A stretch of DNA of 64,000 nucleotides, taken from assembly GCF_053078305.1 (NCBI RefSeq), contig NZ_CP166879.1. One strand, given 5' to 3'. The translations under genes and the position numbers were made by a program. The notes beneath the pieces are model-generated. The model saw nothing but the letters and a program-made list of their open reading frames with translations. It did not search any database and was not told the origin of the DNA. Shown one piece after another: positions 1 through 64,000 of the stretch (position 1 is its first letter; each line of letters opens with the position of its first letter).

Positions 1-246
1 CAGTGGATCCGTCATTCCAGTATCAGCATTGCCCGGCTGGCGAAACCGGTTGACTGGCAGTCAGAAATGGGCGAAGTCGAACTGGTGATCATGCTGACGC
101 TGGGTGCTAACGAAGGGATGAATCATGTGAAAGTCTTCTCGCAGCTGGCGCGTAAACTGGTGAATAAAAACTTCCGCCAGTCGTTGTTTGCCGCGCAAGA
201 TGCACAAAGTATCCTGACGCTGCTGGAAACAGAATTAACCTTCTGA
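1..246 (+). CDS. fryA: PTS multiphosphoryl transfer protein, 3' end (partial at window edge)
   Basis: In-frame coding from position 1 to TGA at 244-246; convergent with ypdC as in K-12 synteny; product assigned from synteny and recall. Confidence 0.5.
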   Translation, partial: QWIRHSSISIARLAKPVDWQSEMGEVELVIMLTLGANEGMNHVKVFSQLARKLVNKNFRQSLFAAQDAQSILTLLETELTF

Positions 247-248
247 CG

Positions 249-1106
249 TTAGCCCTGAAAACGGGCGCTGTACTCTCCCGGCGTCAGACCAAACTGACGC
301 CGGAAAACGCGACAAAAATAGTCGCTATCCGGAAAACCGCAACGCTGTGCCACTTCATGAATTGACAGATGATATTTCTGCAAAATCATCCTCGCCTTCG
401 CCATTCGCACCCAACGCACATATTCGATAAAACGCATTGTTCCATGCTGAGCAAACAGTTTTGACAGATGATTGGGCGTGATATTAAAAAACTGTGCCAC
501 GCTCTCGCGGGTGAGCTGCTGGGCATAATTATCCTGAACCCAGTTACAAATGCTGTGATAGAGAAAATCGCCGCGCGGCTGCGAATTGCCCGGTGGCATA
601 TTCACCACGTTGCGGCAAAGATGCAGCAAACTTAACACCAGTGGCTGAATGATATTCTGCTCCAGCGGCGAACGGCTAAGATGGGTGAGGGCGGTAAGTA
701 TCGCTTCACCTTCACCGCGTTGCAGGCTGGGAAGCTGGATCTGGCGGGCTGGATGCAACAACGACGTGGTGCGGCTATCGTAAAACGATAACCCAAGCCA
801 GGTCGGTGCGAACACCAGACTTAACAGCATCACCGGTTTGTTGTTGATCGGTAAATTAGCCGCGCGCGCCGGAATAAACAGCATTTCTCCTTCCACCAAA
901 CGTTGCTGCTTTGCTTCCAGCAGATTGCCGTATTCGCCGCGCAGCACGATATCCAGACGGGGAAAATCAATACATAAACTGCCCACCGGCAACGAGGCAG
1001 GCTGGCTGGCAAACCAGACGCGCCCCAGTAGTTGCGGGTTAAGCACCAGGCCGCTGAACAGATCGGCGAAAAATTGTTGATCGGCGGGCAAGCCTGGTGC
1101 TTTCAT
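249..1106 (-). CDS. ypdC: AraC-family transcriptional regulator
   Basis: 285-aa ORF with C-terminal AraC-type HTH region; K-12 synteny next to ypdAB. Confidence 0.8.
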   Translation of the reverse strand: MKAPGLPADQQFFADLFSGLVLNPQLLGRVWFASQPASLPVGSLCIDFPRLDIVLRGEYGNLLEAKQQRLVEGEMLFIPARAANLPINNKPVMLLSLVFAPTWLGLSFYDSRTTSLLHPARQIQLPSLQRGEGEAILTALTHLSRSPLEQNIIQPLVLSLLHLCRNVVNMPPGNSQPRGDFLYHSICNWVQDNYAQQLTRESVAQFFNITPNHLSKLFAQHGTMRFIEYVRWVRMAKARMILQKYHLSIHEVAQRCGFPDSDYFCRVFRRQFGLTPGEYSARFQG

Positions 1107-1118
1107 GAAAGTTCCCGA

Positions 1119-1853
1119 TTAAAGATGCATTAACTGGCGAAATTCTTTTACTTTGCTGCGGCTGACTGGCACTTCAAAATCCAGATCTTTCAGCCGCAGA
1201 ATATAGGTGTTATTAAACCACGGTTCGATCTCGCGGATTTTGTTCAGATTGACACAAAATGAGCGATGGCAGCGGAAAAAATGCGACGGCGGCAGTTTGC
1301 TGCAAAATTCGGTAATGTTCATCGGCATTACGTAGGATTCACGCCGCGTATAAACAAAGGTCATTTTCTCGTGCGCTTCGGCGTAATAGATATCGTTAAT
1401 GGGGGTGACGATTATTCGCTCATCTTTCACCAGATTAATGGTGTCATTCTCACGCGTTACCGTCGCGGCAGGCGTGCTGCTGGTCTGCTGTTGTTGCCAG
1501 GCCGCTTCCAGTTTTTGCAGCATCCCGGTAATGCGTGACTCCTGATACGGTTTGAGAATGTAGTCAAACGCCTCCAGTTCGAACGCTTCTACCGCATGTT
1601 CTTTCCACGCGGTGATGAACACAATAAACGGTTTATGGGCGAACTGGCTGATGTTTTGTGCCAGCAACACACCATCCAGCGACGGAATATTGATATCCAG
1701 AAAAATGGCGTCGACGCGGTTATGCTGCAAAAACTTCAACACGTCCAGACCGTCGTCAAAGGTGCCGACAATCTCCATCTGGCTGTGCTCTTTAATTAGC
1801 CAGCTCAGTTCCTGTTGTGCCAGGAATTCGTCTTCAACAATGATGACTTTCAC
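1119..1853 (-). CDS. ypdB: LytTR-family response regulator
   Basis: ORF 1119-1871; receiver domain plus LytTR C-terminus; likely GTG start at 1853 giving MKVIIVEDE (ORF track extends to a TTG). Confidence 0.8.
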   Translation of the reverse strand: MKVIIVEDEFLAQQELSWLIKEHSQMEIVGTFDDGLDVLKFLQHNRVDAIFLDINIPSLDGVLLAQNISQFAHKPFIVFITAWKEHAVEAFELEAFDYILKPYQESRITGMLQKLEAAWQQQQTSSTPAATVTRENDTINLVKDERIIVTPINDIYYAEAHEKMTFVYTRRESYVMPMNITEFCSKLPPSHFFRCHRSFCVNLNKIREIEPWFNNTYILRLKDLDFEVPVSRSKVKEFRQLMHL

Positions 1854-1867
1854 AATATCACTCCGGC

Positions 1868-3565
1868 TCAAAGCAATAACGTAGCCTGTGAGGCGACTGG
1901 GGTGCGTTGGTTAGGAATGTAAAACGCAATTTCCGTTCCTGGTTCCAGGCGGCGGATATGCAGCCCCTCGCCATACAATAACTTCACGCGATGATGAACA
2001 TTCAGCAGGCCAATTTTATTGCCCGGCATTTCATTCGCTTCGACCCGCTCAATCACCTTTGGATCGATGCCGTGCCCGGTATCCCGCACCGCAATGCGTA
2101 CCCGATTGCCGCACTCTGCAACGCTGATGGTGACAACGCCTTTACCTTTGCAAGGCTGGATACCGTGGACAATGGCATTCTCCACCAACGGCTGGATCAG
2201 CAGGCTGGGAATGCAGCAATTCACCTCTTCATCAATATCATAGATAACCGTGAGCTTGTCGCCAAAGCGGGCCTGCTCAATGGCAATATAGTCTTTAATT
2301 TGATACAGCTCTTTTTTGATATCGATTTGCTCATCGTCTTTTAATTCAATGTTATAGCGCAGATAACGCGACAGATTAAAGATCAGCTGGCGAGCGGTAT
2401 CCGGATTCAGACGGATCGACGATGAAATAGCGTTCAGAGCGTTAAACAGAAAATGGGGATTAATTTTGCTTTGCAGGGCGCGAAGCTCTGCCTTATTTGC
2501 CATTTCACGTAGCTGCTCGGCGCGTGAAACCTCCAGTTGCGTGGAGATGATTTGCGACAGACCAACCGCCATTTCCTGTAATGACGAGGTTATCTGATGC
2601 GCGTGGCAGTAGTAAATTTTCAGCGTTCCGGTCACAACGCCTTTCTCCCACAATGGGATCACCAGCATGGAATGAATCTCTGGTGTGCGGTGGGCTTCAT
2701 CATTGTTTTTAATGATGATTTTTCCGTAATTCATCGCCTGACGGGTAGTCGGGCTAATGAAGTCATCGCCATTCTGATAGTTATGTTCACCCACGCCAAC
2801 ATAGGCCAGCACATGATCGGTATTGGTAATCGCCACCGCATCGGCGTGAATGTCATCGCGAATAATTTCACAAACTTTGCGTAATGACTCGCTATTGACA
2901 TGGCGAAACAGAGGTAGCGTTTTGTTGGCGATATCCAGCGCCAACTTGGCCTGCCGCGCGGCGCTGGCCTCTTTTTCGCCCTCAACGCTTTGCACCAGAA
3001 GCACAATAAAGCCGATACAGACGCTGCCGAGGATCATTGGAATCCCGATTTTAGAGACGATATCGATCCCCAACGCGGTAGTTGGTGCCCAGACAATCAC
3101 CAGAATCATGGTCAACGTTTCACACAACATGCCGCCGAGAATACCGACGCGCCAGCGCTGTGCTTTGGGGATTTTCAGGTTGATCCAGCCCGATATACAA
3201 CCAGCCAGAATGCTGGTGATAAAGCAGGGGATCGCCGTCACGCCACCGATATCAATTAAATAACGATGAATACCCGCAATCACGCCGGTAATGATGCCCA
3301 CCCACGGGCCAAACAGAATCCCGCCGGACATCACCGCGATAATACGTACGTTCACCAGCGAGCCTTCTACGGGAACGCCGGACCAGGTGCTGAAGAGGGC
3401 GAACAGCGAGAAAATGGCGGTAACGGCGAGCAACTCTTTCGGTGAGTGTGCCGACTTGTGCAACAGTTCGCGAAACAGGCGGATACGGATGAGAAAGAAC
3501 AGGCAGATAAGCATTAACGCTGCCCGATCGAAGACCGCCAGCAGCATGTTGAATATTTCGTGCAC
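1868..3565 (-). CDS. ypdA: Sensor histidine kinase (LytS-type, GAF plus HATPase)
   Basis: 565-aa ORF with multiple N-terminal TM helices and histidine kinase motifs; overlaps ypdB start. Confidence 0.85.
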
Positions 3566-3941
3566 GGGTGACTCTGAATAAGGATTAAACCTCTATGATA
3601 GGTAACCTGAAGGCTGATGACCAGCAGGCCGTTTTTGAGGAAAAACCACAATTTTAAAAGGGGATTGATAGATAAATGGTGTATTAGCAATGCATCTCTT
3701 GATAATGCACTTCTGGTTAGTAAATTTATTGAAATTATTATGTTAATAAAATGAGTGGTAATTTTCTTGTTAGCGCAGATAATTTTCCTGTTTTTAAAGC
3801 AGAGTTCCTCATTTAACGTCATTAATAAAAATGTTCTAAAACGCTGGACAGACAGAAATTAATCAGGCTATTTTCAAAACAGCCACCATCGTGGCAGCGT
3901 CGCTCGGACGGTCCGGGCGCTAACGTTAATCTGAGGAAATT

Positions 3942-5180
3942 ATGGCTGACACTCGCCCTGAACGTCGCTTTACGCGCATTGATCGTCTCCCGCCCTATGT
4001 TTTTAACATTACCGCTGAACTGAAAATGGCTGCGCGTCGGCGCGGCGAAGATATTATCGATTTCAGTATGGGTAACCCGGACGGTGCGACTCCGCCGCAT
4101 ATCGTCGAAAAATTATGTACTGTGGCCCAGCGCCCGGACACGCATGGTTACTCCACTTCACGCGGTATTCCGCGGCTACGTCGCGCCATTTCCCGCTGGT
4201 ATCAGGATCGCTACGACGTTGAAATCGACCCGGAATCAGAAGCCATCGTCACTATTGGTTCGAAAGAGGGCCTGGCGCATCTGATGCTGGCGACACTGGA
4301 TCACGGTGACACAGTGCTGGTGCCGAATCCAAGTTACCCCATTCATATTTACGGCGCGGTGATTGCCGGGGCTCAGGTACGCTCAGTGCCGCTGGTGGAA
4401 GGTGTCGATTTCTTCAACGAACTGGAGCGCGCCATTCGTGAAAGTTATCCGAAACCGAAGATGATGATCCTCGGCTTCCCGTCGAACCCAACCGCGCAAT
4501 GCGTGGAACTGGAGTTCTTCGAAAAGGTTGTGGCGCTGGCGAAACGCTACGATGTGCTGGTGGTCCATGACCTGGCCTATGCCGATATCGTCTACGATGG
4601 CTGGAAAGCGCCGTCAATCATGCAGGTGCCGGGTGCACGCGATGTGGCGGTCGAGTTCTTTACGCTGTCGAAAAGCTACAACATGGCGGGCTGGCGTATC
4701 GGCTTTATGGTTGGCAACAAAACGCTGGTCAGCGCCCTGGCACGTATTAAAAGCTATCACGATTACGGCACCTTTACGCCGTTGCAGGTGGCGGCGATTG
4801 CGGCACTCGAGGGCGATCAACAGTGCGTGCGCGACATTGCCGAACAGTACAAACGCCGCCGTGATGTATTGGTTAAAGGGCTGCATGAAGCGGGCTGGAT
4901 GGTCGAAATGCCGAAGGCTTCGATGTATGTCTGGGCGAAAATACCGGAACCGTATGCTGCCATGGGCTCGCTGGAATTTGCCAAGAAATTGCTTAACGAA
5001 GCGAAGGTCTGTGTCTCTCCGGGGATTGGCTTTGGCGACTATGGTGATACGCATGTGCGCTTTGCACTGATTGAAAACCGCGACCGTATTCGTCAGGCGA
5101 TTCGTGGGATTAAAGCGATGTTCCGTGCCGACGGTTTACTACCCGCCAGCAGCAAACATATTCACGAAAACGCGGAATAA
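3942..5180 (+). CDS. alaC: Glutamate-pyruvate aminotransferase (class I aminotransferase)
   Basis: 412-aa ORF with PLP-lysine motif [13 protein letters not shown]-12 synteny. Confidence 0.9.
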
Positions 5181-5202
5181 ACACCGACCTCAGAAATGCA
5201 AA

Positions 5203-5228
5203 CAGGAGCCTGATGGCTCCTGTTTTTC
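5203..5228 (+). terminator. Rho-independent terminator downstream of alaC
   Basis: Hairpin caggagcc-tgat-ggctcctg followed by T-run. Confidence 0.6.
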
Positions 5229-5244
5229 ATTGCACAGTTTGCTT

Positions 5245-5316
5245 TTAGATCATCAGGGCAAAAGTACCGGCCCAAACGATGACCATAAAAGAAATGCCCA
5301 TAAAGAAATATTTCAC
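5245..5316 (-). CDS. ypdK: Small membrane protein (23 aa, MKYFFMGISFMVIVWAGTFALMI)
   Basis: Short minus-strand ORF with GTG start, recognised by hand translation; below ORF-track size cutoff. Confidence 0.45.
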   Translation of the reverse strand: MKYFFMGISFMVIVWAGTFALMI

Positions 5317-5671
5317 TTTACATCTCTCCGCGTAATTGCTGTTACGCCTGAATGACTTCATTACACCTGATACAGTGAGTTGACACCGGGCAAAACGACC
5401 TTAAAAGTCCTGTATTTTACCGTGGGCATCACCCCAGAATTCTGAGCTAAACTGCTCGAGACGGCGCTAATGTACGCCTAAAACTGAAACGAGACAAGAG
5501 GCATTTTCTTATTTACTTTTAGTAACTTACAGGTGTCTCATATCGGCGACAGTTTAATTTCTGACGGTAATAATTAGATATTCAGCGAAGGAAAAAACCT
5601 TAAGAAAAAAGCCATAAAAACCATGAGGTTATTATGGCTTATGTGAGGAGGTAAAGAGTCAGAGCAGTTTG

Positions 5672-6592
5672 TTAAATGTATAACGACGATTCTCCCACCG
5701 GGCGCGTTTTAAAGCGACGGTGGATCCAGAGGTACTGCTCCGGTGCGCGCATGATTTCTTTCTCGATAATCTTGTTCATATAGGCAGCGGCTTGATTTTC
5801 ATCTGTCGGGTAGCCTTCCATCTCTGGGGTGATGAACAAACGATATCCGCTGTAATCCGCTTTTCTTACCATCGTTACGGTCAACATGGCTGCGCCAGAG
5901 AGACGGGAGAGAACATAGGTGCCATTGGTTGTGGCGACATTTTCTACCGCAAAGAACGGCGCGAAGGAGCTGCCTTTACGACCATAATCCTGATCGGGAG
6001 CAAACCATACCGCTTCACCTTTCTTCAGTGCACTGACAATGCCGCGCAGATTATTTCTGCCGATCATCGCTTTGTTAGAGCGCATGCGACCACGGGTCTG
6101 CACCCATTCCATCAGCTGATTATTATGTGGACGATAGGTAGCCATCATTGGCTGACAAAGTCCCATCACGCGGCCGCCCAGTTCCAGCGACATAAAATGG
6201 ACGCCGACAACCATTACGCCGCGATTTTGCATTTGTGCGCGTTTAAGGTTATCCAGCCCTTCAACATCAAACCATTTACGTACGCGACTGTCGGGCCAGA
6301 ACCACGCCATGCCGGTTTCTACCAGCGCCATGCCGAGTGAACGAAAGTTTTCGGCAATCATCTTCTCGCGTTCTTCCGCAGAATGCTGCGGGAAGCAAAG
6401 TTCCAGGTTTTTACGGGCGATAGATTCACGCCGTTTCAGGAATGGTCGCGCCATTGCGCCAATACGCGTGCCGAGAAAGCAGAGAACAGGATAAGGAAGC
6501 TGTACCCAAAGCCAGAGTACACCAAGCCCAAACCATGTGAGCCAGTAGCGAGGATGCAGAAACTCGCGGGAAAATTTGCATTGTGGAAACAT
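5672..6592 (-). CDS. lpxP: Lipid A palmitoleoyl acyltransferase
   Basis: ORF 5672-6658; protein matches LpxP/LpxL family from internal Met MFPQCKFSREFLHPRYW (about 306 aa). Confidence 0.85.
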   Translation of the reverse strand: MFPQCKFSREFLHPRYWLTWFGLGVLWLWVQLPYPVLCFLGTRIGAMARPFLKRRESIARKNLELCFPQHSAEEREKMIAENFRSLGMALVETGMAWFWPDSRVRKWFDVEGLDNLKRAQMQNRGVMVVGVHFMSLELGGRVMGLCQPMMATYRPHNNQLMEWVQTRGRMRSNKAMIGRNNLRGIVSALKKGEAVWFAPDQDYGRKGSSFAPFFAVENVATTNGTYVLSRLSGAAMLTVTMVRKADYSGYRLFITPEMEGYPTDENQAAAYMNKIIEKEIMRAPEQYLWIHRRFKTRPVGESSLYI

Positions 6593-6944
6593 AGTTACCT
6601 TCTGTAGATACGAATTGTTGTATCGCAGAAGATTCCATGTCGACAGCGGTACACTCAATTGATTAGGCCATCATGTACGACAATGGTTCCTGTAAAGAGT
6701 GTAAAGACTAGTCAGGACATAACCACGAGGAGCATGAATGCGGTGGCTCTACTTTATCACTGGCTGACTGCTTTCAGCTACTGATTATTAATCGTGCAAA
6801 GTAAAAAATTTTCCGTATGCAATAGTGTTGCATTTAACATGCTGTTTTCATTGATGCTTAGCAAAAATTGCCAGAGGTTAAGGATTGTCTTACTATTAAA
6901 GTGACTGAAGTTACAGGTTTTTTAGCGCGGCAGGAGGTTGAGCT

Positions 6945-7187
6945 ATGATTTATTTATGGATGTTTCTCGCCCTGTGTATTGTCTGCGTAAGCGGCTACAT
7001 CGGTCAGGTACTGAACGTGGTATCGGCGGTCTCTTCTTTCTTCGGCATGGTGATCCTCGCTGCACTCATTTATTACTTCACCATGTGGTTAACAGGCGGT
7101 AATGAACTGGTGACGGGGATATTTATGTTTCTTGCCCCGGCTTGTGGCTTGATGATTCGCTTTATGGTGGGGTATGGCAGGCGGTAG
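6945..7187 (+). CDS. yfdY: Small inner-membrane protein
   Basis: 80-aa hydrophobic ORF; K-12 synteny. Confidence 0.65.
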   Translation: MIYLWMFLALCIVCVSGYIGQVLNVVSAVSSFFGMVILAALIYYFTMWLTGGNELVTGIFMFLAPACGLMIRFMVGYGRR

Positions 7188-7263
7188 TGGGTCAGGATGG
7201 CTCATTTGGGCAGGTGTTCACATCAGCATCAGACATGATTGCTCACCTGCCATGTGACAGACG

Positions 7264-7539
7264 CTATCGCACAGGATGAATAAGATAACTCGCCTTTGTC
7301 GGATAAGTGGGCGTGGTTTCTTCTGTGAGGTTTAATGGTGGCGCATCTTCTCTCATCTTAAACAAAATCGCCTGTGATGGCTGAAATTTTGTAGAGTGAG
7401 TTGTCGTCATCGCTGACGTTTTTTCCGTCTCTTTATAGCTCGCCTCACTACCACCACCAGAAATAGAAAATGCAAAAACATTGCATGCCATAATAGAGAC
7501 CAATAAAAATAAGCTAAAAAGCATTAAGTTTACTTTCAT
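7264..7539 (-). CDS. ypdI: Small lipoprotein
   Basis: 91-aa ORF with signal peptide and lipobox-like MAC; K-12 synteny. Confidence 0.6.
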   Translation of the reverse strand: MKVNLMLFSLFLLVSIMACNVFAFSISGGGSEASYKETEKTSAMTTTHSTKFQPSQAILFKMREDAPPLNLTEETTPTYPTKASYLIHPVR

Positions 7540-7834
7540 AGAAAGTTATCCTGAAAATGGTTCACTGAAAACCTACGACGTTATGGCTGTATTTACATAT
7601 AATTAATCAGTATTTACATCGATATAATAAATGACATCTCTTTGTGGTATATAAGAATAGTTCTCTGTGACAGGAAGCAGATTCCTACAACTGTAAGATT
7701 AAAATACTTCTTGCGATAATAACTACAAGTGTAAGATAACCCTTTCAAAATGACCGTTGCTCTCTGATTTCTCATTTCATGCTCACCCAATATGATGGCG
7801 GCGTTTTCTAAAACTGTTAAAGAATGAGGTAAGT

Positions 7835-8467
7835 ATGAAACGTTTAATTATGGCTACGATGGTCACAGCTATTCTGGCATCTTCAACTGTATGGGCTGCT
7901 GATAATGCACCGGTAGCGGCACAACAGCAAACTCAGCAAGTTCAGCAAACCCAGAAAACGGCAGCAGCAGAGCGTATCTCTGAACAAGGTTTATATGCGA
8001 TGCGTGACGTGCAGGTAGCGCGCCTGGCTCTGTTTCATGGCGATCCGGAAAAGGCAAAAGAACTGACCAATGAAGCTTCCGCTTTGTTGTCAGATGACAG
8101 TACCGAATGGGCAAAGTTCGCTAAGCCAGGTAAAAAGACCAATCTCAATGATGACCAATATATTGTCATTAATGCATCTGTCGGAATTTCTGAGAGTTAT
8201 GTAGCGACACCCGAAAAAGAAGCCGCGATAAAAATTGCCAATGAAAAAATGGCGAAAGGGGATAAAAAGGGCGCAATGGAAGAGCTTCGCCTGGCCGGTG
8301 TTGGTGTAATGGAAAACCAATATCTGATGCCGCTTAAACAGACTCGTAATGCACTTGCTGATGCGCAGAAACTGCTTGATAAAAAGCAATACTACGAGGC
8401 AAACCTGGCGCTTAAAGGTGCGGAAGATGGAATCATCGTCGATAGCGAAGCACTGTTTGTGAACTAA
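7835..8467 (+). CDS. yfdX: Periplasmic protein YfdX (EvgA regulon)
   Basis: 210-aa ORF with signal peptide; position upstream of frc. Confidence 0.8.
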
Positions 8468-8978
8468 TGCTGACAGGCAGTATATTGAGGTAAAGGATTT
8501 AACTCCCTCCAGCCGACAATTTTTTATGACCACAATACGACAGGTTGTGGTCATAAAATTATTTGGCGCTCGCTGTTCTATAAACTCGCATTTTATATTC
8601 CTCAAAGTAAACCGCAATAATCCCGTGTCATCACAAATTATTTAATATGTTATATTTTATGGTACGCTTTAAAAAGCGTAATCATACCCTTACTTGTAAA
8701 TCACCGGCGCTTCTTACAGTTGTAAGAATAACATCACAAATGTCGCGACTCTCTCTGATTACCACGAACCAATATTTATCATATTCTTCTTTTCGTCCTC
8801 ACTACTTACCATGCAGAAAGGAATTGGAAGTAGCGATGAAATGATTTTCAGTACTTGATACAGGAATGTAAAAATATCGAGTGCCGCTACGACGATATTT
8901 TGCGGATTATTTATAGAGGCGTTACGCCTTAAATAAACGCTAAATTAACACATATTTAATTAACTAATAGGTATTGCT

Positions 8979-10229
8979 ATGTCAACTCCACTTCAAGGAA
9001 TTAAAGTTCTCGATTTCACCGGTGTGCAATCTGGCCCATCTTGTACTCAAATGCTGGCCTGGTTTGGCGCTGACGTCATTAAAATTGAACGCCCCGGCGT
9101 TGGTGACGTAACGCGTCACCAGCTGCGAGATATTCCTGATATCGATGCGCTTTACTTCACCATGCTTAACAGTAACAAACGTTCTATTGAGTTAAATACC
9201 AAAACAGCGGAAGGCAAAGAGGTAATGGAAAAGCTGATCCGCGAAGCTGATATCTTAGTCGAGAACTTTCATCCAGGGGCCATTGATCACATGGGTTTCA
9301 CCTGGGAGCATATTCAAGAAATCAATCCACGTCTGATTTTTGGTTCGATCAAAGGGTTTGATGAGTGTTCGCCTTATGTGAATGTAAAAGCCTATGAAAA
9401 CGTTGCTCAGGCAGCGGGTGGCGCGGCATCCACTACGGGTTTTTGGGACGGTCCGCCGCTGGTAAGCGCTGCAGCGTTGGGTGACAGCAACACCGGAATG
9501 CATTTACTGATCGGTTTACTTGCTGCTTTGCTGCATCGCGAAAAAACGGGGCGTGGGCAACGAGTCACCATGTCAATGCAGGATGCCGTATTGAACCTTT
9601 GCCGCGTGAAATTACGCGACCAGCAGCGTCTCGATAAATTGGGTTATCTGGAAGAATACCCGCAGTATCCGAATGGCACATTTGGTGATGCAGTTCCCCG
9701 CGGAGGTAATGCGGGTGGTGGCGGTCAGCCTGGCTGGATCCTGAAATGTAAAGGTTGGGAAACCGATCCTAACGCCTATATTTATTTCACTATTCAGGAG
9801 CAAAACTGGGAAAACACCTGTAAAGCCATCGGCAAACCAGATTGGATTACCGATCCGGCATACAGTACAGCCCATGCCCGACAGCCACATATTTTCGATA
9901 TTTTTGCTGAAATCGAAAAATACACTGTCACTATTGATAAACATGAAGCGGTGGCCTATTTGACTCAATTTGATATTCCTTGTGCACCGGTTTTAAGTAT
10001 GAAAGAAATTTCACTTGATCCCTCTTTACGCCAAAGTGGCAGTGTTGTCGAAGTGGAACAACCGTTGCGTGGAAAATATCTGACAGTTGGTTGTCCAATG
10101 AAATTCTCTGCCTTTACGCCAGATATTAAAGCTGCGCCGCTATTAGGTGAACATACCGCTGCTGTATTGCAGGAGCTGGGTTATAGCGACGATGAAATTG
10201 CTGCAATGAAGCAAAACCACGCCATCTGA
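8979..10229 (+). CDS. frc: Formyl-CoA:oxalate CoA-transferase
   Basis: 416-aa ORF, CoA-transferase family III; K-12 synteny. Confidence 0.9.
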
Positions 10230-10282
10230 TATTAACGGGGGCTTCTGGCTCCCAATTTATAAAAATTTCGAGGTTATTAATC

Positions 10283-11977
10283 ATGTCAGATCAACTTCAA
10301 ATGACAGATGGTATGCATATCATCGTTGAAGCATTAAAACAGAATAATATTGACACTATTTATGGTGTTGTAGGTATTCCTGTGACGGATATGGCGCGCC
10401 ATGCCCAGGCGGAAGGCATTCGTTATATTGGTTTTCGTCATGAGCAGTCGGCAGGCTATGCCGCTGCGGCAAGCGGTTTTCTTACCCAAAAACCGGGGAT
10501 CTGCCTGACAGTGTCTGCGCCAGGATTCCTCAATGGTTTGACCGCATTGGCCAACGCAACGGTAAATGGTTTTCCGATGATCATGATTAGCGGCTCCAGC
10601 GACCGCGCGATCGTTGACCTACAGCAAGGTGATTATGAAGAGCTGGACCAAATGAATGCGGCAAAACCGTATGCCAAAGCAGCATTTCGCGTTAATCAGC
10701 CGCAGGATCTTGGCATTGCATTGGCACGCGCTATCCGGGTCTCCGTATCGGGTCGCCCTGGCGGAGTTTATCTTGATTTGCCAGCAAATGTCCTGGCCGC
10801 GACGATGGAAAAAGACGAAGCGTTAACCACGATTGTAAAAGTTGAAAATCCGTCGCCAGCATTATTGCCATGCCCGAAGTCAGTCACTAGCGCAATTTCG
10901 CTTTTAGCAAAAGCTGAACGGCCATTAATTATCCTTGGCAAAGGCGCGGCGTATTCACAAGCTGACGAACAGCTTCGTGAATTTATTGAAAGTGCCCAGA
11001 TTCCATTCCTGCCAATGTCTATGGCGAAAGGGATCCTCGAAGATACGCATCCACTTTCTGCGGCAGCTGCGCGTTCGTTTGCCCTGGCAAATGCTGACGT
11101 TGTCATGCTTGTTGGTGCACGACTGAATTGGTTACTGGCACACGGTAAAAAAGGATGGGCGGCAGATACACAGTTTATTCAACTGGATATTGAACCGCAG
11201 GAAATTGACAGCAACCGCCCCATTGCTGTGCCAGTCGTTGGCGATATTGCATCCAGTATGCAAGGTATGCTGGCAGAACTGAAACAAAACACATTTACGA
11301 CTCCACTGGTATGGCGCGATATTTTAAATATCCACAAGCAGCAAAATGCACAAAAAATGCATGAAAAATTAAGTACAGATACCCAACCATTAAATTACTT
11401 TAATGCATTAAGTGCTGTGCGCGATGTATTGCGTGAGAACCAGGATATTTATTTAGTTAATGAAGGTGCAAATACCCTGGATAATGCACGAAATATTATT
11501 GATATGTATAAACCACGTCGTCGTCTGGATTGTGGTACCTGGGGTGTCATGGGCATCGGTATGGGCTATGCCATCGGTGCTAGCGTGACCTCTGGTTCTC
11601 CGGTTGTCGCCATTGAAGGTGATAGTGCTTTTGGTTTCAGTGGGATGGAGATTGAAACGATTTGTCGATATAACCTGCCGGTGACGATCGTTATTTTTAA
11701 TAATGGCGGCATCTACAGAGGAGACGGTGTTGATCTCAGTGGCGCTGGTGCACCATCACCAACAGATCTGTTGCACCATGCAAGGTATGACAAATTAATG
11801 GATGCGTTTCGTGGCGTTGGCTATAACGTCACCACGACAGATGAACTTCGTCATGCTTTAACCACCGGTATTCAGTCGCGCAAACCGACCATTATTAATG
11901 TGGTCATCGACCCTGCAGCAGGAACTGAAAGTGGCCATATTACCAAACTTAACCCAAAACAAGTCGCTGGTAATTAA
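10283..11977 (+). CDS. oxc: Oxalyl-CoA decarboxylase (ThDP-dependent)
   Basis: 564-aa ORF with ThDP-binding motif region. Confidence 0.9.
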   Translation: MSDQLQMTDGMHIIVEALKQNNIDTIYGVVGIPVTDMARHAQAEGIRYIGFRHEQSAGYAAAASGFLTQKPGICLTVSAPGFLNGLTALANATVNGFPMIMISGSSDRAIVDLQQGDYEELDQMNAAKPYAKAAFRVNQPQDLGIALARAIRVSVSGRPGGVYLDLPANVLAATMEKDEALTTIVKVENPSPALLPCPKSVTSAISLLAKAERPLIILGKGAAYSQADEQLREFIESAQIPFLPMSMAKGILEDTHPLSAAAARSFALANADVVMLVGARLNWLLAHGKKGWAADTQFIQLDIEPQEIDSNRPIAVPVVGDIASSMQGMLAELKQNTFTTPLVWRDILNIHKQQNAQKMHEKLSTDTQPLNYFNALSAVRDVLRENQDIYLVNEGANTLDNARNIIDMYKPRRRLDCGTWGVMGIGMGYAIGASVTSGSPVVAIEGDSAFGFSGMEIETICRYNLPVTIVIFNNGGIYRGDGVDLSGAGAPSPTDLLHHARYDKLMDAFRGVGYNVTTTDELRHALTTGIQSRKPTIINVVIDPAAGTESGHITKLNPKQVAGN

Positions 11978-12046
11978 ATACTGACATCGTCTCCTCTTGC
12001 CAACTCATTATGCGATGGTGAGGGGACCCTTATCGGAAATACTATT

Positions 12047-12991
12047 ATGCTAACATTTTTTATTGGCGATTTATTGCCTATTATCGTAATCATGCTGTTG
12101 GGTTATTTTAGCGGCAGACGAGAAACTTTTTCAGAAGATCAAGCTCGGGCATTTAATAAACTGGTATTAAACTACGCTCTTCCTGCGGCTCTATTTGTAT
12201 CTATTACCCGGGCAAACAGGGAAATGATTTTTGCGGACACTCGTCTGACCCTTGTATCACTTGTGGTTATTGTCGGATGTTTCTTTTTCTCCTGGTTTGG
12301 TTGCTACAAATTTTTTAAACGTACCCATGCAGAAGCAGCTGTATGTGCATTAATTGCAGGTTCACCTACCATTGGATTCCTGGGGTTTGCAGTTCTCGAT
12401 CCTATTTATGGTGATTCCGTATCAACAGGTTTAGTGGTAGCAATTATTTCTATTATTGTTAACGCAATTACTATTCCTATTGGTCTGTATTTGCTGAATC
12501 CTTCCTCAGGAGCGGATGGTAAGAAGAATAGTAATCTGAGCGCATTAATTTCTGCGGCAAAGGAGCCAGTTGTATGGGCACCTGTTCTGGCAACGATCCT
12601 GGTGTTGGTTGGGGTAAAAATTCCGGCAGCATGGGACCCAACCTTTAATCTGATTGCGAAGGCTAACTCAGGGGTAGCGGTATTCGCTGCGGGGTTGACT
12701 CTGGCTGCACATAAATTCGAGTTCAGTGCCGAAATTGCTTATAACACCTTCCTGAAGCTGATTCTGATGCCACTGGCGCTGCTTCTCGTTGGTATGGCAT
12801 GTCATTTGAACAGCGAACATTTGCAGATGATGGTACTGGCAGGCGCATTACCGCCGGCATTCTCCGGAATCATTATTGCCAGCCGGTTTAATGTCTACAC
12901 CCGCACTGGTACAGCGTCATTGGCTGTGAGCGTACTGGGCTTTGTCGTCACGGCTCCCTTGTGGATTTATGTCAGTCGACTGGTTTCATAA
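12047..12991 (+). CDS. yfdV: AEC-family membrane transporter
   Basis: 314-aa polytopic membrane protein; synteny. Confidence 0.8.
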
Positions 12992-13020
12992 TTAATCATG
13001 TTATTGATTTTACATAAATG

Positions 13021-13051
13021 CCGAAGTGTCTTTTCACCTTCGGCTTTTTTC
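13021..13051 (+). terminator. Rho-independent terminator after yfdV
   Basis: Hairpin ccgaagtgtc...cttcgg followed by TTTTTT; lies inside the 5' extension of ORF 13026-14210, arguing the real yfdE start is at 13065. Confidence 0.55.
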
Positions 13052-13064
13052 AAGGCATAAGCAA

Positions 13065-14210
13065 ATGACAAATAATGAAAGCAAAGGGCCGTTTGAAGGC
13101 TTATTAGTTATCGATATGACACATGTCCTTAATGGACCTTTCGGAACTCAACTTCTTTGTAATATGGGCGCAAGGGTAATTAAAGTTGAGCCACCAGGTC
13201 ATGGTGATGATACCCGCACATTTGGTCCCTATGTGGATGGACAGTCACTCTATTACAGTTTTATTAATCATGGTAAAGAGAGTGTGGTTCTTGATTTAAA
13301 GAATGATCACGATAAAAGTATATTTATAAATATGCTTAAACAAGCTGATGTATTAGCTGAGAATTTTCGCCCAGGTACAATGGAAAAACTGGGGTTTTCA
13401 TGGGAAAGGTTACAAGAAATCAACCCGCGCCTCATATATGCTTCATCGTCAGGTTTCGGACATACCGGTCCGCTAAAAGATGCTCCTGCCTACGATACCA
13501 TCATTCAGGCAATGAGCGGGATAATGATGGAAACGGGATACCCTGATGCTCCGCCAGTGCGCGTTGGCACTTCTCTTGCGGATCTATGTGGCGGTGTCTA
13601 TTTATTCAGTGGAATAGTGAGTGCACTTTATGGCCGCGAAAAGAGCCAGAGAGGGGCGCATGTCGATATAGCGATGTTTGATGCCACGCTGAGTTTTCTG
13701 GAGCACGGGCTGATGGCATATATCGCGACTGGGAAGTCACCACAACGTTTGGGAAATCGCCACCCCTACATGGCACCTTTTGATGTTTTCGATACTCAGG
13801 ATAAGCCGATTACGATTTGTTGTGGTAATGACAAGCTTTTCTCTGCGTTATGCCAGGCACTGGAGCTTACGGAACTGGTTAATGATCCCAGATTTAGCAG
13901 CAATATTTTACGCGTACAAAACCAGGCTATTCTTAAACAATATATTGAGCGGACGTTAAAAACACAGGCAGCTGAAGTTTGGTTAGCCAGAATACATGAA
14001 GTTGGTGTGCCCGTCGCGCCGTTATTAAGTGTGGCTGAGGCCATTAATTTGCCACAAACTCAGGCGAGAAATATGTTGATTGAAGCCGGGGGAATAATGA
14101 TGCCGGGTAATCCGATAAAAATCAGTGGCTGCGCGGACCCGCATGTTATGCCGGGAGCGGCAACGCTCGACCAGCATGGGGAACAAATTCGCCAGGAGTT
14201 CTCATCATAA
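13065..14210 (+). CDS. yfdE: Acetyl-CoA:oxalate CoA-transferase (CaiB/BaiF family)
   Basis: ORF 13026-14210; likely start at ATG 13065 (MTNNESKGPFEG), after the terminator hairpin. Confidence 0.8.
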   Translation: MTNNESKGPFEGLLVIDMTHVLNGPFGTQLLCNMGARVIKVEPPGHGDDTRTFGPYVDGQSLYYSFINHGKESVVLDLKNDHDKSIFINMLKQADVLAENFRPGTMEKLGFSWERLQEINPRLIYASSSGFGHTGPLKDAPAYDTIIQAMSGIMMETGYPDAPPVRVGTSLADLCGGVYLFSGIVSALYGREKSQRGAHVDIAMFDATLSFLEHGLMAYIATGKSPQRLGNRHPYMAPFDVFDTQDKPITICCGNDKLFSALCQALELTELVNDPRFSSNILRVQNQAILKQYIERTLKTQAAEVWLARIHEVGVPVAPLLSVAEAINLPQTQARNMLIEAGGIMMPGNPIKISGCADPHVMPGAATLDQHGEQIRQEFSS

Positions 14211-14265
14211 ATGTAAGATGTGCTGGTAAATAGCTCCCACATTTGAACATTGTGGGAGCCGCTAT

Positions 14266-17200
14266 TTAGTCATTTTGTTGACAGAAAACAGCAATCTCCT
14301 GGTCCAGCTCTGCAATGTGTTCTTTTACAGAGTTCAGCAACTGAAGAATTTCAGGTTTACTGTCATCTGAAACAGGTGTTATTTCTAACTGATGGCTAAT
14401 ATTAATCAACTTTTGCAAATTCAGGATGTTAGCCGCACCGTGGATGCGATGAATACATTGATGGAAAGTTCTGTTATCGCCAGCTTCTAGTGCATGAAAC
14501 GCAGCGGGTAGATCTTTATGGGTTTCATGCTGGAAAGTCATGAGAATCTCCTGCATCAGTTGTAGATCGTTCGCCGTATTATTTTTCAGGGCTTCGATAT
14601 CAAGGTGGCGATACTGAGGTGCAATATGCACAACCTGGTGTAACTGACTTAAATGTGTTTTCAGTACATCCAGGGTCAACGGTTTGAACAAACATAAGTT
14701 CATGCCGCAATTTAACCCTTTTTCACGTTCGTTAGCCTGTGCGTTGGCTGTAAGCCCCCAGATGGGTAAGGACGAATTTTGCTCACGGAGTTTGCGAGTC
14801 AACTCAAAACCATCCATATTCGGCATATTAACGTCAGTAATAAGCAGATCATAATGTTGCATACTGACTTTGTGTAACGCTTGCACACCATCAGTGGCTT
14901 CGTCAACATCATATCCTAATAGATTTAGCTGGCGTTTGAGTAATAGCCTGTTGGTCGGATGATCATCCGCGATTAATATGCTCAACTTTTCAGGTAGTGT
15001 GATAGGTTGTTCTGCTTTTGCCTCGACAGCCGCCACTTGTTGGGTAATTTCTACCGGGATTGTGATCGTAAATGTTGTTCCTATGCCTGGATGACTTTCT
15101 AATGACAAATCACCCTGCATGTTTTTAATTAATTCTTTGCAGATCATTAAGCCTAAACCAGAACCTGTTTGCTGACGACCTGCACTTGTTTGGCTATAAC
15201 GTTTAAACAGTTGTTGTTGTTCTTCCTGTGATAATCCACTTCCAGAATCCATAATCGTCATTTTGATTACAGCGTGGTTGTCATCAATGTGAACCAGGGA
15301 GGTCGTAATTTTTACTGCCCCCTCGGTGGTAAATTTGAGAGCATTGCTCAGTAAATTAGATAAGACCTGCTTAAACGCCTGAGGGTCGATCTTAACCAGG
15401 TAATGTTCAGGAAACGTACTGCTGCAACTTAATGCGATCGATTTGCTTGCAGCAATCGCACCGAAAGAGTGACAAGTGTTCTGGACTAAAGTAGGGATAT
15501 CGACCCATTGTGGTTGAAGTTGATAGTTACCCGATTCAATTTTGTCGACATCAAGGATTTCACCAATTAAGCCGAGGAGTGATTGTCCGGTGGCGTAGGC
15601 AAGTGAAATCGCCTCCACACGTTGCTCCTTGCTAAGACCAGAACCCGACAGAAGTTCCAGGAAGCCCATAATGGAGCTAATTGGTGTTCTTATTTCGTGA
15701 CTCATTGTTGCCAGAAACTGGCTTTTTGCGACAGTTGCATTGATCGCTTTATTTCTCTCTACTTCGAGTGCATGAATTAAATCACGCGTCTCGGTAATAT
15801 CTTGCCAACCACAAATATAAACAGCATGATCGCTGGCTGGCAGATTGCATAATGTATGCCAGTGATTAATGCATCTTTTCTCGATGCCATTATCAATTTC
15901 AAATACCTGTGTGTATATTGTTCGATTTTCTTTCGTTTCTGCTGTGACTTCATGCGCATTAGAAAAAACATCTTTAAAGGGGGAGTCACTGTTTTCTAAT
16001 GGTAACATTGCATTTTTGTAGTAATCCGCAGTGAAATAATGTTCAAAAGCACTATTATGACTAATGACATTACCTTGCCAGTTTACAACATAAGTTGGAT
16101 TCGGTAAGGAATCCGAGAGTGCTTTCCGGAATGATATTTGGTTTTCTAAATCACCCTGAATGACTTTACGACGACGAACTGAGCGTAACAGGTAGAATCC
16201 CCATAAAAGGCTACTGCCAACTAATAAAACGGATAATGTCGTAACAATATAAAATTGCTCGCTATAGAGGTCCCATGTGTCAATGGTCACATTGGGCATT
16301 TTAATCCATTTTTCGGTCAGGCGCAGAACTTCGCTTGGGGGGATTGCATTCAGTGCTTTATTAATAATATCCTTAAGTTCCGGTTCTCCGCGAGGAAAAG
16401 CGAACGAAAGCGATGCATTCGGAACGCCGGGAATAAGAAAATGATAAAGTTCATTAGGATAGTAATGGTCGATCATGTAACGTGAATTTAACTGTGTCGC
16501 GACCAGAGCATCAAGTTCGCCTTCCTTGACCTTGTGAAATGCAGCGCTGGCGTTATCGACTTTTATCCACTCTACCTCCGGATACATCTCTTTTAATTGC
16601 GAATGAAGCTCATAATAATATGGAATGGCAACTTTCATTCCTTTTTTTAATGTTTGTTCACTGTCAGGCGCTTTTTGCATGACAAAAACGTAAGGCGTTG
16701 TTATGAAGGCTTCAGCAAATAAAACATTATTTTCTCTATCTTCACTATAAATAGCACCGGGTAATATATCCCATCCGCCGGGATTCAGCTGTGTTCCAGC
16801 ATGGATATTGTGTGAAACGGTGATCGGAGAAAAATTTAAACCTGTTTGCAAGGTAATAATATTAAGAATGTCCCCCATAACGCCCCGAACCGAGCCATTT
16901 TCATCCGTCATAGAATAGGGGGGCGAGTAAGGATTTTCCAGCACCTTTAAATCGGGATGCTGCTTAATCCACTGTTTTTCATGTTCAGTGAGTTCTAATG
17001 GTTTGTTCAGAAAGGCCAGGTTTCCTGTATCAAGCCAATTTTGTGATACTTCATAGCGAACTTCATTTGTCAAAGCATCAACAAATCGATTGAGTACTTC
17101 ATTAAGAACGACAGATTCTTTTCTGGTCAAGAAAAAATTATATTGACGCGGTGAGTTATAATATTTCACTACATTTAAGGAGTGAGTGAAATAGCGGGAA

Positions 17201-17859
17201 ATCATACTGCTGGTAATGATGTTACTACCAATAAAGTAATCATTCTGTCCGGCTGAGACGGATGCTAATGCCTGATATAAATTTGTAAAAGAGATAATTG
17301 TTGCTTTTGGAAATGATTGATGAATTACCTCGTCAGGGGGATAATTTGCTACTCGAGCAATATTTACTGGTTTTGATGAGGTAAGCGGTCGCATTGAATC
17401 GTGAAGGGTGGTGACCAGCGCCGGAAAGGTAATTATCAGTGGTTTGGTTGCAGCAATGTCATCATTAAGAGGCGGCGAAGCAACTAAATGTGATAACACT
17501 ATATCGACTTCACCTTCTTCCAGCGCGTCCATTGCTTTTTGATGATCGGCGTATTCCCGGAGTGTTAATTTGATATTTAACGCTCTTTTTAAAAGATTTA
17601 AATAATCAGCATTAATACCACGAACCCGTTGCTGCGAATCGGTATGCAACAACGTAGCCGTTTGGGACTTATGTACTGCAATCACAAGATTTTTTTTGCT
17701 CGCTAACCAACGTAATTCCTTGTTGCTCAGACGTAGTGGATCAAGTGTGACACGGTTGTTACTACTGATGCCACGATATTCGATGTAATCTTCGTCTGCG
17801 AAACTTATGGTCGACCAAAGACCACAACAGAGAAGAAAAATATAGGGTAAAAACTTCAT
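14266..17859 (-). CDS. evgS: Hybrid sensor histidine kinase EvgS
   Basis: 1197-aa ORF with periplasmic binding domains, HisKA/HATPase, receiver and HPt domains. Confidence 0.9.
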   Translation of the reverse strand: MKFLPYIFLLCCGLWSTISFADEDYIEYRGISSNNRVTLDPLRLSNKELRWLASKKNLVIAVHKSQTATLLHTDSQQRVRGINADYLNLLKRALNIKLTLREYADHQKAMDALEEGEVDIVLSHLVASPPLNDDIAATKPLIITFPALVTTLHDSMRPLTSSKPVNIARVANYPPDEVIHQSFPKATIISFTNLYQALASVSAGQNDYFIGSNIITSSMISRYFTHSLNVVKYYNSPRQYNFFLTRKESVVLNEVLNRFVDALTNEVRYEVSQNWLDTGNLAFLNKPLELTEHEKQWIKQHPDLKVLENPYSPPYSMTDENGSVRGVMGDILNIITLQTGLNFSPITVSHNIHAGTQLNPGGWDILPGAIYSEDRENNVLFAEAFITTPYVFVMQKAPDSEQTLKKGMKVAIPYYYELHSQLKEMYPEVEWIKVDNASAAFHKVKEGELDALVATQLNSRYMIDHYYPNELYHFLIPGVPNASLSFAFPRGEPELKDIINKALNAIPPSEVLRLTEKWIKMPNVTIDTWDLYSEQFYIVTTLSVLLVGSSLLWGFYLLRSVRRRKVIQGDLENQISFRKALSDSLPNPTYVVNWQGNVISHNSAFEHYFTADYYKNAMLPLENSDSPFKDVFSNAHEVTAETKENRTIYTQVFEIDNGIEKRCINHWHTLCNLPASDHAVYICGWQDITETRDLIHALEVERNKAINATVAKSQFLATMSHEIRTPISSIMGFLELLSGSGLSKEQRVEAISLAYATGQSLLGLIGEILDVDKIESGNYQLQPQWVDIPTLVQNTCHSFGAIAASKSIALSCSSTFPEHYLVKIDPQAFKQVLSNLLSNALKFTTEGAVKITTSLVHIDDNHAVIKMTIMDSGSGLSQEEQQQLFKRYSQTSAGRQQTGSGLGLMICKELIKNMQGDLSLESHPGIGTTFTITIPVEITQQVAAVEAKAEQPITLPEKLSILIADDHPTNRLLLKRQLNLLGYDVDEATDGVQALHKVSMQHYDLLITDVNMPNMDGFELTRKLREQNSSLPIWGLTANAQANEREKGLNCGMNLCLFKPLTLDVLKTHLSQLHQVVHIAPQYRHLDIEALKNNTANDLQLMQEILMTFQHETHKDLPAAFHALEAGDNRTFHQCIHRIHGAANILNLQKLINISHQLEITPVSDDSKPEILQLLNSVKEHIAELDQEIAVFCQQND

Positions 17860-17863
17860 GTGG

Positions 17864-18478
17864 TTAGCCGATTTTGTTACGTTGTGCGAATGTGTAAAGA
17901 TCCATCAGTGATTTACATTCTAATTTTTCCATCAGGCGACTTTTATAAGTGCTGACAGTTTTGTTGCTGATGAACATTTTTTCAGCAATGTCATTATTAT
18001 CCTTGCCATCAAGAATATAGCGCATGACACTAATTTCTTGTTTCGATAAGGAGTCGAGTTTTTGCTGGTCGGACGTTAAACTTCCAACAAACCGGTTGAG
18101 AGAGAAGGGGAAATAGCAGTAGCCATTTTTTGCAGCTTCAATAGCCGCAATGATATTGTTCATGCCTTCTTTTTTACTCACGAAACCATTAGCGCCAGCA
18201 TCAGCACAATGTTTCCCGTAAAAATGGTCATTTTTAGCGGAGACGATAATAATAATTCCGCTATATTGGCGCTTCCTCAGCGTTTCTAACACCTGGATAC
18301 CGTTAACTCCGGGGATATCGACATCAATGATGACGATATCAGGCTTAAGTGTTTCCACCCGCTGAACGGCACTTCCGCCTTCAGTCAACTCTGCTAAGAT
18401 TTCAATATCGTTTTTGATCAATAAATTACGAATTGCTGCGATAGCAAGAGGATGGTCATCAATAATTATTGCGTTCAT
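17864..18478 (-). CDS. evgA: Response regulator EvgA (LuxR/FixJ family)
   Basis: 204-aa ORF, receiver plus LuxR HTH. Confidence 0.9.
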   Translation of the reverse strand: MNAIIIDDHPLAIAAIRNLLIKNDIEILAELTEGGSAVQRVETLKPDIVIIDVDIPGVNGIQVLETLRKRQYSGIIIIVSAKNDHFYGKHCADAGANGFVSKKEGMNNIIAAIEAAKNGYCYFPFSLNRFVGSLTSDQQKLDSLSKQEISVMRYILDGKDNNDIAEKMFISNKTVSTYKSRLMEKLECKSLMDLYTFAQRNKIG

Positions 18479-18701
18479 AGATTATTCCCTTTGCAATGAA
18501 GCATCTCCCTTCTCCCTGTAGTAATACAGACATAAGGCATCATCTCATTTTCTCAATAAAAATAAGAAAATTTGAGCTTCCTTTAAGATAATTCGACAAG
18601 TATACCATATAAATAGTCGGCATATATGAAATGTCAACAATAAAATCAGGGATTATACCGATGATTTATAGTTTCAAGTTAGCACTATAAGTCTTCTCAC
18701 T

Positions 18702-18721
18702 AATCCTACAGGCGTAAGAAT
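18702..18721. promoter_or_regulatory. Putative EvgA box in evgA-emrK intergenic region
   Basis: Imperfect inverted repeat tcctaca-ggc-gtaagaa resembling the recalled EvgA consensus; from memory only. Confidence 0.3.
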
Positions 18722-18893
18722 TGTATTGCAAAAGCCACGGTTTAGTCCTCTGTTGTTTTTTTTGCACCTCATTTAAATTAGGCCTCCAACGTTCCTGGGA
18801 TAATGTGCAACACATGCACTGTGTTTGATATGAAGAATGAATACTCTTTTCATTCAATTCATAAATTTCATCTATGCGAAATGAGAGATAATA

Positions 18894-20057
18894 GTGGAAC
18901 AGATTAATTCAAATAAAAAACATTCTAACAGAAGAAAATACTTTTCTTTATTGGCGATAGTTTTATTTATTGCGTTTTCAGGTGCTTATGCCTATTGGTC
19001 AATGGAATTAGAAGACATGATTAGTACAGATGACGCCTATGTCACGGGGAATGCAGATCCAATTTCTGCACAAGTCTCAGGTAGTGTCACTGTAGTTAAT
19101 CATAAAGATACGAACTACGTTCGACAGGGTGACATTTTAGTTTCACTGGATAAAACTGATGCCACTATCGCACTCAATAAAGCTAAAAATAATCTGGCAA
19201 ATATTGTTCGGCAAACGAATAAACTGTACTTACAGGATAAACAATACAGTGCCGAAGTCGCTTCAGCACGTATTCAGTATCAACAATCTTTAGAAGATTA
19301 TAACCGTCGTGTGCCTTTAGCGAAGCAGGGGGTTATTTCAAAAGAAACGCTGGAGCATACCAAAGATACGTTAATAAGTAGCAAAGCGGCATTGAATGCC
19401 GCTATCCAGGCTTATAAAGCGAATAAAGCTTTAGTAATGAACACACCATTAAACCGTCAGCCACAAGTCGTTGAAGCTGCGGATGCAACCAAAGAAGCCT
19501 GGTTGGCGCTTAAACGTACGGATATTAAGAGTCCGGTTACCGGCTATATTGCCCAGAGAAGTGTTCAGGTCGGCGAAACAGTGAGCCCCGGACAATCGTT
19601 AATGGCTGTCGTACCGGCACGTCAAATGTGGGTTAATGCCAACTTTAAAGAAACACAACTCACGGATGTACGGATTGGTCAATCGGTCAATATTATCAGC
19701 GATCTTTATGGTGAAAATGTTGTGTTTCATGGCCGGGTGACAGGGATCAATATGGGAACCGGCAATGCGTTCTCCTTATTACCTGCACAAAATGCGACAG
19801 GGAACTGGATCAAAATCGTTCAGCGTGTACCGGTTGAAGTTTCTCTTGATCCAAAAGAACTCATGGAACACCCCTTGCGCATTGGTTTATCGATGACTGC
19901 AACTATTGATACGAAGGACGAAGACATTGCTGAGATGCCTGATCTGGCTTCAACCGTGACCTCCATGCCTGCTTATACCAGTAAGGCTTTAGTTATCGAT
20001 ACCAGTCCGATAGAAAAAGAAATTAGCAACATTATTTCGCATAATGGACAACTTTAA
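18894..20057 (+). CDS. emrK: Multidrug efflux membrane fusion protein
   Basis: 387-aa ORF (GTG start), HlyD-family; synteny. Confidence 0.85.
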   Translation: MEQINSNKKHSNRRKYFSLLAIVLFIAFSGAYAYWSMELEDMISTDDAYVTGNADPISAQVSGSVTVVNHKDTNYVRQGDILVSLDKTDATIALNKAKNNLANIVRQTNKLYLQDKQYSAEVASARIQYQQSLEDYNRRVPLAKQGVISKETLEHTKDTLISSKAALNAAIQAYKANKALVMNTPLNRQPQVVEAADATKEAWLALKRTDIKSPVTGYIAQRSVQVGETVSPGQSLMAVVPARQMWVNANFKETQLTDVRIGQSVNIISDLYGENVVFHGRVTGINMGTGNAFSLLPAQNATGNWIKIVQRVPVEVSLDPKELMEHPLRIGLSMTATIDTKDEDIAEMPDLASTVTSMPAYTSKALVIDTSPIEKEISNIISHNGQL

Positions 20058-21595
20058 TGGCAATCACTAAATCAACTCCAGCACCATTAACCGGTGGGAC
20101 GTTATGGTGCGTCACTATTGCATTGTCATTAGCGACGTTTATGCAAATGTTGGATTCCACTATTTCTAACGTCGCAATACCGACAATATCTGGCTTTCTG
20201 GGAGCATCAACAGACGAAGGCACCTGGGTTATCACCTCGTTTGGCGTAGCAAATGCCATTGCGATCCCTGTTACCGGCAGGCTGGCACAAAGAATAGGCG
20301 AATTAAGGTTATTTTTACTTTCAGTCACTTTTTTTTCGCTGTCTTCCTTAATGTGTAGTTTATCGACCAATCTTGATGTGTTGATATTTTTTAGAGTCGT
20401 TCAGGGGTTAATGGCAGGGCCGTTAATTCCACTGTCACAGAGTTTATTATTAAGGAATTATCCACCAGAAAAAAGAACATTTGCTCTGGCATTATGGTCA
20501 ATGACCGTGATTATAGCTCCGATATGTGGGCCGATATTAGGCGGATATATTTGCGATAACTTTAGCTGGGGTTGGATATTTTTAATCAATGTCCCTATGG
20601 GTATTATCGTCCTGACATTATGCTTAACCTTACTTAAAGGAAGAGAAACTGAGACTTCACCGGTCAAAATGAATCTACCAGGACTGACCCTGTTAGTGCT
20701 CGGTGTTGGTGGCTTGCAAATTATGCTTGATAAAGGGCGCGATCTGGATTGGTTCAACTCGAGTACAATAATAATATTAACAGTAGTATCAGTTATTTCT
20801 CTGATCTCTTTAGTCATTTGGGAGTCGACCTCAGAGAACCCGATTCTTGATCTCAGTTTGTTTAAGTCCCGTAATTTCACCATTGGTATAGTGAGTATCA
20901 CATGCGCGTATTTATTTTACTCTGGAGCGATCGTCCTTATGCCGCAGTTACTCCAGGAAACGATGGGGTATAATGCGATATGGGCCGGACTTGCTTATGC
21001 GCCCATCGGCATCATGCCACTATTAATTTCACCTTTGATAGGACGTTATGGCAACAAAATAGACATGCGGTTGTTAGTGACATTTAGTTTTTTGATGTAT
21101 GCGGTTTGCTATTACTGGCGTTCTGTGACATTTATGCCAACGATTGATTTTACAGGCATCATTTTGCCACAGTTTTTCCAGGGGTTCGCCGTTGCCTGTT
21201 TCTTTTTACCCTTAACAACGATTTCGTTTTCAGGGTTGCCAGATAATAAATTTGCCAATGCCTCGAGTATGAGTAATTTTTTTCGTACCTTGTCAGGATC
21301 AGTTGGTACGTCGTTGACAATGACGCTGTGGGGGCGACGCGAATCGTTACACCATAGTCAGTTGACAGCAACCATCGATCAATTTAACCCTGTGTTTAAT
21401 TCATCGTCACAAATTATGGATAAATACTATGGTTCGCTTTCAGGAGTTCTTAATGAAATTAATAATGAAATAACCCAGCAGTCACTTTCTATTTCTGCAA
21501 ATGAGATTTTCCGTATGGCGGCTATTGCTTTTATCTTACTTACGGTTTTGGTTTGGTTTGCGAAACCGCCGTTTACAGCGAAAGGCGTTGGGTGA
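20057..21595 (+). CDS. emrY: MFS multidrug efflux pump
   Basis: 512-aa polytopic ORF overlapping emrK stop. Confidence 0.9.
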   Translation: MAITKSTPAPLTGGTLWCVTIALSLATFMQMLDSTISNVAIPTISGFLGASTDEGTWVITSFGVANAIAIPVTGRLAQRIGELRLFLLSVTFFSLSSLMCSLSTNLDVLIFFRVVQGLMAGPLIPLSQSLLLRNYPPEKRTFALALWSMTVIIAPICGPILGGYICDNFSWGWIFLINVPMGIIVLTLCLTLLKGRETETSPVKMNLPGLTLLVLGVGGLQIMLDKGRDLDWFNSSTIIILTVVSVISLISLVIWESTSENPILDLSLFKSRNFTIGIVSITCAYLFYSGAIVLMPQLLQETMGYNAIWAGLAYAPIGIMPLLISPLIGRYGNKIDMRLLVTFSFLMYAVCYYWRSVTFMPTIDFTGIILPQFFQGFAVACFFLPLTTISFSGLPDNKFANASSMSNFFRTLSGSVGTSLTMTLWGRRESLHHSQLTATIDQFNPVFNSSSQIMDKYYGSLSGVLNEINNEITQQSLSISANEIFRMAAIAFILLTVLVWFAKPPFTAKGVG

Positions 21596-21702
21596 TGGTA
21601 AAAGCAGGGGGTTATAGCGGGTAAGACCGGGGATCTTAAGTCTGCGCCATCGGCAGCATCGCTCACCCAGGGAAAGGATGGCGATGCTGCGTTGAAATGT
21701 TA

Positions 21703-23031
21703 TTAACGGCCTTTTGCCAGATATTGCTCCATCTCTTCTTCCGGCACCATTCCACCTCCCGTCGCCCACACCAGATGAGTGGTATTACGCAGTTGTTCTG
21801 CGCTGAAACCGTGCATCTGTTGGTAACTTACTGATGCACACACGCGCTGAGGTCCGGCCATACCCGCCAGTGCCGAAGGTTCAAGACGAATACCTTCTTC
21901 CTGCGCCAGCCAGCCAAGCATGTCATACATGGTTTGATCGCTAAGGGTATAGAAGCCATCCAGCAGACGCTCCATTGCCCGCCCGACAAAGCCTGATGCG
22001 CGACCAACTGCAAGGCCATCCGCTGCGGTAAGGTTGTCGATACCAATATCCTGAACAGAAATCTGATCGTGTAATCCTGTATGGACGCCTAACAACATAC
22101 AAGGGGAGTGCGTTGGTTCGGCAAAAAAGCAGTGAACATGATCGCCAAACGCCAGTTTAAGCCCGAATGCGACGCCACCAGGACCACCGCCAACACCACA
22201 CGGCAGATAGACAAACAGAGGGTTATCAGCATCGACGATACGGCCTTGCTGGGCAAATTGCGCTTTAAGACGCTGGCCAGCGACGGAATACCCAAGGAAC
22301 AACGTGCGGGAATTTTCGTCATCAATAAAGAAACAGTTCGGGTCAGACTGCGCTGCTTTACGTCCTTCCTCGACGGCAACACCATAATCTTGCTCATATT
22401 CCACGACCGTAACGCCATGGCTGCGCAGTTTCGCTTTTTTCCATGCCCGGGCATCAGCAGACATATGCACTGTCACCTTAAAGCCAATGCGGGCGCTCAT
22501 AATGCCGATTGATAACCCCAGATTTCCGGTTGAGCCCACAGCAATGCTGTATTGGCTAAAGAACTGTTTAAACTCCGGAGAAAGCAGTTTGCTGTAGTCA
22601 TCATCAAGCGTCAGCAACCCCGCTTCCAGAGCCAGTTTTTCTGCGTGTGCCAGGACTTCATAAATCCCGCCGCGTGCTTTTATGGAGCCGGAAATGGGCA
22701 AATGGCTATCTTTTTTCAGTAACAGTTGCCCGCTGATCGGTTGTTGATATTCCTTTTCCAGCCGTTTTTGCATAGCCGGAATGGCAACCAGTTCTGATTC
22801 AATAATCCCCCCAGTGGCAGCAGTTTCAGGAAATGCTTTTGCCAGATAGGGTGCAAAACGGGATAAGCGCGCATGGGCGTCCTGAACATCCTGTTCGGTC
22901 AGGCCAACATAAGGTAAACCTTCAGCCAATGAGGTCGTGCCAGGATTAAACCAGGTGGTTTCTTTAAGAGCAACCAGATCCTTTACCAACGGATACTGGG
23001 CGATGAGCGAGTTCATTTTAGCGTTTTCCAT
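21703..23031 (-). CDS. dsdA: D-serine dehydratase
   Basis: 442-aa ORF with PLP motif SGSIKARGG. Confidence 0.9.
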
Positions 23032-23048
23032 AGTACGTCTCTTTGCGC

Positions 23049-23267
23049 TTAGATGATAAATGACAGCAGGAATGTGCCCGCCAGAGCGACGACTGAAGCG
23101 ATAAATGTCGCTGTCGTATAGTATTTAAATGTTTCATTGAGCGTAGCGCCGCAATATTGCTTCACCAGCCAGAAAAGCGAGTCCGTAACGATCGTGCAGC
23201 CAATCGCGCCTGAACCGATAGCAATCGCAATAATTTCCGGGCTGATGTCGGGATACAGCGGCAGCAC
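23049..23267 (-). pseudogene. dsdX: 3' remnant of D-serine permease gene (GntP family C-terminus)
   Basis: 72-aa ORF is only a hydrophobic C-terminal fragment; the rest of dsdX and dsdC are replaced by csc genes. Confidence 0.55.
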
Positions 23268-23497
23268 AATGATCCATATTTATATTTTCTTCTCCAGGTT
23301 GGCGATGCCAGTTGGCATGTTTTACTTACTTGCCTATATGGTTACTCGTTGGCGAGAACAGAGGCGGAATTGGGGACAATTGTCCGGGAATTATTGTTAT
23401 TTTTTATTGTATTGCCGTGTCAGGTGATAGGGCGTTGGATCTCGCCAGTGACGTCTGTTTCTGCTACAGTGCCCGTTTTACGGCAAACGGCTTGGGT

Positions 23498-24493
23498 ATG
23501 GCTTCATTAAAGGATGTCGCACGCCTGGCGGGAGTGTCGATGATGACAGTCTCCCGGGTGATGCATAATGCAGAATCTGTGCGTCCTGCAACGCGTGACC
23601 GCGTATTGCAGGCAATCCAGACCCTGAATTATGTTCCTGATCTTTCCGCCCGTAAGATGCGCGCTCAAGGACGTAAGCCGTCGACTCTCGCCGTGCTGGC
23701 GCAGGACACTGCTACCACTCCTTTCTCTGTTGATATTCTGCTTGCCATTGAGCAAACCGCCAGCGAGTTCGGCTGGAATAGTTTTTTAATCAATATTTTT
23801 TCTGAAGATGACGCTGCCCGCGCGGCACGTCAGCTGCTTGCCCACCGTCCGGATGGCATTATCTATACTACAATGGGGCTGCGACATATCACGCTACCTG
23901 AGTCTCTGTATGGTGAAAATATTGTATTGGCGAACTGTGTGGCGGATGACCCAGCGTTACCCAGTTATATCCCTGATGATTACACTGCACAATATGAATC
24001 AACACAGCATTTGCTCGCGGCGGGCTATCGTCAACCGTTATGCTTCTGGCTACCGGAAAGTGCGTTGGCAACAGGGTATCGTCGGCAGGGATTTGAGCAG
24101 GCCTGGCGTGATGCTGGACGAGATCTGGCTGAGGTGAAACAATTTCACATGGCAACAGGTGATGATCACTACACCGATCTCGCAAGTTTACTCAATGACC
24201 ACTTCAAATCGGGCAAACCAGATTTTGATGTTCTGATATGTGGTAACGATCGCGCAGCCTTTGTGGCTTATCAGGTTCTCCTGGCTAAGGGGGTACGTAT
24301 CCCGCAGGATGTCGCCGTAATGGGCTTTGATAATCTGGTTGGCGTCGGGCATCTGTTTTTACCGCCGCTGACCACAATTCAGCTTCCACATGACATTATC
24401 GGGCGGGAAGCTGCATTGCATATTATTGAAGGTCGTGAAGGGGGAAGTGTGACGCGGATCCCTTGCCCGCTGTTGATCCGTTGTTCCACCTGA
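23498..24493 (+). CDS. cscR: Sucrose operon repressor (LacI family)
   Basis: ORF 23312-24493; true start ATG 23498 (MASLKDVARLAGVS... HTH); 331 aa. Confidence 0.85.
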   Translation: MASLKDVARLAGVSMMTVSRVMHNAESVRPATRDRVLQAIQTLNYVPDLSARKMRAQGRKPSTLAVLAQDTATTPFSVDILLAIEQTASEFGWNSFLINIFSEDDAARAARQLLAHRPDGIIYTTMGLRHITLPESLYGENIVLANCVADDPALPSYIPDDYTAQYESTQHLLAAGYRQPLCFWLPESALATGYRRQGFEQAWRDAGRDLAEVKQFHMATGDDHYTDLASLLNDHFKSGKPDFDVLICGNDRAAFVAYQVLLAKGVRIPQDVAVMGFDNLVGVGHLFLPPLTTIQLPHDIIGREAALHIIEGREGGSVTRIPCPLLIRCST

Positions 24494-24500
24494 TATTATG

Positions 24501-25934
24501 TTAACCCAGTTGCCAGAGTGCTCCATGTTGCACCACAGCCACTCCGTGGGAGGCATAAAGCGACAGTTCCCGTTCTTCTGGCTGCGGATAGATTCGACTA
24601 CTCATCACCGCTTCCCCGTCGTTAATAAATACTTCCACGGATGATGTATCGATAAATATCCTTAGGGCGAGCGTGTCACGCTGCGGGAGGGGAATACTAC
24701 GGTAGCCGTCTAAATTCTCGTGTGGGTAATACCGCCACAAAACAAGTCGCTCAGATTGGTTATCAATATACAGCCGCATTCCAATGCCGAGCTGTAATCC
24801 GTAATGTTCGGCATCACTGTTCTTCAGCGCCCACTGCAACTGAATCTCAACTGCTTGCGCGTTTTCCTGCAAAACATATTTATTGCTGATTGTGCGGGGA
24901 GAGATAGATTGATGCTGCTGGCGTAACGACTCAGCTTCGTGTACCGGGCGTTGTAGGAGTTTGCCATTGCTCTCTGATAGCTCGCGCGCCAGCGTCATGC
25001 AGCCTGCCCAGCCTTCACGTTTTGAGGGCATTGGCGATTCCCACATATCCATCCAGCCGATAACAATACGCCGACCATCCTTCGCTACAAAGCTTTGTGG
25101 TGCATAAAAGTCATGCCCGTTATCAAGTTCAGTAAAATGCCCGGATTGTGCAAAAAGTCGTCCTGGCGACCACATTCCGGGTATTACGCCACTTTGAAAG
25201 CGATTTCGGTAACTGTATCCCTCGGCATTCATTCCCTGCGGGGAAAACATCAGATAATGCTGATCGCCAAGGCTGAAAAAGTCCGGACATTCCCACATAT
25301 AGCTTTCACCCGCATCAGCGTGGGCCAGTACGCGATCGAAAGTCCATTCACGTAATGAACTGCCGCGATAAAGCAGGATCTGCCCCGTGTTGCCTGGGTC
25401 TTTCGCCCCGACTACCATCCACCATGTGTCGGCTTCACGCCACACTTTAGGATCGCGGAAGTGCATGATTCCTTCTGGTGGAGTGAGGATCACACCCTGT
25501 TTCTCGAAATGAATACCATCCCGACTGGTAGCCAGACATTGTACTTCGCGAATTGCATCGTCATTACCTGCACCATCGAGCCAGACGTGTCCGGTGTAGA
25601 TAAGTGAGAGGACACCATTGTCATCGACAGCACTACCTGAAAAACACCCGTCTTTGTCATTATCGTCTCCTGGCGCTAGCGCAATAGGCTCATGCTGCCA
25701 GTGGATCATATCGTCGCTGGTGGCATGTCCCCAGTGCATTGGCCCCCAGTGTTCGCTCATTGGGTGATGTTGATAAAACGCGTGATAACGATCGTTAAAC
25801 CAGATCAGGCCGTTTGGATCGTTCATCCACCCGGCAGGAGGCGCGAGGTGAAAATGGGGATAGAAAGTGTTACCCCGGTGCTCATGAAGTTTTGCTAGTG
25901 CGTTTTGCGCCGCATGCAATCGAGATTGCGTCAT
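24501..25934 (-). CDS. cscA: Sucrose-6-phosphate hydrolase / invertase (GH32)
   Basis: GH32 motifs NDPNG and WECPD; start at MTQSR. Confidence 0.85.
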   Translation of the reverse strand: MTQSRLHAAQNALAKLHEHRGNTFYPHFHLAPPAGWMNDPNGLIWFNDRYHAFYQHHPMSEHWGPMHWGHATSDDMIHWQHEPIALAPGDDNDKDGCFSGSAVDDNGVLSLIYTGHVWLDGAGNDDAIREVQCLATSRDGIHFEKQGVILTPPEGIMHFRDPKVWREADTWWMVVGAKDPGNTGQILLYRGSSLREWTFDRVLAHADAGESYMWECPDFFSLGDQHYLMFSPQGMNAEGYSYRNRFQSGVIPGMWSPGRLFAQSGHFTELDNGHDFYAPQSFVAKDGRRIVIGWMDMWESPMPSKREGWAGCMTLARELSESNGKLLQRPVHEAESLRQQHQSISPRTISNKYVLQENAQAVEIQLQWALKNSDAEHYGLQLGIGMRLYIDNQSERLVLWRYYPHENLDGYRSIPLPQRDTLALRIFIDTSSVEVFINDGEAVMSSRIYPQPEERELSLYASHGVAVVQHGALWQLG

Positions 25935-26149
25935 TTTAATCATCCTGGTTAAGCAAATTTGGTGAATTGTTAACGTTAACTTTTATAAAAATAAAGTCCC
26001 TTACTTTCATAAATGCGATGAATATCACAAATGTTAACGTTAACTATGACATTTTGTGATCGAATATGCATGTTTTAGTAAATCCATGACGATTTTGCGA
26101 AAAAGAGGTTTATCACTATGCGTAAGTCAGATGAATTTAAGGGAAAAAA

Positions 26150-27064
26150 ATGTCAGCCAAAGTATGGGTTTTAGGGGATGCGGTAGTAGATCTCTTGCCA
26201 GAATCAGACGGGCGCCTACTGCCTTGTCCTGGCGGCGCGCCAGCTAACGTTGCGGTGGGAATCGCCAGATTAGGCGGAATAAGTGGGTTTATAGGTCGGG
26301 TCGGTGATGATCCTTTTGGTGCGTTAATGCAAAGAACGCTGCTAACTGAGGGAGTCGATATCACGTATCTGAAGCAAGATGAATGGCACCGGACATCCAC
26401 GGTGCTTGTCGATCTGAACGATCAAGGGGAACGTTCATTTACGTTTATGGTCCGCCCCAGTGCCGATCTTTTTTTAGAGACGACAGACTTGCCCTGCTGG
26501 CGACATGGCGAATGGTTACATCTCTGTTCAATTGCGTTGTCTGCCGAGCCTTCGCGTACCAGCGCATTTACTGCGATGACTGCGATCCGGCATGCCGGAG
26601 GTTTTGTCAGCTTCGATCCCAATATTCGTGAAGATCTATGGCAAGACGAGCATTTGCTCCGCTTGTGTTTGCGGCAGGCGCTACAACTGGCGGATGTCGT
26701 CAAGCTCTCGGAAGAAGAATGGCGACTTATCAGTGGAAAAACACAGAACGATCGGAATATATGCGCCCTGGCAAAAGAGTATGAGATCGCCATGCTGTTG
26801 GTGACTAAAGGTGCAGAAGGGGTGGTGGTCTGTTATCGAGGACAAGTTCACCATTTTGCTGGAATGTCTGTGAATTGTGTCGATAGCACGGGGGCGGGAG
26901 ATGCGTTCGTTGCCGGGTTACTCACAGGTCTGTCCTCTACGGGATTATCTACAGATGAGAGAGGAATGCGACGAATTATCGATCTCGCTCAACGTTGCGG
27001 AGCGCTTGCAGTAACGGCGAAAGGGGCAATGACAGCGCTGCCATGTCGACAAGAACTGGAATAG
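26150..27064 (+). CDS. cscK: Fructokinase (PfkB family)
   Basis: 304-aa ORF with ribokinase-like GAGD motif. Confidence 0.85.
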   Translation: MSAKVWVLGDAVVDLLPESDGRLLPCPGGAPANVAVGIARLGGISGFIGRVGDDPFGALMQRTLLTEGVDITYLKQDEWHRTSTVLVDLNDQGERSFTFMVRPSADLFLETTDLPCWRHGEWLHLCSIALSAEPSRTSAFTAMTAIRHAGGFVSFDPNIREDLWQDEHLLRLCLRQALQLADVVKLSEEEWRLISGKTQNDRNICALAKEYEIAMLLVTKGAEGVVVCYRGQVHHFAGMSVNCVDSTGAGDAFVAGLLTGLSSTGLSTDERGMRRIIDLAQRCGALAVTAKGAMTALPCRQELE

Positions 27065-27135
27065 TGAGAAGTAAACGGCGAAGTCGCTCTTATCTCTAAA
27101 TAGGACGTGAATTTTTTAACGACAGGCAGGTAATT

Positions 27136-28383
27136 ATGGCACTGAATATCCCATTCAGAAATGCGTACTATCGTTTTGCATCCAGTTACTCATTTCTCTT
27201 TTTTATTTCCTGGTCGCTGTGGTGGTCGTTATACGCTATTTGGCTGAAAGGACATCTAGGGTTGACAGGGACGGAATTAGGTACACTTTATTCGGTCAAC
27301 CAGTTTACCAGCATTCTATTTATGATGTTCTACGGCATCGTTCAGGATAAACTCGGTCTGAAGAAACCGCTCATCTGGTGTATGAGTTTTATCCTGATCT
27401 TGACCGGACCGTTTATGATTTACGTTTATGAACCGTTACTGCAAAGCAATTTTTCTGTAGGTTTAATTCTGGGGGCGCTCTTTTTTGGCCTGGGGTATCT
27501 GGCGGGATGCGGTTTGCTTGACAGCTTCACCGAAAAAATGGCGCGAAATTTTCATTTCGAATATGGAACAGCGCGCGCCTGGGGATCTTTTGGCTATGCT
27601 ATTGGCGCGTTCTTTGCCGGCATATTTTTTAGTATCAGTCCCCATATTAACTTCTGGTTGGTCTCGCTATTTGGCGCTGTATTTATGATGATCAACATGT
27701 GTTTTAAAGATAAGGATCACCAGTGCGTAGCGGCGGATGCGGGAGGGGTAAAAAAAGAGGATTTTATCGCAGTTTTCAAGGATCGAAACTTCTGGGTTTT
27801 CGTCATATTTATTGTTGGGACGTGGTCTTTCTATAACATTTTTGATCAACAACTTTTTCCTGTCTTTTATGCAGGTTTATTCGAATCACACGATGTAGGA
27901 ACGCGCCTGTATGGTTATCTCAACTCATTCCAGGTGGTACTCGAAGCGCTGTGCATGGCGATTATTCCGTTCTTTGTGAATCGGGTAGGGCCAAAAAATG
28001 CATTACTTATCGGTGTTGTGATTATGGCGTTGCGTATCCTTTCCTGCGCGCTGTTCGTTAACCCCTGGATTATTTCATTAGTGAAGCTGTTACATGCCAT
28101 TGAGGTTCCACTTTATGTCATATCCGTCTTCAAATACAGCGTGGCAAACTTTGATAAGCGCCTGTCGTCGACGATCTTTCTGATTGGTTTTCAAATTGCC
28201 AGTTCGCTTGGGATTGTGCTGCTTTCAACGCCGACTGGGATACTCTTTGACCACGCAGGCTACCAGACAGTTTTCTTCGCAATTTCGGGTATTGTCTGCC
28301 TGATGTTGCTATTTGGCATTTTCTTCCTGAGTAAAAAACGCGAGCAAATAGTTATGGAAACGCCTGTACCTTCAGCAATATAG
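27136..28383 (+). CDS. cscB: Sucrose:H+ symporter (MFS, LacY-like)
   Basis: 415-aa 12-TM ORF. Confidence 0.85.
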   Translation: MALNIPFRNAYYRFASSYSFLFFISWSLWWSLYAIWLKGHLGLTGTELGTLYSVNQFTSILFMMFYGIVQDKLGLKKPLIWCMSFILILTGPFMIYVYEPLLQSNFSVGLILGALFFGLGYLAGCGLLDSFTEKMARNFHFEYGTARAWGSFGYAIGAFFAGIFFSISPHINFWLVSLFGAVFMMINMCFKDKDHQCVAADAGGVKKEDFIAVFKDRNFWVFVIFIVGTWSFYNIFDQQLFPVFYAGLFESHDVGTRLYGYLNSFQVVLEALCMAIIPFFVNRVGPKNALLIGVVIMALRILSCALFVNPWIISLVKLLHAIEVPLYVISVFKYSVANFDKRLSSTIFLIGFQIASSLGIVLLSTPTGILFDHAGYQTVFFAISGIVCLMLLFGIFFLSKKREQIVMETPVPSAI

Positions 28384-28825
28384 ACGTAAACTTTTTCCGG
28401 TTGTTGTCGATATCTCCATATCCTTCAACCGGAAAATAATAATACTAAAATGCTTAGCCCTGCTAATAATCGCCTAATCCAAACACCTCATTCATGTTCT
28501 GGTACAGTCGCTCAAATGTACTCCGGATACACGGTTCGCTGATTTCCAGGACATTGTCGTCATTCAGCGACCTGTCGCGTGTATCACGGGCCTGCGAATT
28601 CATCAAGGAATGCATTGCGGAGTGAAGTATCGAGTCACGCCATATTTCGCTATCAGGATTCTGTGTGATGGTTACATCGCCCGGCCCAAGGCTGTTTAGT
28701 CATCAGCGCTTTCTGACAGTGCTGAGATTTCAACCTGTTGCAGTAAAAATGAGTAGATATAGGGCAAGTGTGCTGCCAAACCCATCGTTTACGGGATGAA
28801 GGTAGATTTGGTTTGAAGGGTATCT

Positions 28826-28842
28826 GGTGTCCCCTGCAGACA
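28826..28842 (-). repeat. att-core-like fragment matching the 3' end of tRNA-Arg (argW)
   Basis: ctggtgtcccctgcaga is the reverse complement of the recalled argW 3' end CTGCAGGGGACACCA; no tRNA body follows. Confidence 0.4.
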
Positions 28843-28912
28843 TCTACTTGAAGCGGCAGGGGATTGATTGGAATGGTGTTTTTTAGATGTGAAAAATATT
28901 TTACCCGCTATT

Positions 28913-29113
28913 TTACCCATTGGCGCGGCTTAAGAGCTTATTTTTGAATTCACAATGGTCACGATATAACCATCTTGCTCGCCCGTGGATAACTTTGGCT
29001 TTAGGTAGGTCTCCGGACTTAATCCGGTCATAGATGAAGGTCTTACCGAAGCCAGTATCAGCCATGATGAATTTCAAATCAACCAGTGAATCAGGTTGTA
29101 GTTCGTGTTGCAT
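28913..29113 (-). CDS. Excisionase-like / AlpA-family DNA-binding protein
   Basis: 66-aa ORF with AlpA/Xis-like pattern (DTGFGKTFIYDRIKSGDLP); adjacent to att remnant. Confidence 0.5.
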   Translation of the reverse strand: MQHELQPDSLVDLKFIMADTGFGKTFIYDRIKSGDLPKAKVIHGRARWLYRDHCEFKNKLLSRANG

Positions 29114-29217
29114 GAGTGCTATCTCCGAATAGGGAATCGAACCTGCAAATCAGGCAATAAAAAAACCGCATTGATGCGGCGATGGTAGGTCTGGATATCT
29201 TGATAAATGAAAATGCC

Positions 29218-29496
29218 TCATCGAGTGTGAGGCGGTGTGATTCCATGGTTACCTCTGCTTTTTGAACGCATGTCACGTAACTTCTTAATGTGTTCTGCCG
29301 TTTCGATCTCTTCTGCTATCCGATCTGCATCAGCTTTATTCACAGGTTCAAAGTCATGATTAAAGCGGAACATGCTGGCGATACATGTTCTGCCTTTTCG
29401 GATGTAGTGAACTTTGTTGTGGTTAGAACGCAGGATTTTGCAGGGAGTGCCGTGGTGGTCGACGTACCAGGTGTTAGGCAAAATGATTCTGAACAT
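29218..29496 (-). CDS. Hypothetical phage protein
   Basis: 92-aa ORF in early-left region. Confidence 0.35.
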   Translation of the reverse strand: MFRIILPNTWYVDHHGTPCKILRSNHNKVHYIRKGRTCIASMFRFNHDFEPVNKADADRIAEEIETAEHIKKLRDMRSKSRGNHGITPPHTR

Positions 29497-29543
29497 TTTT
29501 ACACCTCAGTTGGACGATGTTGAAATTTGCTCCTTTGAGGTCA

Positions 29544-29762
29544 TCACAATCCCCATTGTTTGTTCTTAAGTTCGATCTCCTCCTGGCAACTTGCACAAGT
29601 CCGACAACCCTGAACGGCTAGGCGTCTTCGCTTATCTATGGGATCGCCACACTCACAACAATGAGTGGCAGATATAGCCTGGTGGTTCAGGCGGCGCATT
29701 TTTATTGCTGTGTTGCGCTGTAATTCTTCAATTTCTGATGCTGAATCAATGATGTCTGCCAT
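29544..29762 (-). CDS. TraR/DksA-family C4 zinc-finger protein
   Basis: CxxC...CxxC motif (CCECGDPI...CRTCASC) in 72-aa ORF. Confidence 0.55.
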   Translation of the reverse strand: MADIIDSASEIEELQRNTAIKMRRLNHQAISATHCCECGDPIDKRRRLAVQGCRTCASCQEEIELKNKQWGL

Positions 29763-29860
29763 CTTTCATTAATCCCTGAATTGTTGGTTAATACGCTTGA
29801 GGGTGAATGCGAATAATAAAAAAGGAGCCTGTAGCTCCATGAAGATTTTGCTTTTCATGT

Positions 29861-30142
29861 TCACCGTTCCTTAAAGACGCCGTTTAACATACCGATTGCC
29901 AGACTTAAGTGAGTCGGTGTGAATCCCATCAGCGTTACCGTTTCGCGGTGCTTCTTCAGTACGCTACGGCAAATGTCATCGACGTTTTTATCCGGAAACT
30001 GCTGTCTGGCTTTTTTGATTTCAGAATTAGCCTGACGGGCAATACTGCGAAGGGCGTTTTCTTGCTGAGGTGTCATTGAACAAGTCCCATGTCGGCAAGC
30101 ATAAGCACACAGAATATGAAGCCCGCTGCCAGAAAAATGCAT
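29861..30142 (-). CDS. Hypothetical phage protein
   Basis: 93-aa ORF. Confidence 0.3.
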   Translation of the reverse strand: MHFSGSGLHILCAYACRHGTCSMTPQQENALRSIARQANSEIKKARQQFPDKNVDDICRSVLKKHRETVTLMGFTPTHLSLAIGMLNGVFKER

Positions 30143-30152
30143 TCAGTGGTTG

Positions 30153-30344
30153 TCATACCTGGTCTCTCTCATCTGCTTCTGCTTTCGCCACCATCATTTC
30201 CAGCTTTTGTGAAAGGGATGTGGCTAACGTATGAAATTCTTCGTCTGTTTCTGCTGGTATTGGCACAAACCTGACTCCAATTTGAGCAAGGCTATGTGCC
30301 ATCTCAATGCTCGTTCTTAACTCAACAGGAGATGCTTTGTGCAT
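30153..30344 (-). CDS. Hypothetical phage protein
   Basis: 63-aa ORF. Confidence 0.25.
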   Translation of the reverse strand: MHKASPVELRTSIEMAHSLAQIGVRFVPIPAETDEEFHTLATSLSQKLEMMVAKAEADERDQV

Positions 30345-30495
30345 ACAGCCCCTCGTTTATTATTTATCTCCTCAGCCAGCCGCTGGGCTTTCAGTGGATT
30401 TTGGATAACAGAAAGGCCGGGAAATACCCAGCCTCGCTTTGTAACGGAGTAGACGAAAGTGATCGCACCTACCCGGATATTATCGTGAGGATGCT

Positions 30496-31176
30496 TCATC
30501 GCCATTGCTCCCCAAATACAAAACCAATTTCAGCCAGTGCCTCGTCCATTTTTTCGATGAACTCCGGCACCATCTCGTCAAAACTCGCCATGTAATTTTC
30601 ATCCCGCTCAACCACGACATAATGCAGGCCTTCACGCTTCATGCGTGGGTCATAGTTGGCAAAGTACCAGGCATCTTTTCGCGTCACCCACATGCTGTAC
30701 TGCACCTGGGCCATGTAAGCCGACTTTATGGCCTCGAAACCACCGAGCCGGAACTTCATGAAATCCCGGGAGGTAAACGGGCATTTCAGCTCAAGACCAT
30801 TGCCGTCACTGCATAAACCATCGGGAGAGCAGGCGGTGCGCATACTTTCGTCGCGATAGATGATCGGGGATTCAGTAACATTCACGCCGGAAGTGAATTC
30901 AAACAGGGTTCTGGCGTCGTTCTCGTACTGTTTTCCCCAGGCCAGCGCCTTAGCATTAACTTCCGGAGCCACACCGGTGCAAACCTCAGCCAGCAGGGTG
31001 TGGAAGTAGGACATTTTCATGTCAGGCCATTTCTTTCCGGAGCGGGGTTTTGCTATCACGTTGTGAACTTCTGAAGCTGTGATGACGCCGAGCCGTAATT
31101 TGTGCCACGCATCATCCCCCTGCTCGACAGCTCTCACGTCGATCCCGGTACGCTGCAGGATAATGTCTGGTGTCAT
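30496..31176 (-). CDS. exo: Lambda exonuclease (Red alpha)
   Basis: 226-aa protein matching lambda Exo along its length ([26 protein letters not shown]...). Confidence 0.9.
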
Positions 31177-31958
31177 GCTGCCACCTTCTGCTCAGTGGCT
31201 TTTTGTTTCAGGAATCCAAGAGCTTTCACTGCTTCGGCCTGTGTCAGTTCTGACGATGCACGAATGTCGCGGCGAAATATCTGGGAACAGAGCGGCAATA
31301 AGTCGTCATCCCATGTTTTATCCAGGGCGATCAGCAGAGTGTTAATCTCCTGCATGGTTTCATCGTTAACCGGAGTGATGTCGCGTTCCGGCTGGCGTTC
31401 TGCAGTGTATGCGGTATTTTCGACAATGCGCTCGGCTTCATCCTTGTCATAGATACCAGCAAATCCGAAGGCCAGGCGGGCACACTGAATCATGGCTTTA
31501 TGCCGTAACATCCGTTTGGGATGCGACTGCCACGGGCCGGTGATTTCTCTGCCTTCGCGGGTTTTGAATGGTTCGCGTCGGCATTCATCCATCCACTCGG
31601 TAACGCAGATCGGATGATTACGGTCTTTGCGGTAAATCCGGCATGTACAGGATTCATTGTCCTGCTCAAAGTCCATGCCATCAAACTGCTGGTTTTCATT
31701 GATGATGCGGGACCAGCCATCAACGCCCACCACCGGAACGATGCCGTTCTGCTTATCAGGGAAGGCGTAAATTTCTTTCGTCCACGGATTAAGGCCGTAC
31801 TGGTTGGCGACGATCAACAATGCGATGAACTGCGCATCGCTGGCATCGCCTTTAAATGCTGTCTGGCGAAGAGTGGTGATCAGTTCCTGTGGGTCGACAG
31901 AATCCATGCCGACACGTTCAGCCAGCTTCCCTGCCAGCGTTGCGAGTGCTGTACTCAT
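31173..31958 (-). CDS. bet: Lambda Bet single-strand annealing protein (Red beta)
   Basis: 261-aa protein matching lambda Bet ([36 protein letters not shown]...). Confidence 0.9.
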
Positions 31959-31963
31959 CCGTT

Positions 31964-32260
31964 TTATACCTCTGAATCAATATCAACCTGGTGGTGAGCA
32001 ATGGTTTCAACCATGTACCGGATGTGTTCTGCCATGCGCTCCTGAAACTCAACATCGTCATCAAACGCACGGGTAATGGCTTTTTTGCTGGCCCCGTGGC
32101 GTTGCAAATGATCGATGCATAGCGATTCAAACAGGTGCTGGGGCAGGCCTTTTTCCATGTCGTCTGCCAGTTCTGCCTCTTTCTCTTCACGGGCGATCTG
32201 CTGGTAGTGACGCGCCCAGCTCTGAGCCTCAAGACGATCCTGAATGTAATAAGCGTTCAT
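31964..32260 (-). CDS. gam: Gam (RecBCD inhibitor), short form
   Basis: 98-aa protein matching lambda GamS ([21 protein letters not shown]...). Confidence 0.85.
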
Positions 32261-32335
32261 GGCTGAACTCCTGAAAATGGCTGTGAAAAAATCGCCCGCG
32301 GAATGCCAGGCTGATTCGGAAAACAGGAAAGGGGA

Positions 32336-32626
32336 TTAGTGATTCAGACCGTTGCCGCGTCCGTCGAGAAAAACTTCCACGAGCAAGTCACGGGTATAAG
32401 TGCGCTCAATGCCGCGATGCAGATAAAGTCGTCCGCGTAAATTAGCTGATGCAGTCCAGGTACCATCTTTGCGTTTGACCAGCATTCCTGGCATGACCGC
32501 ACCGCGATTAACGGTCTGCGTTCCGTAATGTTGATGAACCATAAAAACTCCTGCCCGTAAGCTGGGCTGCTGAACATATAAAGACTTCTGCGCGTATTCA
32601 GGCGGTGGATGGCCGCCGGTTGTCAT
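32336..32626 (-). CDS. Hypothetical early-left protein (kil/cIII region)
   Basis: 96-aa ORF downstream of putative OL/pL; function not assignable. Confidence 0.3.
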   Translation of the reverse strand: MTTGGHPPPEYAQKSLYVQQPSLRAGVFMVHQHYGTQTVNRGAVMPGMLVKRKDGTWTASANLRGRLYLHRGIERTYTRDLLVEVFLDGRGNGLNH

Positions 32627-32825
32627 AACTAAGCCGCCTCGTTGAAGCGACTAAGGTATGAAATGTTGAGTTGATTTCAGCTGGTCACACCGACGTTCAC
32701 GCGTCCGTTTCATCCCTCGCACTCCCCGAAGCCTGCTGAAATTCAAGCTGCGGATCTAAGCGGTCATCGCAACGGTGAATCAGGTGGTTGCCGTATCGTT
32801 GTGTTGTTGCGATATGGTGATAATA

Positions 32826-32863
32826 GCTATTGCTATTGGTAATATCAATACTTATTGCTATTA
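32826..32863. promoter_or_regulatory. Putative OL operator region
   Basis: Motifs GCTATTGCTAT and ATTGCTATTA, each also present between cI and cro. Confidence 0.4.
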
Positions 32864-32986
32864 GTTGATGTGTTTTGATATTAAATGTTTGATAGCAAAA
32901 AGAATTAATTTTGTGACTTGCATCGCATAGCGATAACTGAAGTGAGGTCGTGGTGGTTTTTTGAACGGTGTGTGATGAGGGGAGGG

Positions 32987-33011
32987 CAAAAGAAAACCCG
33001 GCAAGGCCGGG
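32987..33011 (-). terminator. Rho-independent terminator ending the cI-proximal operon
   Basis: cccggc-aag-gccggg hairpin; on minus strand followed by TTTTCTTTT; about 40 bp past the stop of the 33047 gene. Confidence 0.5.
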
Positions 33012-33046
33012 TTGTTGATAAGGTATGTCACATACAATAATAAATT

Positions 33047-33874
33047 TTAGACTTGAGGAAGTATTTTTTTTGCAAAATCAATAGTTTCTTTGTGGCTGGA
33101 TGCAGGTATATGATTTATTTTCTTAGCATCCATAGTTCTCTTTATGATGTCAATAACTTTGCTTTGGCCTGAGTTTGGTGATTCAGGGGTTTCAATTGTG
33201 AATAGAATGTCATCAAGTGAAAGCAGGTTTTCTTCTGCTGCTCGAGTTATTCTCATCACCCAAGTATCACTATGCTCCATCATTTTTCCGGGTTCAGTTT
33301 GAGTGAATGCCAGAGGTTTGATGGCACATTGGATCCTGTCGTGCTTCTTGGCGACCAATGGCATTGAGAACTTTGCGAAATACCCATCAATAGTTGCTTG
33401 TTTGAAGACGTTCTTCAATCCATCTATTCTATCGATACTGCGTTTTAGCTCTCTAGCTAGGACATCTTCACGGCGCTCTTTTGTGTAGTCAGCGTGGTTT
33501 ACATATTTATTGTAAATGCGAGCCAACTCTTCTTTCGGGTTTTCACTGAGGATAACTCTCGTAGAGCTGAACTGAAAAATTGATTCTTTTTTGTTTGTAA
33601 AATATCTGAAGAATTGTGCAAGTTGTTGATGTCCAACAATCTGGGTAGCATGCATTTTTGCGAACTGGAGTTCTCTTTGTATTGAGTCTTTTGCTACGGG
33701 AAAAATGCAATCATCATGGAAGAAATTCTTTACACGAGAGTCATTTCGCTTTGTGAGATGGAAGTCAAAGTAATTTTCTTTTGGCGCGCACAGAAGTACG
33801 CCTATGTTTGCGAACTCTTCAGTCTCCGCATAAGGCGCATAGCGAACGATGCTATATAGGCATGGAGTTGTCAT
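33047..33874 (-). CDS. Hypothetical protein, possibly DUF3037-like; second gene of rexAB-position operon
   Basis: ORF 33047-33889; likely ATG at 33874 overlapping upstream stop (ATGA); N-terminal YSIVRYAPYAETEEFANIGVLLC reminiscent of DUF3037 (from memory, needs HMM). Confidence 0.5.
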   Translation of the reverse strand: MTTPCLYSIVRYAPYAETEEFANIGVLLCAPKENYFDFHLTKRNDSRVKNFFHDDCIFPVAKDSIQRELQFAKMHATQIVGHQQLAQFFRYFTNKKESIFQFSSTRVILSENPKEELARIYNKYVNHADYTKERREDVLARELKRSIDRIDGLKNVFKQATIDGYFAKFSMPLVAKKHDRIQCAIKPLAFTQTEPGKMMEHSDTWVMRITRAAEENLLSLDDILFTIETPESPNSGQSKVIDIIKRTMDAKKINHIPASSHKETIDFAKKILPQV

Positions 33875-34620
33875 TCTATTGCGCTCCAAAATTCATCACA
33901 ATCACCTTTGCCTAGCGTAGTGCAGACAAAAGGTAAAAACTCATCATCTACTATCCACTCCTCTGGAATTTCGTCAAGGATAGCAGGAAGTTTGTGTAAA
34001 CTGTCAACGACCCTCTGGCGGTACTCTACGCGATCCACTAAATCATACTGCCATTTGCGGTTACCCGGGCCGTACACGTGTACAGAAAAATCTTCAGGCC
34101 CAGCATTCTGATCAAATGATAGATTATGGTCAATCAGATAATACTTATCGTTACTGATGTCATAAAGGATATTGACGTTTCCGCCTTTATCAGTAAGCGT
34201 TCTGTCTGCATTTAATATCCACTTATCAAAAGCATAGATTAATTTTTGCTGTTCGACTGGGATGATCATTTCGTTTCTTGACTGCGTAAACGTTAACGCG
34301 ATTGCACCGTCTATGAACAATGAAGCAAAAGCATACCCTGTACAAATTTGTTGCTGCAGATCAGGTGTGTACTCTACAAGTTCCTCTGGTACAAATACGA
34401 TTTTAAAGTCAGGTAAAGGAAGGCCGATATCATTAGCCAGGCACGCCGAAATGAACTCAGCTAAGAGATTTTTCGGGGGCATTGATGGTTTAGATTTCAA
34501 AACATACAACTGCCCATCATCACATTTGCAAAGAAATGGCTGAGTGGAACCTTCATTGATGCGACGTATTACTTCAACGACATTAGGTATTGCACTACTG
34601 CTGCTTGCTTCGCGCTCCAT
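33871..34620 (-). CDS. Hypothetical kinase-like protein (HipA / PI3-4 kinase-like motifs); first gene of rexAB-position operon
   Basis: ORF 33871-34623; motifs ILNADRTLTDKGGNVNIL and YYLIDHNLSFD resemble catalytic and metal-binding loops of HipA-type kinases; tentative. Confidence 0.5.
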   Translation of the reverse strand: MEREASSSSAIPNVVEVIRRINEGSTQPFLCKCDDGQLYVLKSKPSMPPKNLLAEFISACLANDIGLPLPDFKIVFVPEELVEYTPDLQQQICTGYAFASLFIDGAIALTFTQSRNEMIIPVEQQKLIYAFDKWILNADRTLTDKGGNVNILYDISNDKYYLIDHNLSFDQNAGPEDFSVHVYGPGNRKWQYDLVDRVEYRQRVVDSLHKLPAILDEIPEEWIVDDEFLPFVCTTLGKGDCDEFWSAIE

Positions 34621-34758
34621 CACTAACCCTTACGTGATTCAAGTCTTCCACCTCATTACTCCGCATCTCAAAGAGCGGTTCTACACAGCGTGTTTAAAGA
34701 AAAACAACAGGCTTCATTGCTGTAGCTGTTTTTCCGTAATGTCACTTTTGGTCTCGTT

Positions 34759-35451
34759 TTAACCATGCTTCCTGTACGTCTGAGGCATGCTCCCGATGAC
34801 CTTACCGAAGATGAATACACGGTTCATCTCGTCTTTCTCGATTGGGTCCCATGGTGAATAGCTCTTGTTGTCAGAGATAACCAGCAGCTTATCCTTCATC
34901 ATTTGAAGGCGCTTAACATGGGCCGTATCGTCGTAAAGGAACGCATAAATCCCGTCGCCGTCGAAAGATTTGATGGCGATATCGACGAACAGCAAGTCAC
35001 CCGGTTCGATCGTTCCTGACATGCTGTCACCGCGTACGTTAATGATGCGGATATTTTCTGCCTTCCTGCCATCGAACATGTGACGAGCATCGTCAAACGA
35101 GTACTCAACCGAGCGTAGGACTTCTACAAACTCACGGTTGATGACACCCGGCCCAGCACTGACTTCTATATCAAGAACGTCAATCTTGAAGTATTTGGAA
35201 TGGTTGACAGTAGGCTTCCCTGATTGTTGACCGTCATTTCTCATCGGGCCTATGCCTGATGAGAGCCACTCTGTTCGAACACCCAATGCATTAGCTATTT
35301 CAACAATTTTTGTTGAGCCGCGCGCGTTGCCGCTTGTCAGTCTCCAGATTGTGGGTTGAGCTACGCCAGACGCCTTTGCAAGAGCGCCTTGAGACATTCC
35401 AGATTGTTCCATCGCTAGGTTTAAGCGATCAGCAAGAGTTTCTTTTTTCAT
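34759..35451 (-). CDS. CI-type prophage repressor (HTH plus S24 LexA-like peptidase)
   Basis: ORF 34759-35487; N-terminal HTH, C-terminal S24 domain with GDSM; likely leaderless ATG at 35451. Confidence 0.8.
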   Translation of the reverse strand: MKKETLADRLNLAMEQSGMSQGALAKASGVAQPTIWRLTSGNARGSTKIVEIANALGVRTEWLSSGIGPMRNDGQQSGKPTVNHSKYFKIDVLDIEVSAGPGVINREFVEVLRSVEYSFDDARHMFDGRKAENIRIINVRGDSMSGTIEPGDLLFVDIAIKSFDGDGIYAFLYDDTAHVKRLQMMKDKLLVISDNKSYSPWDPIEKDEMNRVFIFGKVIGSMPQTYRKHG

Positions 35452-35497
35452 AAGTTTTAATTTATACGCTTGCGTATTGATGGTCAAAACACGTTTT

Positions 35498-35529
35498 GCT
35501 ATTGCTATGGTTAATACGCATTGCTATTA
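35498..35529. promoter_or_regulatory. Putative OR operator region between cI and cro
   Basis: GCTATTGCTAT and ATTGCTATTA motifs shared with OL. Confidence 0.4.
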
Positions 35530-35558
35530 TTTATTTGTTGTAATACCAATAGGAATTG

Positions 35559-35789
35559 ATGATGACAAATCAAACCATTCAACTCGCAATCAGTATTACA
35601 GGTAGTCAAAAACGACTGGCAGATCTATGCGGTGTAGCCCAGCCCACTGTTTGGCGTTGGCTACACGGTGGCGGAATTGATGCCCGCTATGTAATGAAAA
35701 TTGTCTCAGCCACTGGTGGAAAGATTAAGCCAGCAGATATTCGTCCCGACCTCGCACCATTGTTTAACGCGAGTAATTCTGCCGCCTAA
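35559..35789 (+). CDS. Cro-like HTH regulator (YdaS-like)
   Basis: Small HTH protein divergent from cI. Confidence 0.6.
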   Translation: MMTNQTIQLAISITGSQKRLADLCGVAQPTVWRWLHGGGIDARYVMKIVSATGGKIKPADIRPDLAPLFNASNSAA

Positions 35790-35813
35790 TCTGCGGCGTT
35801 AACTGATAAGGCA

Positions 35814-36359
35814 ATGATTATGCAACCACTTACATACCAACAGACTAGCGGATTTAGCCCGACTGCGGTGATAAATCGTTCTCAAACAAAACAGGCGCCA
35901 GGCCACGAAAAAATCCGTGATGCCGTCCGCGCCTGGTCGGCTGCAGATAATCAGGATGTTGTTGCCGCACTCATTGTGAATGAGTATCGGGAGCAGGGCG
36001 GCGGCACCATCGATTTCCCTGATGATGTCAGCCGTGCACGCCAGAAGCTGTTCCGCTTCCTCGATAACAAATTCGATTCTGAAAAATACCGAAATAACGT
36101 GCGTGAACTGACCCCGGCAATTCTGGCGGTACTACCGCTGGAATATCGCGGCCACCTGGTTGTGCAGGATAGCTTCATGGCTCGGCTGGCTGAAATGGAA
36201 AAGGAACTCAGTGAGGCAAAACAGGCTGTCATTCTCAACGCACCACGCCACCAGAAACTGAAGGAGATGAGTGAAGGCATTGTGTCGATGTTTCGTGTGG
36301 ACCCGGATCTGGCTGGTCCACTGATGGCGATGGTCACCACCATGCTGGGGGTAATATGA
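35814..36359 (+). CDS. YdaT-like protein (cII position)
   Basis: 181-aa ORF resembling Rac YdaT (EYREQGGG, LTPAILAVLPLEYRGHL). Confidence 0.45.
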   Translation: MIMQPLTYQQTSGFSPTAVINRSQTKQAPGHEKIRDAVRAWSAADNQDVVAALIVNEYREQGGGTIDFPDDVSRARQKLFRFLDNKFDSEKYRNNVRELTPAILAVLPLEYRGHLVVQDSFMARLAEMEKELSEAKQAVILNAPRHQKLKEMSEGIVSMFRVDPDLAGPLMAMVTTMLGVI

Positions 36360-36445
36360 CAGGTTCAGAAATGGCGAAAGCCGGTCTGCGCGAACATAAC
36401 CGACTTTCAGGTGCAAATCGTAACACACTCATTGCGGGAGGAATT

Positions 36446-37375
36446 ATGGCAAACACTGCTGAGATATTCAATTTTCCAGTGCCGGATGTGGCACAAAAGG
36501 AGCCGCGCGTGGCAGATCTCGATGATGGTTATACGCGCATTGCAAATGAGTTGCTGGAAGCTGTAATGCTGGCCGGATTAACACAGCACCAGCTTCTGGT
36601 CTTCCTGGCTGTCATGCGCAAAACATATGGCTTTAATAAAAAACTGGATTGGGTGAGCAACGAGCAACTTTCCGAATTGACCGGGATATTGCCGCACAAG
36701 TGTTCTGCTGCAAAAAGCGTTCTGGTAAAGCGTGGGATTCTTATTCAGAGCGGGCGGAATATCGGCATCAATAATGTGGTCAGTGAATGGTCAACATTAC
36801 CCGAATCAGGTAAGAAAAATAAAGTTTACCTGAAAGAGGTAAATTTACCTGAATTAGGTAAGAAAAGTTTACCCAAATCAGGTAAAGGCACTTACCCGAA
36901 TCAGGTAAACACAAAAGACAAACTAACAAAAGACAATATAAAACCTTTTTCGTCCGAGAATTCTGACGAATCCTCTGACCAGCCAGAAAATGCCCTTCCT
37001 GTGGTGAAACCGGATGCTGCGATTCAGAGCGGCAGCAAGTGGGGGACAGCAGAAGACCTGACCGCCGCAGAGTGGATGTTTGACATGGTGAAGACCATCG
37101 CGCCATCAGCCAGAAAACCGAATTTTGCAGGGTGGGCTAACGATATCCGCCTGATGCGTGAACGTGACGGACGTAACCACCGCGACATGTGCGTGCTGTT
37201 CCGCTGGGCATGCCAGGACAACTTCTGGTCCGGTAACGTGCTAAGTCCGGCCAAACTCCGCGACAAGTGGACCCAACTCGAAATCAACCGTAACAAGCAA
37301 CAGGCAGGCGTGACAGCTAGCAAACCAAAACTCGACCTGACAAACACAGACTGGATTTACGGGGTGGATCTATGA
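36446..37375 (+). CDS. Replication initiator O-like protein
   Basis: ORF 36356-37375; N-terminal domain resembles lambda O (ADLDDGYTRIANELLEA); internal iterons; likely start ATG 36446. Confidence 0.75.
   Translation: MANTAEIFNFPVPDVAQKEPRVADLDDGYTRIANELLEAVMLAGLTQHQLLVFLAVMRKTYGFNKKLDWVSNEQLSELTGILPHKCSAAKSVLVKRGILIQSGRNIGINNVVSEWSTLPESGKKNKVYLKEVNLPELGKKSLPKSGKGTYPNQVNTKDKLTKDNIKPFSSENSDESSDQPENALPVVKPDAAIQSGSKWGTAEDLTAAEWMFDMVKTIAPSARKPNFAGWANDIRLMRERDGRNHRDMCVLFRWACQDNFWSGNVLSPAKLRDKWTQLEINRNKQQAGVTASKPKLDLTNTDWIYGVDL
36797..36912. repeat. Phage replication origin iterons inside the O gene
   Basis: Four to five direct repeats of about 16 bp (tacccgaatcaggtaa and variants). Confidence 0.55.
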
Positions 37376-38073
37376 AAAACATCGCCGCACAGATGATTAA
37401 CTTTGACCGTGAGCAGATGCGTCGGATCGCCAACAACATGCCGGAACAGTACGACGAAAAGCCGCAGGTACAGCAGGTAGCGCAGATCATCAATGGTGTG
37501 TTCAGCCAGTTACTGGCAACTTTCCCGGCGAGCCTGGCTAACCGGGACCAGAACGAACTGAACGAAATCCGCCGCCAGTGGGTTCTGGCTTTCCGGGAAA
37601 ACGGGATCACCACAATGGAACAGGTTAACGCAGGAATGCGCGTAGCCCGTCGGCAGAATCGACCATTCCTGCCATCACCCGGGCAGTTTGTTGCCTGGTG
37701 CCGGGAAGAAGCATCCGTTACTGCCGGGCTGCCAAACGCCAGCGAGCTGGTTGATATGGTTTACGAGTATTGCCGGAAGCGTGGCCTGTATCCGGATGCA
37801 GAGTCTTATCCATGGAAATCAAACGCGCACTACTGGTTGGTTACCAACCTGTATCAGAACATGCGGGCCAATGCGTTGACTGACGCGGAATTACGGCGCA
37901 AGGCTGCCGATGAACTGTCCTGTATGACCGTGCGAATTAACCGTGGTGAGGCTATACCTGAACCAGTAAAACAACTTCCTGTCATGGGCGGTAGACCTCT
38001 AAATCGTGCACAGGCTCTGGCGAAGATCGCAGAAATCAAAGCTAAGTTTGGGCTGAAAGGAGCAAGTGTATGA
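37372..38073 (+). CDS. Replication protein P (helicase loader)
   Basis: 233-aa protein matching lambda P along its length. Confidence 0.9.
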   Translation: MKNIAAQMINFDREQMRRIANNMPEQYDEKPQVQQVAQIINGVFSQLLATFPASLANRDQNELNEIRRQWVLAFRENGITTMEQVNAGMRVARRQNRPFLPSPGQFVAWCREEASVTAGLPNASELVDMVYEYCRKRGLYPDAESYPWKSNAHYWLVTNLYQNMRANALTDAELRRKAADELSCMTVRINRGEAIPEPVKQLPVMGGRPLNRAQALAKIAEIKAKFGLKGASV

Positions 38074-38243
38074 CGGGCAAAGAGGCAATTATTCATTATC
38101 TGGAGACGCACAAGAGCTTCTGTGCGCCGGACGTTGTTGCGACAACAGGTGTGACATTAACCAGCATAAATCAGGCTGCGGCAAAAATGGCGCGGGCAGG
38201 AATCCTGGTCATTGATGGTAAGGTCTGGCGAACGTTTGTTTAA
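38070..38243 (+). CDS. Ren-like protein, C-terminally truncated (57 aa)
   Basis: Hand-translated ORF overlapping P stop: MTGKEAIIHYLETHKSFCAPDV... matches lambda Ren N-terminus, ends where the AT-rich cargo island begins. Confidence 0.45.
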   Translation: MTGKEAIIHYLETHKSFCAPDVVATTGVTLTSINQAAAKMARAGILVIDGKVWRTFV

Positions 38244-38389
38244 CGGTTAGCTACTCAGGATGATAGGGCGGGGCAAGTGAGTATGAAGCGGATTTTCAGG
38301 AATGCCGTCAGAGTTTGGAAATAAAGTGGGTTTTCTAGTGGCAAGAGACTTGATAATATTTAGTTCTTTAAATCCAAGGAGATAGGGTT

Positions 38390-38884
38390 ATGAGAAAATT
38401 TATTTTAGCCTTTGTCATAAGTGCCTCGTTTACAGCAAATGCTGGTGTAGAGAAGTTAGGGCCGTGGATAACAAAGTCTGAGATAAATAAAATGACTGAC
38501 CAGACTGACTTTGTGGCTCTTAATTTATCACCAGATTCATATAACAAAGCAGGTACTGATCGTGCAACTTCACTGGTGTTGCGTTGTAGTGATAACAAAA
38601 CAGATGCCTATTTATCATTCAATGATTATATGGGTTCGGACAACCCAAGAATTACAGTGCGGTTAGATGGCGGAAAGCCGGTCAAGAGTGTTTGGGGAGG
38701 TGGGGAAGGCGGTGATTCTGCATTTGCTCCACAACCAATACAATTTATAAAGACCTTGGCTAAGCATAAAAAAGCTATTTTTGGGTTTGAACCTTATGGA
38801 TCAACTATGCAAGTAGTTGAGTTTGACTTGTCTGAGATTGATAAGGTTGTGGAAAAAATTTCACAGTCTTGCAATTGGAAATGA
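38390..38884 (+). CDS. Secreted/periplasmic protein of unknown function (nin-region cargo)
   Basis: 164-aa ORF with N-terminal signal peptide, good RBS aaggag, low GC. Confidence 0.5.
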   Translation: MRKFILAFVISASFTANAGVEKLGPWITKSEINKMTDQTDFVALNLSPDSYNKAGTDRATSLVLRCSDNKTDAYLSFNDYMGSDNPRITVRLDGGKPVKSVWGGGEGGDSAFAPQPIQFIKTLAKHKKAIFGFEPYGSTMQVVEFDLSEIDKVVEKISQSCNWK

Positions 38885-38902
38885 CAAAAAAATTTCATAT
38901 GA

Positions 38903-38926
38903 ACCCAGTTGGCGCTGGGTTTTTTA
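38903..38926 (+). terminator. Rho-independent terminator
   Basis: cccag...ctggg hairpin followed by TTTTTT. Confidence 0.5.
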
Positions 38927-39255
38927 TTTCAGTAGCCAATAATGCATTCAAAATCTCTTACTTGAGAAACGGCCTATTTGAGATTTCAGTCGTGGCAGGA
39001 TGATCAGTTGATTCGAGTATTGACGCATTTGCGTCATAATAGATTGCAGTAATTTCATTGCACTACGTGAACTGGTCATGACTCGTCACCGATTTTGTAG
39101 GATGCTTAGAAGGAAAACTATTGAATGCCACTGCAGCAGCACAACAGCTGGAGGTAAAATGAAGAACAAATTGACGGGAATTAGCATAGATACAAATCAA
39201 AGCTCTTAGAGGGCTTTTATTCTATGATAAATGGACTTTGTTTGAGAGTGATATT

Positions 39256-39582
39256 ATGAAACCGAAGAAACTAAGAGCTGAGCAGCAGTACCATTTAGAC
39301 CTTGAATTAGTAAAGAAGAAGCCAGCGAACCGCACCGAGGCAAAAGCCCATTTGGCGGCACAATTACGGATTAGCAAGTACAAGACGCAGGCCTCTTCCA
39401 AAATTCGCGTTGGTAGTTTCAAGGGAAGAAAGAAGGTGCATTTTAGCCAGGCGGAAGAAGATGCTAGGAAGGCAATGGCTAAAGCTAATGCAGTTAGGTT
39501 TTCAGAAGGTGAGGTTGAATCCGTTGATACAGAAAGAATATCAGAAAGTAACAAACGCTGGCGCGGGAGAACCGCTGACTAA
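39256..39582 (+). CDS. Small lysine-rich basic protein of unknown function
   Basis: ORF 39238-39582 (TTG); likely ATG 39256 (MKPKKLRAEQQ...). Confidence 0.4.
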   Translation: MKPKKLRAEQQYHLDLELVKKKPANRTEAKAHLAAQLRISKYKTQASSKIRVGSFKGRKKVHFSQAEEDARKAMAKANAVRFSEGEVESVDTERISESNKRWRGRTAD

Positions 39583-39686
39583 TGTCTGATTTAGATATTG
39601 CAGCAAAGCTGTATGAAGAAAACACATTCATGGGCAGATGTGACATTACAGGGAGTTTTAGTTTTCAATTGCTGAAGACATCGAAT

Positions 39687-39710
39687 CATATTCATATTCA
39701 TATTCATATT
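39687..39710. repeat. Hexanucleotide tandem repeat (CATATT)x4
   Basis: Four perfect tandem copies 17 bp upstream of the ATG at 39728. Confidence 0.9.
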
Positions 39711-39727
39711 GTTTTGAGGGGTAATTT

Positions 39728-40273
39728 ATGGATGCAGGGATAGCCTCAGTTGTCGCCGCAATTATTGCCGCAGCTGCAGCTGGAGTGGGGCTTGTTATCA
39801 CTAAGGAGAATAAAACATCTGAGTTTCGGCAAGCGTGGATAGATGGTTTAAGGGAAGAGTTAGCCGAATTGATGGAGAACTTTTTACAATTACGCACGAC
39901 TCCGCCTGAGAAGCTCCCTGAGGTGGCTGGAAAAATTTATTTTCTTTCCGCAAAAGTGAAGCTTAGGTTATCCAGTAAAAACTTAACTAATGAAGAGTCT
40001 CAGCTTTTGAAAATCATTGAGGATTACATTTTAAAAATGGATCGCTCATCTAACATTACAGATGTGGTCAGACAGTATTTTGAATATAGTTCCAGTGTTC
40101 TTAAAACTGAGTGGGAGAGAGTGAAGCGAGGCGAGAAAAAATACAGAGTCGCTATCACGGTTTCGTACTCAATATTGGTTTTTTTGGGGCTCTATTTTGC
40201 TTCACGTTTCATTCCAGCGATAAGTGAAAAAATCTTAGAAATTATAGAGTTTTTAAATTATTCGTTGTTCTGA
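39728..40273 (+). CDS. Membrane protein of unknown function (TM helices at both termini)
   Basis: 181-aa ORF with RBS gagggg; hydrophobic N- and C-terminal segments flanking a charged central region. Confidence 0.5.
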   Translation: MDAGIASVVAAIIAAAAAGVGLVITKENKTSEFRQAWIDGLREELAELMENFLQLRTTPPEKLPEVAGKIYFLSAKVKLRLSSKNLTNEESQLLKIIEDYILKMDRSSNITDVVRQYFEYSSSVLKTEWERVKRGEKKYRVAITVSYSILVFLGLYFASRFIPAISEKILEIIEFLNYSLF

Positions 40274-40464
40274 TGACAAGCTTTGATTTTCCATAATCAA
40301 CTTGTCATAATTAAGTCACCGGAGCCTGAACAACTCCGGTGACTTCTGCGCTAAACGGGGACGTTTATGCGCACATACAATCCAAACTCTCTTCTCCCTT
40401 CACAGATGCAGAAATGTACCTGCGATTTTTTGCATCCAGCGTTTGACCTCTGCGGAGGTGAATC

Positions 40465-40920
40465 GTGAACCTCCTACAAGATGGCATCAAATTGCATCGC
40501 GGTAACTTCACCGCTATCGGCCAGCAGATCCAGCCTTATCTGGAGAACGGAAAATGCTTTCGCATGGTGCTTAAACCGTGGCGTGAGAAACGCAGTCTTT
40601 CCCAGAATGCACTCAGCCACATGTGGTACAGCGAAATCAGTGAATACCTCATCAGCAGGGGGAAATCGTTCGCTACTTCAGCATGGGTAAAAGATGCTCT
40701 CAAACACACATACCTCGGTTATGAAACCAAGGACCTGGTTGATGTCGTAACCGGCGAAATCACTACTATCCAGTCGTTACGCCATACCTCCGATCTTGAT
40801 ACCGGAGAGATGTATGTCTTCCTGTGTAAGGTTGAAGCCTGGGCGGTGAATATTGGCTGCCACCTGACTATTCCGCAGAGCTGCGAGTTCCAGCTGCTGC
40901 GCGACAAGCAGGAGGCGTAA
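40465..40920 (+). CDS. NinB-family recombination protein (DLP12 YbcN-like)
   Basis: 151-aa ORF with RSLSQN motif. Confidence 0.8.
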
Positions 40921-41090
40921 TGGCTACACCGCTTATTCGTGTCATGAACGGACACATCTACAGAGTACCAAATCGTCGTAAGCGTAAACCGGAGCTGAAG
41001 CCTTCCGAAATACCAACACTGCTCGGATATACCGCCAGCCTGGTTGATAAAAAATGGTTGCGACTGGCAGCAAGGAGGAATCATGGCTGA
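40920..41090 (+). CDS. NinE-like small protein
   Basis: 56-aa hand-translated ORF overlapping neighbours; position as in DLP12. Confidence 0.4.
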   Translation: MATPLIRVMNGHIYRVPNRRKRKPELKPSEIPTLLGYTASLVDKKWLRLAARRNHG

Positions 41091-41373
41091 TTTGAGAAAA
41101 GCAGCGCGTGGTCGGGAATGCCAGGTAAGAATCCCTGGCGTATGTAATGGCAACCCTGAAACGTCTGTACTGGCACATATCCGGCTGACTGGATTGTGCG
41201 GCACCGGTACCAAACCGCCAGACCTGATTGCCACCATTGCATGTTCTGCCTGCCACGACGAAATCGACCGCCGCACACATTTTGTCGATGCTGCATATGC
41301 AAAAGAATGCGCGCTGGAAGGTATGGCGAGAACACAGGTTATCTGGCTGAAAGAGGGGGTTATTAAGGCGTGA
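41083..41373 (+). CDS. YbcO-like nin-region protein (DUF1364, putative nuclease)
   Basis: ORF 41044-41373; start at [21 protein letters not shown]. Confidence 0.6.
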
Positions 41374-41732
41374 ATACCTACAGCATCACATTACCCTGGC
41401 CTCCGAGCAATAATCGCTATTACCGCCATAATCGCGGGCGCACGCACGTCAGCGCAGAGGGGCAGGCATACCGCGATAACGTCGCCCGAATCATTAAAAA
41501 CGCAATGCTGGATATCGGCCTGGCTATGCCTGTGAAAATCCGCATTGAGTGCCACATGCCGGATCGCCGTCGCCGTGACCTGGATAATCTGCAAAAAGCC
41601 GCTTTTGACACACTCACTAAAGCAGGTTTCTGGCTGGATGATGCTCAAGTCGTTGATTACCGCGTTGTGAAGATGCCTGTTACCAAAGGTGGGAGGCTGG
41701 AACTGACCATCACCGAAATGGGGAATGAATGA
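41370..41732 (+). CDS. rusA: Holliday junction resolvase RusA
   Basis: 120-aa protein matching RusA family. Confidence 0.85.
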
Positions 41733-41869
41733 TGTTTGAGTTTTATATGGCAGAACTTCTTCGCCACCGCTGGGGGCGTCTGCGCTTATATCGTTTCCCC
41801 GGTTCTGTTTTGACCGATTACCGAATACTGAAGAGTTACGCCAAAACCCTGACAGGAGCAGGAGTATGA
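41729..41869 (+). CDS. YlcG-like small protein
   Basis: 46-aa ORF ([28 protein letters not shown]...) overlapping rusA stop; position as in DLP12. Confidence 0.4.
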
Positions 41870-41954
41870 AGTCAGAGATAACAATCAACTAATACTGTTT
41901 TGTTGATTTTTGCTTGTAATTGGCGTTCTGGTCTGATTTTTGTGGAGTAAGTTG

Positions 41955-42338
41955 ATGCGTGATATTCAGATGGTTCTTGAGCGTTGGGGAGCGTGGGCGG
42001 CTAATAATCATGAAGATGTGACCTGGTCGTCCATTGCCGCCGGTTTTAAGGGATTAATTCCTTCAAAAGTAAAATCTCGCCCGCAATGTTGTGACGATGA
42101 CGCGATGATCATTTGCGGGTGCATGGCCCGTCTGAAAAAGAACAACAGCGATTTGCACGATTTATTAGTAGATTATTATGTAGTCGGTATGACATTCATG
42201 TCACTGGCAGGTAAGCATTGCTGCTCTGATGGTTATATCGGGAAAAGGTTACAGAAGGCTGAGGGTATAATTGAAGGGATGTTAATGGCATTAGATATCC
42301 GGTTAGAGATGGATATCGTTGTTAATAACTCTAATTAA
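41955..42338 (+). CDS. Late antiterminator Q (DLP12 QuuD-like)
   Basis: ORF 41940-42338; start at [18 protein letters not shown]. Confidence 0.7.
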
Positions 42339-42361
42339 TATGCCAGTTGTTTACTAAAAGT

Positions 42362-42379
42362 TATTAAAAATGGGGCGTT
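42362..42379. terminator. Palindromic hairpin (possible bidirectional terminator between Q and porin)
   Basis: Perfect 18-bp palindrome ggggcgttgcaacgcccc with A/T-rich flanks. Confidence 0.4.
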
Positions 42380-42527
42380 GCAACGCCCCCCAAAATAAAG
42401 GGTAATATATAACAGAAGGTTTATATAGTTAGAAGCAAGGTTGTGCTCCTAAAGGAAGTGGCTTGAGGGAGCCACTTATATGTTGGGGAGGCAAAGCCTC
42501 CCGCAACATATCTTTTTCGTAATCAGA

Positions 42528-54971: not shown

Positions 54972-56377
54972 AACTGGCACCGAACGTAAAACGATTACCG
55001 AAAGATAAATACACCGAAGCGGTTATTTTTGCGGGTATTGATGCTCACTCATTCGCAGAGCATTACATCATTGCACAGGCCAAAAAAGCAGGCGATCCAG
55101 TCCCTCCCGTTTATCTGGGGCGTTATCAGTTAAGCGAACTGGATAACCTCCAGATTGTTGATGATGGGCGATACAGGGCGACGGTGATACGCGCCGGAAA
55201 TATTGAAGAGCCGCAGCTGTTAACCATCGCCACGAAACTGGCGAGCGCCGGAGTCCAGGAGGCGCGGCTACTTTCTGAAAATTTCGAATTGCTGGAGGAA
55301 TGGAGCGACCAGCTTCCACGGCTTAGGGAGGCATGGGAACGCGGGGAAAGCCTGGTCATGAAAAAAATTCCCCAGCGAAAAACCACGCTACCGATGAGCG
55401 TTGGATCTACCGGATACGACACACAGCTTGATTACGTGGTAAAGGGGATTATTCCGGCATCGTCGCTTTGCAGCATATACGGGGCGAGCGGTTCCTATAA
55501 ATCATTCCTTGCCGGATCGTGGGCGTGTCACGTTTCCACGGGCCGCCAGTGGGGAGGCCGCAGGGTGGCGCATGGCGCTGTTCTCTATGTGGTTGGTGAA
55601 GGCGGTATCGGCGTTCCGCGTCGTGTAAAAGCCTGGGAGGTTGTGCACGGTGAGCAGGTGAAAAATCTGTATCTGGTAAACCGTCCCATCTTTCCGGCTG
55701 TCCCGCTTGATGTTGATGAACTGGTTATTGCTGCCAGTCAGGTGGAGAGGGAAACGGGTAAACCTGTTCGCATGATTATTCTGGACACGCTGGCGCGTTG
55801 CTTTGGCGGCAATGATGAAAATGACTCCCGCGACATGGGGGCATTTATCCGTGGTTGTGACGAGCTTAAACGGCGCACAGGGGCTACGGTGCTGGTGGTT
55901 CACCATTCCGGCAAGGATGAAACAAAGGGGGCGCGTGGTTCCAGTGCATTTCGTGCATCACTGGACGCTGAATACCGGATACGCAGGGAGGACGCAGGAA
56001 GCGAAGCGCTGGTTATCTCATGCACCAAAATGAAGGACGCGGAGGAACTCAAAGAGGCTGCCTATGATTTGCGGGTGGTGGAGCTTTTTACCGACGCTGA
56101 CGGGGAGTTAATTACGTCGCTGGTGGTGGTGGATAAGCCGCGCCCTCCCGTTGAACTGGAGCGCATCGAGGAGGCAGGCAACAAGACGGAAAACCATACC
56201 GCGCTATGGGGGTGCATCCGTTCACGCACACAGAACGGCGACAAGTGCACGATCCCGCTGTTACGTGACGATATGAAAAAGCTGGGGTATGACACAAAAC
56301 ACCTTAAACGATGGTTAGCCAAACTGGAAAAAGACGACGTGATCTACATTGACGGTGATGATGTAGGACCACTGTAA
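54968..56377 (+). CDS. Replication ATPase (RecA/DnaB-like P-loop, putative initiator/helicase)
   Basis: 469-aa ORF with Walker A GASGSYKS and Walker B IILDTLAR; followed directly by iterons. Confidence 0.65.
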   Translation: MKLAPNVKRLPKDKYTEAVIFAGIDAHSFAEHYIIAQAKKAGDPVPPVYLGRYQLSELDNLQIVDDGRYRATVIRAGNIEEPQLLTIATKLASAGVQEARLLSENFELLEEWSDQLPRLREAWERGESLVMKKIPQRKTTLPMSVGSTGYDTQLDYVVKGIIPASSLCSIYGASGSYKSFLAGSWACHVSTGRQWGGRRVAHGAVLYVVGEGGIGVPRRVKAWEVVHGEQVKNLYLVNRPIFPAVPLDVDELVIAASQVERETGKPVRMIILDTLARCFGGNDENDSRDMGAFIRGCDELKRRTGATVLVVHHSGKDETKGARGSSAFRASLDAEYRIRREDAGSEALVISCTKMKDAEELKEAAYDLRVVELFTDADGELITSLVVVDKPRPPVELERIEEAGNKTENHTALWGCIRSRTQNGDKCTIPLLRDDMKKLGYDTKHLKRWLAKLEKDDVIYIDGDDVGPL

Positions 56378-56580
56378 AAAGTGGGCATTAAAAGTGGGAA
56401 AGGTGGGCGATTTAACGTAATTTTAACAAAATCACCCACTTTCCCACGTGTATATATCCCAAAAAGTGGGCACTAAAAAAATACCTATGAAACAAGATGA
56501 TATAAATCCCAAACTTCCCACGTTGGACGAAGTGGGAAAACGTAAAAAGTGGGCGAAAAAAGTGGGTAGAGGTGGGCAAA
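56378..56580. repeat. Iteron-type replication origin of the satellite
   Basis: At least eight copies of AAGTGGG(C/A)A in both orientations within 200 bp. Confidence 0.6.
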
Positions 56581-56831
56581 TGACTCAAAAACACAGAGAC
56601 AGAACAGAGCCAAAATATAAAGCGTTAGACATGACAGAGCACGCTTTAAAGGTGGCAATCAGGGTAATAGACCGCCACACGCGGGAAGGATACGCGAAGG
56701 AACATCCCGACCTGATAAGCGCATTCATGACCACAGCGGCGGCAAACTTTGCCACGCTGACAGAACGGGAGATAGCCGAAGCGGAACAGGTAACAACCAT
56801 CAACGTTAAAACCGGAGAGGTGGAATCATGA
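56580..56831 (+). CDS. Hypothetical protein
   Basis: ORF 56448-56831 overlaps the iterons; likely start ATG 56580. Confidence 0.35.
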   Translation: MTQKHRDRTEPKYKALDMTEHALKVAIRVIDRHTREGYAKEHPDLISAFMTTAAANFATLTEREIAEAEQVTTINVKTGEVES

Positions 56832-57238
56832 CAGCACAGATAGCCGCTTACGGGCGGCTGGTGGACGACCCGCAGGTAAAACAAACCAGCAAGGGCACAC
56901 CGATGACGCTGGCGCGTATGGCGGTATCTCTGCCATGCAGCCAGGCACAGGACGGGCAGGCTACGTTATGGCTATCAGTGATGGCATTTGGTAAGCAGGC
57001 CGACTTCCTGGCTAAACATCAAAAAGGCGATGTTGCCAGCGTATCCGGCACGATGCAGGTAAGCCAGTGGACCAGACAGAACGGGGAAACGCGGCAGGGT
57101 TATCAGGTTATTGCAGACAGTGTAATCAGTGCCCGTGCTGCCCGTCCTGGCGGGAGCAGACGTACAACCACAGGCACACAGGGTAATCAGCCACCAGCGG
57201 GAGGCGATGACCCTTACGGTGACGGTATTCCGTTCTGA
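56828..57238 (+). CDS. ssb: Single-stranded DNA-binding protein
   Basis: 136-aa OB-fold-like protein with Gly/Pro-rich tail ending DDPYGDGIPF. Confidence 0.7.
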   Translation: MTAQIAAYGRLVDDPQVKQTSKGTPMTLARMAVSLPCSQAQDGQATLWLSVMAFGKQADFLAKHQKGDVASVSGTMQVSQWTRQNGETRQGYQVIADSVISARAARPGGSRRTTTGTQGNQPPAGGDDPYGDGIPF

Positions 57239-57248
57239 GGGGGTGACG

Positions 57249-57521
57249 ATGGTACATGACCGCATAGCGGAGGAACTCGAGGCAAAAGGCTTTTACCGGA
57301 GGGCGGCGGCGCGATGGGGTGAAGTTATGCAGCTGGTGGAGACAGACAAGGAACGGCATCAGGTTACGATGCGACGGCTGGAATGTTCCAGGAAGGCACA
57401 GAGGCCACCGGAGCCGCCGGATAACTTCGGAGACCTGAAAAAAGCAGTAGATCGCACTTATGCCGAAATGGGTATGGATGGTGTAAGCGATGAAATATGG
57501 CGTAATTACCCAGACAGCTAA
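57249..57521 (+). CDS. Hypothetical protein, possibly PerC-like activator
   Basis: 90-aa ORF (ATG 57249); N-terminal AEELEAKGFYRRAAARW resembles PerC family from memory. Confidence 0.35.
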   Translation: MVHDRIAEELEAKGFYRRAAARWGEVMQLVETDKERHQVTMRRLECSRKAQRPPEPPDNFGDLKKAVDRTYAEMGMDGVSDEIWRNYPDS

Positions 57522-57527
57522 TCAACA

Positions 57528-57549
57528 GCCGGAGAAATCCGGCTTTTTT
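57528..57549 (+). terminator. Rho-independent terminator
   Basis: gccgg-agaaat-ccggc hairpin plus TTTTTT; identical hairpin at 59802. Confidence 0.6.
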
Positions 57550-57562
57550 GTACCCAAAAAAA

Positions 57563-57598
57563 GCCCGATAAGTACAGGAGGCATCTTATCGGGCTTTT
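57563..57598 (+). terminator. Second tandem terminator hairpin
   Basis: gcccgataag ... cttatcgggc stem followed by TTTT. Confidence 0.5.
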
Positions 57599-57760
57599 GC
57601 ATATGAGGTTTTTTTGGTGCACTGACACACATGATCGGGGTAATCATTTCATAATTTGCAACACAACTCAACATCATTGCACAAAATGCAATCCTGATTA
57701 TAATCAGAGCTGGATGAACATCCAGTTCTGATTTTTTAAGTCAAAGAGGAATTTCTTACT

Positions 57761-57967
57761 ATGGCTGAAGAGAAAAAAGGCGGTGTTTCGGTGTACATAA
57801 GCCCCGAAATCGTGGAGGTGCTCAAGCAGCGCCACAAAAAAAACTATGAGGCTGGCGTAGCGGCTGGACTGGATCCGCTGATGACGCCGGAGCCGTCGAT
57901 AGGTTCACTTGTGCGCTCTTATTTACTTGCGGCGCTTGGGATGCATAAAAATTATGGTGGTGAATAA
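57761..57967 (+). CDS. Hypothetical protein
   Basis: 68-aa ORF with RBS agagga, immediately upstream of capsid-like gene. Confidence 0.4.
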   Translation: MAEEKKGGVSVYISPEIVEVLKQRHKKNYEAGVAAGLDPLMTPEPSIGSLVRSYLLAALGMHKNYGGE

Positions 57968-59022
57968 TGACAGTAAAAGCAATGGCACTTACAACTAACC
58001 AGCTTTTCGCGTACCTGAATCGCGGGGATATTGCAGAATTTAAATTCAGTCCGCTGTTTACCACGCTGTTTTTCCCGAACGTGGCGACCTTCAACACCCA
58101 GAACATCATGCTGGACACCCTGGACATTGAAGAGGTTACGATGTCAGCGTTCTGTTCGCCTATGGTGGGTAGTCAGGTCCAGCGCGATAAAGGGTACGAA
58201 ACCAGCACGATTAAACCAGGCTACATGAAACCCAAACACGAAATCGATCCAACAAAAACCATCATGCGCATGGCTGGAGAAGATCCGGCACAGCTTAACG
58301 ACCCTACCTACCGCCGTATGCGCCTGATTACTGGCAACATGCGCCGCCAGATAAACGCCATTAAAGCGCGCGTGGAATGGCTGGCGGTGAATGCGATAAC
58401 GACCGGAAAAAACATCATTGAGGGCGAAGGCATAGAACGCTATGAAATCGACTGGAAAATACCGGAAAACTGCATCATAGAGCAGGCCAAGGGTAAAAAA
58501 TGGTCCGAGCATGATAAAGATATTTACGATCCAATCTATGACATCGAACTATACGCAGATCAGGCAGGTTGCCCCGCCAACGTCATGATTATGGGCGCTG
58601 AGGTATGGCGCACGTTACGCAGCTTTAAAAAATTCCGCGAACTGTACGATCTTTCCCGTGGTTCAGAATCCGCCGCAGAACTGGCCTGTAAAAACCTGGG
58701 TGAAGTAGTGAGCTTTAAAGGCTATCTGGGCGATATTGCCCTTATCGTCTATTCCGGCAAATACACTGACAGCGACGGTACCGAAAAATATTTCCTTGAG
58801 CCTGATTTGCTGGTCCTGGGTAACACCAACAATAAAGGGCTGGTGGCCTATGGTGCGATTATGGATCAGGAAGCGGTAAGAACGGGCGCAACGCAAAACA
58901 TGTTCTACCCGAAAAACTGGATTGAAGACGGCGATCCGGCGATTGAGTACGTTCAGACGCACAGCGCACCGCAGCCGGTACCGGCAGATATTCGCAAATT
59001 TGTTACCGTCAAAATTGCTTAA
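57967..59022 (+). CDS. Major capsid protein homologue (lambda gpE-like)
   Basis: 351-aa protein sharing conserved blocks with lambda gpE (FxFxPLF, GYxKPKHE, DPxYRRxR, YDPxxDIExYA, VSxKGxxGDxAxxVYSG, YPKNW, GDPA, SAP); similarity judged from recalled gpE sequence. Confidence 0.65.
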   Translation: MTVKAMALTTNQLFAYLNRGDIAEFKFSPLFTTLFFPNVATFNTQNIMLDTLDIEEVTMSAFCSPMVGSQVQRDKGYETSTIKPGYMKPKHEIDPTKTIMRMAGEDPAQLNDPTYRRMRLITGNMRRQINAIKARVEWLAVNAITTGKNIIEGEGIERYEIDWKIPENCIIEQAKGKKWSEHDKDIYDPIYDIELYADQAGCPANVMIMGAEVWRTLRSFKKFRELYDLSRGSESAAELACKNLGEVVSFKGYLGDIALIVYSGKYTDSDGTEKYFLEPDLLVLGNTNNKGLVAYGAIMDQEAVRTGATQNMFYPKNWIEDGDPAIEYVQTHSAPQPVPADIRKFVTVKIA

Positions 59023-59033
59023 CGGGGGATTCT

Positions 59034-59369
59034 ATGGACACTCCATACATTGAGTTATTTGCAGGCAGTCAGCAGGTATCCACGACGCTGGTACATTTTG
59101 CCGCTGATGCTGGCGTTATTCAGGAATTTACCCCGCTGATGCTGGCGGACAATGGCGAGTTTAAGCCGTGGGATGGTCAGGAATCTGGCAAGGCTGTTTA
59201 TCTGACCTCGTACCCCGTGGACACGTCAAAGCAGAAATCAGCACAGTGTTACAAGACGGGGATATTTAATATCGCCGCCGTAAACTGGCCTGAGAGCGCC
59301 GACACTGACGCGAAAAAATGCGCCGCCTTTGCGGGTTCTGGCGTATCCGTTCAGCCGCTGGCGCGATAA
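59034..59369 (+). CDS. Head decoration protein homologue (lambda gpD-like)
   Basis: 111-aa protein aligning with gpD (TPLML, WDG, YKTGxF, WPE, AFAG), also with the bona fide D N-terminus at 63772. Confidence 0.6.
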   Translation: MDTPYIELFAGSQQVSTTLVHFAADAGVIQEFTPLMLADNGEFKPWDGQESGKAVYLTSYPVDTSKQKSAQCYKTGIFNIAAVNWPESADTDAKKCAAFAGSGVSVQPLAR

Positions 59370-59381
59370 GCAGGGGAAACG

Positions 59382-59795
59382 ATGGCAACGAATGAAAGCA
59401 TCATGGCGCTACCGCTGGCGAGTAAATTTAAAGCAGAAGCGCGGGCAATGGCTGACAGAGGTTTATCAACCTACGAGGCCGTATATCAACTCAACAAACT
59501 GGAAGAGCAGGACAAGCCGCGCGCTGATGCGATTATGGCGCTTCATGAACATAACGACTATCAGCCGCTGTTACGTGCAATGGCAAACGTGCCATGTATT
59601 AGCGTCGATAATGCTCGTGAAATCCTGAACATGACCATAGAGCAGGAGCGCCCAAAGGTTGCGCCGGAGCTTACCGCAGCCTTTGAAAACTTTATGGACA
59701 TGCACAGCCCGAAAGCCGTATCACCCGGCATGGCATACGACGGCAGAAACCAGGGCGATGAAGGCGACGTCGATCGCATACTGAAAACCATCTGA
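59382..59795 (+). CDS. Hypothetical protein
   Basis: 137-aa ORF between decoration-like gene and terminator. Confidence 0.4.
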   Translation: MATNESIMALPLASKFKAEARAMADRGLSTYEAVYQLNKLEEQDKPRADAIMALHEHNDYQPLLRAMANVPCISVDNAREILNMTIEQERPKVAPELTAAFENFMDMHSPKAVSPGMAYDGRNQGDEGDVDRILKTI

Positions 59796-59801
59796 CATAA
59801 G

Positions 59802-59824
59802 GCCGGAGAAATCCGGCTTTTTTT
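59802..59824 (+). terminator. Rho-independent terminator (duplicate of 57528 hairpin)
   Basis: gccgg-agaaat-ccggc plus TTTTTTT. Confidence 0.6.
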
Positions 59825-59856
59825 ACGGGTCCTTTCCGGCATATGGACCCGTTACG

Positions 59857-59868
59857 GGGCGGCGACCT
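59857..59868 (+). other. Satellite cos-like site (cosN GGGCGGCGACCT) in direct orientation
   Basis: About 60 bp (59825-59890) nearly identical to prophage cos 46155-46220, diverging in the cosB-proximal part. Confidence 0.7.
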
Positions 59869-60001
59869 CGCGGTTTTTCGCTATTTATGAGCTTTTTTCG
59901 GGTGCTGGTGGTGGTTTTGTTTTTCGCTCTATCTCTATGAATAAAAAGGGAAAGATAAAACCAATACACCAACCTGAAACATTACTTAAGTGGGGATATT
60001 G

Positions 60002-60544
60002 ATGAAATCGCACCTGATGAACAAAAAAAACATGGCGCAAAGCTGCCGTGTAAGTGCGACAGCGTTCGACAAGTGGGGAGTGACTCCCGTTGAACGTAAA
60101 GGACGCGAGGCTTTTTACGATGTTGCCAGCGTGATAGACAATCGGGTAAGCAATGCAATTAACCAGGTTACAAACGACAAAGGCGAGATTGATGATGATG
60201 AACTCTTACGAGTCAGGATCAGATTACTGACCGCCCAGGCTGAGGCGCAGGAACTTAAAAACGAGCGCGATCGCGGTGACGTAATTGATACTGAGTTTTG
60301 CCTGTACGCGCTTTCAAAGCTGGCGAGTCAGATTTCTTCAATCATGGACAGTTTGCCGCTTACCATGCAAAGGCGCTTCCCGCAGATTACTCCCGCTATG
60401 CTGGATGGGCTTAAAAGGGAAGTGGTTAAAGCCTGTAATGCCAGTGCCACAGTTGCCGACAACCTCCCGAAGATACTGGCTGATTACCTGATGGAAACTA
60501 CCGGAGACGTACCGGAGAAGTTGCTACAGAAGAAAGGCGAGTAA
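60002..60544 (+). CDS. Nu1-like small terminase / packaging-redirection protein
   Basis: ORF 59990-60544 (GTG); C-terminal region resembles lambda Nu1 (LTxAQAxAQELKNxRD, LSxxAxxIxSIxDxxPLxxQRRFP); N-terminal DNA-binding region differs. Confidence 0.6.
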   Translation: MKSHLMNKKNMAQSCRVSATAFDKWGVTPVERKGREAFYDVASVIDNRVSNAINQVTNDKGEIDDDELLRVRIRLLTAQAEAQELKNERDRGDVIDTEFCLYALSKLASQISSIMDSLPLTMQRRFPQITPAMLDGLKREVVKACNASATVADNLPKILADYLMETTGDVPEKLLQKKGE

Positions 60545-60724
60545 CAGACGCGCAATTATTGAACAAAAGTAAGGCCCGACATGAAATCACCCAAAAATGC
60601 CTTTTTCATGCGTTTGTATGTCTGACCTTTTACGGTTTCGATATTATAAAAAACAAATAGTTACGCTCGAGAGGTACCGACACGCATTTTTCAGGAAAAT
60701 TTTCATAAACAGATAAAAACCGCG

Positions 60725-60736
60725 AGGTCGCCGCCC
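60725..60736 (-). other. Second cos-like site in inverted orientation
   Basis: aggtcgccgccc is the reverse complement of cosN; flanks on the minus strand resemble cosQ/cosB. Confidence 0.6.
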
Positions 60737-60800
60737 CGTAACGGGCCATAATTCCAGGAAGGACCCGACGACACCAGGCTATCAGAACGATGAGGGCACA

Positions 60801-61082
60801 ATGACAGAAGCCGAACTACTGGGATTAATCCGCTACGTTACCGGAATCAGCCAGCAGCATGACGAACAGGCCACGCAGCCGGACAGCGTGACCGCTGAAA
60901 ATTATGCGCGTGTTGTTGCTGAGGTGATGCGCCGTGATGGTATCCAGCTTAATGATGCAGATATGCGCGACATACGGATCCGCGTTCTTGAAATGCTGGC
61001 CTACCGTCGCCGCGTGCAGACGTACAGGGAAAAAGCAAAAATAACGTACCAGTGGAAGAAGCCGGAGCGATTACGGCGGTAA
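60801..61082 (+). CDS. Hypothetical protein
   Basis: 93-aa ORF. Confidence 0.35.
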   Translation: MTEAELLGLIRYVTGISQQHDEQATQPDSVTAENYARVVAEVMRRDGIQLNDADMRDIRIRVLEMLAYRRRVQTYREKAKITYQWKKPERLRR

Positions 61083-61127
61083 CTTGCTGATATTCCCGAT
61101 AACGCAAAATTGCGCTCTGTCCTAACC

Positions 61128-61259
61128 CGTTGATATTTTCGGGAACAGCCAACGGCTGAGGCCGGAACAACGATTATCTTTCAGATAGTCAGAGCTACGA
61201 AATTTTCGTAGTTTAATTACTCGCCAGTTTATCGTTAACTCGTTGATATTTTCGGTAAC
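61128..61259. repeat. Two 19-bp direct repeats flanking a perfect 17-bp palindrome
   Basis: cgttgatattttcgggaac at 61128-61146 and cgttgatattttcggtaac at 61241-61259; palindrome ctacgaaattttcgtag at 61195-61211. Confidence 0.8.
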
Positions 61260-61587
61260 CTCAATTTGAGGAGATCGGAAACATAACCCTTCACATTCTG
61301 AATGGTTATAATGACCACTCAGACCATCAAGGCAACCATAACGAACATCGTTACGGTTGGAGCTTTTACCCCACTGGGGGGAAGGTGCACATCTGGATCA
61401 TCATTACCGTGATCAAGGGTATGTAAAACCCACCAGCCTGATTAACTGTTAACCGGAAAAAAGCCAGGTAGCCAATCTCGATATGGGGATCCCCATATCG
61501 ACATTAACGCCCCCTAGAACTGCGCATATCTGCATATAAAAACATCCACCAGCTTTATGACGGATGCCGCTCATCTGATAAATAATC

Positions 61588-61610
61588 GTGTATTGCAATG
61601 TGTATTGCGA
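61588..61610. repeat. Two direct copies of GTGTATTGC(A/G)A at the right end (putative integrase arm sites)
   Basis: Same 11-mer as the three copies at 49980-50032, same orientation. Confidence 0.6.
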
Positions 61611-61688
61611 CTCCTTTAAACGATAGGTTTGAGCATTCGTAATGTACTGTTTTTAAATTTTATTTTTTCCTGTCTTTTCATAAAAGCC

Positions 61689-62462
61689 ATGTATGCCGCC
61701 ACCATTGAGAGTGAGCTGGATACGCAGTCAGCGATGGATTTTATTCTGGGCGCGAACAGTCAGGAGCAGCGGGAAAGGCTGACCGGCTGGATTGGTGAAA
61801 TTGCCGCGTATTACGCCGCAGCACCGGTCCGTCTGGGAGGCGCAAAAGTGCCGCACCTGATGCCGGGGGACTCACTGAACCTGCAGACGGCTCAGGACAC
61901 GGATAACGGCTACTCCGTGTTTGAGCAGTCACTGTTGCGGTATATCGCTGCCGGGCTGGGTGTCTCGTATGAGCAGCTTTCCCGGAATTACGCCCAGATG
62001 AGCTACTCCACGGCACGGGCCAGTGCGAACGAGTCGTGGGCGTACTTTATGGGGCGGCGAAAATTCGTCGCATCCCGTCAGGCGAGCCAGATGTTTCTGT
62101 GCTGGCTGGAAGAGGCCATCGCTCGCCGCGTGGTGACGTTACCTTCAAAAGCACGCTTCAGTTTTCAGGAAGCCCGAAGTGCCTGGGGGAACTGCGACTG
62201 GATAGGCTCCGGTCGTATGGCCATCGATGGTCTGAAAGAAGTACAGGAAGCGGTGATGCTGATAGAAGCCGGACTGAGTACCTACGAGAAAGAGTGCGCA
62301 AAACGCGGTGACGACTATCAGGAAATTTTTGCCCAGCAGGTCCGTGAAACGATGGAGCGCCGTGCAGCCGGTCTTAAACCGCCCGCCTGGGCGGCTGCGG
62401 CATTTGAATCCGGGCTGCGACAATCAACAGAGGAGGAGAAGAGTGACAGCAGAGCTGCGTAA
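61689..62462 (+). pseudogene. Portal protein B, 3' portion (codons 277-533)
   Basis: From MYAATIESELDTQSAMDFILG... to the stop; joins the 49850 half in frame to give 533 aa; ORF-track N-terminal extension is satellite sequence. Confidence 0.85.
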
Positions 62463-63762
62463 TCTCCCGCATATTGCCAGCATGGCCTTTAATGAGCCGC
62501 TGATGCTTGAACCCGCCTATGCGCGGGTTTTCTTTTGTGCGCTTGCAGGCCAGCTTGGGATCAGCCGCCTGACGGATGCGGTGTCCGGCGACAGCCTGAC
62601 TGCCCAGGAGGCACTCGCGACGCTGGCATTATCCGGTGATGATGACGGACCACGACAGGCCCGCAGTTATCAGGTCATGAACGGCATCGCCGTGCTGCCG
62701 GTGTCCGGCACGCTGGTCAGCCGGACGCGGGCGCTGCAGCCGTACTCGGGGATGACCGGTTACAACGGCATTATCGCCCGTCTGCAACAGGCTGCCAGCG
62801 ATCCGATGGTGGACGGCATTCTGCTCGATATGGACACGCCCGGCGGGATGGTGGCGGGGGCATTTGACTGCGCTGACATCATCGCCCGTGTGCGTGACAT
62901 AAAACCGGTATGGGCGCTTGCCAACGACATGAACTGCAGTGCAGGTCAGTTGCTTGCCAGTGCCGCCTCCCGGCGTCTGGTCACGCAGACCGCCCGGACA
63001 GGCTCCATCGGCGTCATGATGGCTCACAGTAATTACGGTGCTGCGCTGGAGAAACAGGGTGTGGAAATCACGCTGATTTACAGCGGCAGCCATAAGGTGG
63101 ATGGCAACCCCTACAGCCATCTTCCGGATGACGTCCGGGAGACACTGCAGTCCCGGATGGACGCAACCCGCCAGATGTTTGCGCAGAAGGTGTCGGCATA
63201 TACCGGCCTGTCCGTGCAGGCTGTGCTGGATACCGAGGCTGCAGTGTACAGCGGTCAGGAGGCCATTGATGCCGGACTGGCTGATGAACTTGTTAACAGC
63301 ACCGATGCGATCACCGTCATGCGTGATGCACTGGATGCACGTAAATCCCGTCTCTCAGGAGGGCGAATGACCAAAGAGACTCAATCAACAACTGTTTCAG
63401 CCACTGCTTCGCAGGCTGACGTTACTGACGTGGTGCCAGCGACGGAGGGCGAGAACGCCAGCGCGGCGCAGCCGGACGTGAACGCGCAGATCACCGCAGC
63501 GGTTGCGGCAGAAAACAGCCGCATTATGGGGATCCTCAACTGTGAGGAGGCTCACGGACGCGAAGAACAGGCACGCGTGCTGGCAGAAACCCCCGGTATG
63601 ACCGTGAAAACGGCCCGCCGCATTCTGGCCGCAGCACCACAGAGTGCACAGGCGCGCAGTGACACTGCGCTGGATCGTCTGATGCAGGGGGCACCGGCAC
63701 CGCTGGCTGCAGGTAACCCGGCATCTGATGCCGTTAACGATTTGCTGAACACACCAGTGTAA
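62443..63762 (+). CDS. Minor capsid protein C (head protease/scaffold)
   Basis: ORF 62308-63762; gpC N-terminus MTAELRNLPHIAS from GTG at 62443, overlapping B 3' end. Confidence 0.85.
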   Translation: MTAELRNLPHIASMAFNEPLMLEPAYARVFFCALAGQLGISRLTDAVSGDSLTAQEALATLALSGDDDGPRQARSYQVMNGIAVLPVSGTLVSRTRALQPYSGMTGYNGIIARLQQAASDPMVDGILLDMDTPGGMVAGAFDCADIIARVRDIKPVWALANDMNCSAGQLLASAASRRLVTQTARTGSIGVMMAHSNYGAALEKQGVEITLIYSGSHKVDGNPYSHLPDDVRETLQSRMDATRQMFAQKVSAYTGLSVQAVLDTEAAVYSGQEAIDAGLADELVNSTDAITVMRDALDARKSRLSGGRMTKETQSTTVSATASQADVTDVVPATEGENASAAQPDVNAQITAAVAAENSRIMGILNCEEAHGREEQARVLAETPGMTVKTARRILAAAPQSAQARSDTALDRLMQGAPAPLAAGNPASDAVNDLLNTPV

Positions 63763-63771
63763 GGGATGTTT

Positions 63772-64000
63772 ATGACGAGCAAAGAAACCTTTACCCATTA
63801 CCAGCCGCAGGGCAACAGTGACCCGGCTCATACCGCAACCGCGCCCGGCGGATTGAGTGCGAAAGCGCCTGCAATGACCCCGCTGATGCTGGACACCTCC
63901 AGCCGTAAGCTGGTTGCGTGGGATGGCACCACCGACGGTGCTGCCGTTGGCATTCTTGCGGTTGCTGCTGACCAGACCAGCACCACGCTGACGTTCTACA
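63772..64000 (+). CDS. Head decoration protein D (5' partial at window end)
   Basis: [27 protein letters not shown]... matches lambda gpD. Confidence 0.85.

Follow-up and report, generated by a model that had tools for sequence, protein, structure and literature searches.

Why do the capsid genes of a phage satellite stand between two copies of the same hairpin? In the window, the whole 64-kb stretch of DNA that was analysed, sequence reading and pattern search located GCCGGAGAAATCCGGC at positions 57528 to 57543, followed by six T residues, and again at 59802 to 59817, followed by seven. The first-pass annotation had described these elements as one terminator hairpin placed on both sides of capsid-like and decoration-like genes, and had proposed that the enclosed block was a cassette acquired or duplicated as a unit. 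The repeated hairpin with its T-runs was borne out, and the enclosed genes were identified by Phage_cap_E and HDPD domain matches together with ORFs of 68 and 137 amino acids (Table 1).

The two copies, designated H1 and H2, were the only matches to GCCGGAGAAATCCGGC in the window, even when two mismatches were allowed. This pairing is far above chance, the expectation for the window being 0.04 and two or more matches being obtained in none of 100 dinucleotide shuffles. The repeat finder recorded the pair (family D18) as 22 nt of 100% identity with a spacing of 2274 nt. Identity between H1 and H2 was confined to the hairpin and T-run, the left flanks being CAACA and ATAAG and the right flanks after the T-runs GTACCC and ACGGGT, respectively. 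The pair is a duplicated terminator hairpin and is not part of a long repeat. No clear break in base composition was detected at the hairpins or at the borders of the block.

Table 1. Positions of satellite features in the window
Feature	Position	Strand	Evidence or remark
Integrase	50051-51292		
Primase	54968-56377		
perC-family regulator	57249-57521	+	Last gene of pri-ssb-perC unit; Pfam PerC, E 9.9e-45
H1, hairpin copy 1	57528-57549	+	GCCGGA-GAAA-TCCGGC + T6; fold -12.6 kcal/mol, z -3.9
T2, second hairpin	57559-57598	.	14-bp stem, A7 before, T4 after; conserved in family
Third hairpin	57702-57739	+	14 bp + T6; fold -21.9 kcal/mol, z -7.0
68-aa ORF	57761-57967	+	First gene of capsid block; phrog_3255, E 8.5e-46
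Major capsid protein, lambda E family	57967-59022	+	Pfam Phage_cap_E, E 2.5e-50; phrog_29, E 1.4e-107
Head decoration protein, lambda D family	59034-59369	+	Pfam HDPD, E 1e-17
137-aa ORF	59382-59795	+	Last gene of block; phrog_1999, E 6.7e-62
H2, hairpin copy 2	59802-59824	+	Same 16 nt + T7; fold -14.0 kcal/mol, z -3.4
Satellite cos1	59825-59900	+	cosQ GGGTCCT 59827-59833; cosN GGGCGGCGACCT 59857-59868
Nu1-type small terminase	60002-60544	+	Between cos copies; Pfam Phage_Nu1, E 6.3e-24; phrog_57, E 8.8e-52
cos2, inverted	60696-60767	-	cosN 60725-60736; inverted repeat I1, 72 nt, 82%

A satellite embedded in its helper prophage

The ORF list and domain scans delineated a unidirectional satellite of about 11.7 kb, of which all genes are on the + strand. 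It begins with the integrase, a regulatory zone in which Rfam detected a C4 antisense RNA and isrK, the primase, ssb, perC, H1 and two further hairpins. It continues with the 68-aa ORF, the capsid and decoration genes, the 137-aa ORF, H2, cos, the Nu1-type gene, the inverted cos and a 93-aa ORF. The satellite lies in a lambdoid prophage, whose portal gene it splits at about 49902 and 61629. On its left side are the genes for the terminase large subunit, W and the N-terminal part of the portal protein, and on its right side those for the C-terminal part of the portal protein, the S49 protease and the downstream head genes.

All the characters of a cos PICI were found, including an integrase, an AlpA-type regulator, a primase, unidirectional genes, phage-like cosQ and cosN, and a size within 10-20 kb. 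The split portal gene and the flanking head and terminase genes are those of a helper-embedded PICI. The satellite is thus a cos PICI of the EcCICFT073 type embedded in its helper, which is a known configuration.

The capsid and decoration proteins of the window are homologues of EcCICFT073 c1499 and c1500, respectively. The 68-aa ORF is labelled hypothetical in annotated E. coli relatives. The 137-aa ORF weakly matched head maturation proteases at their C-terminal end (phrog_53, E 1.5e-9), which we take only as a lead. Its identification as a Nu3-type scaffold related to the helper protease was rejected, as BLASTP gave no similarity.

Terminator-like hairpins and predicted transcription units

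Rho-independent terminators of enterobacteria and their phages, including those with GNRA-tetraloop hairpins, are composed of a G+C-rich stem with a U-tract straight after it. In both H1 and H2, a G+C stem of 7-9 bp carries a GAAA tetraloop and is followed by 6-7 T, with no A-run upstream. The U-tracts lie directly after the stem and on the + strand only, and each hairpin is placed 6-9 nt past the stop codon of a co-oriented gene, perC for H1 and the 137-aa ORF for H2; on the coordinates of Table 1 the spacing is 6 nt in both cases. The terminator proposed in the first-pass annotation is in keeping with this anatomy, with the location behind stop codons and with a T-run on one side only, and by anatomy H1 and H2 may be classified as textbook Rho-independent terminators.

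Two other kinds of hairpin were rejected. The lambda-type nut site has a boxB hairpin with a GNRA-like loop, boxA ahead of it and no U-tract behind; here no boxA-like CGCTCTT was detected upstream of the hairpin and T6-7 follows it directly, which rules out a nut site. REP elements are imperfect palindromes of some 35 nt that conform to a consensus and are scattered through a genome in many copies. The present unit has 16 nt and 2 copies in 64 kb, and its resemblance to the REP consensus is limited to the 6-bp outer stem GCCGGA/TCCGGC. Rfam gave no significant hit at the hairpins, and the hairpin sequence did not occur in any paper of the literature library searched.

Between H1 and the capsid operon there are two further hairpins. 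T2 is terminator-like on both strands (-20.5 kcal/mol on the + strand and -22.1 kcal/mol on the - strand), the minus strand being the stronger with T7. The third hairpin adjoins the ribosome-binding site of the capsid operon on its upstream side and overlaps the palindromic, -10-like motif TGATTATAATCA. It is also conserved, and relatives show changes from G-C to U-G and from G-U to A-U. A resemblance to the late promoter/terminator region of lambdoid phages was suspected around AAAATGCAATCC, and for this reason the leader (57550-57770) was compared by blastn with 50,697 phage records. Homology of the leader to the lambdoid pR'-tR' region was rejected, since only chance-level matches (E >= 0.2) were obtained.

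H1 is predicted to terminate the replication/accessory operon of the satellite (ending with primase, ssb and perC) on the + strand and, with the two hairpins that follow, to insulate the capsid operon from this upstream operon. H2 would stop the capsid operon just ahead of cosQ, so that satellite-promoted transcription would be kept out of cos and the small-terminase gene. With H1, T2 and the third hairpin in front and H2 behind, the capsid block would form an insulated transcription unit. H1 is possibly redundant in that two stronger hairpins come after it.

The satellite is co-oriented with the late operon of its helper prophage. In phage lambda, the Q-modified RNA polymerase ignores intrinsic terminators. 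Because of this property and of the co-orientation, the helper polymerase, once modified by Q, is expected to pass all four hairpins late in infection. Both the embedding of PICIs in helper late genes and the expected late read-through have been treated in general terms by Tommasini, Mageeney and Williams (2023, PMC10111431).

Variation of the hairpins among related elements

Relatives were collected from IMG/VR with the capsid protein and the small terminase as queries, giving 155 loci, to which annotated E. coli relatives were added. Conservation was counted in 71 distinct sequences covering the capsid block and both borders. At least one hairpin upstream of the block and exactly one downstream were present in all 71, and two upstream copies (three hairpins in all) were present in 19. 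The case that the first-pass annotation had named as refuting its proposal, a block without flanking hairpins, was not encountered among these 71. A divergent type-2 capsid block, that of the L003 type, which shares its portal insertion site with the element of the window, has no hairpin before cos. The downstream loop was GAAA in every one of the 71 relatives. The upstream loops were GCAA (46), GAAA (22), GTAA (10), the 5-nt variant GAAAA (7) and GAAG (5), thus mainly GNRA forms. Since the upstream copy equals the downstream one in only 19 of the 71 relatives, the exact identity of H1 and H2, including the loop, is a state of the lineage of the window.

The stems were near-invariant among the 71 relatives, and the adjacent bases and the length of the T-run varied. 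We count this pattern of stem and loop conservation as a probable sign of selection on the hairpin. Several relatives, however, keep the stem-breaking variant GCCGGAGAAATACGGC, which counts against the terminator reading.

The identity of H1 and H2 would be uninformative on their history if two unrelated terminators had reached the same near-optimal sequence independently. Stretches containing the exact 21-mer GCCGGAGNAATCCGGCTTTTT indeed numbered at least 120 and came from unrelated phyla, as compared with about 0.5 expected by chance, in a scan that covered one genome per bacterial species and gave minimum counts. Among the 21-mer matches listed, 91 of 122 were located past a same-strand ORF of at least 80 codons, at a median distance of 23 nt, whereas 101 of 600 random positions were so located. 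Given this recurrence in unrelated genomes, mostly past ORFs, the hairpin sequence is a generic solution for a terminator, arrived at on many occasions. Independent origin of the two copies within one satellite is nevertheless already disfavoured, and we regard it as highly improbable: the other terminator-like hairpins of the same satellite all differ in sequence, whereas all 71 relatives have two or three copies of this hairpin. A short ACA or CACACA prefix is also common to several unrelated left flanks, the duplicated unit reaches about 65 nt into cos in some relatives, and in a pair of elements with and without the block the flanks are 100% identical right to the hairpin.

Of 5426 complete E. 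coli genomes, about 490 contain the stretch from capsid to cos at near full length, and roughly 1600 gave partial matches. The same capsid block is present in CFT073 and Nissle 1917.

Position of the hairpin relative to cos

The T-run of H2 extends into cosQ. Alignment with the lambda-identical cos of the helper (46155-46400) indicated that cosQ and cosN are common to the satellite, the phage cos regions and the helper, and that the cosB side of satellite cos1 is unlike that of the helper. Homology of phage cos regions to the satellite begins only at 59820-59822, within the T-run and past the hairpin; the hairpin is thus satellite-specific. Its derivation from phage cos regions was rejected on this ground and because the cos of the helper has no hairpin.

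The constant neighbourhood of H2 and cos raises the question whether the hairpin is instead a part of the satellite cos, a DNA or RNA structure by cosQ aiding terminase to start or finish packaging, the upstream copy being only the relic of a second cos. H2 abuts cosQ in every element with the window-type block, and its loop is invariant in 71 of 71, unlike that of the upstream copy. Moreover, some relatives carry the hairpin with a degenerate cos upstream of the block, and in EcCICFT073 the hairpin precedes cos1, the site required for transfer (PMC6739421). On the other hand, the hairpin is also found where cos is absent, for example between perC and a small ORF, and cos without the hairpin is found in satellites of the second block type and in all phages examined. 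The one-sided T-run and the site right past stop codons are features of terminators. The cos of elements with the type-2 block looks functional although no hairpin precedes it, so the hairpin is not needed beside cos. A role in packaging is therefore considered quite unlikely, and terminators remain the preferred reading of both copies.

A third class of relatives, including Nissle 1917 and L018, has an intact cosQ and the degenerate cosN GGGCGGGAGGCG behind the hairpin that closes ssb. This degenerate cos is followed by the capsid block and then by the hairpin and cos1, so that a hairpin-cos unit of about 65 nt is duplicated. The arrangement is consistent with a scenario in which the block was inserted by Campbell-type homologous recombination at a hairpin-plus-cos unit. 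What was duplicated would then probably be this unit, its upstream cos decaying later and being lost in lineages like that of the window.

The hairpin as a probable joint between modules

The 50-nt flanks of 266 hairpin occurrences, a set that includes duplicates as some contigs were recovered by both queries, were clustered into 10 left-context and 6 right-context types, joined in 14 combinations. The left contexts include the ends of perC in two variants, of ssb, of a small ORF, of a gene designated geneX and of the 137-aa ORF; the sequences on the right include T2 with the capsid block, cos, degenerate cos, a module with a small ORF and the stretch leading into the second type of capsid block. 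The capsid block was preceded by 8 different left-flank types, and the end of ssb was followed by 4 different modules. Many E. coli relatives become homologous to the window at one of two points, 57527 at the foot of H1 or 57557 where T2 starts.

Two indels were bounded exactly by hairpin copies. One concerns the capsid block itself: L012 has the order geneX, hairpin, T2, capsid block, hairpin and cos, whereas L137 and L140 have geneX, hairpin and cos. The left flank was 100% identical between these elements over about 260 nt as far as the hairpin, and the right flank was near-identical from the T-run through cosN. The second concerns a small-ORF module of 364 nt, which in L016 lies between perC and T2 with a hairpin on either side, whereas in the window a single hairpin joins perC to T2. 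The comparison with elements lacking the capsid block, by which the first-pass annotation had suggested that a cassette could be recognized, thus gave a single hairpin between the same flanks. Whether the block was gained or lost cannot be told from this pair. The single hairpin of the block-less L137 and L140 has a GTAG loop and matches neither copy of L012, and no recent hairpin-to-hairpin exchange was caught in this comparison. Direct joining of the perC of the window to hairpin-cos was found in none of the 5426 E. coli genomes.

Presence and absence of the block, the single copy at the empty site and the palindromic nature of the hairpin might also be expected if the hairpins were sites of a dedicated recombinase, like integron attC. 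There is, however, no candidate recombinase besides the island integrase, whose own repeats differ from the hairpin (for example GTGTATTGCAATGTGTATTGC at both ends). Furthermore, the 16-nt site has generic terminator properties, and the loops of the filled and empty forms differ. A site-specific cassette system is accordingly regarded as extremely improbable.

Altogether, we consider it probable that both copies are terminators alike by descent, that the hairpin is the module joint of this satellite family, and that the capsid block with one copy of the hairpin is cassette-like. The cassette proposed in the first-pass annotation is supported in part, by the presence/absence pair of L012 and L137/L140. 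No evidence was obtained for duplication of the block, and the hairpin is not specific to the capsid genes, as it closes every module of the right half (ssb, perC, small ORF, geneX, 137-aa ORF). At the ends that it closes, modules would also be joined, exchanged, gained or lost, and the likely route is homologous exchange within or beside the hairpin and T-run of about 22 nt.

A further step would be to regard the hairpin as a portable homology patch by which late-zone cargo such as the capsid block, perC and small ORFs is shuffled. Exchange might then be driven by RecA or by Red-type recombinases of the helper during co-replication, and the first capture of the capsid genes may have been a Campbell-type insertion at the hairpin-plus-cos unit. 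A length of 22 nt is barely sufficient for RecA-type recombination, which counts against exchange at the hairpin. We put this forward as a tentative idea, rather doubtful at present; if true, the hairpin would do for satellites what the proposed boundary sequences do in the modular evolution of phages.

Comparison with known systems

Among the closest known systems is EcCICFT073, the model cos PICI of Gram-negative bacteria, which shares with the window the order perC, hairpin, T2, 68-aa ORF, c1499, c1500, 137-aa ORF and hairpin, continued by cos1, a gene, the inverted cos2 and the 93-aa ORF. Its cos1 and cos2 have been described (PMC6739421; PMC6092414), and the two cos sites of the window match them, cosQ and cosN being phage-like and cosB different. 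The two elements differ in the gene between the cos sites (Nu1-type small terminase in the window, rppA in EcCICFT073), in the loop of the upstream hairpin (GAAA and GCAA, respectively) and in the site of insertion (the prophage portal gene and a site next to phoQ, respectively). The hairpins are unmentioned in the papers on EcCICFT073 (Fillol-Salom et al. 2018, PMC6092414; Fillol-Salom et al. 2019, PMC6739421), and the hairpin is thus present yet undescribed in this model element. For the helper-embedded PICIs, terminators or a repeated joint sequence at zone boundaries are not part of the published description (PMC10111431), with which the window shares a 'dynamic late zone' with captured capsid genes.

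By its anatomy the hairpin is an intrinsic terminator of the ordinary kind, which a known satellite family reuses as the standard boundary of its modules, and its novelty is modest; the mechanism is standard and nothing is overturned. Its value lies in the simple map of transcription units that the hairpins provide for the right half of these satellites, a family both widespread and of medical relevance, in which the capsid genes are predicted to form an insulated unit. In addition, the hairpin offers a concrete candidate for the joint at which the 'dynamic late zone' swaps its modules. For the engineering of PICI-based delivery vehicles, the hairpins would offer natural, tolerated cassette boundaries.

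With Rho-independent terminators in general, H1 and H2 have in common the 4-nt GNRA loop, the site a few nucleotides past a stop codon and the coding-strand location. In contrast to the usual terminators, one hairpin sequence is here used two or three times per 11-kb element and marks the module junctions throughout a satellite family. Similar roles have reportedly been proposed for the morons and conserved module-boundary sequences of lambdoid phages (Juhala et al. 2000; Clark et al. 2001), and promoter/stem-loop cassettes (PeSLs) are reported to shuffle genes in T4-type phages (Arbiol et al. 2010). The present case differs from these in that a single 16-nt terminator hairpin is involved, with no promoter half shown, and in that the element is a satellite and not a phage. 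It resembles them in that short conserved regulatory sequences delimit modules, with a terminator at the 3' end, and may serve as homology patches for exchange.

Satellite in the helper portal gene

The satellite was found to be inserted in the portal gene of the lambdoid prophage that serves as its helper, both lying in the same orientation. This location inside the helper portal gene is a known arrangement of helper-embedded PICIs (PMC10111431). In E. coli strains such as Z0117EC0116, the same portal site carries a different satellite, whose capsid block is of a second type. The satellite of the window has GTGTATTGCAATGTGTATTGC, a doubled form of the motif GTGTATTGC, close to each of its two ends. 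A doubled att-associated motif has been mentioned for helper-embedded PICIs, and GTGTATTGCAATGTGTATTGC probably corresponds to it.

Positions of features in the window and in related satellites
Feature	Sequence	Position	Strand
Helper portal gene, two parts (satellite in between, ~49.9-61.6 kb)	window	49021-49902 and 61629-62462	
GTGTATTGCAATGTGTATTGC	window	49980-50000 and 61588-61608	
isrK and C4 antisense RNA	window	53558-53743	
AAAAAGTGGGC direct repeats	window	56374-56566	
Capsid-operon leader	window	57559-57760	
137-aa gene	window	59382-59795	
cos1, one of two inverted copies	window	59825-59900	+
Palindrome of cos1 (cosQ segment and its inverted repeat before cosN)	window	59825-59856	
cos2, one of two inverted copies	window	60696-60767	-
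Third cos-like sequence	L018	3396-3480	
Third cos-like sequence	L002 (Nissle 1917)	about 8800-8900	
Third cos-like sequence	L131	2277-2350	

Regulatory zone, capsid-operon leader and last capsid-block gene

In the regulatory zone of the satellite, Rfam search detected two RNAs with scores above the gathering thresholds, isrK with 66 bits and C4 antisense RNA with 77.6 bits, and these fit the P4/P1-type immunity RNAs noted for these satellites. Within the primase/ssb interval, AAAAAGTGGGC is directly repeated at a spacing of about 84 nt; these repeats are probably iterons of the replication origin.

The capsid-operon leader shows high conservation and contains repeated TTGCA motifs, together with the palindromic TGATTATAATCA, which resembles a -10 element on both strands and overlaps the base of a 14-bp hairpin stem that is followed by T6. 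The T-run of T2, another hairpin within this leader, is better on the minus strand. The leader could be a promoter under tight control, or it could template a small antisense RNA terminating at T2. A homology search with the leader gave no match to lambdoid late promoters. The product of the last capsid-block gene (137 aa) weakly matches head maturation proteases at their C-terminal end (phrog_53, E 1.5e-9), a hint that this protein may be scaffold-like; it shows no similarity to the S49 protease of the helper, and protein scan gave no match for the gene in some relatives.

cos sites and the segment between them

A third cos-like sequence is located directly 3' of the post-ssb hairpin in relatives (L018, L002, and L131). 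Its cosQ is intact and its cosN is changed to GGGCGGGAGGCG, and it may represent a decayed cos or a cos with different specificity. In cos1, the cosQ segment ACGGGTCC forms an inverted repeat with GGACCCGT, just 5' of cosN, and this palindrome is absent from the aligned cos of the helper.

The mutually inverted cos1 and cos2 flank a Nu1-type small terminase gene. Protein scan of other relatives gave no match for terS between the two cos sites, and EcCICFT073 carries, in contrast to the window, rppA between the same two sites. As its contents differ in this way, the segment between cos1 and cos2 is an exchangeable module in its own right.

Follow-up and report, generated by a model that had tools for sequence, protein, structure and literature searches.

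A helper-embedded PICI of the EcCICFT073 family carries diverged homologues of the lambda capsid, decoration and small terminase genes in its late zone

The window analysed here (64,000 nucleotides of contig NZ_CP166879.1, RefSeq assembly GCF_053078305.1) contains a lambda-type E. coli prophage interrupted by an island. Positions 46187-49855 matched lambda 1-3670 at 98.4% identity, positions 61683-64000 matched lambda 3658-5975 at 99.4% identity, and the island body (49856-61682, plus strand) lies between the two blocks. The left block begins with an exact match to cosN (GGGCGGCGACCT; 46187-46198, plus strand), a string found three times in the window against 0.14 matches expected, and continues with a lambda-type cosB. 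Downstream on the same strand are the helper small terminase gene Nu1 (46376-46921), of lambda specificity and 99.4% identical to lambda Nu1, the large terminase gene encoding gpA (46896-48821), an open reading frame within the 98.4% match, and the 5′ part of portal gene B (49021-49855; lambda B nucleotides 1-835, 98.8% identity), which ends in the attL core (49843-49855). On the right, att comparison and the lambda match defined the attR core (61683-61695) and the 3′ part of B (61683-62462, plus strand; lambda B nucleotides 823-1602, 98.3% identity), and the gene for the helper's decoration protein, D (D of lambda begins at 5747), is cut by the window end, so that only its start is included (63772-64000, plus strand). 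Gene B is split at its nucleotides 823-835 and, when joined in silico without the island (5′ part plus 61696-62462), encodes a 533-aa protein with 529 of 533 residues identical to lambda gpB. These flanks and the intact gpB bear out a preliminary description of this DNA, which had proposed a satellite nested in a helper prophage, and the helper versions of Nu1 and D were found where it had placed them.

The repeat unit of the island, one att core included, is 11,840 bp, and the island has the same orientation as gene B. Insertion into a lambda late gene that can be restored by rejoining is a feature of helper-embedded PICIs (HE-PICIs), and the site is B:Phage_portal_2:241 of PMC10111431, whose supplement gives both the site name and the block ‘aaggcgat’. 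The portal/int junction was present at at least 98% identity in 63 complete E. coli genomes, for example GZEC065, which would indirectly favour a place for the integrase in the 11capE-related clade.

At its left end the island carries an integrase gene (50051-51292; phrog_1, 1.6e-58) followed by a co-oriented alpA (51294-51551; phrog_2790, 1.9e-15). These are followed by genes for a Bro-N protein (51606-52184), a RepA-type helicase/primase-related protein (54968-56377) and SSB (56828-57238), and isrK and C4 RNAs are present. Gram-negative PICIs have this integrase-alpA order, replication genes of their own (here the RepA-type helicase and SSB), a size of about 10-15 kb without tail genes or a complete head/packaging set, within which the 11,840-bp unit falls, and candidate cos sites for lambdoid helpers, which here number two, each an exact cosN with cosQ-like and cosB regions. 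The late zone reads, in order, a 68-aa ORF, genes for the homologues designated E′, D′ and Nu3′, cos1, the gene for TerS′, an inverted cos2 and a 93-aa ORF; all of these except cos2 are on the plus strand. The 68-aa ORF that opens it (57761-57967; phrog_3255, 8.5e-46) is 68% identical to its CFT073 counterpart, and the 93-aa ORF downstream of cos2 (60801-61082; phrog_1561, 1.5e-55), which is kept in all related islands, is 82-86% identical to the CFT073 and RM14516 island counterparts; PDB searches with these two ORFs returned no match.

The 351-aa protein E′ (57967-59022; phrog_29 major head protein, 1.4e-107) aligned end to end with lambda gpE (43% identity over 343 aa, E 5e-94) and matched Pfam Phage_cap_E (PF03864; 2.7e-50, residues 26-349), the lambda gpE cryo-EM chains (7VI9; 7.7e-82) and, over 351 of 351 residues, PDB entry 3BQW (‘putative capsid protein of prophage’; E 2.9e-232). 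The last of these is the crystal structure of EcCICFT073 c1499, to which E′ is 96.6% identical. By homology, E′ is a full-length member of the lambda gpE family (Phage_cap_E, HK97 fold). The 111-aa protein D′ (59034-59369; phrog_49, 4.2e-27) is 37% identical to gpD over 76 aa (E 7e-14) and 97.3% identical to EcCICFT073 c1500, and its matches to Pfam HDPD (PF02924; 1.2e-17) and to the solved decoration proteins 1TD0 and 1C5E (6e-13 to 1e-9) assign it to the gpD (HDPD) family.

Between D′ and cos1, a 137-aa protein designated Nu3′ (59382-59795) is homologous to the C-terminal domain found in the scaffolding protein Nu3/gp6. It matched phrog_1999 (6.7e-62), which is also matched by lambda Nu3 (2.7e-26) and N15 gp6 (1.3e-24); hhalign gave a probability of 82% (E 1e-5), and a bridge protein, P0041, matched Nu3 at 2e-16 and the Nu3′ ORF at 2e-10. 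Direct BLASTP of Nu3′ to scaffold proteins found no match, so the relationship is remote, and Nu3′ is taken on profile grounds to share the domain common to the C-termini of lambda Nu3/gpC and N15 gp6.

The 180-aa protein TerS′ (60002-60544; phrog_57, 1.3e-51) shares 36% identity with Nu1 of the helper across 179 aa (E 1e-34). The preliminary description had likened it to the C-terminal part of Nu1 and assigned it a different N-terminal DNA-binding region; the homology to Nu1 stood, but the restriction to the C-terminal part did not, as the N-terminal DNA-binding region is homologous too (38% identity to lambda Nu1, 60% to phage N15 gp1). Pfam Phage_Nu1 (PF07471; 2.2e-22) covered residues 33-149, including the central self-association region, and missed the first 32 residues because this region has diverged enough. 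Identity to the lambda, 21 and N15 TerS proteins is 42-47% in the middle region and 32% in the C-terminal 41 residues, which are followed by a 14-aa tail. In an AlphaFold model (pLDDT 71 overall), the DNA-binding domain has the order strand, helix, helix, strand, strand, helix (pLDDT 76-86), and Foldseek with this model returned only MerR-type winged-helix matches, which were non-significant (E at least 0.15). TerS′ is classed by homology as a Nu1-type small terminase that stands outside any complete terminase.

Two cos sites, whose cosN are identical to the helper's, form the arms of a 72-nt inverted repeat flanking terS′. cos1 (59826-60001, plus strand) lies 145 bp upstream of terS′; its cosN (59857-59868) is accompanied by a cosQ-like region and by a short cosB in which GGTGGTGGTTTT occupies the R3 position, and in N15 a similar GGTTGTTGTTT motif stands at an equal distance from cosN. 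cos2 (60545-60775, minus strand) consists of cosN (60725-60736) and a phage-21-type cosB with R3, R2 and R1, collinear with the annotated phage 21 cos and identical to it at 16 of 16 positions of R1. The cosB of cos1 is kept in four islands with the same TerS DNA-binding domain, whereas one island, with a lambda/21-like DNA-binding domain in its TerS, has a cosB with three R elements instead. From this covariation across islands, cos1 is predicted to hold the cognate cosB of TerS′; its short N15-like cosB appears to match the N15-like DNA-binding domain of the protein.

When lambda A, W, B, C, FI, FII, Z and U were compared with the island using tblastn, zero matches were obtained, and only Nu1, D and E matched. 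PHROG scans of the island ORFs beyond the late-zone set detected no packaging or head genes, and neither a lysis nor an HNH family turned up among the matches of the 18 island ORFs chosen for scanning. The island was correctly described as having neither portal nor large terminase, and it must therefore borrow both, plus tails, as the preliminary description had stated; helper gpA is the only large terminase at its disposal.

The closest system considered here is EcCICFT073 of E. coli CFT073 (Fillol-Salom 2018, 2019). From SSB to the right end the gene order is equal, the compared orthologues (SSB, PerC-like, capsid, decoration, 137-aa and 93-aa proteins) are 82-97% identical (90% for the 137-aa and 82% for the 93-aa protein; values for capsid and decoration given above), and in both islands two inverted cosN surround a packaging-specificity gene. 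In EcCICFT073 that slot is filled by rppA, which encodes 144 aa without the TerL-binding C-terminus, whereas here it holds a full-length Nu1-type TerS. The replication gene is a primase in EcCICFT073 and a RepA-type helicase here, and integrase and site also differ (roxA-phoQ on the chromosome versus the helper portal gene). With the HE-PICIs (Tommasini, Mageeney, Williams 2023) the island shares its position inside a lambda-cognate late gene, its co-orientation and its four zones (integration, Bro with C4/isrK RNAs, replication, late). Their prototype 11capE likewise has its own capsid gene but sits in gene E without terS, whereas the island is in gene B with terS′; none of the differences is essential. 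The region is accordingly assigned to an EcCICFT073-family PICI of 11.84 kb, helper-embedded in portal gene B, of which it forms the late zone for packaging and morphogenesis.

TerS′ resembles the Rpp proteins in its slot, in its putative N-terminal Nu1-type winged-helix domain and in its presumed role as a switch of cos specificity from helper to island. It is not an Rpp: no similarity to RppA was found by BLAST, the RppC entries 6HLK and 6HN7 were absent from the PDB search even at E up to 1, and TerS′ has 180 aa versus about 144-153 and keeps the whole Nu1 architecture, central and C-terminal regions included. It could therefore replace the helper TerS rather than need to bind it. The TerS(S) of pac-type staphylococcal islands (SaPIs) is also a satellite homologue of a small terminase that uses helper TerL for satellite DNA, as TerS′ putatively does, but it belongs to another TerS family and serves headful pac rather than cos packaging; SaPIs also need Ppi to block helper TerS, and no equivalent was identified in the island. 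Like E′, SaPIbov5 Ccm and its PmCI172 counterpart are satellite homologues of the helper major capsid protein. Ccm demonstrably redirects capsid size, whereas for the E′ orthologue of EcCICFT073 no phenotype was detected, and the particles are phage-sized. The island shares with the cf-PICI EcCIEDL933 a PICI backbone (int, alpA, rep) combined with head genes, but cf-PICIs carry a complete set (capsid, protease, portal, connectors, HNH, TerS and TerL), and assignment of the island to that class was rejected on the absence, by tblastn and PHROG, of homologues of portal, protease (gpC), connectors (W, FII) and TerL.

The capsid/decoration pair was found in 597 of 5426 complete E. coli genomes (about 11%), at at least 90% DNA identity and at chromosomal sites far from prophages, and a terS-like gene in 771 of the 5426, versus 97 for rppA-type sequences. 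Among 50,697 phage records, no capsid was more than 47% identical to E′ and no TerS more than 46% identical to TerS′. A second satellite E′/D′ pair is 55%/53% identical to that of the window; each of the two shares about 42%/38% identity with lambda and with N15, which are 90%/69% identical to each other in these genes. A second island lineage carries E′ and D′ but encodes an AlpA-like regulator where Nu3′ would stand, and some TerS′-bearing islands are without any capsid genes. Values of dN/dS were 0.07-0.15 for E′, 0.03-0.30 for D′ and 0.10-0.26 for TerS′. These comparisons indicate that E′, D′, Nu3′ and TerS′ belong to old lineages of lambda-type head genes that are specific to satellites, not fresh helper copies, and that purifying selection maintains E′, D′ and Nu3′. 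The central claim of the preliminary description, that the satellite encodes its own diverged homologues of gpE, gpD and Nu1, is correct (43%, 37% and 36% identity, with significant profile matches) but already known, for this is a common, routinely annotated and studied satellite type: relatives are labelled ‘major capsid protein’, ‘head decoration protein’ and ‘terminase small subunit’ in RefSeq, which names these genes correctly across hundreds of genomes, and capsid genes in Gram-negative PICIs, helper-embedded PICIs and the exact integration site have all been published (PMC6092414; PMC10111431).

The whole is best explained, with a probability of about 0.8, as the late zone of a helper-embedded PICI in which TerS′ would package the island via cos1 and the shell genes are accessory. 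Induction of the helper would bring late transcription from its late operon into the island. Excision, predicted from the gene B restored in silico, would then repair the portal gene, and the island would replicate from its own replicon. The predicted N15-like winged-helix domain of TerS′ would bind the short N15-like cosB of cos1 and then bring helper TerL (gpA) to the island cosN. Redirection of the helper terminase, as had been suggested, is plausible given an own cos with a non-helper cosB directly upstream of terS′ in the rppA slot. Helper-made heads would be filled with concatemers, four units of which amount to 47.4 kb (97.6% of the lambda genome), and cos2 may additionally open the island to direct packaging by helpers of phage-21 specificity.

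How helper TerL is engaged is less firm. PICI TerS alleles differ from one another mainly in their last ~40 aa, a region that in lambda Nu1 is TerL-binding (PMC9026076), and the C-terminus of TerS′ has no matched adjacent TerL gene, the island having no TerL. With only 32% identity in its C-terminal 41 residues and the 14-aa tail, the fit of TerS′ to the helper's lambda-type TerL is uncertain. In the literature searched, no experiment on binding of cos1 or lambda gpA by a Nu1-type PICI TerS was found, and IHE3034 and 18098, E. coli PICIs reported with TerS, transferred poorly with resident prophages (PMC6092414). Direct recruitment through the C-terminal region of TerS′ is slightly favoured; recruitment through mixed oligomers with helper Nu1, by analogy with Rpp, is the less probable route.

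E′, D′ and Nu3′ are treated as accessory, helper-dependent shell components and not as a proven own capsid, because transfer and interference, with the helpers tested, do not depend on their near-identical orthologues. Deletion of c1499 or c1500 (97% identical orthologues) in EcCICFT073 changed neither its transfer nor its interference with lambda, and all DNA packaged with lambda was phage-sized (PMC6092414), which leaves the earlier suggestion that the satellite builds or remodels its own capsid unsupported. When late-zone genes were expressed singly, only c1503 (rppA) blocked lambda (PMC6739421). Calling E′, D′ and Nu3′ dispensable accessories does not, however, explain why purifying selection on them is so strong.

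That selection is one of several observations favouring a different, unlikely reading, in which E′, D′ and the scaffold-like Nu3′ form satellite-specific shells, possibly smaller, on the helper portal, with TerS′ directing island DNA and with portal, protease, TerL and tails borrowed. Coat, decoration and scaffold-domain genes make a coherent three-gene kit adjoining cos and terS′, E′ matches gpE over its whole length, E′/D′ pairs co-diverge as pairs, and homologues of capsid proteins change head size in SaPIbov5 and probably also in PmCI172 (PMC6893505). Moreover, both marked EcCICFT073 derivatives of the negative experiments had the marker in the module (c1499::cat and c1501::tetA; PMC6092414), c1501 being, from the gene numbering, most likely the Nu3′ gene. 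The published null result would then be an artefact of these markers and of the few helpers tested, and portal made only after the island leaves gene B would give the shell proteins a head start; if true, a satellite with coat, cement and scaffold that steals portal, protease, motor and tail would stand between classical PICIs and cf-PICIs. The deletion and packaging results argue against such shells, as do the lack of lambda inhibition by late-zone genes other than rppA, the AlpA-like regulator that takes the place of Nu3′ in the second lineage and the TerS′-bearing islands without capsid genes.

It is very improbable that E′ and D′ are interference factors, that is, dominant-negative coat and decoration subunits that poison or compete with helper head assembly. 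PICIs characteristically interfere with helpers, and co-assembly would be conceivable at 43% identity to gpE, but islands deleted for c1499 or c1500 still blocked lambda (PMC6092414), and plasmid-expressed late-zone genes except c1503 left lambda plaques unreduced (PMC6739421). Least credible is the reading in which these genes were copied only recently from the helper's late genes, or are decaying, and are backups gained by recombination in the late operon without a function of their own: late-gene capture by PICIs, with a near-site copy as a possible backup for an interrupted helper gene, has been proposed (PMC10111431), but it is contradicted here by identities of 36-43% to the helper/lambda versions and at most 47% to any sequenced phage, by the lack of a portal copy although the interrupted gene is the portal, by the spread of E′/D′ through the 597 genomes and by a dN/dS of about 0.1.

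Little is added to the inventory of these islands, as E. coli PICIs have been known since 2018 to carry capsid, decoration and terS genes and the helper-embedded arrangement and site were published in 2023. Two questions follow: what maintains a satellite coat/decoration pair, strongly conserved by purifying selection and with no phenotype found, in about 11% of complete E. coli genomes, and whether a full-length Nu1-type TerS replaces the helper small terminase or cooperates with it. In the window, helper and satellite form a natural and defined pair that combines three different cos specificities (lambda, phage-21-type and N15-like), and on which both the retention of the shell genes and the mode of action of TerS′ are testable.

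Two stretches of the window match lambda, 46187–49855 (lambda 1–3670, 98.4%) and 61683–64000 (lambda 3658–5975, 99.4%), and an 11.84-kb PICI satellite (the island) therefore splits portal gene B of the lambda-type prophage (the helper) at nt 823–835. Removal of the element in silico gave a 533-aa portal, identical to gpB at 529 of 533 residues. The helper copies lie where the preliminary description had placed them, with Nu1 at 46376–46921 (99.4% identical to lambda Nu1) and D from 63772; tblastn and PHROG scans of the island returned no portal or TerL, as had been claimed, and no protease, W, FI, FII or tail homologue. Island genes, all in the helper late-gene orientation, include an integrase, AlpA, a Bro-N protein, a RepA-type helicase, an SSB and a PerC-like regulator. 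Rfam placed an isrK RNA (53558–53634, +, 66 bits) in the Bro zone and a C4 antisense RNA (53656–53743, +, 77.6 bits) adjoining it, a pair known from PICIs as P4-type immunity RNAs. The prophage left end is near 28–30 kb, and the chromosomal flank (24000–30000), with csc genes for sucrose utilisation, is 98% identical to E. coli genomes; the host is E. coli.

This nested arrangement is the "helper-embedded PICI" (HE-PICI) of Tommasini et al. 2023 (PMC10111431), who list 11-kb islands of E. coli at site B:Phage_portal_2:241 and give "aaggcgat" as their block; the same block is the sequence at attL in the window. The att cores are imperfect (49843–49855, AAGGCGATTTATG, vs 61683–61695, AAAGCCATGTATG; lambda attB, AAGGCGATGTATG), so the crossover must fall in very short identity near (A)T.TATG. 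The same portal/integrase junction was found in 63 complete E. coli genomes, including GZEC065, where RefSeq labels an island "major capsid protein", "head decoration protein" and "terminase small subunit" beside the helper's own copies. Near the island right end are a 45-nt direct repeat (61123–61167 and 61236–61280, 73% identity) and a 16-nt perfect-type palindrome (61474–61505), which may be arm sites for integrase or AlpA, or the "doubled DNA motif" of HE-PICIs. The right half of the island is syntenic with EcCICFT073, the model Gram-negative PICI of E. coli CFT073 (SSB 97%, 93-aa protein 82% identical).

The three ORFs for which homology to lambda capsid protein E, decoration protein D and small terminase Nu1 had been proposed were all recovered by ORF calling. 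The capsid homologue E′ (57967–59022, 351 aa) aligned pairwise with lambda gpE from end to end, with 343 residues covered at 43% identity (E 5e-94), and matched PHROG 29 "major head protein" (1.4e-107) and Pfam Phage_cap_E (2.7e-50); in the PDB it matched 3BQW (E 2.9e-232) and cryo-EM chains of lambda gpE (7.7e-82). The decoration homologue D′ (59034–59369, 111 aa) was 37% identical to gpD (E 7e-14), belonged to Pfam HDPD (1.2e-17) and matched solved decoration proteins in the PDB. Their EcCICFT073 orthologues, c1499 and c1500, are 96.6% and 97.3% identical, respectively. TerS′, the 180-aa terS-like product (60002–60544), shared 36% identity with the helper Nu1, encoded 14 kb upstream, across 179 residues (E 1e-34) and matched Pfam Phage_Nu1 (2.2e-22). 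At the level of sequence, the proposed homology is correct, with overwhelming statistical support. In NCBIfam the late-zone proteins matched no family, apart from one sub-threshold ANR/PerC hit.

Small conserved ORFs at 57761–57967 (phrog_3255) and 60801–61082 (93 aa, phrog_1561) flank the module; the latter was present in every related island examined, with a higher dN/dS (0.13–0.48). Terminator-like hairpins at 57527–57544 and 57702–57733 lie directly upstream of the capsid operon, and a hairpin, GCCGGAGAAATCCGGC, followed by a T-run recurs at about 59800–59822, after the 137-aa gene and before the first island cos.

Profile comparison identifies that 137-aa ORF (Nu3′, 59382–59795), which stands between the D′ gene and terS′, as distantly homologous to the C-terminal domain of the lambda Nu3/N15 gp6 scaffold. 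It belongs to PHROG 1999 (6.7e-62), which lambda Nu3 (2.7e-26) and N15 gp6 (1.3e-24) also match; a 195-aa scaffold-like protein, P0041, bridges Nu3 (E 2e-16) and the ORF (2e-10), and profile-profile comparison gave a probability of 82% (E 1e-5). The link was seen solely through PHROG profiles and the bridging sequence: direct BLASTP against helper gpC, N15 gp6 and the 127-aa protein of a second satellite lineage, local BLAST against lambda gpC/Nu3, and Pfam and PDB searches all gave no match. A word-indexed protein search and a search of 1.84 billion representatives returned almost exclusively close E. coli relatives, so the family is narrow; the EcCICFT073 counterpart is 90% identical. RefSeq calls the relatives "head-tail connector protein" or "hypothetical", and source labels for the family include "head-tail (pre)connector", which would stem from the same Nu3-type similarity. 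With this domain joining E′ and D′, the island has coat, cement and a scaffold domain.

The second satellite lineage (comparison loci L005, L006 and L010, comprising clpS-site islands and the GZEC065 portal-site island) encodes a 346-aa capsid and a 113-aa decoration protein; next, where the island in the window has the Nu3-like gene, comes a 127-aa AlpA-like HTH protein (phrog_2790). The integrase and portal site of the window's island can also have this second pair behind them.

The proposal that the satellite builds or remodels its own capsid is unsupported and runs against experiments on the 97%-identical orthologues: deletion of c1499 or c1500 left transfer and interference unchanged, and packaged DNA was phage-sized (PMC6092414), results that reviews repeat. 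Only rppA, expressed alone, blocked lambda (PMC6739421). The marked EcCICFT073 islands had their markers within the shell module, as c1501::tetA and c1499::cat (PMC6092414); c1501, an old locus tag, probably corresponds to the Nu3-like gene, judged by gene numbering only. Pairwise dN/dS between islands was 0.07–0.15 for capsid, 0.03–0.30 for decoration and 0.10–0.26 for terS. Formation of shells by E′, D′ and Nu3′ under other conditions is unlikely, and is allowed a modest chance because the tested islands were marked within the module and purifying selection is strong.

At ≥90% DNA identity, the E′/D′ gene pair was present in 597 of 5426 complete E. coli genomes, with 1 more at 80–90%; the terS-like gene was present in 771, including Nissle 1917 and O157:H7 strains, and rppA-type sequences in 97. 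No complete E. coli genome matched the whole island at ≥80% coverage, and this combination of modules is therefore absent from that set, though every module is present. Among 50,697 phage genomes, no capsid was >47% identical to E′ and no TerS >46% identical to TerS′, N15 being closest. The second satellite lineage is 55%/53% identical to E′/D′, and each lineage shares ~42%/38% with lambda and with N15, themselves 90%/69% identical to each other. Prevalence, divergence from phages and low dN/dS together argue that E′, D′ and terS′ are long-resident, selected satellite genes; recent capture from the helper was rejected on the same grounds of identity (≤47% to any phage) and selection.

The preliminary description had confined the Nu1 likeness of TerS′ to its C-terminal part and given it a different N-terminal DNA-binding region. 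The C-terminal homology holds; the N-terminal region is homologous too, only more diverged (38% to lambda Nu1, 60% to phage N15 gp1). Over the C-terminal 41 residues, identity to any phage TerS is only 32%. Neither Nu1 (1J9I) nor RppC came up when the PDB was searched with the TerS′ sequence, and Foldseek with its AlphaFold model gave only non-significant MerR-type winged-helix matches. Comparison of TerS′ residues 126–180 (60377–60541) with loci L006 and L007 divided the last ~40–55 residues of PICI TerS into two alleles, ~66% identical to each other in proteins otherwise ~95% identical, which suggests a swappable partner-specificity segment. A mosaic TerS at L007 2725–3309 (E. coli TUM9803) joins a lambda/21-like N-terminal DNA-binding domain to a PICI-type C-terminal half at an AQELKN motif.

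Exact cosN occurs twice in the island, at 59857 (+) and 60725 (−), with 0.14 matches expected by chance. The cores of cos1 (59826–59897, +), 145 bp upstream of terS′, and cos2 (60696–60767, −), downstream, form a 72-nt inverted repeat bracketing the terS-like gene. EcCICFT073 has the same inverted layout around rppA (c1503), and its two cosN sites were reported in 2018 (PMC6092414). cos2 is collinear with phage 21 cos, with an R1 box identical to the annotated 21 R1 and nearly identical R3 and R2; the helper prophage of CFT073 carries exactly the 21 cos and TerS. In cos1 the cosB is short, and its R3 position is occupied by GGTGGTGGTTTT, resembling N15 GGTTGTTGTTT at the same distance from cosN. 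This cosB is kept in four islands with an N15-like TerS DNA-binding domain, and a three-R-element cosB is found instead in an island where a lambda/21-like N-terminal domain of TerS is fused to a PICI-type C-terminal half. Such co-variation is the strongest evidence here that TerS′ would read cos1. Taken as the sole island cos, cos2 had a cosB with no apparent co-variation with the DNA-binding domain of TerS; recognition of cos1 resolved that mismatch. The three R elements of L007 read "AGATCC" and recur in cos2 of the RM14516 island (L002 13680–13934). The island cosN is identical to that of the helper, and both island cosB regions mismatch the helper's lambda-type cosB; the window holds three packaging specificities, the helper lambda cos (46187), N15-like cos1 and 21-type cos2.

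Anatomy, gene B restoration, cosN identity and cosB mismatch are read directly from the DNA. Helper late transcription would enter the co-oriented island, as in the read-through proposed by Tommasini et al. (PMC10111431). The island would excise and replicate, and TerS′ would bind cos1 and recruit helper gpA, either directly through its C-terminal region or in Rpp-like mixed oligomers with helper Nu1, mixed oligomers with helper TerS being the Rpp mode (PMC6739421, PMC9026076). Four island units (47,360 bp, 97.6% of lambda) would fit a head of lambda size, which agrees with the phage-sized packaged DNA reported for EcCICFT073 (PMC6092414), and cos2 would let 21-specificity helpers package the island without redirection. 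This mechanism is weakened by the low identity of the C-terminal segment to phage TerS, by the non-significance of the winged-helix matches and by the poor transfer of TerS-encoding PICIs tested in 2018 (PMC6092414). Redirection of the helper terminase is predicted from the cos1/TerS′ anatomy and is plausible, so that the earlier interpretation, with its unsupported capsid, was half right. Both the kind of element and its site were known, and annotation, a crystal structure and knockouts of its genes already exist; homology of Nu3′ to the scaffold, a cos pair of two specificities and alternation of TerS with Rpp refine that picture in small ways rather than being discoveries.

Follow-up and report, generated by a model that had tools for sequence, protein, structure and literature searches.

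An inverted pair of cos sites, apparently of two specificity classes, around the small terminase gene of a helper-embedded satellite

The stretch of DNA considered here (64,000 nucleotides of contig NZ_CP166879.1, assembly GCF_053078305.1; hereafter the window) carries a satellite whose small terminase gene lies between two cos sites in opposite orientation. The layout itself is already published, as cos1 and cos2 of the island EcCICFT073, and the window island is a helper-embedded, TerS-type member of the same kind. The finding as it was first written therefore adds little, and its value is in the comparison. What is new is that cos2 appears to belong to a different lambdoid class, in the window island and in EcCICFT073 alike, and that the module bounded by the two sites undergoes shuffling and flipping at cosN. 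Neither point, cos2 as the cos of another lambdoid class or shuffling at cosN, came up in the literature searched, the coverage of which was incomplete.

There are exactly three copies in the window of the 12-mer GGGCGGCGACCT, the 12-nt cohesive-end sequence of lambda: one at 46187-46198 (+) in the cos of a lambda-type prophage, and the others at 59857-59868 (+) and 60725-60736 (-), on the two sides of the satellite gene. By chance 0.14 occurrences are expected, and not one of 100 dinucleotide shuffles had at least three matches. When the three sites are aligned, the likeness reaches past the 12-nt core. The prophage cos resembles cos1, and likewise cos2, at 74-75% across 115-119 nt each, and cos1 and cos2 form an inverted repeat of 72 nt (59826-59897 / 60696-60767), 82% complementary. 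Common to all three are a cosQ/R4 box (CGGGTCCTTTCC), the cohesive-end 12-mer (12/12), and an I2 region with TTTATGA. The sites begin to diverge about bp 45 past the nick, where R3 starts. A first-pass annotation of these letters had claimed that copies of the helper's cosQ-cosN segment stand on both sides of the Nu1-like gene and that they match the prophage cos in the nicking region and diverge towards cosB; both claims are borne out by the three cores and by a similarity that spans cosQ, cosN, and I2 before it splits. That the likeness is due to chance, or is confined to the 12-nt core, is already refuted by the shuffles, by the 72-nt inverted repeat, and by the retention of the sites in 55 related modules described below.

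The cos of the helper prophage (46156-46375, +) is of lambda type, with cosQ/R4 at 46156-46167, the cohesive end at the position given above, and a lambda-type cosB that runs to the start of Nu1 at 46376. Nu1 (46376-46921) matches lambda TerS residues 1-98 (PDB 6HN7 chain B, 1e-59), and A and W lie downstream. The portal gene B is split: its N-terminal part stops at 49902 and its C-terminal part restarts near 61690. Between them, inside B and co-oriented with it, sits a PICI-type satellite of 11.84 kb (49852-61695, +), with TATG cores at attL (49852-49855) and attR (61692-61695). In-silico excision at these cores, joining 49855 to 61696, restores an intact portal ORF of 533 aa, and therefore the intervening 11,840 bp are an integrated element co-oriented with B. 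A perfect 21-bp direct repeat (49980 / 61588) was considered as the att core and rejected: excision there leaves the portal ORF broken.

The genes of the satellite run, all on the + strand like B, in the order int, alpA-type regulator, Bro/Ant anti-repressor, primase-helicase, SSB, capsid, decoration, 137-aa ORF, TerS, 93-aa ORF. By their PHROG matches the capsid is lambda-E-like and the decoration protein D-like. The 137-aa conserved ORF (59382-59795, +; PHROG 1999) stands immediately 5' of cos1, and the 93-aa conserved terminal ORF (60801-61082, +; PHROG 1561) is common to cf-PICIs. The element thus has the unidirectional int-alpA-(Bro)-pri-late layout, and the size of about 10-20 kb, by which PICIs are recognized, and it is syntenic with EcCICFT073 and with the island at the cspD/clpS site of strain SCU-106.

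Satellites inside lambda late genes, B included, make up a class already described, the helper-embedded satellites, in a preprint by Tommasini, Mageeney & Williams (bioRxiv 10.1101/2022.07.18.500453), and the window island belongs to it. The likeness takes in the co-oriented insertion in B, the restoration of the gene by excision, and C4 and isrK RNAs in the Bro zone. In the window a doubled motif, GTGTATTGCA-A-TGTGTATTGC, is found near both satellite ends. The same text gives the example 11capE as lacking terS, unlike the window island, and its treatment of cos sites, in the part available, is limited to a remark on a shared cos-like segment.

The gene between the two sites (60002-60544, +; 180 aa) is, judged by its sequence, a full-length TerS of the Nu1 family, closest to gp1 of phage N15, and not an Rpp protein. 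The first-pass annotation had called it a small terminase, and this stands. Pfam Phage_Nu1 (PF07471) covers residues 33-149 at 2e-22, and PHROG 57 matches at 1e-51. Over 179 aa the protein is 36% identical to the prophage Nu1, and over 162 aa, with the N-terminal DNA-binding region included, 46% identical to N15 gp1. In the Nu1/gp1 family the N-terminal 44 residues form the DNA-binding domain, and over these the identity to N15 gp1 is about 64% by manual count. The C-terminal part of lambda Nu1 binds TerL. Alignments of the satellite protein with lambda-type Nu1, phage 21 gp1, and N15 gp1 extend to the C-terminus, and in its last 45 residues the identity is about 40%, again by manual count, so that its C-terminus may or may not suit lambda gpA. 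Among 50,697 phage records the nearest relatives are all below 60% identity, N15 gp1 being the closest, so the gene represents a satellite lineage of TerS.

An Rpp identity for this gene was considered and set aside. Rpp proteins of PICIs are 139-154 aa long and form a heterodimer with the helper TerS; the window gene fits neither the size nor the family. A PDB search allowing E up to 10 did not return RppC (6HLK), and BLASTP showed no likeness to RppA. The 137-aa ORF, tried as an alternative Rpp, has no PDB match either. A search of NCBIfam returned nothing for the satellite TerS, Nu1, the 137-aa ORF, or the 93-aa ORF. The window island is thus a cos satellite of TerS type, rather than Rpp type, with an N15-like DNA-binding domain. 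Some other E. coli PICIs encode TerS (IHE3034 and 18098), and both failed to transfer under the conditions used (PMC6092414); I found no experimentally characterized TerS-type island in the literature searched.

There is a familiar precedent for a satellite that brings its own TerS. In the pac-type SaPIs of Staphylococcus aureus, as outlined in PMC6092414 and 10.1101/2022.09.08.507074, satellite TerS together with helper TerL recognizes a satellite-specific site. The window satellite is like the SaPIs in encoding its own TerS homologue, which would here be paired with the helper TerL. It is unlike those pac/headful elements in that its module is a cos system, carries a second cos of a phage class, and has no Ppi-like inhibitor identified in it.

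The first site, cos1, has a cosQ/R4 box, CGGGTCCTTTCC, at 59826-59837 (+), identical at 12/12 positions to the annotated R4 of phage 21. The exact cohesive-end 12-mer follows at 59857-59868, and then, at 59904-59921 (+), an R3-equivalent, GCTGGTGGTGGTTTTGTT, at bp 48-65 from the nick. This box, a variant of N15 R3, is kept in all TerS-type islands. Murialdo and Feiss (2022, PMC9026076) placed R3-PICI at the same bp 48-65 and remarked on the N15-like architecture; they analysed cos1 alone and cos2 goes unmentioned. They give the R3-N15 interval as bp 48-60 (PMC9026076), and in the N15 cos I find GGTTGTTGTTTAAT at bp 50-63, within or adjacent to that interval. Several positions of the cos1 box depart from N15 R3, which fits a TerS N-terminus that is related to that of N15 but not identical. 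In its R3-equivalent and in its TerS N-terminus the satellite therefore resembles the N15 system, with its single R3.

Past cosQ-cosN-I2, from about bp 45, nothing in the phage collection matches cos1 at the DNA level. The cosB of cos1 is thus private, and the site has the form expected of a PICI cos: a helper-like cosQ and cosN and a non-helper cosB, placed 5' of a packaging-specificity gene. The conservation profile of cosB1 gives no binding boxes because the TerS-type islands sampled are too alike. An inverted R2-like box at 59956-59973 was considered and dropped: a repeat search of that segment gave no inverted repeat, and the highest-scoring 13-nt inverted pair of cosB1 sits elsewhere, with a score reached by 14 of 300 shuffles. 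A helper-shared cosN combined with private cosB and TerS had been read in the first-pass annotation as the logic of a cos-packaged satellite. That reading is supported, and it fits the published Gram-negative cos PICIs (PMC6092414, PMC6739421, PMC9026076).

The second site, cos2, lies on the - strand and, as far as its letters allow one to judge, is a complete cos with the specificity class of phage 21. When 60546-60790 is reverse-complemented, it aligns with the cos of that phage at about 80% along about 170 nt. With the elements of phage 21 taken as annotated in M81255 and OL657228, the site reads from right to left as follows: the cosQ/R4 box CGGGTCCTTCCT at 60756-60767 (10/12 to phage 21 R4), the cohesive end at 60725-60736 (12/12), I2 (13/15), the R3 box ATGCGTGTCGGTACCT at 60672-60687 (13/16), I1, the equivalent of the IHF site, at 60651-60665 (12/15), the R2 box at 60614-60629 (13/16; in orientation opposite to R3 and R1), and the R1 box TTTCATGTCGGGCCTT at 60573-60588 (16/16). 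Order, orientation, and spacing are those of phage 21, with one 1-nt indel. On the same R boxes of phage 21 the lambda-type cos of the prophage scores 9-11/16.

Since the match to phage 21 extends across the cosB elements, cos2 is a site of its own rather than a second copy of cos1. The first-pass annotation had called it an inverted duplicate, and of this description the inverted orientation stands and the duplication does not: the cosB side of cos2 is a different, phage-21-type sequence. The cosQ-side arm of cos2 is unlike phage 21. It is of the type found in PhiR12 phages, as it is in cos2 of EcCICFT073, so a PhiR12-type cosQ arm and a 21-type cosB arm have been put together, and the arms reassort at cosN. 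Unlike the cos sites of phages 21 and N15, cos2 and cos1 do not adjoin the terminase genes of those phages.

On the function of a second cos there is work on EcCICFT073, the best-studied relative, where both sites have been deleted; both are functional there, and cos1 is the main one. With cos1 deleted, lambda and phi80 transfer the island less, and the transfer that remains relies on cos2; loss of cos2 leaves lambda and phi80 transfer slightly or significantly higher; and loss of both abolishes transfer (Fillol-Salom et al. 2018, PMC6092414). Each site, when cloned, renders a plasmid transferable (PMC6092414). The complex of RppA with the helper TerS recognizes the cosB of cos1 (Fillol-Salom et al. 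2019, PMC6739421). Because deletion of cos2 raises lambda and phi80 transfer, cos2 is a cost with those helpers. The authors posed the reason for two cos sites as an open question, and they found no phage cosB in either site, in a comparison with lambda, phi80, and prophage 4 only. The first-pass annotation had left the inverted copy unexplained, which was fair, because the published work likewise leaves its role open.

A wider comparison gives a different answer about cosB. In the CFT073 region (L003) cos1 at 2559 (+) and cos2 at 3298 (-) stand around the 144-aa rppA, inverted relative to each other just as the window pair is. Over 179 nt, a length that takes in cosB, this cos2 is 93% identical to the cos of PhiR12-type lambdoid phages. 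Prophage 4, the resident helper, has a 21-type cos, in agreement with PMC9026076. It might be supposed that cos2 is there to match the cosB of the resident helper, and this was rejected in both cases: in the window the helper is of lambda type and cos2 of 21 type, and in CFT073 the prophage 4 cos is of 21 type and cos2 of PhiR12 type.

The two islands are otherwise built alike. Both have capsid, decoration, 137-aa ORF, cos1, a packaging-specificity gene, cos2, and 93-aa ORF; in both the pair is +/- inverted, cosQ and cosN are of lambda type at each site, and the cosB of cos1 is not that of the helper. They differ in the gene, a 180-aa TerS of Nu1/N15-gp1 type in the window and a 144-aa Rpp adaptor in EcCICFT073; in cosB1, which is of GGTGGTGGTTTTG type in the window and has GGTGACACCACCACCAC in EcCICFT073; and in cos2, which is of phage 21 class in the one and of PhiR12 class in the other.

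How general the arrangement is can be judged from 80 IMG/VR loci, collected with the 137-aa ORF as anchor. They contain 52 modules with two cores, to which the window, SCU-106, and CFT073 add three, for 55 in all. The cosN pair is +/- in 55/55, with no case of direct orientation. Some modules have the 180-aa TerS between the cores, which are then about 867 bp apart; others have RppA/B (739 or 759 bp) or no gene at all (524 or 530 bp). The type of cosB1 strictly tracks the type of the gene, TerS or Rpp. The classes of cosB2 do otherwise: they are shuffled among islands that are similar in other respects, and comprise 21-like (the window, L008, and L013), PhiR12-like, one with the N15 R3 box, and two others.

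The claim that every type of cos2 is clearly phage-like would be too strong, and holds in part. Types 0 and 6 resemble phages of lambda/PhiR5 or SerU type through R3/I1 only, at 73-82%, and type 5 has no BLAST match past bp 42, yet contains an exact N15 R3 14-mer at bp 50. About 10 further islands with sufficient sequence have no cos2, so the site is dispensable in nature; in several of them the 93-aa ORF comes straight after the stop of terS. The gene-less 524-bp module is present in both orientations in different islands. Two islands (L016 and L017) have co-linear flanks, and in them the 512 nt between the cores are 99.6% identical only if one of them is reversed; the point of exchange falls within a perfectly shared stretch of 25 nt, CCGTTACGGGGCGGCGACCTCGCG, that includes cosN.

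I propose, as the reading I consider rather probable, that the region is a dual-specificity packaging module of a PICI-type satellite, in which cos1 serves with the satellite's own TerS and cos2 is an accessory entry site of another class. The module's anatomy, its homologies, and its pattern across the family are observed; from these I infer the steps that follow. In cos1, a lambda-family cosQ and cosN, cuttable by the helper TerL, would be joined to a private cosB. The satellite TerS would bind cosB1 through its N-terminal domain and recruit the helper TerL through its Nu1-like C-terminal part, and nicking at cosN1 would then lead to packaging of satellite concatemers rightwards. Redirection would thus be by replacement of TerS, rather than by the adaptor mechanism of Rpp. 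The other site, cos2, may be cut directly by terminases of phage 21 type, which would package leftwards and give the satellite a broader range of helpers. If cos2 is indeed a second entry point, then the helper range of an island should be predictable from its two cosB classes.

This reading would also give a rationale for the inversion, in which the two sites face each other with their cosB sides inward. In lambda, termination of packaging requires that cosQ lie upstream of cosN along the direction of travel, and because of this neither cos should end packaging begun at the other, so that complete units would be packaged. Moreover, recombination between inverted sites, or cutting and rejoining at them, would flip the terS segment without deleting it. 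Cutting at both sites would produce a fragment whose two ends are the same left cohesive end, and which could be rejoined either way. Rejoining of such a fragment would account both for the flips and for arms that reassort exactly at cosN; short-homology recombination accounts for them too.

Against the dual-specificity reading, cos2 costs EcCICFT073 transfer with lambda and phi80, it mismatches the resident helper in both cases examined, and it is missing in about 10 islands; the failed transfer of the two TerS-encoding E. coli PICIs, and the uniformity of cosB1 that hides any binding boxes, count against the reading as well. The three points on cos2 also speak for a functionless scar, left by repeated recombination between satellites and lambdoid phages or by exchange of cohesive ends at cosN, with the inversion making the scar harmless; the shuffling of cosB classes, and the meeting of a PhiR12-type and a 21-type arm exactly at cosN, favor it as well. 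Against a scar, cos2 has kept its cosN exactly, its cosQ nearly so, and its spacing. The R boxes are better preserved against phage 21 than the spacers (R1 at 16/16, compared with 15/27 for the spacer between R2 and R1 and 13/21 for the segment past R1). The cloned cos2 of EcCICFT073 supports plasmid transfer, moreover, and the residual transfer after cos1 deletion needs it (PMC6092414). I consider the scar unlikely on these grounds. A different way to account for the cost is to suppose that cos2 is aimed at other phages, as a decoy, a site of abortive nicking, or the origin of head-on collisions on multicopy satellite DNA, lowering the packaging of competing or helper phages. Its apparently complete phage-class cosB would be an expected target for unmodified phage TerS, and the rise, rather than fall, in lambda and phi80 transfer of EcCICFT073 when cos2 is deleted (PMC6092414) fits a role beyond the island's own transfer. 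But the interference seen with EcCICFT073 has been mapped to Rpp (PMC6739421), island genomes packaged from cos2 should still be complete, so that the site is not obviously abortive, and the class of the resident helper differs from that of cos2 in both cases examined. Such a device seems to me quite improbable.

It would be more of a stretch to regard the inverted pair as a programmed switch that turns satellite packaging on and off by flipping the terS cassette. The 524-bp cassette does occur in both orientations across islands, and the breakpoints fall in the 25-nt stretch around cosN that the islands share, but the flipped cassettes are gene-less only. Wherever there is a gene it is co-oriented with the island operon, in 39/39 cassettes of TerS type and in all of Rpp type. 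No invertase is adjacent in the window, and the perfect shared repeat is merely about 25 nt. I give a switch very little credence.

The dual-specificity reading can be extended from one island to the family, and I do so tentatively, as a possibility that falls short of being probable. The module may be a cos-bounded specificity cassette of enterobacterial cos-type satellites, in which a private cos, matched to TerS or Rpp, is combined with an inverted cos copied from a lambdoid phage of a different packaging class (21, PhiR12, N15, or others), so that each satellite is open to two classes of helper. The halves would reassort exactly at cosN, possibly through cutting by terminase and rejoining of cohesive ends. 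If true, this would explain why certain PICIs carry two cos sites, a question raised in the published work.

A few minor features of the region may be mentioned. A scan for promoters and terminators gave no excess over shuffle expectation. On either strand it marks the cosN core itself as terminator-like; I put this down to the GC-rich, symmetric core with a run of T behind it and treat the call as an artefact. A terminator-like GC hairpin with a T-run lies at 59802-59823 (+), between the 137-aa ORF and cosQ1, and the same 22-mer is repeated identically at 57528-57549. Finally, four satellite units amount to 47.4 kb, near the length of one lambda genome.

The lambda-type prophage has its portal gene, B, split by the satellite (49852-61695), and when the two flanks are joined in silico at the TATG cores, as they would be upon excision, a portal protein of 533 aa is regained. 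There is therefore no helper portal protein until the satellite leaves. The element is a helper-embedded satellite (HES).

Just inside each end of the island lies one copy of a perfect 21-bp direct repeat (49980-50000 and 61588-61608), built from a doubled motif, GTGTATTGCA-A-TGTGTATTGC, and an additional copy of GTGTATTGCAA is found near 50021. For HES integrases, a doubled motif in attP has been reported, of which this repeat is probably the counterpart. As a candidate for the crossover site, the 21-bp repeat was rejected. Between the 93-aa ORF and attR there is another direct repeat, of 45 nt (61123-61167 and 61236-61280; 73% identity, 113-bp spacing), which may contain sites where recombination proteins bind.

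In related islands, the two inverted cos cores flank a 524-bp cassette that contains no gene, with a cosB of the N15-R3-box type at one side and one of the PhiR12 type at the other. The cassette lies in either orientation, depending on the island: L016 has it opposite to L017, and L025, L033 and L034 have it opposite to L019, L024 and L032. The cos2 of EcCICFT073, the reference island of E. coli CFT073 (L003:3095-3345), is a PhiR12-type phage cos (93% over 179 nt); prophage 4, the resident helper in that strain, has a phage-21-type cos (L003:39700-39935).

Capsid-forming PICIs also end with the 93-aa ORF that is terminal in the family of the window's island, as in E. coli O157:H7 H2495 (L002:6015-6296). 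In these elements, the large terminase is followed directly by the ORF, with no intervening cos2. At 57967-59369 the window satellite itself encodes a major capsid protein of the lambda E type (351 aa) and a D-like decoration protein (111 aa), although the helper prophage has both proteins as well. Two identical copies of a 22-nt hairpin plus T-run, GCCGGAGAAATCCGGCTTTTTT, stand one ahead of this capsid block (57528-57549) and the other immediately ahead of the cos1 cosQ (59802-59823). They are putative terminators and may insulate the packaging module.

Elsewhere in the satellite, Rfam finds isrK (66 bits) and C4 antisense RNA (77.6 bits) adjoining in the Bro zone (53558-53743); these are P4-like immunity RNA elements. 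Directly downstream of the primase-helicase gene, AAAAAGTGGGCA occurs as three to four direct repeats spaced by about 84 bp (56374-56566), probably the iterons of a replication origin.
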